From: Owenia fusiformis
Taxonomy: Eukaryota
Assembly: GCA_903813345.2 (NCBI GenBank)
Contig: CAIIXF020000001.1
Coordinates: forward strand, 12,214,001-12,278,000
Length of the DNA stretch: 64,000 nt
Reading direction: 5' to 3'
Below, one piece after another: positions 1 through 64,000 of the stretch. How positions within the stretch are numbered: position 1 is the stretch's first letter; each line of letters begins with the position of its first letter. A program made the translations under genes and the position numbers. The notes beneath the pieces are model-generated. The model made no database searches, was not told the DNA's origin, and saw nothing but the letters and a program-made list of their open reading frames with translations.

Positions 1-559
1 TTTTGTGTTTATCTCGGTAATCAAGGGATTATAGTCACTCAAAGTTACTGAGCATCCAGTTTTGAGACTTCAATTGTGTTGGTGAAGTTACTCATATTTC
101 AGTCAAATTCATGCTGAGCACAACATTTTGGTTTCAATTTTATAATCCCTATACATGACCCTGGTGATGAAGAGTCAGATTCAGTCAAAAAACCCAAACC
201 GGAAAACTGTGCTCACCGTGAAAACTAAAAGTGAAGCAACTTTTTTCTGATATTTCTTACATCAAATGGCAGCCATCTTGTTTTTCCCCCTTCAAATTAA
301 ACTGGCGGGAAATTCAAAAATTTGAAAAAAATTTTAATCCTTAAATATATTTCAAAAATATGATTTTCTTTTTAATTCTTCATGGGTCTTAAGTTATTTC
401 TTCTTTGTATGTCATACATGTTGCCATTGGTGTTTTTTTCTATGATAATGACTATTTTTTGTTTGTTAGGCTACTTATTCTGACTCTCAGCAGGGGGCTA
501 ATTATGCATCAAAACTCATGAAAAAGTAAATATACTTATCAAATATAACTAGGACAGTA

Positions 560-817
560 ATAAAAACCATATTTCACATACATTTGACTGAGGGACCAAA
601 AGGGCATATACCCAGACACATCCTTTACCCAGAATGCCCAAAAACTAATCAGTTCTTAACTTTGATACGTAGAAACATTCCAGAAAATTTCAGATGAATC
701 CCTCAAATGGTTTGGCTGGAAACCTGTAGACAAGCTGAAAAGTGAGACGCCGCCCACCCGCCAACCGCCCGCCCATCAAGCTGACGACAATATCGTACCT
801 TTATTAGGTACAATAAA
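560..817 (+). mobile_element. 3' end of another HINE-like element (5' boundary uncertain)
   Basis: (CCCG/CCAA) microsatellite at 748-775 followed by hairpin ATCGTACCT-ttatt-AGGTACAAT and an A-run. Confidence 0.45.
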
Positions 818-2398
818 AATCGAACCCCTGGTCACCAAATGCTGGCTAGAATGCCATTGGTCTATACTGATACCCAAAAGTAAGATTTTGCCTTTATAAT
901 CCAGATCCAGAATAATCTTCAGGAACCATAAGAACAGATATCTACCAGGATCTAATAGAATCTGACAAAGACAGCTGAGGCAAATTCTCTGTATAAAATA
1001 TTGGAAAAATAATTCTATGCCTTTTGTAAAATATGTTAAACATTACAGAGTACATGTAGTTGCTATTTGAATGGCATGAGGCTATGTTTATCTTTATAGA
1101 TAATAAATATGTTCTTGTAAACTACATGTACTTTAAACCTATTAGTTCAACTTAAGTTAGTATGTCCTTCCTATTTGATAAATGTGAATCAGTATAATTT
1201 GGCAGCGAGTCATATTGTAAATAAAAAATTCAAAAGTATTGAATGATTATCTGTTGTAAAATTGCTGCAAATCATTTACAAGCATTTCATGTATTGCCTT
1301 GATTCTTTCAGGAACTTTAATTATAAGAAAGCATTTACTTAATATCATGGGATTAATGGATGGATTTTGGCTGCTACATTGATATGTATATTAGATTTAA
1401 AAATTATTGAGCAACCTTATTTACTGACAAAACTATAGAGATAACAGGTATATGTTCATGTTTTATCATTCCACGATATATAAGGTAGGTCATATTATCT
1501 TTGCATCATTTTGTACATTGTCTAAACACATACTGAACATTAGACAAAAAGTGAACTCTAGCCCAGGACAGTGTATTTGAAATTGAACTTTTGAAAGCTC
1601 CAGTATTTATCGTGGCAAGTCACTGGACAAAATCATTAGGGATTTTTAAAAAATTGGTGGAGATTTAATTTTGGCAGGTTTTATCAATCTACCAACTTAA
1701 AACAGTAATCAAATGATAGTTTACAGTACAAAACTTCAATTTAACATTTTTTATCAGGTTTGAGATTTTAAAAGACCTTTCTAATAAGCTCCACCTTTTG
1801 GTGCATCGAAGAAGTTTGGATATATTTGTCAGATTGTTGATGTCATTGTCAAAAGGTAGCAAACAAAAATAGGCTTAACTTGTTGCTAATTTTGAAATCA
1901 TCAATCTAGCCGATATGATATCATAGCTTCTCGGATGTACCAAAATATGATAGGTTTATTGGAAAGGTCTAGTTTTATTCAAAAGTGTGTTCTCTAGGTC
2001 AGGTTGAGTCATAGACCCAATATTATAAAATCATGAAAAGTGAAAAAGTGAAATATCCTTTCTTGTTCTTAACCGTTTGACTGTCAAGCCTGGTTTTCAC
2101 TCATTTCACCTCAAATGCCAACATTTGGTGAGAAATAGTATAATTGTTCCATTGCATCTATGTTCTGGGGAATTGACTTTAGGAGTTACCATCAATAAAT
2201 CACAGTAATGTAGAAATCATTCACTATAATGAAAGATGGACAAATAAATAATACCCATACATTTCTGATCCAAGATATCTATTGCTGCTTTTCATATAAT
2301 ATTGTATCTTTTCAAGGACATAGCTGAACCATGCATGAGCAAAGACACATGCAGTGATATAAGAATCAATGAACTGACCGCTGTTGAAGAAAATCACA

Positions 2399-3253
2399 AT
2401 GGCCCTATTACAACAGAGCCCTGAGCTAAAGCCCCAAACATATGCAGAGAAACCAAAGATGGGACTTGTACATCAAACTGGAACTAATACAGCACAACCT
2501 TTAACTTTAATCCAACAAAAGGATTCTAACTCAAACTGCAACGATTCAAAATTGATTTGGCGTCATTACTTCACATATAAATTGAGCATCGTTATCTGCA
2601 CTGCTGGAATACTCATGTTCATTCTGAATATGCTTAATTTAGCACTGGGTGTTCGATTCTATAACACCACTAGATTATTGGCCAGTATATTCATGACAAT
2701 CACTGGTGGATTAGGTGTGGATGCAGCGACAAAAAGATCAAGGGGACTTAAAATCTGTCTTATCATCATGTGCATTCTATTATCTATCACTAGCTTCATG
2801 GTGTTCAACAGTCACGTGTGTTTGAACCTTGCGGCAACTTGTAAAGCATCACACTATCAACCATTTGTCAGTACTTACGATTACCACACTATCTTCATGA
2901 ACAATTGGGAATTAGACAATCAACCTTTTTGGTCAAACCTTGCTTATGATGCACGTGGGTACATCAAAGGCTACAACTGTACCCATCCTTTTAAGACAGT
3001 ACATGGTGTGTATTGCCAGCCATACAGAAATGCTGGTGGAACATATGAGACATATGCATACATTCAGAGACAATATAGTACAGATTATATACAGACTGTA
3101 AAAATTGTTCTGAATAAGTTGCAGGCATGGATTGCTTTGGGGGTTTGTGTGTGTTCTCTTGTGCATGTTGTCTTGTGCAGTGTGTTCTCTTGTGCAGTGT
3201 GCACTGACATACTGTGTGTTGGTTTAGAGAATGTACACAACCAAGTCTGCTAG
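2399..3253 (+). CDS. Intronless four-transmembrane protein, MS4A/CD20-like (tetraspan), with a long Cys-containing second loop
   Basis: Open frame 2384-3253, first ATG at 2399. Four hydrophobic segments (YKLSIVICTAGILMFILNMLNLAL; LLASIFMTITGGLGVDA; GLKICLIIMCILLSITSFMVF; WIALGVCVCSLVHVVLCSVFSC). The TM2-TM3 pattern 'ITGGLGV..A.KRSRGL' resembles the MS4A/CD20 family; family call by pattern only. Confidence 0.65.
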   Translation: MALLQQSPELKPQTYAEKPKMGLVHQTGTNTAQPLTLIQQKDSNSNCNDSKLIWRHYFTYKLSIVICTAGILMFILNMLNLALGVRFYNTTRLLASIFMTITGGLGVDAATKRSRGLKICLIIMCILLSITSFMVFNSHVCLNLAATCKASHYQPFVSTYDYHTIFMNNWELDNQPFWSNLAYDARGYIKGYNCTHPFKTVHGVYCQPYRNAGGTYETYAYIQRQYSTDYIQTVKIVLNKLQAWIALGVCVCSLVHVVLCSVFSCAVCTDILCVGLENVHNQVC

Positions 3254-3412
3254 TAGACAAGATCAAAATCAAAATTTGAGTGAATGTATTTTAGTGAAGG
3301 ATAAAGACATTTTCTTTCTCCCGCTAGTTTGTATAATCGCCATTCCATGTCTGTTTCTGCATCATGAAAGTGGGCTATGAACTTTTCTTCGAAAACAATT
3401 CCTCTATTAATT

Positions 3413-4413
3413 AGGGTGTCCAAAAAAAAACAGGACCGTAAGAAAGTTGAATAACTAGGTCAATTTTGCATATTTTGCCTTGAAATTGAACCACTTTAGA
3501 ATTATTTAGTTCATTCATTGTGAATTTTGTTCTGAAAGTTTGATGATAATCTGTTCATTGTGTCAAAAACTACAGTCCTTTACAAAACATGCTCAAAGTG
3601 GGCACTTCTCTCTATGCACAAACGAATCATGTGAACAAAGTTGTTAATGACCCTGACCTATACACATTAATGTGGATGGTAAATATTGGGGTAGTTATTG
3701 CCCTCTTAAGATTGTTAGGGGCCTGTCAGTATACTCATTGGCTTTGAGAAATCCTCAAAGATAAAAATTTGGGGGATTAAGATGAGGCAAATGAGGTGCC
3801 CATATGGTTTGCGTTCTGCAACTGATGAGCTGACCACCAAAGCATTGCCTAAACCATTTCAGCATATCATTTGCAGTGTGGGGGTGGTATTGGCTTGTTG
3901 AAACCACTGCTTAATTATCTCCTTAGATGTCCCTTCTGGTGCTTAGTGACCTCCAAAACAAACTTGGTGAGAACTTACTGGTCCTTGTTCATGGTGATAG
4001 CACGTCCCCAGTAACCTTCGAACCAAAAGGGACTGATGATTCAATGTTTCCTCATTGCCACCCAGGCAGTGCATTGTTCAGAATGCAATGGATGCTGTAA
4101 CACTTCATCAGGAGGATGTAAGCTCCAGTAGCAATTGTTCTTTGAACAAACTTGTCCATTCAGAAAGACATGTGTGTAGGAGGATCATCAACAACTTTGT
4201 TCGCCGGATTGAATTGAGCATAGAGATGAGAGGTGCACATTTGAGGCATGTTTTGTAAGGAGCTGTAGTTTTTGACTCAATTGATTATTATCAAACTTTC
4301 ACAACAAAATTCACATTGAATGAACTAAATAATTCTGAAATTTCAAGGCAAAATATGCAAAATTGACCGAGTTATTCAACTTTCTTACGGTCCTGTTTTT
4401 TTTGGACACCCTT
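3413..4413 (-). mobile_element. Fossil Tc1/mariner, DD41D (rosa/long-TIR-like), ~200-bp TIRs, decayed transposase
   Basis: TIRs start AGGGTGTCCAAAAAAAA(A)CAGGACCGTAAGAAAG and align over ~200 bp. Minus-strand remnant IISPFWFE ... QWFQQANTTPHTA ... WAPHLPHLNPPNFYL*GFLK has 41 residues between the two degenerate catalytic Asp positions. Confidence 0.85.
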
Positions 4414-4516
4414 GTATGTAGATAATATGTTATATGATGCTCGTAAAACATGTTATGATTATTACTTTATACACTGTACTTTTATACACTGTACATGTTT
4501 TGTCCCTATTACATAT

Positions 4517-4645
4517 TTACCTTTCTTCATCATCTTCCTCTTCACTGTCACTATCAAAGAGGGCAGCAAACTCCTTACGGTCTTCATCATCCGCCTTCTT
4601 AGGTCCTCTGTCTCGTATAATAGTTGGCAGTTCAGTATCTTCCAG
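4517..4645 (-). CDS. NOC2L: NOC2L exon 15 (last exon seen in the window)
   Basis: [10 protein letters not shown]...[23 protein letters not shown], then AGG TAA, which is also a possible AG|gtaaat donor at 4520. Confidence 0.88.
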   Translation of the reverse strand: MEDTELPTIIRDRGPKKADDEDRKEFAALFDSDSEEEDDEER

Positions 4646-7600
4646 CTGAAAAAATATATTGTTGTTTTGTATTTTGTTTCCAACCAATGAAGGTGAGTAT
4701 ACCTCTTGGTTATATTTCCTCTATTGTATGGTCAAGTCCCGTATGTTACCATGAATGATATATAGGAGCTTACTTTGGTTGAAATATTAATTTTAATTTG
4801 AAGATGGTCTGGGATTATATCATCATGTGACAATTACAAATAAAAAATATATATAATTTCTGAAAAGCATTCCTAGGCATACCTCAAGATTTTAGTTACC
4901 AAAAATTGACTCTTCATTGTTATTTTGGTATTGAGCTCGTAGATATCAATAAAGAAAACCAATCAAAATGCTGGAAATATATTCTTGTCCAAAACACAAA
5001 ACTTACCCTCTCTTTGCCTGAAATGTTATGTTGTAACTCTCTGTCTCTAAGCTTCCTCCAGGTGGCGAAGTATTTGCTTATTGGAGTGCCCTCTATCTTG
5101 CTTTTGATTGACCAGTCATCCTGTTAATACATAAATAAATGTATCTTAAATTGGATTAATAGGTGCTTTATTTTGATATTGAGCAATTTAGGAGAATATA
5201 TAATAATTAAAATCTTTGACAAAATAAAACAATTTTCCTGGAGCAATTTCATTCAGCGCCAATGTCAAATATTCAACTGTCTGAACTTATGTTCATACTA
5301 ACACTATGTGAGTTTCAAGACCACTATTTCTCAAGCAATATACAGTATAACAATATGTTACATGCGTTGGATGCCAGACCCAAACCACTAAAATATGTTA
5401 AGGCCATAACCACTTTTAAGCTGTAGTATTACAAGAATCTGATTCTTTACAAATACATAAATAAATACTTAAATTACACAACTTTTCAATTACGTGTAGG
5501 CCTATTCAATTAATATGATTTGCTGCAAATCTCAAATTCTTACACATCTTCTTAACACATACCATAGCTCTTAGGTCTCTAATGTTGATGGAAGCTTTTC
5601 TACGTCGCTCAGTAATCACTTTGACAGTTTCATTTATCTTTTCAAGGATCTGTTTTATCTGCCTCGTGTAGTTGGCCACTTTGCACTTCTTCACAAACTC
5701 TTTCAACTGAAATAAGTAAAACAAGCTAAGGACAGGGTCATTAATTTAACGTTTTTTTGTAATTCATAAAATGTATACAAGGCATTAAAATGCAAAATGC
5801 CACTACATGCCATTTGTTACAGACACCAAATGACGAACACTAACCACTAAATGCTGAACACCAACAGCCGAACACCATCCACAAAAAAGAGCAATAACCA
5901 TGCCATCACTTGTAGTGTTGGCAAAATTAAAACTGTGTTCAGAGGAAATCAAAAATTTTCCCAACAAATCTATTGAAGATAGGCCTAGAAGAACGACTTT
6001 TGAACTTGTTTGCAGAGTATGTAAAGCTCTGTCAATATACAAGATCCCTCATTCCATATGCCTGGCTTATATCAATGTCCTAATTGCTGACTAACCTGTA
6101 GTGCTGCCGGAAAGGCATACTCAGGGAAGCCTATAGTGTGTGCATGTATGTTAGCTTATATCAATGTCCTAATTGTTGACTTACCTGCAGTGCTGCTGGA
6201 AAGGCATACTCAGGGAAGCCTATAGTGTGTGCATGTATGTTAGCTTATATCAATGTCCTAATTGTTGACTAAGCTGTAGTGCTGCCGGAAAGGCATACTC
6301 AGGGAAGCCTATAGTGTGTGCATGTATGTTAGCTTATATCAATGTCCTAATTGTTGACTTACCTGCAGTGCTGCTGGAAAGGCATACTCAGGGAAGCCTA
6401 TAGTGTGTGCATGTATGTTAGCTTATATCAATGTCCTAATTGCTGACTAACCTGTAGTGCTGCCGGAAAGGCATACTCAGGGAAGCCTATAGTGTGTGCA
6501 TGTACGTTAAGTTGGTCCATTAACAACTCATACAACTGGTCAATGACTCCATCTCCAAACACTTTCTGGTTCAGCTGTGACTTAGATAGCTTCAGCAGAC
6601 AGGCAAAGTTATATGGTTTGATGCTGATGCTACTATGGCGCTTGTTGAAATTTGTCATTTCAAACACCTGCAGATATAATATAGAAAATTGTTTAAAAAG
6701 CATCACAATTTAAAGGGGAATCTGGTCATTTTTTGCTACACTTATATTATTTTCTGGCTATTTTGGGCTATCTTCATTTTGCCAGTGCATGTTTCTTTTA
6801 TCTATCTACTTAAATGAAAACTATAGGCTATATGAGAGACAAATCACATTTGTAAAAACCACAACATTATGATGATGTAAATCATTTAGTACAACTTTTT
6901 CAAGCCTAATCTAGTTTGAATGCAATCACATATTTATTATTTTTGGAATATTGATGAAACATCCTTAGATTATCTTTAGGTCTATACAAATGTATTACCT
7001 CTAGTATATGAGGCAATACTGGAATGAAGACCCCTGTCCTCTCTGAGAGCTGATTGAGGTACTTAATGCAGTGGAACCGCAGAGGGTAATATCTGGCAGT
7101 GGGGACCAGTCTACAAACATAAGATCAAACATGACATCATCAATTCAGCCAATATATCATAGTTTCTTTGATCTACTACCACCGTCTATTGGCAAGGTCT
7201 ATTGGCTATAAAAACTGAAAAAGCATAGTATTTTACAACTAGGGAAATTTAATAAAAATAGCCAAATGGGCTATAACTGTAATTCCAATCCTAAATAAGC
7301 CTAAAAATAATGAAGTGTAGCTTAACATTTAAATATACTTACTTGATAGTTCCTAGTATGGTCTGTGTGAGAGGGAATATGAGGGGTTGTAGGGTGTCAT
7401 TAGGGTGGGTGGCCCCTAATAGTCTAACCCACAGGCCCACACTGTGGATGAACTGCCAATTATACACTGCTTGGATAGACTCCTACAGACAAACAAGTAT
7501 TTCAGTAATACCAGACCACAATATCTGAGTGGGGGGGGGGGTGCTCTTGTCTTCAAAAAAAATTGTTCTGAGGAAATAAATGACCTGGATATTCTTATCT

Positions 7601-10600
7601 TCAATATCAAGCCACTTTTTGAACCAAAAACTATCTACAGGGTGGGAGGCATTTAGTAAAATATTTACTAGCCTATTTTTCCATTACTTATATTGTCAAT
7701 GACAAATGTAAATAATATAATATTACTATAGGAATTGAAATTACCTTCTTTTTCACCATGATGGCATTTCTCAAGTGTATGGCCAGTTGACGGATGTAGA
7801 CGAATGCATATTCATATGCCACTTTGAAGTTGAGGCTGAACATCTCCACCAGGGAGCGCTGCATGAAGTTAATCAGCGGTAGAATTGTAGGGGACGTGAA
7901 CTTGCAATTCTTCACATATGACATGTACATTTGCTGAAATAAAATAAAACAAGGCATTAACATGACAAAATGTCACCACCTAGTTGCTCACAATATTATG
8001 AGTTCAAACTTAATATAAGTCAGATTTGAATTTCTGAGAACTTGTAAAGTCAAATTTGAACTTCTGAAAAGATGTAGATGATTTTGAAAAAAAAATTTGG
8101 TCAATTTGAAGCAAGTTGAAAACAGACCTTTTTGACCTTTTTTGACCTTGAGAAGGTCATTAAAGGTCAAATGTCAAATCTAAAGTCAGATTTGAATTTC
8201 TGAGAACATGTAGATGATTTTGAAAAAAAAAATTAGTCAATTTGAAGCAAGTTGAAAAAAGACCTTTTTGACCTTTTTTGACCTTGAGAAGGTCAAATGT
8301 CAAATCTAAAGTCAAATCTAAAGTCATATTTGAATTTCTGAGAACATGTAGATGATTTTGAAAAAAAAGTTAGTCAATTTGAAGCAAGATGAAAAAATAC
8401 CTTTTTGACCTTTTTTGACATTGAGAAGGTCATTGAAGGTCAAATGTCAAATCTAAAGTCAGATTTGAATTTCTGAGAACATGTAGATGATTTTGAAAAA
8501 AAAATTTAGTCAATTTGAAGCAAGTTGAAAAAAGACCTTTTTGACCTTTTTTGACCTTGAGAAGGTCATTGAAGGTCAAATGTCAAATCTAAAGTCAGAT
8601 TTGAATTTCTGAGAACATGTAGATGATTTTGAAAAAAAAATTTAGTCAATTTGAAGCAAGTTGAAAAAAGACCTTTTTGACCTTTTTTGACTTTGAGAAG
8701 GTCATTGAAGGTCAAATGTCAAATCTTAAGTCAAATCTTAAGTCAGATTTGAATTTCTGAGAACACGTAGATGATTTTGAAAATTTGTTTTAGTCAATTT
8801 GAAGCAAGTTGAAAACAGACCTTTTTGACCTTTTTTGACCTTGAGAAGGTCATTGAAGGTCAAATGTCAAATCTAAAGTCAGATTTGAATTTCTGAGAAC
8901 ATGTAGATGATTTTGAAAAAAAAATTTAGTCAATTTGAAGCAAGTTGAAAAAAGACCTTTTTGACCTTTTTTGACTTTGAGAAGGTCATTGAAGGTCAAA
9001 TGTCAAATCTTAAGTCAAATCTAAAGTCAGATTTGAATTTCTGAGAACACGTAGATGATTTTGAAAATTTTTTGTAGTCAATTTGAAGCAAGTTGAAAAC
9101 AGACCTTTTTGACCTTTTTTGACCTTGAGAAGGTCATTGAAGGTCAAATGTCAAATCTTAAGTCAGATTTGAATTTCTGAGAACACATAGATGATTTTGA
9201 AAAAAAAATTTAGTCAATTTGAAGCAAGTTGAAAACAGACCTTTTTGACCTTGAGAAGGTCATTGAAGGTCAAATGTCAAATCTAAAGTCAGATTTGAAG
9301 GTCAAATGTCAAATCTAAAGTCAGATTTGAATTTCTGAGAACATGTAGATGATTTTGAAAAAAAATTTAGTCAATGTGAAGCAAGTTGAAAAAAGACCTT
9401 TTTGACCTTGAGAAGGTCATTGAAGGTCAAATGTCAAATCTAAAGTCAGATTTGAACTTCTGAGAACATGTAGATGATTTAGAAAAAAATTGAAGTCAGT
9501 CTAAACAGTATTTGTTAAGTTATAGGAAGTTGTAAGAAATTGTTACAGACGCCAACCGCCGGACGCCAACCACCAACCGCCGGACGCCAACCGCCGTCGC
9601 AAAAAAAACGGAGACCATAACAATATGTCACCACTTTTGGTGGTGACATAATAAAAATGTACACAAGTGGAACAGTTTTTGATCTAATTTTTGGAATTGT
9701 TCATAAGAAAATTTGTTTCTAACATTGATCAAATTAAACTGATCAACAGAAAAGTTAGTTAAGACAGATAATACACTGTAGAGGTCTGTACCTACCTTTA
9801 ACATTGGTTCAAGCAGAGTGTCCTGTCTCAAGCGAACTATTCTATTGATAGACAGGAAAGCTAACACTCTAGTAGACTCCTCTGCAGTACTCCACATCTT
9901 AATAAGCCTCTGAATAACATATTTTAAACGTGTGAAAGAAAATATGATGGAAAGCCTTTGTTTTGGCATTGGGAGTGGATACCCTTAAATAGCTAGCTGT
10001 GATTCTTGGGGCAATTTTGTGATCAACAGTACATAGATTTTGTATTAAATGTGGTGAAATTTGTAAACATGCAAAATGTCACCAGCTTTCATTTGTTAGA
10101 GATGGTGAATGCCAGATACTGCCCACCGAACACCAAATGCCAAACACCATCCACAAAAATGTTGGAGACACTTGTAGTGGTGACATAAAAATAGAAGATT
10201 AAAATATATTCTTATTTTACAAAAATAAAAAATTGAAGATAGACATCATTTCACTCACCTTCAATAAGGATTTAGAAAGCTTTGGGAAGTTATTGTAGAA
10301 TGTGACAAGTTTACTAATATGACGTAAAATCACATTTATCATCTCAGTGACTGATAACTCTGACACCAGCTGAAACATTAAAGAATATAATAATATATAT
10401 CGTTAGACACGCAGTCCAAATACTCTTATTTTATTGGTCAATATATGATCATCCATGGAATTAGTATTGGAAAATTACAAGTCACCAATTGACTGGGTAA
10501 GAGATATAAGGAATCTATTTTCAAATAAAAAGTTCAGTTTGTACATGAAAAGGAAATTAAGAAATGCCAAAATAGTATTTTATCAACATCTGATTATGAT

Positions 10601-13600
10601 AATGCACGTTAGGTAAATCAAGTTTTAAGATTTCTATAGTCCGAATGAAGACCTCAACAAACCTGGATTAAGTCCATTAAGTACACCTTCACATCTTTGC
10701 GAATCTTGCCCCACTTGTTACTTCTGGTTGGTAACACAGGTTTCTTGGCATTTTTCTCTTGCTTTGGTAAGTTGAGTATCCTCAGCCAGGTTGGTAACAA
10801 GTCACTAACACATAGTCGGATAATGCCATTAAACACTAGAACATAAATGAAGGAATGCTTAATGCATATGTGAAACTCAAGTATTATTTATTGCCCATAT
10901 GGCAATACAAATAAGATCCCCTATGTTTAATAGTACGAGACTTACCTGAGCTGTCATCGACTCTGTATTTGGTCACAACAGTGTCATCGCTGCCTGCTTG
11001 GTGTACAGCTGCCTTAAATGCCAGTACCACATCATGTATCACTGCTAGGGAGTTAGCCTGTAAAATAACATTATAAAACCTATGCTGATTGCATAAAATG
11101 ACAGTACTACATCATGTATCACTGATAGGGAGTTAGCCTGTAAAACAAGAACAATGGCAACGCCAAAGCGTAGCGAATCCAATCGAACAGAAATGGCTGG
11201 CATTTTTACAAACGAAATATATAGCAAATATCATAAAATAACACACATAAGAAAGGCCACCATTTTCAAAATGGTTGCTCACTAGCCAAGTTGTCATCAG
11301 AAGAAGTAATATGCTTTTTTTATAGTATTCACATATCAAATATGAACAAAATCGCTCCACCACTTTTCGAGTAACATACTTTAAAATGGTGGCCATTTTT
11401 CAAAATGGCCGCCTTCTACCAAAAGTGTCGTTAGACAGTGTGCCATGCTTATAGTATTCACATACCAAATATGAACAAAATCGCTCCACTACTTTTCAAG
11501 TTACAGCAAAACTCGTAAAATAATGAGTAAAGGCCGAGTAAAATACGTTTAAATGGTGGCCATTTTTCAAAATGGCCGCCTTCTACCAAAAGTGTCATTA
11601 GACAGTGTGCCATGCTTATATAATTCACATACCAAATATGAACAAAATCGCTCCACTACTTTTCGAGTTATAGTAAAATATGTTAAAATGGCGGCAAAAT
11701 GGCCGCCTTCTACCGAAATTGTCATTAGACAGTGTGCCATGCTTATAGTATTCACAAACCAAATATGAACAAAATCGCTCCACTACTTTTTGAGTTATTG
11801 AAAAATATGTTAAAATGGCGGCCATTTTTCAAAATGGCCACCTCCTACCAAAAGTGTCATTAGACAGTGAGCCATACTTATAGTATTCACATACCAAATA
11901 TGAACAAAATCGCTCAACTACTTCTTAAGTTATAGCAAAAATCGTAAAATAACGAGTAAAGGCCGCCATTTTTCAAGATGGCTGCCATGTGCTTCTTTAA
12001 AATCTACATTTCTAGCTTTATCAATGTCCTATATAATTTTTTTACATTTAAAACATATTGCTATTACAGTTTTACATAATGTACCTAAATTACTGTAAAA
12101 TCGGCACTAAAATGGTCGCCATTTTTAAATGAGCGGCCATTTTGAAAATCAACTTTCGAGCAGAACTTCTACCCCCATATGGTATGTGTGTACAAAATAT
12201 GAACAAAATCGGGCCAACGGTATTTGAGTTATTGCCCGGACGGACGGACCGACGTACGTAAGGACGGACGGAGGCGTTCCCTATATCCCTCCAAACTTTG
12301 TTCGATGGGATAATAACATTATTGCTGATTGCCTTAAATGCCTGTACCATATCATGTACAGGCCTGTAGCCAGGGGGGTTCGCAGGGCTCGGGCAAACCA
12401 CCCTGGCCAAAATTTTTTCAAAATCATGCAGTTTTTCACCATTTTGAGCACTTCTCAAGTGATTTTAGCCATATTTGGGCCAAAATTGTCAAATGTGAAC
12501 CCTCCTGGAGATTTTTGAAAACTGAACCCCCTTGGCAAATCCTGCCTACGGGCCTGATGTATTGCTGGTAGGGAGTTAGCCTGTAAAATAACGAGGTGAT
12601 CTTGTAAAATGGGGTGACATAAGTTATTATTGTACTAAGTTGTTTATCACACAACTTGTTCCATATCAAATCAGATTTTTTGCTATAGGAAAACTTTGGC
12701 TGGACCATTGTACTAATTTTGAATTGGACAGGTATGTGATTGTAAGACATCATTCACATGCCTAGTAGGAAAGTAAAGACACTTTTACCTGTAATCCTTT
12801 AGACCATTGGTTGATAAGTTTCATGTTCACTTTGATGAGCTTTTCTGGTTTATCAATTGCTTCCACTTTCTCATCATCTTCTTCATCATCATCATCATCT
12901 GTATCACTTGCATCACTAGCCACCTGTTCAAAAATAAAGCATGTTCACTATTTACATATACAGAATACAGACGATGGACAGAATTTCTCTTAAAAGGACA
13001 GCTGTCACGTCAATTGTGATCTATGTTTGTGACTACATTGCTGCTTCACATGACCCACTGAGAAAGGTATTTACAATCACTTATATATTTCAATGGAATC
13101 AGTGCATCCTCAGCAAGAAGGAAATTTGCCAACTTGAGCTTCAGGCAAAATGTCAATATGTGGCACTGTCTTTTTACTTTTTTGAGCAAAATGCACATTA
13201 CAGTTCACATGTTTTTAGTACTGCTTGTGTACTTACTTTTATGCAGCCCATTTAAAAAGATTCATTAAAGATTGGGATATTTTGTTACTGTAATTTATAT
13301 ATTTTCTAATCCCAATAGATAAATGAGATTTTGCAATAAATTTCCTGTTGATATACTGCAGACTAACCTCTAATTTATCAGGAAGTTGATGCATCCTTCC
13401 TTCCCCATCTTCATCTTCCTCCTCACTGCTTGACTCTTCATCAATTCCCTCATCATCTTCTTCTTCACTATCACTCACATCAAACTTCAACAAGGCATTG
13501 TCCTCATTTCGTAAAAATTCATAGAAATCTGGATCTCGTTCTTTTAGTTTCTCAAGTTGTTCTTTATGCTTCTTGCCTGATGTTATCGGTTTATCTCTAA

Positions 13601-16013
13601 AAAAATATCATTTTCATCATATGAGGACAATTAAAAATGTACATAATTAATTCACACGTTCAACAATATTAATACCAAAAAATTGAAATTATACATAATG
13701 AAACAGGGAGCACAATTAGCATTCTTCTTAACAGGCTCTTATTTCAAATTGAAATACTGTACTCCCACTAATATTTGAAGCAATTATTTTTCGCTTTTTT
13801 GGCATTTTGAAATTTAGTGGCTATTATACTTCGCTAATTTTTAGTTTTTTTAATTTCGCAGCTATTAATTTCTGCAGATTTGTCATACAGGATCACTCTT
13901 TTGACTTTCATATCAGCCATGGTTGTTCCTTCACCCAATTATTTTGGCATCTTATTAAGCCTCTATTCTAATTTCTCTTTTTTAAACTCAAAATGTCATG
14001 TTTTTACCTATTATCGCCAAGCACTGGACGAAAATACATGTATTGTCAACATTGAAATCCCCAGGAATTTACTTTGAATTTCGGGACTGTCAAATTTCGC
14101 GAATTAAAACTGGAATTTCGCGGCTATTATATTTCACGAATTTTCCAAAACTTTTGTAAATCATATGTAAACATTTACATACCCTTTTTTATCTGTACTG
14201 GACTTATTTGACTGTTTTACATCTTTTTCTGATTTAGAAATGTTTTTTTCCTTGCTGTTTGCTTGAGATTTCTTTTCATCAATAGGGCTGTTTGTTTTTG
14301 TTTTTGTCTCTTTCTTTCGTTTTTCAGTCTTCTCAACACTGGCTACTTTGGATGTATTTTTCTTTTTTGTTTGGTCCTTTTTTGTTACTTTAGCAGAAGT
14401 TTCTTCCTGTTCATCATCACTAGCATCGCTGCCATCTATACCTTCTTTCATGAAGTCATCCCAAGACATGTCACCGAGGTCTCTAAACAATACAAAGCAA
14501 AGCATGAGTACCACTGCCTCATACAAATGGCTGCATAATAAATGTAAATAAAGTTCATCAATTACATTAATTATTTAATAGACTTAATGTGATAAACAAT
14601 TTTGATGAAATGTTCATTTGTCGAAACTGATTTTAATTGGCTTTCAAACCAAGGTACATTTTTGCACCATGTACAGAGTGAGTTATACTTGATTCATTCT
14701 TCCTTCAGCAATTACAGTATATTAGATTCATCATGGAATCATGATTCCTTCAGCAATTACCAACATAGACAAATACAGTTTGGGCAATCAACCCTACATT
14801 TATGGGGGTAATTGATATGGACTTTATGATATGTGGAACTGGTTGGACAGAAGGGCTGGGAAAGTGTTTTACATAATCTAACCTAAAAGAGTTTCTTGTC
14901 CCAAAGTTTAAAACATGAAATGACAAATATCCAAATCATCAAACAGAAACGTAAAATAACAACATTGGGACGAACTTACCATAGGGAGTAGGTCACCCCC
15001 CTCCATCTTTATTAGGCTATAGAAATAATTTAATACTATAGCGCAATAAATATGGGGGGTGGCTTACTCACAGGGAGTTAACCCCCCAAGTTCATTATGC
15101 TATAGATATACGCTATTGAAAATACTTTCTATAGCATTGTGAGGGGGAGGGTGACTTACTCCCCACTGAATTTACTTGTCTACAGTCTTCCAAACAATTT
15201 TTTGACAACTATGAATCTAAAAAATAAGCAATCGAAGGACCATGTTGACAGCAACTGCATGGACAAATATGAGAGCCATACTACCAAACAAACCATAATA
15301 TTACAAAAGGTCTTACTTTTTTCTTCATACACTGTTGCAATATGATCCTTCGATTGCTTATTATTTAGATTCAAAGTTGCCAAAAAATTGTTTGGAAGAC
15401 TGAAGGGCAAAGGGGTATAACGTTGACACCCTTTTGGCGAAACGTCGACAATTTGACACCTTCTTGTTTATTTTCTCTAATTTCCATTCGAGGGGAAGCC
15501 ATGTTTTTTTCAAATGGATTGAGATCTCGTGAGATTTTATTTTCCATTAAATTCTAATAAGTGACGAAGTTAACCCATTTTTCATGTCGGCATTACCACA
15601 CACATCGACGTTACACCCCTTTGCCCTAAAAGAGGTAGATCGGATTTGAAAAAAAGAAAAAGAATATTGACAAAAAACAAAGAGTAAACCCAAGACTTTT
15701 GTCGAAACGATAATTAAAAGGGTGATAAGTATAGCATTTAAGTCATCTCAAATAAACGATTTGACTGTCTGGCTTGTGCAAAACACTGAATCAAAGATAC
15801 ACGTGAAATGTTCACTCTATTATCGCCCACATAATATTTCTAACTGTACTTTGATCGAGTATTAGTCAAGTTTTAGTCAAAGTATATTTCATAGCTTAAC
15901 CTTATCATGAAATTCACAAGCTGCTTAAAGTTAAACATGAAAATAATTGGAATAAATGTGCATATAAGAGGTGAAAAGTAATAAAATCTAGGATCTTACT
16001 TTTTTGTAGGCAT
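4517..16013 (-). CDS. NOC2L: Nucleolar complex protein 2 homolog (NOC2L/Noc2p), 15 coding exons; 3' end either at TAA 4517-4519 or spliced further left
   Basis: All exons are GT-AG bounded with consistent phases. Peptides match NOC2L motifs: [103 protein letters not shown]. Confidence 0.96.
5007..5120 (-). CDS. NOC2L: NOC2L exon 14
   Basis: [38 protein letters not shown]|gtaagt. Confidence 0.93.
5563..5706 (-). CDS. NOC2L: NOC2L exon 13
   Basis: [19 protein letters not shown]...RDLRAM|gtatgt. Confidence 0.93.
6065..6510. repeat. 89-bp tandem repeat (5 copies) derived from the NOC2L exon 12 3' end plus donor
   Basis: Unit starts at 6065, 6154, 6243, 6332 and 6421; the last copy is the real exon/intron junction. 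Confidence 0.95.
6452..6667 (-). CDS. NOC2L: NOC2L exon 12
   Basis: VFEMTNFNK...[16 protein letters not shown]|gttagt. Confidence 0.94.
6999..7110 (-). CDS. NOC2L: NOC2L exon 11
   Basis: [15 protein letters not shown]...[12 protein letters not shown]|gtaata. Confidence 0.94.
7343..7482 (-). CDS. NOC2L: NOC2L exon 10
   Basis: [18 protein letters not shown]...[16 protein letters not shown]|gtaagt. Confidence 0.94.
7745..7933 (-). CDS. NOC2L: NOC2L exon 9
   Basis: [15 protein letters not shown]...[18 protein letters not shown]|gtaatt. Confidence 0.95.
7947..9653 (+). mobile_element. HINE/pearl-like element family A carrying a ~136-bp core tandem array (~11 copies)
   Basis: 5' AAACAAGG start; subterminal ATGTCACCAC inverted relative to 3' GTGGTGACAT; tandem ~136-bp core; (CCAACCG)-like microsatellite at 9549-9598; terminal hairpin TATGTCACCA-cttttgg-TGGTGACATA (9624-9650). 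Confidence 0.8.
9796..9909 (-). CDS. NOC2L: NOC2L exon 8
   Basis: [19 protein letters not shown]...LEPMLK|gtaggt. Confidence 0.93.
10259..10369 (-). CDS. NOC2L: NOC2L exon 7
   Basis: [22 protein letters not shown]...[10 protein letters not shown]|gtgagt. Confidence 0.92.
10663..10835 (-). CDS. NOC2L: NOC2L exon 6
   Basis: [13 protein letters not shown]...[18 protein letters not shown]|gt. Confidence 0.92.
10946..11057 (-). CDS. NOC2L: NOC2L exon 5
   Basis: [18 protein letters not shown]...KYRVDDSS|gtaagt. Confidence 0.9.
11142..12316 (+). mobile_element. Second HINE/pearl-like family with ~130-bp core repeats and (ACGG)n microsatellite
   Basis: AAACAAGA start; repeated AAATATGAACAAAATCGCTCC / AAAATGGCCGCC cores; GGACGGACGGAC at ~12238-12272; imperfect 3' hairpin ending GGGATAATAA. 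Confidence 0.75.
12359..12556. mobile_element. MITE with CAGGCC(T/C)GTAG TIRs and 5-bp TSD ATGTA
   Basis: TIRs at both ends; ATGTA at 12354-12358 and 12557-12561. Confidence 0.8.
12789..12923 (-). CDS. NOC2L: NOC2L exon 4
   Basis: VASDASD...[15 protein letters not shown]|gtaaaa. Confidence 0.9.
13368..13596 (-). CDS. NOC2L: NOC2L exon 3
   Basis: [28 protein letters not shown]...HQLPDKLE|gttagt. Confidence 0.93.
14183..14482 (-). CDS. NOC2L: NOC2L exon 2
   Basis: tttag|A GAC CTC...[14 protein letters not shown]...STDKKG|gtatgt. Confidence 0.85.
15183..15402. mobile_element. Tc1/mariner-type MITE with ~65-bp TIRs
   Basis: CAGTCTTCCAAACAATTTTTTG... and its reverse complement ...CAAAAAATTGTTTGGAAGACTG; TA on the left flank. 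Confidence 0.75.
15404..15627. mobile_element. MITE with AGGGCAAAGGGGT(A/G)TAACGT TIRs (PIF/Harbinger-like?)
   Basis: ~22-bp terminal inverted repeats; abuts the previous MITE. Confidence 0.7.
16000..16013 (-). CDS. NOC2L: NOC2L coding exon 1 (MPTKK, phase 2)
   Basis: ATG CCT ACA AAA AA|gtaag joins in frame to exon 2, giving [15 protein letters not shown]. Confidence 0.75.
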
Positions 16014-16135
16014 TTTTCCGAAGTCTCGCTCAAACTCTCGCTAAACTGCGCGAGAACAGAAAATTGTCGCCATTTTCGACAAATTTTTTATTTTTTTCAT
16101 AAACAATCAAAATAGGGTGTTAAAACAGCTACATA
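16014..16135. promoter_or_regulatory. Bidirectional promoter/5'UTR region shared by NOC2L and MIB1
   Basis: 122 nt between divergent ATGs; locally CpG-rich with TCTCGC/GCGAGA half-sites and a YY1-like CGCCATTTT (16068-16076). Confidence 0.7.
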
Positions 16136-31699
<15,564 letters not shown>

Positions 31700-32355
31700 G
31701 TAAGTAGAAAGATTTAACTTATTTATGTGTTGAGGCCAAAAACTCATGCTGTTTACATTGATGTTCCTGTTTTATCTCCAGGCCAGGAGGTGTTCAAAAT
31801 GTGGATATAAGCAATAAAAATTCGAACCAAGGTGTCCAAAATTTGGACCACAGTGTTCCAATTTGGACCAAGGTGTTCACAATTTGAAGGAAGGTGTTCA
31901 ACATGTATCTCCTATTATCACTCCTTTCCAAATATAGGAGCCATCTTGTCTATATTCCTTTATGAAGGACTGAGCTAAGTTTGGAGGAATGGAAGCCCAA
32001 TTAGTAATATTTTAGAAGAGTTGACACATCTCAAAATGTGGTCAGAACCTTAACATAATGATATTGAGGGAAGTCAACTTTCAATGATTGACAAATATTC
32101 CCAGGAAGAGGTGTATGCAACAGATCTGCATTAATGCTAAACTGGAATCTTGGACACATGTTATTTGGCATACATTGTTTTTAGCATTTAGGATTTGCAT
32201 GGTTTCATGTTACTGGGATATGTAATTTAAGACAAGATGTCACAATGATCGAATGTGAGAGACAGCCTCTTAAGTTCAATATGTTTCATTAAGGAAATGT
32301 GTTTTTCTAATTCTTATTGGACACATATAGAATTTGTCCAATTAGGTTAATGATA

Positions 32356-32520
32356 CAGTAAAAGCTGCCTAACCTGAACGCCACTATGACTGATCAGAAG
32401 TATTCAGATTAGCAGGTGTTCACGGTTCAAGGTTTCTTAATATGTGATTCAATGGGAGAAGGTGAGGAACAATGAGAGATGTTCAGATTAGAGAGGTGTT
32501 CGGATATACAGGTTTTAATG
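32356..32520. mobile_element. Degenerate Tc1/mariner (Tigger-like) MITE
   Basis: TA-CAGTAAAAGCTG...CTGAAC and GTTCGG...CAGGTTTTAATG-TA imperfect TIRs. Confidence 0.5.
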
Positions 32521-35500
32521 TACAGCTTTCAGTTAGGGGGATGCGATCACCAATTTTTTTTTGATTTTCAAGTCAGGGGGTGCAATCATGACAAAAGCAA
32601 GGTAAAATTTAAGATTTGTTTTGAATTTTACAAACACCCATATCAAGTAATTGATTTTTTTAAGATTACCAGCACACTAATTTTTGATAATGTTTTTGCC
32701 TTTTTTGACCAAGATTTTCATATCTCCTTACAATTATTAAATTACCCCATCATGTTAGAGTTGGTGTCTGGCAGTTGGTAAAATAGATGAATATGTTTTT
32801 ACAATGGAAAATTACCAGCAGAATCCCAGATTGCTTATGGATCTGCCTCCAAAAGTTTCAACATAAACATTTTTAACAAGCTTGTACATACTGTGTGTCT
32901 ACATCAACTTGACCCTTGAACAAACAAAGGAGAAACAAGAACTATTATTTTAGGCATGATTTGTTTAAAATTACATGTATATGTGGATATTAAAAGTCTG
33001 AACACCAGAAGAAAATAGCTCTTTCTGACATCATGAAGTGATAAATAGCATCCATGTATATGTAGCCATGTAGTGTATTGTGCAATGTTATACAGCATAT
33101 ACTCACACTGGTGATTGTGAAATATCACTTTAGAATTCGTTATTCCTATTTCTTACATTTCTTCTGTAATATCATACTCACAGTAACCAAAGATCAACTC
33201 TTTCAAATTCAAAAAATATTTCGTCATAACTGAAACAAAAAATGACTGTGAGGCAGGAGATGGGGACAGGGGGAAGACCCATGGTGCATACAATAAGACT
33301 TCCTAAATTACATTAATTAGGCCCTTTTTAATTAAGCATTAGTGTAAAAGTATGTATAAACTATATGAGCTTGTAGAGTTGTGGTAAAGGTTTCATAAAG
33401 TTCATGACCCCAGACTGATTTACTCCCATTTCTTCATCCTGCAGGCCCTTTCGAAACATAGCATCTCAGTAAGGCATCTTACACCTACACCCTATGAACA
33501 CAGAAAGTTCTTGAAAAACTTTCATCAGTACCTGACCATTGTGCATAGATCGAAAAAATAGTTGTGAGCTGTATGTTACTTGTTACTAGCCGGTGAAAGG
33601 TTTTTGGTTCAAGTTACATGTTTGCAGCAACAAGGTTTGGTTTATATATCAAGAAGGCTGTCTGAATTCCTATGCAATTGTACTTTGGTATTATTAGCTC
33701 AGATTTTTGGTTTGTTCATAGCTATGCACTAATACTTGTTACTGCAGTTTCTGGCCTCTGTTGAGCTATTCATTATAACTTAATAGGGTGGGGGGAGCCA
33801 AGACAACCTGAAAATATAAAGACTGTTTTCATATCAGAAAATGATGTTGAAATTAACAGACTGGATATTTGTTGAAATGGCTTCTTCTGTTTTATTTCCA
33901 GTCTCACTTCCAAGAAGTTTAATGTGTTTTTTTAATAACATGGGGCATGGACTTTATATTTCTGCATTTAACATCACCTATACATTTAAGAATATTTAAT
34001 CTAACTCTTTATGATAGTCAGTATGTTTTTAAGTATTTCCCCCTCTCAGAAGTGTTTCCACTAAAATTTGTTGAAAGGGACCAAGAATGTTTGGCCAGAG
34101 AAACCTTTGCAACATAATACATACCAGTCCCTCTAATGAGATCACCAATGCTTTCTGTACCATTGTGAATAGAATGCCATGCGGGTCAAGTTTTACAATT
34201 CAAAATAGATAAGAATAAAGTGGTAAGATCTAAATGAAGTAGACACCCATCTATAGATACTCCATTAATTGTGTAAAAATGCCATCTACTGGACAGCTTA
34301 TGCAAATTACAATGTGTGTGGAAACATTTGGAAATGGACTGGTCTTCCAATTAGCTGATTGGTTTAAAAAGGCAGTGCTTTCTATAATGTAGGAAAGATT
34401 GGGTTTATTTATAGTCCAGCCATAGCACTGTCTGCATTCTTGCTGTTATGTTGCAGGTCCATGTTAAGGGGCATTGGAATCAATAACCAATGGATTAACA
34501 TTTAATAGGGAATAGATTAAGAATCAATAGCCAATATATTAACATTTAATAGGGAATAGATTAAGAATCAATAGCCAATAGATTACCAATGAATAGATTG
34601 AAGAATTTCATATAGTTTCATATAGATATGCAGTATCATGTTTATATTCAGTTTTTATAAACCTTTTCAAAGGTATATTGTCATTGTCTGGTGCTGATGG
34701 GAAGTCTGCATCTGGGTGAGGGGATGCCACATAAATCTTGTCATCAAAATTCAAGGAAAACTTGATCTGTTCAATTTAAAATTTTCACAGATTCAAGAGT
34801 AGGGAAGTGTCAACATTTTAGGTATTGCTTACTTGGTGGCCATATTGAATTTTTCAATAAAACAGTGTGATATTGTTCTGAAATATTTCAATTAGATATA
34901 TTTTTTTCAAATACTAGTGTTGTGCTCTGAATCCACAAATGAATTATCAGTCCTATTTTCGGTTAATTTTAAAACTAGTAAACTTAAGCTCAAGATTTCA
35001 TGATATGATTTTTAATGATATGATCCATATGTTTTTCAGGAATAGAAATGTTTAAATATATGTATTGGGGTAGCATGGGTTAAGTTGAAACCAACATGAA
35101 TTCCCGCTCTTACTCTTAAGTAGTGAAATTGAAACTTTGTTTGGTATGGTAACATTAGAAGTGGTGACATTTCAACTCCACATTGGGTCCCCTCAAGGCA
35201 GGCTATCTCACCAAAGATTAGTGAGACCTACAGTATAACCATTCCTAGTTGACACATCCTTTAACAGAGAAAAAATAATAAATGTCTGCAATGTTTTATG
35301 TCTTATTTAAACATTTAAACTGTGATGACTCCTTAAAAACCAGATGTCTGATTAGATACATGTCTTATTCCAAAAATGCAGAGTGAAATGGTTGAGCAAT
35401 AAAATACATGTTAAGAGACTGAATTAAACTGTATATATAGAGTGGAACTGCAAATATTGAACTCTTTTAGTATAGTTACAATTGGCATGACTGGACCTAT

Positions 35501-35869
35501 TAAGCAGAGATAGTAACCTATAAAAACTCCCATAGTTTGATAAATAAGAATTTACATTCAGAAAACAAAACAAAAATATGTCAGTGTTGTTTTAAATGTC
35601 TCAGGTTTCAAGATTAAAGATAAGGAACGATTATTTGGCAGACCATATGTGACTTTGTAATACAGTTTTTCTTGAACATTCACAAAATGATAGAAAATCA
35701 GATAGTTGATGATGAAGAAGGATCATCTTTAAAAACAATGTCATCTTTGTTTATAATACACTAGTCATTTTGTATCATATTTCTAGTAATGTATCCACAC
35801 AATATGTGAATTGATTTGAGATACTAAAAATCTTCAATCCTGAATTTTCATGTCCTATATTGTGCAATG

Positions 35870-37232
35870 TAGACTGAATATCAGAACACACTTTTTCACA
35901 TTTTAGACTCACCAACCCACAAAACATTGATATATGTAGGCTGAATATGTGAATACACTTTTTCGCACTTCAGACTCCCCTATCATTAAAACTTTGATAT
36001 ATGTAGGCTGATTATCAGAATATACTTTTTCACACTCAAGACTCCCCTACTCTCACAACATGTGATGGATGTATGCTGAATATCAGAATCCTGGGATCAG
36101 AATACACTTTTTTACACAAAGACTCCCTTACTCTCACAACATGTGATGGATGTAGGCTGAATATCAGCATCCCGGGATCAGAATACACTTTTTCACACTG
36201 AAGACTCCCCTACTCTCACAGCATGTGATGGATGTATGCTGAATATCAGAATCCTGGGATCAGAATACACTTTTTTACACAAAGACTCCCTTACTCTCAC
36301 AACATGTGATGGATGTAGGCTGAATATCAGCATCCCGGGATCAGAATACACTTTTTCACACTGAAGACTCCCCTACTCTCACAACATATGATGGATGTAG
36401 GCTGAGTATCAGAATCCCAGGATCAGAATACACTTTTTCACACTTTAGACTCCCCTACTCTCACAACATGTGATGGATGTAGGCTGAATATCAGAATCCC
36501 GGGATCAGAATATACTTTTTCACACTTTAGACTCCCCTACTCTTACAACATGTGATGGATGTAGGCTGAATATCAGAATCCCGGGATCAGAATATACTTT
36601 TTCACACTCAAGACTCCGCTACTCTCACAACATGTGATGGATGTAGGCTGAATATCAGAATCCCGGGATCAAAATATACTTTTTTACACAAAGACTCCCC
36701 TACTCTCACAACATGTGATGGATGTAGGCTGAATATCAGAATCCCAGGATCAGAATACACTTTTTCACACTCAAGACTCTCCTACTCTCACAACATGTGA
36801 TGGATGTAGGCTGAATATCAGAATCCCGGGATCAGAATACAATTTTTCACACTCAAGACTCTATTACTCTCACAACATTTGATGGATGTATGCTGAATAT
36901 CAGAATCCCGGGATCAGAATACAATTTTTCACACTCAAGACTCTATTACTCTCACAACATGTGATAGATGTAGGCTGAATATCAGAATCCCGGGATCAGA
37001 ATACACTTTTTCACACTCAAGACTCCCCTACTTTCAAAACATGTGATGGATGTAGGCTGAATATCAGAATCCGGGATCCAAATATACTTTTTCACACTTC
37101 AGACTCCCCTACTCTCACAACATGTGATGGATATAGGCTGAATATCAGAATCCCGGGATCGGAATACAATTTTTCACACTCAAGACTCCCCTACTCTCAC
37201 AACATGTGATGGATGTAGGCTGAATATCAGAA
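35870..37232. repeat. ~82-bp minisatellite (~14-15 copies, with degenerate shorter precursors at the 5' end)
   Basis: Unit GAATACACTTTTTCACACTCAAGACTCCCCTACTCTCACAACATGTGATGGATGTAGGCTGAATATCAGAATCCCGGGATCA. Confidence 0.95.
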
Positions 37233-39467
37233 TAATCAATTTCTAGCAATAGTTGGCTCTAACCTTATTAAGATGGATTAGTATGAGGCTATTCCGAGGC
37301 AGACAGTCTTAATCCACAGTTTAGCTTTATGTGACTAATCACTTTCATTGTGACAAGTCAGCAAAATATATTCAGCAATTTTTAGGGTCATATGATGCTA
37401 CATGATTAAGATATTTAAGGGGGTCCCTTTGGGGATTGTACCAATAGACAAGTAAATAGTATATTTGATAGAAAAATATGATAATTAAAAAACAATTAAA
37501 AAACCCAATAACAGTAAAAAAAATGTCAATAAATGTAACAAAAGTAGAATTCAACCATGGGATATAAAGAGTATTCATCCCATTCTTGCTTATATCTTCT
37601 TCTGAAAATATGTAGATGGGGCAATGACATAATGCATTTTATTTGCACCAGGAAGTATCAAACTCAGAATGAATGAGTTATACAAGTTATACAAACTCCA
37701 TCTTGATCTGAAAAAGTGAAAATTGAAACACCCTAATTTAAGAATCCTGTTCAAGCCTACATTACTTAAGTTGAAAGAAGTAACAGATCATGTCAGTTTA
37801 AACCCTCATCTCTGAAAATTACATTTCGCATTCCCAAGGACTCCAATTAGTTACAATTTTCGATTAACAATTGATATTGTTCCATTCCTGTAACGTTATT
37901 GGCTCATATTGCTTCTCTGTTTGTCCCTATAGTAGTGTGTCCAAGGCCATTTCATACTACACCCTTGTCGCAGGGAATTGAGGCCTTCATTTACAGAGCA
38001 ATAACTTTATATTGCTGTAGTAGAATATTCATTGTATAATTTGTCTGCTTTCATTGATAGTAATATTTTTTATTTGCACGTTTGTGGTTTGATAAACCCA
38101 CATATGACTTATTCATTCATGGTTTTTGTGTTGAAAGGCACAAGTGCCGTGACATCCCGGATTTCTTTATGTATGCTAAGATAATTTGATTTCGAGATAA
38201 TTCTATTGAGGTTGGAGTTTCTTGTTCGGGGTATTTCATTTCACTCAGTTTGGCTGGAAGCTGAATTGCCATAATTTGCTACTTACAGCATATAACTTAC
38301 AGAGTTTAATAAATGACATGGTATTTGGCTTTATCCATTTGTGGAAGCCCAATTGTTATAGGTTACCCAAGTATTCTGACTCTAAGCCAACTGTTCTGAC
38401 TTGATTCAAGTATGTTTGGTTTATTTCATCACATTACTTGATATGCATTCTTACATCACATTTTGTGTTTTTAAACTTTCAATTTTTAGAAAGGAACTGA
38501 TTAACTTCTGTTCTCGTATGATGATATTTTGGTTTTCAGTTGCCAATTGATTTCATATTTCTTCAAATGATGACTGCTGAAATTCATATTATATAAACAC
38601 TTAATAAACATTAATTTATCGTTGGCTCCAGATTCAAAATGTGTCCTATTTTTAGGCATGAGGGGGTGAGATTGTTGGGGGTAGAGTTGTTAAAATTGGG
38701 ATTAATTTTGCCTGCATTATTGAAGCATACGCATGCATGATTGAATAGCACTCATTATTACTAAATGCCAAGACAAGGTCTTGTGATAACATGAGAAATA
38801 TAGTAAAGGAAATACAATTACAATATCGCTAAATAGTAAAAATGTCAGACATGCTTAATATAATAAAAGAGTCTGGTTTAAGTCTGACTAGAATGACATT
38901 TGACGTGCTAGAGCAGTGTTCAGCTGGCCTGTGGTACTATATTAGTCACTTATTGATTCTTTCTATGTTATAAGTCCCACTAGTTCTGTAACATCCACTC
39001 TTGTGCCCAATATATAATGCAATTCATTAACTGCTACAAGTTATTCAATTCATGTTTTAGGTCTGTCCAGTCTCGGACTTTGTGATGGCATGAGGATTTG
39101 TTATTTATGATGTATTTGATAGCAATAGACAACAAGAATTCTCTCGGGTATCCTTCAAGATCGGGCATCACTGCCCCAGCTCATGGAATAAATTGAACCC
39201 TTGGACCAAGGATGCTCTGAGTCTGTTCTTATTGAATAAATTTACTGCTGTTTGATGCATTGTTGGAACAAAATGTTTCGGTTGTTTTCAGACCAATAGG
39301 GACTTAAAGTCAGACTCTTCAGGGGTGTCAGACCATATTTAAAAAAGGGAGTGTGTTTTTCCTAGAAAACTGATTATGTGGCATAAGGCTGTGCATCTGG
39401 GGGATCATGTGCATGCTCCCCTGGGAATTTTTTTTTGAAATATGTTAGACATCATTTGGTGCAATCT

Positions 39468-39606
39468 CAGGGGCGGATCTGGGAACCAACAAGGGGGTGG
39501 GCCCAAATTTCAGATCAGAGAAAAAAACTTCCGCGAAAAAAAATTTGGGCCCCTAAAACCCCAAAGTGGACCCAAATTTTGAAAGACCCCCCTAGATCCG
39601 CCAATG
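39468..39606. mobile_element. MITE with CAGGGGCGGATCT/AGATCCGCCAATG TIRs and 5-bp TSD AATCT, nested in an older repeat
   Basis: AATCT at 39463-39467 and 39607-39611; a degenerate relative lies at ~49116-49270. Confidence 0.75.
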
Positions 39607-39829
39607 AATCTGCATTTTTAAGGACTATAGATAGTTCTTTTCTGATGAAAAACAGCATATTTTGTAGTGTCACAGAAATCTTGTCTCAAATCATTGTCTG
39701 TTAGGTGTTGCTGTTAGGTGTAGTTAAAGGAATATACTCATTTAAAGGTATCACTGTCTTCATATCAATTCTTTGGTTTATAAAGTCAAAAACTACTGTA
39801 ATTATGTCAGTTGTAATACTCAGAGACAT

Positions 39830-40530
39830 AAAAGCAAAGCTCACTGTCATTGTGTCAAGACTAATAGAGAAATATAAGTCAAAGCTCACTGTCATTGTGT
39901 CAAGACTAATAGAGATATGAAAGTCATGTTATTGTGTCAAGACTAATAAAGAAGTACAAGTCAAAGCTCACTGTTATTGTGTCAAGGCTAATAGAGAAAT
40001 ATAAGTCATGTCATTGTTGTGTCAAGACAAATAGAGAAATATAAGTCAAAAATCACTGTCATTGTGTCAAGACTAATAGAGAAATATAGGTCAAAAATCA
40101 CTGTCATTGTGTCAAGACTAATAGAGAAATATAAGTCAAAGCTCACTGTCATTGTGTCAAGACTAATAGAGAAATATAAGTCAAAGCTCACTGTCATTGT
40201 GTCAAGACTAATAGAGAAATATAAGTCAAAGCTCACTGTCATTGTGACAAGGCTAATAGAGAAATACAAGTCAAAGCTCATTGTCATTGTGTCAAGACTA
40301 ATAAAGAAATAAAGGCAAAGCTCACTGTCATTGTGTCAAGGCTAATAGAGAAATATAAGTCTAAGCTCACTGTCATTGTGTTAAGGCTAATGGTTACAAA
40401 GTTGAAGTCCATTGCTATTGTATCAAGGCTTATGGTAACTTCAAGACAACACCCATTATCATTGTGTCAAGACCGATGAATACAACCTCAAGCTCATTGT
40501 CACTGTGTCAATGCTAATGGAGATACAAAG
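39830..40530. repeat. 45-bp minisatellite
   Basis: Unit AAGCTCACTGTCATTGTGTCAAGACTAATAGAGAAATATAAGTCA; gives spurious 15-aa-repeat ORFs. Confidence 0.95.
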
Positions 40531-41659
40531 TTCAACCAAGTTGTTTATTTGCATCTACAATTAGTCAGTTACATATTAAATTATACAGGAAAAATGGAAA
40601 ATGGTTTATAAATACATTGAAATAGCTGGTAAACTTACACCTTACATGATATCGTCCCCTGAGCTTGTGTGCACACCTGGAGTGAAGTGCATCTTTTCAT
40701 TTTCTGTCTCAGCTACCCTCTCTTCCACATCGTGTTTGAGCAGAGTCTCCTGATTAAAGAAAGCACATTGAAGAATAAAATGTTACAAAGAACCCCTTTC
40801 ACTAAACAGCAAAATGGCAAAATGCATTTACTATAAGATGACACGCAGTTATGAACTTAAACATTGGTTCAGGTCAGCTTTCCTGCACATGTATCATATA
40901 TGGCTGCAAATATGACAATAGAGCGTGCTTTAATACAATGGTATGGATTAACAGTATACCAAACATAGCGTTCATACTTTTTGTTGCTCTATTGTTATGT
41001 AAACCATCGCTCATCAAACATGGTAAAGAGTTAGGATGTTGTATCATGAATTAACGAATTTAACTTAAATTTTAGATGAAAACTGTGAAAGCAATAAACA
41101 TGCAAACATTTTGTGTAGATACTCAAATCGTATCTCAGAATCAATTTGAAATGAGAGGAAAACTTTTTGGAAATGTCAGAGATGTACAGACAGCTCGCTC
41201 ATTATTCCCTTTTTGGTCATTTGTAGAGTACCGAATCAGCAATTTCAGGTGTCGACAATGAAGTGATAAACATGGAGTATGAGGGATCATAAATTTCTAA
41301 ATTTTTGTACATCCCCTTATTGAAATCACTCAATATCTTATCCCTTTAAATTTCAATTTGGAAACCACACTGTGCGCTCATTAGAGAGAATACGGTATGT
41401 AAAACCTGTGTAAATGAAACACCTTTGGTACCTCAAAATATTGAGGTGTTCAATTTAAAGAGGTTCATTTTACATTAATGCAATGGGTAGCATGACTTGT
41501 GTTTGAGAGAAAATAAACTGACTCTGTTAGATTTCCTTCTATACTTAATATCACAATACAGAGTATTGTACTGAATGACCATAATGTAGAATTTACTTAC
41601 CTCTACAAAGTTGGCTGTTGAGTTGAGTGCACTGAGTTGAGTTGAGTGTTGAATTGATC

Positions 41660-41738
41660 GTTAGTCACAGCTGGTTGAAGGGGACCAAATGACAATTAAT
41701 ACACAATTTAGCCCATCTTCAACCAACTCCTTTCTAAC
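41660..41738 (-). ncRNA. mir-133: microRNA miR-133 hairpin (mature 3p ~41667-41688; star arm ~41706-41728)
   Basis: Minus strand reads AGTTGGTTGAAGATGGGCTAAAT-TGTG loop-(T)TTGGTCCCCTTCAACCAGCTGT, the canonical miR-133 mature sequence. Basal GTTAG/CTAAC stem, apical UGUG, and CNNC (CAAC) ~16-17 nt downstream. Confidence 0.97.
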
Positions 41739-44700
41739 CTTCTATTATAGTCCTGCATTATTTTAATATCCTGCATATCGCTGCTCCTGCTTTATATCAT
41801 TATTCTCCTGCATTTGTTTTATCCATTTTGTAGTATAATTCATTATCAATTATCATTTCTTCAGATTCAGTTATCATTTCATCAAGGATCATTCTTTATT
41901 CTGAATAATCAGACATGTTCTTCAGGACTGTTGTTTATTTCCTTGCATCATCTGGCATCTTAGTTTCTGTAGCAAACATCTCTGTTTGAGTTGGTTGTGG
42001 GTTTAGTACATTTTGATGAAGAATTTCATGATTTGGTTGCTTCAGTTCATGACGACCTTGAGGGCAGACTGCGTAAGATGGTGCAGACGGGCAGGTATTA
42101 CCCACAGCTAAAATACCATCGTTGTTTTGTTATGAAACTCAAAGTTGTGTGTTAAAGAGTGAAGGAAGCAAGGAATAAAGCAATTGCGATTGATGTTCAT
42201 GTACTAAACCATACAGTAATGTAATTAAATCAGACACTAAGAGAGAAACAAGTAGATATTGAATAGAATCAGCAAAGCTAGAATTGCGTTTTAAGAGTAA
42301 GACTGGGATTCCTCAAATAACTCACCTTAAGTTAACTTTCAAGATATACCTCAACGCATCATCTTAGATCATTCCAAATTATCTCACATTGTTGCTTGTG
42401 GTAGTACTTTCTCCCGTTGTGTAGTGATACTGAGATACGGAAACCTTAAGTTGTTCCTTCGATCTGTAAGTCCAAGTCCCATCTGCTTCCGATTCTTGAA
42501 CATAATGCCCATTGCCTAATAATGAGCCTATTCTTATATATAGATTATTATTATGCAGAGACATTCCAATGGAATTCCCTAGATAATCACATGAGATAAA
42601 TCATATAACATATGTCATATTAGATGTCCACAGAGGCCCACGATTGCCACTACAGATCTGTTGCCATTGATTGCGCGCTACATGGCCATAATACCAGACA
42701 TGACTAATCAATAATCTATTTTCTTGGAAGAAACTACTTGATCAACTTGTTACGCCAAGGTAATTACGAAGTTTAGCGAGACCTCTGTCAAAGCAGTTGT
42801 CGATACAAATTATATTTTCCGTCGCTTACATCTAACAGTGAAGATATTATTTTTCTCAAAGTATTGGTTCCGTTCCATAGATGACACCATTGTAATATAA
42901 ATATTTATTGAAACGCGATCATAATTTCTAGCATGTTATTATGTATTGCATCATAATGTATTTCTGTTTTAGTAATTTGATTAAGATAGATAGTCTTCCA
43001 ATAGAGATTAGAGAATTAGCATTAATCAAGCAAAACGTCACACTTTTTATGAATGAATTTAATGTTTTATATCTCTGATTATACGTGATGCCATTTGATC
43101 CGCAGTTTGTTAATGACTCAAATAAGGATAATATTTTATAAACAATAAAACATTTGAGTGAACATACACAAAAAGTGCATAAAGTTCTTGTTGTATAAAG
43201 TACTTCAAACAGTTGTTAATCATTTCTATAACTGTATAAAATACAGATGAATACAAAAGTTCATCAAATATGTAACAGTGTACCTCTTTGTCATTAGCAG
43301 GACATGGGATAGTCTCACTGGTCATTGGACTAAAGAACACAAGCCAGATGGGGCTCATATACTAAATTAATGGCCTTTGGGATATCTATAGAAATTAACT
43401 GGTCCCTAGTGAACCACCCAAAATTCTTTTCCCAATGTCATATTAATCACTTATTGTCTTTTTTGATATAATAGGTCCAGTCTGAATGTTATGGCGTATA
43501 TGATTCCATTTTTATTAAGCCATCAATTATGGTAATACTAACTGGAATTTGTTATCCATTATGTGAGTCTTGATCGCCCTGAGTTGTTAAATATTTTTAC
43601 TTCCGTCGTGTAATGCTATTCTGCGTTGATTGCCAAGGGGAATTGCGTTGCTTCACATGAACTGCAAAGTAAAAGTTGATGATACAGCATATAACAGGCA
43701 CATGATTATCACTTGAGATCACCTACATCTCATACCCTTGAAGAATTCTTTGGCTGTTTATTTATAATGTTGGCACTGCAAGAATTCACTGCTTAGTGCC
43801 AAATGTCTAATTTAATCAAAGTTATGGCTGTCTGTTTGTTCTTCCTTAATGTCTTATTTCTTTTGAGTGTAATGAGAAAATGATGCAAGAATGTAATGTA
43901 ATTTGACTTCATTCAGTTGAACTGATAAATATATCACACTTCAGTGCCGATTTCATGCCCTTTCACATCAAAATATCAACTGCGTATGCATACACTATAG
44001 AGGGTTACTTCAAGTGTATATACAAAACTCCATGCTAATTCCACTCTTCATCTGCAATATTGGAAACATGCTTTGCCTTTCTATTGACTGACACTGGGTA
44101 GATCCATGCCTTGTACTGATTAATTCCCCAGGTGTTTACCTCTCAGCCAAGAAGCTTGTAAATGATAAGGAGATATGTAAAGAAGTTGGGGAGGTGAAAT
44201 GAATCGCTTTGAATGCCAACTTGTTGCCTTTAATACACAATGTACATGATATGTGCAAAAGATATATGTGGGGTTATAGGGTCATGGATGATTGGCCATT
44301 CACCTATGTGTTTAGAACAAAATTCCTGCAACCTTTTACAAGCTGGCATCTTGATTTCAGTTATTCAAGGTTCCAGTTGCACCAACTTTACCTTTATAAT
44401 TTAAGAATGGATCCACTTTTACTCATTGAGGGATCTTTCAATAGAAACCCCACCAGGGGCCATAAAAGGAGAATATTGGGACACTTTTGATTGGTTTTGT
44501 GAAAATCTTTATGCATTACAGTAACAGGAGAGAAAAATAGGCATTTGCATCCAAGGTATGTTATAACCACCTTGGAAGTCTTAAAATTGAACTAGGGATC
44601 TAGTTCAAAATTATGCTCTTATGATATTTTTCATAATGGCAAAATCTAAAGGTAATTTGTTGTTTTTATCAAATCACCAAGTAACATAACAAAACATTCA

Positions 44701-47682
44701 ATTATACCATTGTTATAATGGTTGGTTGACGTATATTGCTATTTGTGATGTATTCTTATATCAGAGGATTTAATATGGGCTTAATTACCAGGTGAACCTT
44801 CACCCTACCCCATTTTTGGGAAATCATCTCAAATGTTGCCCACCATTCAAGAATCTAATAAGAAAGTAAAAATAACAAATCAAATCACACAAAAGCTAAT
44901 TAGAACCAGCTCTGGTCAGAAAATTGCAAAATTGTGTGGTCATTACATAGTCATTACATCTTTCTATTTCATGGTTGAGAAGAACTGGGATGTCAGGGTT
45001 TATCATGATATAATATACTACTCTATTCTAGAAGAGCAGTTCTTGTAGCACATGCCTGGGGATTATTCAAGGCCTCTAAGCAAGACTATTTGTTGTTATT
45101 TTTAAACACAGTGCTGTAGTAATTTATCACTGTGTCCTTGAATATGGTGATGCATATTGTCCCATTGTCATGAAAAATTGCAAAAATATTTGTAGAATGA
45201 ATGCATAGATTTTATTGATGAAGTTGCTGGTTTATATTGTTGAATTAGATATTTGATTTAGAAAAGGGATCATGCAAAATGTCATGATATCTTGTTACGA
45301 TATCATGTTTATTTATTGCCTTTAATTAATTATTTAATTAATTGACATTTTCCCAAGTTTCCTCTTCTTCAGGATCGTTCAGTTCAGTTTTTAATAGATT
45401 CAATTAATTTTGCAATTAATTCAAACTTTCTGTGCAGGCATATAACAATCAGTCAATAATAATATATATGAAATATGTCATTTATGATAATTCAACTAAA
45501 TGTAGATCATATGCACAATAAAGCCTATGAGGTTGAAACTGATGCGTTGCATGTGCAATCAAGTGTGAATATGATATTGATTCTCAAACGCTTATGTCAA
45601 TGAATGAAGCTTGCAATAATACTGCTACACAAGATTCCGATAAATATGGATTGTTTGTATATGTTTGAGATCGTACTCACATTCCTCTCTCAAACAGGTG
45701 GCTGTCCTCTCCAATTGTGTCCTCAGTGTCCTACCAGTTTGGGGCATCTTCTATCCTTTCCCCAGCATCTTATAGCTCGTAGATATCTCGCTGTTGCCAT
45801 AGAGCCATTGCAATTTGCTTCTTAAATCTGAATATGAAGTACAAGTGGAGTACATATTGACCCAATGTAATGCGATGTATATTGGTGAGCCCAAATCTTT
45901 CTATTTCAGTTGCAATCTCGCCAACGAGGTGCCTATTTTAGCCGTTACTTGAGCTGCCAGGTGAGCGATTGCATAGACATGCTCATATACAACACCAATA
46001 CAAAACATAAGCTAATTACCGATGCAACACCCATACCCACCATCGATGCAACCCTAAATGAAAAATCAATTGGATTTTATTGGAATAATACCAATTTAAC
46101 GGACCAGATGTTCCCAATGCAGCCATAATGACTCAAGTGGCGTTTTTCGACTTTTGACAAAGTGATGTAGAGATTGGGTGCAATGTTTGGTCCCTATGAG
46201 TAAAGATATGCTTGATTGATCTATACCTCATGTTAATGAGTGTTCATTTAGTGCAATGCATGTTATTGAAATCAGGTGGGAATCTCCTATTTAGTTGATA
46301 ACCACATATGATAGGCTTTGCAGGCCATTTTGGCTGGCTTAGGGTTTGGTTTAATCTTCAGCAATAGCTACATACACTAGTATAACTGCATTTCTGTATC
46401 TGCTAGACATTCTTGTCTTACACAACTGACTTGGAAGATTCTCTAGTTTAGATACTGGCTGACATATATGGGCATCCGAACCAAAGGCTGGCCCAATACC
46501 AACTGCATCAGTACCAATATGCCTACATACGCGTAATGCTGTTTTTCTGGTGCAATATTCTCGGAAGCTTCCTTTGAGCGTTGAATGTGAAATGAAGATG
46601 CTACTGCAGCTGGCTGAAAGGATAAGATTATCCATACACCTCTCATAAGCAACTTTATATGGATTTTTCACAGATTTGTATACCAGATCTCACCATTATT
46701 AAAGAATAATGGCTGTTATGTTGCACACATATTTGGGAAAAATTCCTAAATACATTTTCTTGAATATCAAACTGGCATGGCTTGAGCCAAATGGCAATTC
46801 CCAGAATTTAATTCTATAACTTTATCTGCTTCCCATTCACATTCTATAGAGAGGCTCAACAAGAACTTAACATTGAGAAATGCAACTAACCAAAGTATGC
46901 CTTGCTACTTCCACATTAATTTTTTAATTTTATCCAATCCTGAAAAATACCAGGAAATGGTGTAAGGCATGAAAAGAAATCTACTTTTACATAGAAGAAA
47001 TACAGGAAAACAATGATAAAGATAAACAAGTGCAAAATAAATATTCCAAAGAAATGTCTAAAATATAATCATTTAGAGACAAAGGCGTCACAATGACCAG
47101 GAGCACCCTTTTCTGACAATCGGGGTAAACCAGGACTTTTAAGATCACAAAGGTCATATACATTTCATCCTATATTTCCAAAAATAAGAGAAAAAGGCCT
47201 TTTCACATTTCCTTTAATTAACCTATTCTCTTCGTTCCTTGCTTTTTATTTCTTATCTTTTATTCAAAATGAAACTTGTTTGTGGTTAACCTCATGCCAT
47301 GCTATCAGATGAGGCCAGTTAGGATTATTCCCTGTACAGAAGCACTAATGGTTTTTTTGTTAGCAAAGTTGGTGTAGGCCTAGAGACTGTGTAAGTATGA
47401 TAGATTCATTTGGACATCTTTTATTACATATGGCAGATCAGCCACCAAGAGTTGTGTGTTGAATAATATTGCAATTCCCATAGCAACCATTTAACAAATG
47501 TTTGTTTCTATAGAAACCGAGTCCACGTTTTTTTACATATGTTTTATTTGCACCAAATTAGCTTAGCTTCTTGAAGTGTTATATCCTGCTAGTTTTGTTG
47601 GGATCATGACAGAAATTCTCTTTACTCCTTTATCTCCCCCCTCCAAACTAATTTACCCGCTCCCCCTCCTCACTTACTAATG

Positions 47683-48047
47683 ACTCTTGTTTACCCCTCC
47701 TCTCTACCTACCAATACTCTTATTTAACCCCTCCCCACCTACCAATACTCTTGTTTACCCCCTCCCACCTACCAATACTCTTATTTAACCCCTCCCCACC
47801 TACCAATACTCTTGTTTACCCCCTCCACCCTACCAATACTCTTATTTAACCCCTCCCCATCTACCAATACTCTTGTTTACCCCCTCCCACCTACCAATAC
47901 TCTTATTTAACCCCTCCCCACCTACCAATACTCTTGTTTACCCCCTCCCACCTACCAATACTATTGTTTACCCCCTCCCACCTACCAATACTATTGTTTA
48001 CCCCCTCCCACCTATTTATACTCTTGTTTACCCCCTCCCACCTACCA
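47683..48047. repeat. 30-bp C-rich minisatellite
   Basis: Unit TTTACCCCCTCCCACCTACCAATACTCTTG. Confidence 0.93.
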
Positions 48048-49813
48048 CTTAAACACATTTCTTTCTGGTTTGGAAATAAAGCTGAAGAGATTGTCATTCA
48101 AGTAAGTAACTATGTTTACACTTATTGTATTAATTACATATATTCCTGGTTTAAATGCTCAAGTATGAAAATATTTTTTAAATCATATACCATTTTACAG
48201 CAACATCTATTTGATGTCTGATAAGGCTCAACACTATATCTATAAGAGGGGAGTCTAGGTTTTGTTTTAAAAAATCAGTGAACATTGAGTGAGAGTGAAA
48301 GATAATGTAACTTAAATATTCGATGAGAAAACTTTGTAGAAATCAGTAGGAATAGTATCTGGGGCAAGAATTACCCAAGAGAGTATATTTTCGATAGAAA
48401 AACCCATGAAGATTTGATCAGCACTGTGAACACAAAAGTCTTACTTCAAGACCCTGGACTCCCCCTCCCCCTATTTAGACTCCAGGACCATGTTCGACTT
48501 CCAGGGTGATTATAACATCTTGAGAATCAATGTGGTTCAAGGCTAGCTTACACAAGCGCTATGTGGGTTAGTATTATGCAATATGATATTTTAAAGAATA
48601 ATTTTGTCATTTTGTACTCAGGTGCTAATTGAGTGTTGTAGGTTGGTTTTACGTCAGTTAGTAATTGATACCTCATACGTAAATGTATATAACATTTTAA
48701 AATCAGAATGAGCTATTAAGGAATATGCAATCTAAGAATGAATAAAGATATCAAAATCTGTCCAAAATTTTACAATATACATATTGTCTCAGTAAAAAAC
48801 AGTAAAGAAAATATCTAGCTATGAGATCTAATAAAACATAAAGATTTAAAATTGAAATTTAAAAATAAGCATGGAAAATCATAAATTATTTTAACTTCTA
48901 ATACTACACTATACAAATGAATGTAGAATATACTCTTAATTTACATGTAGAGTCATAATAGAAACAGTTAAATAGATAGGGAACATGTTTTGTTGCAATT
49001 TGTAATTGGTTTCCAGTACCATCTATATCCAACTATAGTCTTATCTGATTCCATTTTGAACAGTCCTCTGTGTTACATCAATTTTATGGATCCCTCCCTC
49101 TTATCTAGTTCACCCCAGGGGGTGGATCTCGTAGTCAAGCAGAGGGGGACCAAAAAGGTTCTGGACGTTAGCGGAAAAATTTTGGGGCACAAACAGGCCC
49201 AAAATCATAATATTGTTTTGGGCCTCGATTTTTTTAGGGTCTACCAAAGTGGAGGTGGATCCCTAGTCCACAAAGCCTTGAAGTAAGACTATGTTACCAC
49301 CACAAGTGGTGACATATTGATATAGTCTCCAAACTTTTTGTGGACAGTGTTTGGCAGTTGGTTTTTGGCAGTCGGCATCGAGATGGGTGGTAGGCATCTG
49401 TAACAAATGGCAGCTGGTGATATTTTGCAGTGTTTAAGACTTATGTTTCGCCCAATAAACTTAAATTAAAAGTTTTACTTACATTATATGTATGAAATAC
49501 CTGTAAATGAGTTATAATCTGACTCTAATGCTCAGTGTACGTTCACTACCATTTCTAAATTATGCTTGGGGTCATCCTTCTTCAAAGGACCTCATTTATG
49601 CTATATACTTGTAAAATACCCTTGCAGCAAGGATGGCTGGGGGTCAGGGCCTTATACATTAGGAAAGACGCAAAATCAAACTATTGAAAAATGTAGTATT
49701 AATCCTTACTGTCATTCGTTTATTTGCAAAGATTCAAAACATACATGAGATTCTACAAGGATAATTACTCTTCTGACATTTTTGAATATGATTCAGTAAT
49801 TCTAGAATTCAAC

Positions 49814-50500
49814 TGTCAAAATCATTATTTATCAAATTGTCTCCTAATTTTGAGAATGTTGACATAATAACAGTCTAAACTCACAAATTACTAATTGTAA
49901 ATTTTACAAACACTCCTCTGAATGCATAAGGAGTATCCTTTCTATTGTTTAATTTTGCTTCTTTAAAAGAGAGTTTCGTCTACTCTGCTTTTACACTCAG
50001 TGTATATAAGGATAATATGACTCATTTTTATGTCACTACCACAAGTGGTGACATATTGTTAGAGTGTCCAACTTTTCTGTGGCAGTGGCTGGTGTTTGGC
50101 AGTTGGTGTTTGGTGGTTAAAGAGAACTGTGAAAAGGAGAATTGTCAGAATCATTATTTATTTATCAGATTGTCTCCTCATTTTGACAATATTGACATAA
50201 CAACAGTCTAAACTCACAAATTACTTATGGTAATTTTACAAGTACAAACACTACTCTGAATGCATAAGGAGTAACCTTTCTTTAAAAGAGAGTTTCGTCT
50301 ACTCTGCTTTTACAGTCAGTGTATTTAAGGGAAATTTGACCCATTTGTATGTCACTACCACAAGTGGTGACATATTGTTAGTCTCAAACCTTTTTGTGGT
50401 GGCGGTCAGTGGTTGGTGTTTTCCATTCGGCAGTTGGTGTTTGGCGGTTGATGTTTGGTGGCTGTAACATATGGCAGGTAGTGACATTTTGCATGCTTGC
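49814..50500. repeat. ~325-bp local tandem duplication including a short HINE-A copy
   Basis: 49814-50120 and 50143-50430 share ...ACAGTCTAAACTCACAAATTAC...CTGAATGCATAAGGAGTA...TATGTCACTACCACAAGTGGTGACATATTG. Confidence 0.85.
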
Positions 50501-53500
50501 CTCTGGACTGCATATATCCTACCCTGTATACTTCACAAGGCATTGGAAGTACTATGGCAAGACATCTTTAGTCCAAGGGTATTTCACTTCTTTCCTGAAT
50601 TTAAGCATAAATGAAGTCCTCTGAAGAAGGATGATTTCAAGATTATGTATTGTGTTTCTTTATTCCTAATTGTTGTTTTTGTTGTTTATTTCTGTCATTT
50701 TATCATGTGCTTTCTCGATCTCATGGATTCTAGATCTCACCATCTTTCTAAATCTCACAGTCTTTCTAGATCTCTGAAAGCTCCATGATTTTATCTTCAA
50801 TAAGTAAATGAAAAAGTTTCCGTCTATAAATGTAATATTGAGTGTGTCATCAAAAAGAGCAGTAGACAATATTCAAATTGTAATATCTAAGACAGTGTAG
50901 GGATATTAGCTTTCTTTCCAACAATGGGACATTTAATTTTGATAATAACGTAGTATTTTAAAGCTATAAAGATGACAACTGTAACAGTAGGTTTGTATTT
51001 AGGTGGAACCTCAATAATAAAAATAAACAGAACTTAAAATGTGTATTGATTATATAATGAGAGAACGGGGCGGGGGGGGAAATAAAGATGAGCATGCCAT
51101 TGAGTGCTTACATAATCTAAAAGGGATACTTAGACATACATTTTACATTGACAGTTGAATCTGTCTGATTTGAATACCACTGAAGTTGAAGCTCTCTTTC
51201 AATATGTCGAATGAATGCAAAGCGAAATACTGGATTAGGTGATCAAGTTTTCAAAATATTTTATCGAGTCAAAGATTTTAATATGGGTGTGGTGTATTGA
51301 GATGGGTGTATTGGTCAAGTAGGATAGGATTTATTTTGACAGGAAAAACTGGAAAAGCATTGAAACATACATAGCACTTGGGACATCCTTTACTGTATTG
51401 TCAAAATCTGTTTGAGTAAAAAGAAAGGCCAGCTTTTGAAGTGATAAAGCTACCAAGAGTAAATCAAATCAGAGATTAGTGTTAGATTGTTAGAATGTGT
51501 CTGTTCATTTGAAGGGACTTGTATAACATGGGGACCAGCCAAGATTTGATAGATAGGTCTTTGATTTGTCCAATATTGGTTTAATTTGCCTCAGAGTGAC
51601 AGAAGTTCTGTAGTAAAGTCTATCTCTTGTAATTAGCCAATTTCATATGGAATGATTTCCTGTCACTCAAGCATAGTATCATTTTTGTGATGTGATTTTC
51701 CATTACAAATAAAGCTAATGGTTGAAAATCACATGTGCAATCTCTGTAACATTTCTCTGCATCTTTCGATGATACCCATAAGGCCCTAGGTGATCTTATA
51801 TGAGGGGATTTATATGTAGATATGAAATAGTCTTATGTAGGGTAAGCGTTTCTGGTGAAGTGGAAGATAAAGTAAGCAAGAACGCCAGAAGCCTCCCAAG
51901 CAATAGACGGCCATGCCTTATATGGGCAAGGTGAAAGGTCGAGTTTTTACATCAGTAGTTAAGAGGGGCCAAATCAGCAGTTATATTCTCCTCATATCCT
52001 ATATATTTTATATAACGTTATATGGGCTTTTGGAGTATTTTGGAGATGCCCCATTATGTGGGCTGTTCCTGTTTGGCTTGAGTTGTGCCTGTTAGACTGA
52101 AATGTTGAATGAAATACTAGAAAGGAATGAAATATTTTGGTGACTGTCTAAGGAAGGGTCATGCCAACATGAAGTATAACCCAATTTTATATGCTATATA
52201 AAAACTTCAATATATAATTAGCATCAATATGTAAGTTCATATCGTATATAATTATGTAGGTCAATGTGAGACACATATAATTGTTTGTATATTGAACTTT
52301 TGTAGATTGAACTTAAAAGTAATATGACTTGTTTCTCTGGACTGTGAACTTTGAAACATTCATGCGGTTTTGTCTTAGATTATCACAAACATTGTTTTTT
52401 GTGCTTTTTGTATTTATATTGTGTTACATTCATTTTAAACACCCTCTGTACAATATAAGAGATTTGTGATAAGCTTTGACATAACACAAATGGATTCTTT
52501 CAGAATCCCAATGTCTCAGCTGCTGATGAAGTCATATTTCATATTCAACAATTCACTTTACATATATAGCTCATAATTTGGGGGCAGTTAGGATGGTAAA
52601 TGATCTATTTTGGAAAACTTAATAAAAAGATATATTCATTAGATGATACATGTGTAATCTTGATAATATATCATCAAAGATGAATTGGGTCGGATTCAGC
52701 TTGCCAGAATGACATGGAATGAAAATGGGGTCATGTCTGGGGATAAATTGGAATATTTAAGTTTGGAGATTTCATGAATATAAAACAAGATAGAGTGGCA
52801 CAAGATATTGTATTCATCAAGTCAATGTATTGATTGGAAAATCAAAATTAACATGAAGAAATGCTTTGATTTGCAGCAGAACAGAAATGCCTCAAGTTGT
52901 AGGATAATAAAATTACAATCCAATTGGCACTTATGTCATACTACCATCAGCTATTGCTTAGTACAAGTAAAGTGATGTGATTTAGAAAATATTTGATCAA
53001 ATTTTTGATGAGTTATGCATTCTGAAAAGGGAGAACTTTTGATTTAAAATGTCAAACTCTGAAGAAAATAAACTGCCGAAATGGTACCTACTTTTTAGGT
53101 AGGGTTGATTTTCAATTCCAGGAAATTTTGATAGAATAGTGAAGTAACAGAGTAATGAGTAATCTTATTACAATTACTGGTACTTGTACGAGGCTCATAG
53201 CTGACTGAAATAGAGAGAACTCTCGAAATGAAATCAACTAAATCAAATTTATGATAAAATCACTAGTCATTTTATTGACCCTGTATTATTGCATAGGAAA
53301 TACATTTACTACACGATCGCTTTGACTCTTGCTCAATCGTATCAGAATAATGATATATCAGATTGAAGATATGTTACAAAGTAGATGCTATTGTTCCAGT
53401 TATTTACAAGTACACGTAATTAACATGGTTGATTTTAATTAGGAGTACAAGGCTATGTTTGAGAAGCTGTTACCAGTCACACACATATCTCAAAGTGACA

Positions 53501-53909
53501 TGTGTTAACAAATATATCCAAACTTAAACATTATGTTTATCATACAACATTCTTGGAACTAACTGTTTACAGCTTCTAAAATCAATTTTAATATAAACAC
53601 CGGAACAATTTGTTTATTTCTTTAAACTAACTCTGTGAATAATTTAAAACATATTTCCAAGCATTTTGAAATTAGAATATTCAAATTGACAATTTCGTAA
53701 TAAGTAAGAAATTAGTTTTAGATGTGACAAAGATGTTAAATACATATTGGCAATTTTATGCCACGTGGCTTTTATGCTAATGGTAGTATAATGTTCATTA
53801 TGCCACAAACTCACCATATCACTTCCATTTCATAGAACTCAATTCTTCCTGATTTCCACAATTTCCATAATTGTCTCAGTGCAGCAGATATTTGCCTTAA
53901 TGTAGCCAT

Positions 53910-53993
53910 AGCACTTAAATGCTACATACTTCTTTACATTCCATACATCAGTCTTAGATATGGGCTATAAGGAAGTATGTCACACTCAAAAGC
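53910..53993 (-). ncRNA. mir-1: microRNA miR-1 hairpin (mature 3p 53922-53943; star arm 53959-53980)
   Basis: Minus strand reads ACATACTTCCTTATAGCCCATA-loop-TGGAATGTAAAGAAGTATGTAG, the canonical miR-1 mature sequence. It has a complementary star arm, a 2-nt 3' overhang, an extended basal stem and a CNNC (CTAC) 17 nt downstream. Confidence 0.97.
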
Positions 53994-54859
53994 TTGCAAA
54001 TAAATCTCATCTTGAGAAATCACCGAAGCTAAGACTGCACTGAATGATGTAGATTTTCGAATAAGTTGTGTACAATTCCAACCAATTCTAGAATCCAGCA
54101 TGAAGGATTGAATGCCCTTCATCAGTGTCAGGTTACCCCAATGTGGTGTTATATTTAGCACTAAGGCACTAATCCAGGCTGAATCACTAACTTCAGCCTC
54201 TCATCCAGTCAGGTTTCCTCCAAAGATATATATCCAACTCCAAATGTTCGGTTATATATATAGTGAAAGTAGTACATCATGGGAAATTATCACTTGATGA
54301 CTGTGTGAGAACCCCTCCTGAAAATATACCATTCATAGTGTAATTAGCACTGACTATGTGTGAAGCAATAATACCATTATCGAAATCTACAACTTTAAAT
54401 TATTTCTAGCTCTAAAGATCCATCATGTCATACATAATCAATGAATGATATAACAATCTGCCATCATGGACCTATAAAAGTTTCAGAAAAGTTTACGAAT
54501 TAGTATTTCAAACTTCCACAAAGATTTCTGAGTTTCTGCACTGTCGGCCATATTGGTTTCTCCAGGCCATAGCTCGCTGGTGAAAAGATATTGATTTCTT
54601 TGCCATTCCTTACTACAATTTGGTAATATCACTCTAGAATTCTTTATTCCCCTGATATACTCACTGTTCTATTGTATGATTACAGTAGCGATCTCCTAAG
54701 ATTGAGACTTAGTGTATCAGTGTAGTGTAGTCTCAGCCCCTTACATGTGTATGTGTGTGTGGTTCTCCTCTTGCATGGCTAACATCTGAGTAGTGCCTCA
54801 ACTCTAGTGCAGTAAACTATGAGATAAGTTCAAGTGGCACATTCCAAGATACTGGCAGC

Positions 54860-55230
54860 ACTGTGTATGTGTATGGTCTACCAGGCTTCTAGCTTTTATA
54901 GCAAGAACTGTCAACTGATAGCCCCCTGTGTTGTATCAGTAGATATGGCGGGAACATTGCCCCACTAATCCTTACCAGACCCAGTGTGAATGAAACCCAA
55001 CCTCTGAGTTAGGGGCGGAGTTTGGATCAACTAGGATATCTTCACACCTATAAGGCCTGTTTCCTGCCTTCTTATCCTTATATGGCATAGCGCCCATTAC
55101 CAGACTAGAATCTAAGTCCCTCCCACCAGCGCCTGGTAACCTGTTGCCATGGCAACCTGACCTTTTGCTCAGGAGCTGTTTCTATGAGATATTTATAGTT
55201 TAGGGTTTGTAGTAGAGCTGATAAGTGAAG
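54860..55230 (-). promoter_or_regulatory. Candidate promoter of the miR-1/133 host
   Basis: TATAAAAG on minus (54900-54893), GC box GGGGCGGAGT (55012-55021), GATAAG (55071-55076, minus) abutting CArG CCTTATATGG (55076-55085), palindromic X-box GTTGCCATGGCAAC (55143-55156), further GATA near 55220. Lies ~0.9 kb upstream of miR-1 in the correct orientation. Confidence 0.6.
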
Positions 55231-58200
55231 TAAGCCTAACAGTAACAGACTCTCTTAGAACTTCTGATCAATGCCTTACAGTTCTAGCTGTAAAATAAAC
55301 TCTACGATGATTGATTTAGTATTTTATCATTCCTACACTATACACATTTATTTTTGTTTGTAACCACTCCCTCTAACCCAAAAAGGATTAAATAGATTAA
55401 GGCTGTGTTTTATTTCAGAATCCAAACAGTTTGAGGAACTTCTTTACTAAAATGAAATGATGAAAGTATTTGGTGAGGACTGAGCGAGACTCTAGAATAG
55501 TCTGAGATATCCCCCTCCCTTTGTATTCCATCATGTCTCTCTTGTTATTGTGAGCATTTGTGCTTTCATCCATAAATCCTCTTTGGGATGGCAGAGTAGA
55601 CACCCAACCTTCCGGTTGCAAGAGGGGCATGTTTTCACAGGTTTAGAGGATAGAAAAAATGCAAAACATCACTATTACACAATTATAATCACTTTTACAA
55701 ATACCAACGTCCATGTGGGGACTCAACTGTCATTACAGTGCCCATAAAATGTATTTGTTTATTGTGAATCGTGAAAGTGATTGGTAAGATAATTGATGCA
55801 AGAGGGGGAAGAACCTATACAAACAGGTATAATGCCCTCAATTTAATGATTGACAATTGAATATCTCTTTATTAAAATGTTTGTTTTTCTTCTTATTCTA
55901 GGGTATGTGAACATATGACGATAATTTTGTATTTTGTGATCTCCCAGGGATTTTTTCTAAGTGGGGGAGGCATTCATTCCTTGCCTCTCTCACAGGGTTA
56001 ACAATTGTTTAAAAACATCTTGATGTCCAATTAGCTTTATTAGCTCGCATAGGTGAGATATTGTTATCGCCCGCTTGTCTTCACATAGGTGAGCTATTGT
56101 TATCGCCCACTCCTCTTGTTTTTTGTGTATTATAACTACGTGATGTTCTTGGAGTATTTAGCTAACCATGGGATGAGAGTCCGGAGGGACAACTGGTACT
56201 TGGAGACACTGGGATGGTGGTTGAAATCAGGGGATTGTTTTCTTTTAGCCAAAAATTCTGTTATTGTCACTTCATTGCCCTTTCTTTTTTGTTCCTTTGC
56301 CATTTTTGATTAATTTGAGAATTTTTTTTTGATTTTTGAAATGACCAGCATGATCATTTAGAACTAGAAGTGGGACTGCTTAATTATATTCAAGACATTT
56401 ATAGATGTTTTGCAAAATGTTCAACTTTCATGAATAGAAAATGAAACCTCAGGATTGTGAAACAGTGTGACATTCTTTTTCTTATTATATTTAGGCAGTA
56501 ACATTATAAAACAGAATAATGAACATGTACTTTACATGTTTTGGCAATTAAATCTTAAATAAAATAGAATTCAGAAAATATTTCAAAAGATGTATGAATT
56601 AACATCATCAGGAATGTATTATCAAGGTGGTATATCATACATGTTATTCCAAATTAAGATTATATGATTTATTAACTTAATTAATTAAATTAGAATACTA
56701 TGTAATGACATGAAACATCCTGAAGTTGATATGTGTGAACTTTCATCATTATGATTAATATGTCATTCATAAATATTCATATTTCCTGCATCAGTTGCTC
56801 AACATTATAATTCCTGATCTACAAAAATAACAAGAATAGTTCAAAGACTCTGAAATAATTAATTATAAATATATAAAGAGACTGGTTTGTTTCTTTTAGC
56901 TGTCAAGAATAAGTGGCCTTGTTTGTAAAAATATTATTTTGCACCTCATAACCGAGATTATCAAGTTCTCAATGTTCAATAATCATTCCATACAAAGTCC
57001 ATTTTAGTAGTAAAAACATGTGTTAATAAATGTTGCTTGCATGTGAAAGTGATGTCACAATGAAGTAGCCTTGGTAATATATCCCATTGTCTCCTTAAGG
57101 AGAAGGTGCTCATCAAGATTGGGTCTCACCTAAGAGCAAGGCACTAACTAGAGTCTAAACAGAAACCATTTGAAAGATGTGCAGAAAATGTGTTAATTTG
57201 ATTGATGTTCAAATGAAATTATTATCAAAATGGAAATTAGTCTTTAAAATAACTACATGTATTAACTTAAGTTATATGCAGATATTGTGTTAAATGCTGT
57301 TAATTGAAAATTAATTTGACTTATTAAGAAATGTTTTGTTTCGATAGATTGGGTATATACCAAACCCTTGTACATTTCTTTAGAATGCTATGTATACATA
57401 TGTCAAGATTATAAAAAATTCTATCACACTCCCATTTATTTGGGAAATTTTGATGTAATCTGAAACTGATTGGAGTCTTTATTCAAATAGAGTATCTGAC
57501 TACAAATTCAGATTATCCATTTTGATATTTGGGCATTTCATGGATGTATCACATCTCTATCATGGTACCTAAATTCATGAATCAGAATTTTATCAGCACT
57601 GGTTAATGAGAATGTGGGATTTATAGGGTTAACAGGCTAACAGTAGCTTTGGCCAAGATAGCAGAACTACTGGTGGCATTGGGCCTAATCTTTTACCATT
57701 TTACCAGTCTAACATATGTTTCCCATCATGGAACAGGCCTTTCATTAACATAATCCAAAATATCAGCTTTCTCCTGCATAAATTAAACTCTCAGAGATTG
57801 GTGGAGCTACAAGAGAAACAAGAGCCAATAGAATCAACAATATTAGAGATATTTATCTTTAGACTGCCCTTCCTTCCAAGTAGACTAAATATAGAACATA
57901 GGTATACTTTCCCCCTCCCTCAGATCTATATCCCAAAAGGGATATCTCTACATTGGGCAGGAATTGCAATGTTCAAAACAAAAACAAGCAGCAGGTTTTA
58001 TATTAATGATGGTCTCATAGCAAATCAATGCCCTGAACTATATCTGAATTCCTGATTTTTGAATACTAAATTGTGATGAATTGAATATTTAAGATTTTAT
58101 AAGTAAAACAATGTTAATAAAAGTCAATACATGTGCTTTAGATATTATAGCCCATTTTCATAGAAATTCATCTATAATTCATTTCAGTAAGCCTTGGGAT

Positions 58201-59019
58201 AATTTGATAAATGATTTTTGACTACACTTTACGATATATATTTCTAATAAATCAAATTTTCCAGTTATATATTATGAATACAATGTCTACCATGGCCTCA
58301 TAGAAGCAATGAGAACAGGGAAAATAATGTATATGTAGTTTCTTTCTAGTTTGTACTTTGAGTGTATCTTCCCATTGTAATAATTGATTTTGACTTTTCC
58401 CAAAATCAATAATTTTGAGCAAGAGAGAAGTTTATTTGATCTATTGTTCCAATTTCCAGCTTATTAAGAAGATATAATATAATATTTTTACTGACTGTAT
58501 ATAATGTAAAAGCCTTTCTAGATATGGCTTTCAGTTTGAATATTTTTAGAATAAAAGAAAACTAGGCTCACATCAAGCCCCTATGCCTATGTCCCCCAAT
58601 TATTCTGTAGAAATAGATGGGGGCACAAGAGAATAAATGCAAGAATGGTATAACACTAAATGTCCTTTTTTACAATGGCATATCTATTATACAGTTCTAA
58701 TATATTAGTCTATAGTCAGATATATTTACTTTAAGTTTGTTGTTGTTTCAGATAGATGAAGTACAAGTCCATCATGCACATTAGTATAAATGTTGTATTT
58801 TTATACCAAACTCGGTATCCAGCAAATTTAATACCTAATGTTAATAGTTATCATATTTGCCAGTAAAACATGCCTGACTTCTTCATTGATATGCTGCATA
58901 TAATCCCTTGTTTAGCTACCTCATAAATATCCTGTTCATAATATAGACTGTATTCTGCCAAAATCAGTTATTGCTTTTGGCTTTCACTGGCTTAATAATC
59001 TGCCTAACAAACAAAAGCA

Positions 59020-59530
59020 AGAAGACAAAAGCAAGTCTATTGCAGATATTTAAGACAAGAGCAAGTATATTGTACATATCTAAAACAAAAGCAAGTCTAT
59101 TGCAGCTATTTAAGACAAGAGCAAGTATATTGTACATATCTAAAACAAATGCAAGTCTATTGCAGATATTTAAGACAAGAGCAAGTATATTGTACATATC
59201 TAAAACAAATGCAAGTCTATTGCAGATATTTAAGACAAGAGCAAGTATATTGTACATATCTAAAACAAAAGCAAGTATATTGCAGATATCTAAATCAAGA
59301 GTTCGAACATTGCAGATATCTAAGATAAGTGCAAGTTTATTGTAGATCATTTAAAACAAAAGCAAGTATTTTCTAGATATCTAAAACAAAAGCAAGTATA
59401 TTGCATATATACCTAGAATGAGAGCAATTGTATTCATATTTCTAAAACAAGAGCAAGTGTCTAAAACAAGAGTTAGAATAATGCAGACATTTGAGATAAG
59501 AGCAAGTATATTGCAGATATCCAAACAAAT
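59020..59530. repeat. 30-bp minisatellite with 60-bp higher-order dimer
   Basis: Alternating GCAAGTCTATTGCAGATATTTAAGACAAGA / GCAAGTATATTGTACATATCTAAAACAAAA. Confidence 0.93.
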
Positions 59531-62500
59531 GTAAGATCTGAAAATATCTTTAACAAGAGCATTATTTTTAAGATATATTTAGCAATGTGTATCTGAGGCA
59601 TAGTACTGTTTACACATACAGTATAATATCTATATCAAGTGCATGCCCATTGTTGATGATGCCATGAACATTTAGCCTAAATACTGATATACAGCACACT
59701 CCCATATTGTCCTTACCCCTTTTTGGTAAATGGACGTCTACATACATTTGTAAAAATTGCCATAAAATATTGTATTTTAAATGCCTGTTTTAAAAATAGA
59801 TCATAAGTTGAACTCTCCAAAGAGGTTGTGCATGCCAAAAGCGAAATATATTTGCATTCATCAAACACATTTACAAATGTTAGATGTGCACATGGAAAGC
59901 TTGGTGCAGAATGTCACTTTTAGTTGCTAATTTTTCCAGACTCAATGTTATTTCAATGGGATGTTTCAACAAAAATTGTGCTTAATTTGTCTAAATCTGA
60001 ATGCTCATCAAGATGTTTCCCTTCTTCTTGTCATAAAATATTTTAGACATGCCCTGGATTTTGAAAGAATCAATAATAATTTCTGGATTCTGACCTAGTC
60101 CTGTAGTGCTATTCTTAAGGGTATGATTAACCATGTGGAAAACCTTAGGTGATCCTTCAGTGTCATCATTTGGAATTTAATTTCTTTAGCATGACCAAGT
60201 TAGTCTTTAACCTGCTGGCAGAGTCTAGTTATAAACTAAAGACGAAGCTCTCTTTTAAGATATAAAGTCGAACAAATGCAAAGGGTAGCTAGTCTTGAGG
60301 TTTCATTATTGGGGATTATCATTTATAGTCTCGTTATGTCATTTATTGATATAAACAAGAACTCCTTTTATAATGTGAGTAACATTTTCTAAACATGAAC
60401 AAGCCTTGGTTGAACTTCAAAGCATAACTCATTCTATATCAGATACAGTAGAGGTTTTTCTCTATATCAGTAGACATAGAGTTGGTTCTGCCATACTTCA
60501 CCATCATATTCCCTCTTGCAAACTCTTCACATTACCTCTATCTCTAATGTACGTTGTCCTGTTCAACATTGTTGGGTGCTTTTCTGGGTTATTCTGTTCA
60601 TCATAAAACTTTCTAATCTAATGGCTCATTGATCATGTTTGTTTGTATCTGAAGAATCTTGTTGTCAACTACTCTATGAGATAATTCTTTAAAAAGCTTA
60701 TCTTCATGAGTACAAGTATACCAGTCTCTGATACTCAGAGTTATTGTCAACCAGTATAAGGTAGTTTCATGTTTCAAAGGAGTTGCAGCATTAAAAAGGA
60801 AATTATCATGATGCAATATTTTAATTAACGTTCAAGAGAAAGCCCATTGTTAAGGAAGGCACAGGTGCTATAAATTTTATGTGAGTCAACTAAATCATCT
60901 CCTTCTACTCTGTCTACCTTATACTGTATATATGAATTATACTATTCTACAATATTAAAAATGTGCATCATGTTAAGTTGAACTGAAAATAGAGATAAAT
61001 ATTAATAAATGTGAGGAAGTGTACTAGTATAGATATATATGATGATGTACCTGCAAATAAAAGTGATACCTAGATAATCTGTGTCTCCATATATTGTTGA
61101 TGATAAAAGTAGGCCATGTTTTTTATTTACCTTGAGATCTCCTGGCCTAAATCACTATGCCCATCGACTTTATTCCTTGCAAAAATCTCTGTTTTCCTCT
61201 GAAAAATACATGAACATTTTTATTCGAAGGGATTCATAGCTGGCTGGTTTGCTTTAAAGCTAGATCACCTGGTATAAAGCAAATATAAACAGCACATCCT
61301 TTCAACACTTTCATAAAAAATATGTGACCAAATATATTATATGGCCATTTACAGTATGAATGTAATTTAAACATATAAATAGTTATTTGAATTCATGTGA
61401 TAACTGTACTTCTTACTGAATGAGTTGAAATCAATCTCATTCTGTACTAGTAATTATTAAAGTCATAGTATTGAATTTATAATTGTTGATGAAGTTTATA
61501 ATGAGGGAAATAATGTAATATCCACTGGCAGTAAGTAAGGATAACTAGATCATTAAATCATTTTCAGTAATACTTAAGCTATATTGATTTCTGTATGATT
61601 AAACACAATTGGCTATTTTTGAAATATTCATGAATTTCTTAAAATAGACACGGGACTTAAAAATTGTTATTTTTATACCAATCGAACAGTCAACCAATGA
61701 TTTTGACAAATTTATTAGATATCAAGTGAGTTTCCATTGCCTGAGGTCATCATATCACACATATTTCACTTGTTATGAATTCCCATATAAACTGAGCTAC
61801 TCTGCTTGAATCAAGTAATTAATAAAAAATATGGATTATCGATTAGCGAAGCTTTTGTCACATTTTCTCTTCATTAGAAAGGATGTATAGCAAACAATTA
61901 TTGTATTGTAGTTGGGGTCTTTTGAGATAAGATACAAGATACCAAAAACATTAAGCATAAGAGGCTTATTTTAGATGTTTGATTTTATAACTTTCGCTGT
62001 ATAGATTGGGTAACACCAGCCCCCCCCCCTTCTGCCCCCCCACCCCCAACCATGAGAAATAAGAGTTTAAAAGAAACTACATGAAATTCCAGCATCTTCA
62101 ATAGACCCCCCTTCCAATAAAGTGTCTATTAAGATTAGTTACTGATTTCTTCATTAATACATTGTTAGTTTCATCTACAGGTTGACCCTTTCAAAGTCCT
62201 TTGAATGAACATAGTGCACCCCTGGCAAACAGTTCAATCGAACCCTCCATTTGTAAATGATTTATTGAGGCATAAATCACATATTAAAAGTGAATAAAAT
62301 ATTGATATATCTCGGCATAAACCTGTTTTATTTAATATTTTTCACAATCAAATACATGCCACATTTATGATATTATATTACATATTCTAAAAAACTACCA
62401 AAATTAATATATTTAGTTATTTTATTGCCACCCAAGTTGGGCAGATGAGTGCATTATAGCTGTGAACATACATCCCAACATACTGCTACTGGATTATCCC

Positions 62501-64000
62501 AAGCTACATATAATTAACAGATCTACATGGATTATCTAAATATAAATCGTAATCACAATCTGGGATATCTAGTATCAGTACATAGTAATGCATAATATTT
62601 CCCACATATGTTCAAGCTGGCATCTTCAATGATATCATCTATCATTATATCTATAGCATACACATGTGTGAAATTAGTCAAAGACATGGTCAGCTTCTGA
62701 CTGGCCACATCAGTGCCTATAAATAATATATCAACTACTTTACAAACCTGCTTATCTATTTCCTGGGATAATCTATCAGTGTCTTGATCCCTAATCTCTT
62801 CATCTGCTCATCTCTCTAATCTGTTGTCTCATTGTAGACATGTGGTTGCCATAGATTTCTAGATCCCCAAGTGTTTAGTGGCCATGTGGTATCCAGAATC
62901 TAGTTCAGTGTCCACAGTGTCTCTGTATTGTACGCATATTGAATGAGTATATTGGTTCAATTGCACTCTGATAACATAGAGCTATTCTTGTCATTTCATT
63001 CACTCAGTGACCTATGATACTATCAGCTGTTACACTGGCACTACATAATTGTTATACAATGTCTAATATATGCACATTGAGGACCAGTGAAGCTTGGACA
63101 GGGTTATTTTCAGGCCATTCACCAAGCTGGCATTCCATTTGGTCTTTCAGGCGGTAGCTTTCAGGCTAGCCTCGCTTCATATTACATTAATCTACCAGCC
63201 ATTCTCCATATTTAGTCTTACCCCAGTCAGTGTTGGTAAAAATAACTGTATTGTCAGTGAAGGGTAGAGGGGAGGAGGGTGGCTATGATGTTTGACCAAG
63301 TTCCTACCTCCTTACCCCCCTTATTTTATATTGTCCATTATCTATTGTTTCAGTGACCATATCATTAGTTTATCATCCCTGAATATACTTTCTATATCCT
63401 GGACTTTGATGTACCTATCTGATAAACTTCAGACAATCTTCTTCACTTTCGCTTATCTTATAAGAGTTCTGGGTCCTAGTCATCCGCAGTGGTGGCCCTG
63501 AACATGGATATCCTATCTGAAATATTTGTGAATGGATTAGAGGCAGATCTACTACCTTATAAAGGGGTAGTAGGATGCATACATACTCCATACATACATT
63601 AGCTACTGTGCATTTAATAAAATCATCACAGTGATATATATTGAAGTATGAATTTATATTTACTTAAAACCCTTTTTAATAGTTTATGCATGTTGACAAT
63701 GTTGCATTTAGTGCTATGATTGCTTATTTGCCATGCTGTACAGCCAATTGTTAGGATCGTTTGTCGATGTAATTACATGAGTTAATTCATTTTTTCTTTG
63801 TCAGTCCAATAATCTCTTCCTTCCTACTGTACTTAACATTATTGGTTAATAACAGGCAGTTTTCACGTTAACGACATACTATGCTATAATATTCTCGTTC
63901 CAAATTACAATGTGATTTGAATGCTAATAACCGAGTCATCATAGCACTGAATGAAGTTTGATGGGAGATAAACTGTAGAAAAGCCCTGTATGTATTCATT

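What the first reader, a model, noticed from the sequence alone, without database searches (positions are those of the whole stretch)
41660..53993. miR-1/miR-133 muscle cluster antisense inside a giant MIB1 intron
Seen: canonical mature miR-1 and miR-133 in good hairpins on the minus strand, in miR-1 then miR-133 order about 12 kb apart. Both lie in the intron after the MIB1 exon ending ...HHAALRGNP(S), phase 2. Established: vertebrate miR-1-2/miR-133a-1 lie antisense in a MIB1 intron, and this linkage has been reported in some invertebrates. Inference: this is the orthologous intron, so the nested arrangement is an ancient bilaterian one retained here. An ORF-based annotation would miss it entirely.
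Basis: partly seen in the sequence, partly recalled or inferred. Interest (0 to 1): 0.85.

Follow-up and report, generated by a model that had tools for sequence, protein, structure and literature searches.

The report
Muscle microRNAs nested in MIB1 intron
Two genuine muscle microRNA genes (miR-1 and miR-133) sit backwards inside a very large intron of the MIB1 gene of an annelid worm, which is a real but already well-documented ancient animal gene arrangement.

Summary
The mir-1 hairpin lies at 53915-53989 on the minus strand (Rfam 60.4 bits, cutoff 45.6). The mir-133 hairpin lies at 41662-41732 on the minus strand (46.6 bits, below the 55.5 cutoff, E 9.5e-8). Both fold well and are 12.2 kb apart in the order miR-1 then miR-133.

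Thirteen GT-AG exons on the plus strand (16136-31699) translate exactly to residues 1-625 of a 1004-aa Owenia fusiformis MIB1 protein. The last exon ends ...HHAALRGNP plus AG, intron phase 2. No further MIB1 exon occurs up to 64 kb, so both hairpins lie antisense in an intron of at least 32.3 kb.

The same exon end, followed by an antisense mir-133, occurs in three unrelated metagenome contigs. The arrangement is in print for vertebrates and insects (2008) and sea urchins (2024), and MirGeneDB 3.0 covers Owenia.

Two things were not shown: small-RNA expression, and whether this 13th intron is positionally the human "intron 12". Verdict: real, interpretation supported, novelty low.

The parts
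53915..53989 (-). mir-1 precursor hairpin
   Evidence: Rfam RF00103 at 60.4 bits against a gathering score of 45.6, E 3.3e-10. Fold -33.2 kcal/mol, z -4.95.
53922..53943 (-). miR-1 3p (mature) arm, 22 nt
   Evidence: Located by seed; 18 of 22 nt are paired. It matches the conserved 3' arm of the Rfam consensus (alignment). A CNNC motif lies at +17 downstream.
53959..53980 (-). miR-1 5p (star) arm, inferred from a 2-nt overhang geometry
   Evidence: This is an inference from the fold, with no read support.
41662..41732 (-). mir-133 precursor hairpin
   Evidence: Rfam RF00446 at 46.6 bits (below the gathering score of 55.5), E 9.5e-8 in a 32-kb search. Fold -33.8 kcal/mol, z -3.51. It is the only part of the intron that resembles the 43 metagenome loci.
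41667..41688 (-). miR-133 3p (mature) arm, 22 nt
   Evidence: 20 of 22 nt are paired. A CNNC motif lies at +16 and UGUG at the start of the loop. The overlapping 23-mer occurs exactly in 43 metagenome contigs.
41706..41728 (-). miR-133 5p (star) arm, inferred
   Evidence: In one search, 62-68-nt alignments at 76-82% identity to about 20 loci span both arms.
16136..31193 (+). MIB1 coding exons 1-12: 16136-16382, 21794-21965, 22313-22457, 23043-23132, 23435-23501, 23883-24016, 24720-24796, 27765-27960, 28241-28388, 29392-29534, 29911-30018, 30996-31193
   Evidence: All introns are GT-AG. The concatenated exons translate exactly to residues 1-575 of P0002. P0002 is annotated as an Owenia fusiformis product with MIB_HERC2, ZZ, ankyrin and RING Pfam domains.
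31548..31699 (+). MIB1 exon 13 (152 nt, ankyrin repeats; ends ...HHAALRGNP + AG)
   Evidence: The best specific PDB match is the MIB1 ankyrin domain 8v0e_A, residues 151-201 of the chain.
31700..64000 (+). MIB1 intron 13 (phase 2, donor GTAAGT), at least 32,301 nt and running off the window; it hosts both hairpins antisense
   Evidence: Introns 1-12 are 280-5,411 nt. Ten intronic ORFs have no Pfam hit. [quoted passage not shown]
55076..55085 (.). CArG-like box (CCWWWWWWGG) 1.1 kb upstream of mir-1; a candidate SRF site and only a lead
   Evidence: The window total of 7 matches the chance expectation of 6.6. Five of the 7 lie between 44.4 and 55.1 kb, but that is a post hoc observation.
54149..54158 (.). 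MEF2-like site (YTAWWWWTAR) 160 nt upstream of mir-1; only a lead
   Evidence: 23 sites in the window against 20 expected by chance.

Best explanation
This is the orthologous miR-1/miR-133 muscle microRNA pair of the annelid Owenia fusiformis. It lies on the strand opposite to MIB1, inside the giant phase-2 intron that follows the exon ending ...HHAALRGNP. That is the 13th coding intron here.

Shown: both hairpins, their strand and order, the host exons, the intron phase, and the absence of any other exon or Pfam-recognisable gene in the 32 kb of intron visible.

Inferred from the antisense orientation: the microRNAs cannot be co-transcribed with MIB1, so they are made from their own minus-strand promoter(s) starting above 54 kb.

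Inferred from knowledge of the families: the transcript is cut by Drosha/DGCR8 at the hairpin bases. CNNC motifs at +16/+17 and UGU/GUG in the loops fit this. Dicer then processes the precursors and the 3p arms are loaded into Argonaute to repress targets in muscle.

Whether one 12-kb polycistronic primary transcript or two separate units are used is not shown; I favour one transcript at about 55:30. The nest is an ancestral bilaterian microsynteny retained in this annelid.
For: Hairpins: Rfam and folding support both.

Host gene: the exon model translates exactly to residues 1-625 of P0002. Exon 1 is 100% identical to P0002. No match to residues 626-1004 occurs in the window.

Intron position:
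- 23 of the 93 MIB1 gene models that contain the RGNP exon (of 120 listed) end or diverge exactly at this boundary. 17 of them carry the read-through R expected for AG|GT. They come from molluscs, a brachiopod, an annelid, arthropods and a sturgeon (the count was hand-corrected for SAMK/SAMW continuations).
- Vertebrate models share boundaries 1, 2, 9, 11, 12 and 13.
- Human c.1677 (Gln559) behaves as a last exon base (PMC12547740 passage). This corresponds to the boundary just upstream.

Independent loci: of 43 metagenome contigs holding the exact miR-133 23-mer, 3 also hold MIB1 exons at E<=1e-4. In all 3 the exon ends RGN[P/S]+AG|GT and mir-133 lies downstream on the opposite strand.
- L003: 5.4 kb away, 61.4 bits.
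- L043: 0.8 kb away, 61.2 bits.
- L021: 7.3 kb away, with mir-1 just beyond it.

Literature (passages read): PMC2500172, PMC11076791, PMC13276959, PMC3292888, PMC3777988. PMC11701709 states that Owenia fusiformis was added to MirGeneDB 3.0.
Against: - No expression evidence. Three poly(A) RNA-seq runs, sampled at about 6-12%, gave essentially no reads on either hairpin. The only depth outside a high-copy repeat was about 0.5-1.6x in bin 41164-41827. Nearly all laid reads fitted only in part (567 of 571 in X10), so I do not count it.
- mir-133 scores below Rfam's gathering threshold.
- The exon downstream of the intron is not in the window, so 'intronic' rests on the annotated protein P0002.
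- The intron is the 13th here but the 12th in the human and insect literature, and I could not see the human exon table.
- 40 of the 43 metagenome loci show no MIB1 exon. Most are short, so this is uninformative rather than contrary.
- MEF2 and CArG motif counts are at chance level.
Confidence: 0.88

Rival explanations
1. The two microRNAs are separate transcription units, each with its own promoter, rather than one polycistronic primary transcript. They would then be syntenic neighbours and not a true cluster. This rival concerns the mechanism only, not the identity of the genes.
For: They are 12.2 kb apart. The flatworm study (PMC4405270, passage read) judged pairs more than 10 kb apart unlikely to be a single unit. 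Four of the 7 CArG-like boxes lie between the two hairpins. The only faint RNA-seq depth is next to mir-133 and none is near mir-1 (weak).
Against: Human miR-1-1/miR-133a-2 are 10.5 kb apart and are still treated as a cluster (PMC3292888). PMC12257675 uses a 50-kb window and calls Mir-1/Mir-133 an ancestral cluster. No ORF with a Pfam hit lies between them. The strand and order match the compact pair in L021.
Confidence: 0.3
2. The hairpins are intergenic rather than intronic. On this reading the MIB1 model P0002 wrongly fuses two genes, or MIB1 transcripts end after exon 13 and the 3' half is a separate gene.
For: The downstream exon is not in the window. Annotations in other animals do split MIB1 here: 23 of 93 models, and two 'Mib1' genes in S. 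purpuratus (PMC11076791). In silkworm the pair was placed between MIB1 and another gene (PMC2500172).
Against: Exon 13 ends in the middle of a codon and of an ankyrin repeat at a consensus GTAAGT donor. 70 of 93 models continue SAM[RKW]... directly after RGNP. RT-PCR in sea urchin bridged the equivalent gap (PMC11076791). The RING domains needed for ligase activity are encoded only in the missing part (Pfam list of P0002).
Confidence: 0.05
3. The hairpins are unexpressed or decaying copies, and the working miR-1 and miR-133 genes of this species lie elsewhere.
For: No RNA reads lie on them. The whole genome is not held, so other copies could not be sought. mir-133 scores below the Rfam gathering threshold.
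Against: Both arms, the stems and the CNNC and UGU processing motifs are intact. The 3p arms match the family consensus without change. Five of 12 scanned metagenome loci with the exact 23-mer also fall below the gathering score, so a sub-threshold score is common among real-looking loci. The position is the conserved one.
Confidence: 0.04

Closest known systems
Human and mouse MIR1-2 / MIR133A1 (host transcript MIR133A1HG), antisense in the twelfth intron of MIB1
   Same: Same host gene, opposite strand and the same two families. The human pair is described as lying on the complementary strand of a MIB1 intron (PMC3292888, PMC13276959, PMC3777988; passages read). In the mouse knockout, host gene expression is independent of the microRNAs (PMC3777988).
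   Different: Spacing is 3.2 kb in human against 12.2 kb here. Vertebrates have two further paralogous clusters.
Sea urchin SpmiR-1/miR-133 in a Mib1 intron of about 142 kb (PMC11076791, 2024)
   Same: [quoted passage not shown] The same splitting appears in 23 of 93 models.
   Different: That work concerns a deuterostome, and cDNA PCR bridged the intron. No such experiment exists here. The paper does not state the exon end.
Insect miR-1/miR-133 pair (honey bee and Tribolium in 'intron12' of MIB1; silkworm between MIB1 and CG30492) (PMC2500172, 2008)
   Same: A protostome case of the pair on the antisense strand of MIB1.
   Different: The insect data are described as unpublished in that paper, and the silkworm draft placed the pair outside the gene.
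Flatworm miR-1 and miR-133 near Mind bomb genes (PMC4405270, 2015)
   Same: A lophotrochozoan-side linkage of the microRNAs to Mind bomb genes, with more than 10 kb between the two microRNAs.
   Different: In flatworms the two microRNAs sit near different Mind bomb genes with putative genes between them, and the authors did not accept them as a cluster. Here both lie in one intron with no recognisable gene between them.
Unnamed metagenome contigs L003, L021 and L043
   Same: The exon ends RGN[P/S]+AG|GT, mir-133 lies downstream on the opposite strand, and mir-133 is nearer to that exon than mir-1.
   Different: The distance from exon to mir-133 is 0.8-7.3 kb against 10 kb here. In L021 the two hairpins are only about 70 nt apart. 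In L043 the exon is split by an extra intron. The downstream MIB1 exon was not on any of these loci.

Membership tests
mir-1 (Rfam RF00103) | Covariance-model score at or above the curated gathering score | tested here: met
   60.4 bits against 45.6, covering the full model 1-79.
mir-1 (Rfam RF00103) | Conserved 3p arm in a stable hairpin | tested here: met
   The 3' arm matches the upper-case consensus positions in the alignment. Fold z is -4.95 and 18 of 22 nt are paired.
mir-1 (Rfam RF00103) | Small-RNA reads with uniform 5' ends from both arms and 2-nt offsets (the MirGeneDB-type criterion, recalled) | not testable with these tools
   Only poly(A) RNA-seq raw reads were offered, and no reads lay on the hairpin.
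mir-133 (Rfam RF00446) | Covariance-model score at or above the curated gathering score | tested here: not met
   46.6 bits against 55.5. E is still 9.5e-8 in a 32-kb search. The shortfall comes from the basal stem and the loop. Five of 12 other loci with the exact mature 23-mer are also below the cutoff.
mir-133 (Rfam RF00446) | Conserved 3p arm in a stable hairpin | tested here: met
   The 3' arm is identical to the consensus in the alignment. Fold z is -3.51. The exact 23-mer occurs in 43 metagenome contigs, with both arms alignable to about 20 of them.
MIB1 (E3 ubiquitin ligase mind bomb 1) | Domain order MIB/HERC2 - ZZ - MIB/HERC2 - REP - ankyrin - RING | tested here: met
   The window exons equal residues 1-625 of P0002. 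Precomputed Pfam for P0002 lists PF06701, PF00569, PF18346, ankyrin families and PF13920. The RING part is outside the window. PDB 8v0e_A (MIB1) is the best specific hit for exon 13.
Antisense miR-1/miR-133 nest in a MIB1 intron | Both hairpins on the strand opposite to MIB1, between two MIB1 exons | tested here: inconclusive
   The opposite strand and the upstream exon are shown. The downstream exon lies beyond 64 kb and is inferred from P0002.
Antisense miR-1/miR-133 nest in a MIB1 intron | Same intron position as in vertebrates (human intron 12) | tested here: inconclusive
   The boundary after RGNP is shared with a sturgeon model and with many protostomes and with 3 contigs that carry mir-133. 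However, the intron is number 13 here, and no call gave the human exon number for this boundary.

The most novel reading that the evidence does not exclude
Several features have been kept from annelids to vertebrates: the same phase-2 intron after ...RGNP, the same opposite-strand orientation, and the same order with mir-133 nearest the upstream exon. The intron is also repeatedly the largest in the gene. This may reflect functional coupling rather than inertia. For example, convergent transcription of the muscle pri-miRNA through the MIB1 intron could dampen or re-route MIB1 (Notch/Wnt ligase) expression in differentiating muscle. Alternatively, a shared regulatory domain might be impossible to break. 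The frequent RefSeq isoforms that terminate just after this exon could be a readout of such interference.
Probability: 0.15. Interest if true: 0.55.

Novelty: new member of a known kind. Interest (0 to 1): 0.25.

Why it matters
It adds an early-branching annelid to the animals known to keep miR-1/miR-133 antisense in a MIB1 intron, which is one of the oldest known microRNA-host gene associations. It also pins the host intron to a precise codon position: phase 2, after RGNP in the sixth ankyrin repeat. That position can be checked in any genome.

There is a practical lesson. This giant intron breaks MIB1 gene models in many genomes (23 of 93 models here). A truncated 'MIB1-like' protein of about 610-640 aa ending ...RGNP(R) should therefore be read as an annotation artefact, with miR-133/miR-1 expected just downstream on the other strand.

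For specialists it is confirmation and not a surprise.

Tried and rejected
- Whole-genome search for other copies: no genome is held for this window.
- Earlier scan notes: nothing found by place, words or sequence.
- RNA evidence: no RNA holder was listed. Laying three poly(A) RNA-seq runs and one contig run on 40500-60400 gave reads almost only on a high-copy repeat at 49.1-51.1 kb. There were none on mir-1 and only a faint, partly fitting signal in bin 41164-41827. I draw no conclusion on expression. Run X1 covers the whole stretch at a depth of about 5-80 and behaves like DNA.
- Human exon numbering of the RGNP boundary: searches for c.1829/c.1830 splice variants, for R530X plus exon and for NM_020774, with passages from six papers, gave no exon number. 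They gave only c.1677 as a last exon base. Supplementary tables, which are closed, may hold the number.
- Fetching the rest of contigs L003, L021 and L043 to find the downstream MIB1 exon: these records are not held. A relaxed tblastn with residues 626-800 found only ankyrin cross-matches.
- Other microRNAs or RNA families in the intron: none at E<=0.05.
- Protein-coding content of the intron: 10 of 10 ORFs have no Pfam hit.
- MEF2 and CArG site enrichment in the window: not above chance (23 against 20.0 expected, and 7 against 6.6).
- Conserved non-coding blocks outside the hairpin between this intron and the 43 loci: none.
- Literature search for 'mindbomb' plus synteny: 0 papers. My searches found no paper describing the nest in an annelid. 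That is not proof that none exists.
Full report
**1. Observation**

Rfam's covariance models find mir-1 at 53915-53989 on the minus strand at 60.4 bits. The gathering score is 45.6 and E is 3.3e-10 for the whole window. The plus-strand reading of the same palindromic hairpin scores lower, at 49.5 bits.

mir-133 is found at 41662-41732 on the minus strand at 46.6 bits, below its gathering score of 55.5. It is still highly significant: E 1.8e-9 in a 601-nt search and 9.5e-8 in a 32.3-kb search. The plus strand scores only 28.2 bits.

Both stretches fold into long hairpins that no dinucleotide shuffle equals: -33.2 kcal/mol at z -4.95, and -33.8 kcal/mol at z -3.51, with 0 of 200 shuffles each.

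The anatomy was computed from window coordinates:
- miR-1: 3p arm 53943..53922, 5p arm 53980..53959, 15-nt loop.
- miR-133: 3p arm 41688..41667, 5p arm 41728..41706, 17-nt loop.
- Each hairpin has a CNNC motif 16-17 nt downstream of the 3p end and UGU/GUG in the loop. From recalled literature, these are features of efficient Microprocessor substrates.

The hairpins are 12,183 nt apart, and on the minus strand miR-1 comes first.

**2. Host gene and organism**

The translation of the first MIB1 exon is 100% identical to protein P0002, a 1004-aa 'unnamed protein product [Owenia fusiformis]'. Its domain set is MIB/HERC2, ZZ, ankyrin and RING.

A splice-aware reconstruction gives 13 GT-AG exons between 16136 and 31699 on the plus strand. 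Their concatenation translates exactly to residues 1-625 of P0002.

Exon 13 (31548-31699) ends ...AAC CCG AG|GTAAGT.

Residues 626-1004 of P0002 have no match in the window, even with word size 2 and E up to 10. The only hits are ankyrin cross-matches onto exons 10-13.

The intron after exon 13 is therefore at least 32,301 nt long. Introns 1-12 measure 280-5,411 nt, and the longest of them is inflated by a LINE insertion.

Inside the visible intron:
- Ten of ten ORFs have no Pfam hit.
- Rfam finds nothing but the two microRNAs at E up to 0.05.
- There are several tandem arrays.

That the microRNAs are intronic, rather than lying beyond the end of the gene, rests on P0002 continuing past RGNP. 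The downstream exon is outside the window.

**3. Is it the conserved intron?**

Four lines of evidence bear on this.

(a) Gene models. Of the 120 best MIB1 relatives listed, 93 contain the RGNP exon.
- 70 continue directly with SAM[R/K/W]...
- 23 stop or diverge exactly at that point.
- 17 of the 23 carry the read-through arginine expected from AG|GT (I corrected the script's count by hand for the SAMK/SAMW continuations).
- The 23 come from bivalves, a gastropod, a brachiopod, an annelid, chelicerates, crustaceans, many insects and a sturgeon.
- So the boundary is widely shared and often breaks gene prediction, as expected for a very long intron.

(b) Vertebrate models.
- A sturgeon isoform lacks exactly the 66 residues of Owenia exon 12.
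- A primate model stops at boundary 11.
- A deer model deviates between boundaries 1 and 2.
- Another sturgeon model ends at RGNPS.
- A human variant at c.1677 (Gln559), which corresponds to Owenia Q575, disturbs splicing (PMC12547740, passage read). This fits c.1677 being the last base of the exon before exon 13's homologue.

(c) Independent loci.
- Scanning metagenome contigs for the exact 23-mer of miR-133 gave 43 loci. Three of them also carry MIB1 exons at E<=1e-4; the other 40, mostly short, do not.
- In all three the exon homologous to exon 13 ends RGN[P/S]+AG|GT.
- In all three mir-133 lies downstream on the opposite strand. L003 is 5.4 kb away and L043 0.8 kb, both at or above the Rfam gathering score. 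L021 is 7.3 kb away, with mir-1 about 70 nt further on; both L021 hairpins are below the gathering score but significant.
- The orientation, and the order with mir-133 nearest the upstream exon, are the same as in the window.

(d) Literature (passages read).
- A 2026 paper places MIR133A1HG antisense in the twelfth intron of human MIB1 (PMC13276959).
- A 2024 sea urchin paper shows miR-1 and miR-133 nested in a Mib1 intron of about 142 kb. The intron is annotated in some echinoderms as a gap between two 'Mib1' genes and was bridged by RT-PCR (PMC11076791).
- Flatworm miR-1 and miR-133 lie near Mind bomb genes (PMC4405270).

One loose end remains. The intron is the 13th here and the 12th in human. 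I could not obtain the human exon number of the RGNP boundary, and the supplements are closed. Either human lacks one of the upstream introns, which I judge about 85% likely, or the human pair sits one intron upstream.

**4. Mechanism**

Because the hairpins are antisense to MIB1, they cannot be processed from the MIB1 pre-mRNA. They need their own minus-strand promoter(s) above 54 kb.

[quoted passage not shown] In vertebrates and flies they are driven by SRF, MEF2, MyoD or Twist.

In the window, MEF2-like and CArG-like motifs are no more frequent than chance: 23 against 20.0 expected, and 7 against 6.6. A MEF2-like site lies 160 nt upstream of mir-1 and a CArG-like box 1.1 kb upstream. Five of the 7 CArG-like boxes fall between 44.4 and 55.1 kb. 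That is a post hoc observation and only a lead.

Whether one primary transcript spans both hairpins is open.
- For a single transcript: human miR-1-1/133a-2 are 10.5 kb apart (PMC3292888), and the pair is called an ancestral cluster (PMC12257675).
- Against: the flatworm authors rejected units more than 10 kb apart.

**5. Expression**

No small-RNA data could be reached. Three poly(A) RNA-seq runs of the same species label, sampled at about 6-12%, put reads almost only on a high-copy repeat at 49.1-51.1 kb. There were none on mir-1. Only a faint, partly fitting depth appeared in the bin that contains mir-133. This says nothing either way.

MirGeneDB 3.0 reports adding Owenia fusiformis (PMC11701709). 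The two genes are therefore very probably already curated there with read support, but I could not see the entries.

**6. Comparison and verdict**

The nearest known cases are:
- the vertebrate MIR1-2/MIR133A1 pair in MIB1;
- the sea urchin and insect nests;
- the flatworm linkage.

This locus matches them in host gene, strand and families. It differs in spacing (12.2 kb), in intron number (13) and in phylum.

My searches found no paper describing the nest in an annelid. I therefore file it as a new member of a known kind.

- the exact codon position and phase of the host intron;
- its recurrence in three unnamed contigs;
- the finding that about a quarter of MIB1 gene models break at this intron.

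A specialist would not be surprised. Interest is 0.25.

Noticed in passing
window 17191-21304 (+): A LINE-type retrotransposon sits in the sense orientation inside MIB1 intron 1. ORF pieces carry an endonuclease-reverse transcriptase domain (18420-20033, PF14529, E 1.3e-16) and a reverse transcriptase domain (20021-20926, PF00078, E 4.4e-32). The reading frame is broken into at least four pieces.
   Followed up: partly
window about 4500-14600 (-): A minus-strand gene upstream of MIB1, arranged head to head with it, belongs to the Noc2p family (ORF 6428-6709, PF03715, E 6.8e-18). Acidic exons such as 13239-13607 fit a NOC2L-like protein. The shared 1.5-kb spacer (about 14.6-16.1 kb) may be a bidirectional promoter.
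   Followed up: partly
window 49132-51123: A high-copy dispersed repeat. Word depth in the DNA-like run X1 is 1,100-4,100 against about 5-80 elsewhere. It carries almost all the RNA-seq reads laid on the stretch, with many rearranged joints.
   Followed up: no
window 36014-37233, 39822-40391, 47662-48047, 59025-59458: Four sizeable tandem arrays lie inside the giant intron, with periods of 82, 45, 30/61 and 30/60 nt and 6-15 copies. They create long spurious ORFs on both strands.
   Followed up: partly
window 2378-3253 (+): A 291-aa open frame with hydrophobic stretches and many cysteines has no Pfam hit. It may be a single-exon lineage-specific membrane protein or may be chance.
   Followed up: no
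L021 9922-10194 (-); also L024: In two metagenome contigs the mir-133 and mir-1 hairpins are only about 70 nt apart, forming a very compact bicistronic pair. In L021 the pair is still antisense downstream of the MIB1 RGNP exon. I recall, but did not check, that a compact miR-1/miR-133 unit has been described in ascidians.
   Followed up: partly
window 54444-55107: The bin just upstream of mir-1 on the minus strand has the highest non-repeat word depth in run X1, 77.8 against about 5-40 in neighbouring bins. If that run is an accessibility or ChIP-type library, this could mark the pri-miRNA promoter. The bin contains the CArG-like box at 55076. The measure is poor and the run type is unknown.
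   Followed up: no
L043 2065-2356 (-): In this divergent contig (about 50% MIB1 identity) the exon homologous to exon 13 is split by an extra intron after ...TNNNG. It still ends at RGNS+AG|GT, and mir-133 is only 0.8 kb downstream.
   Followed up: yes
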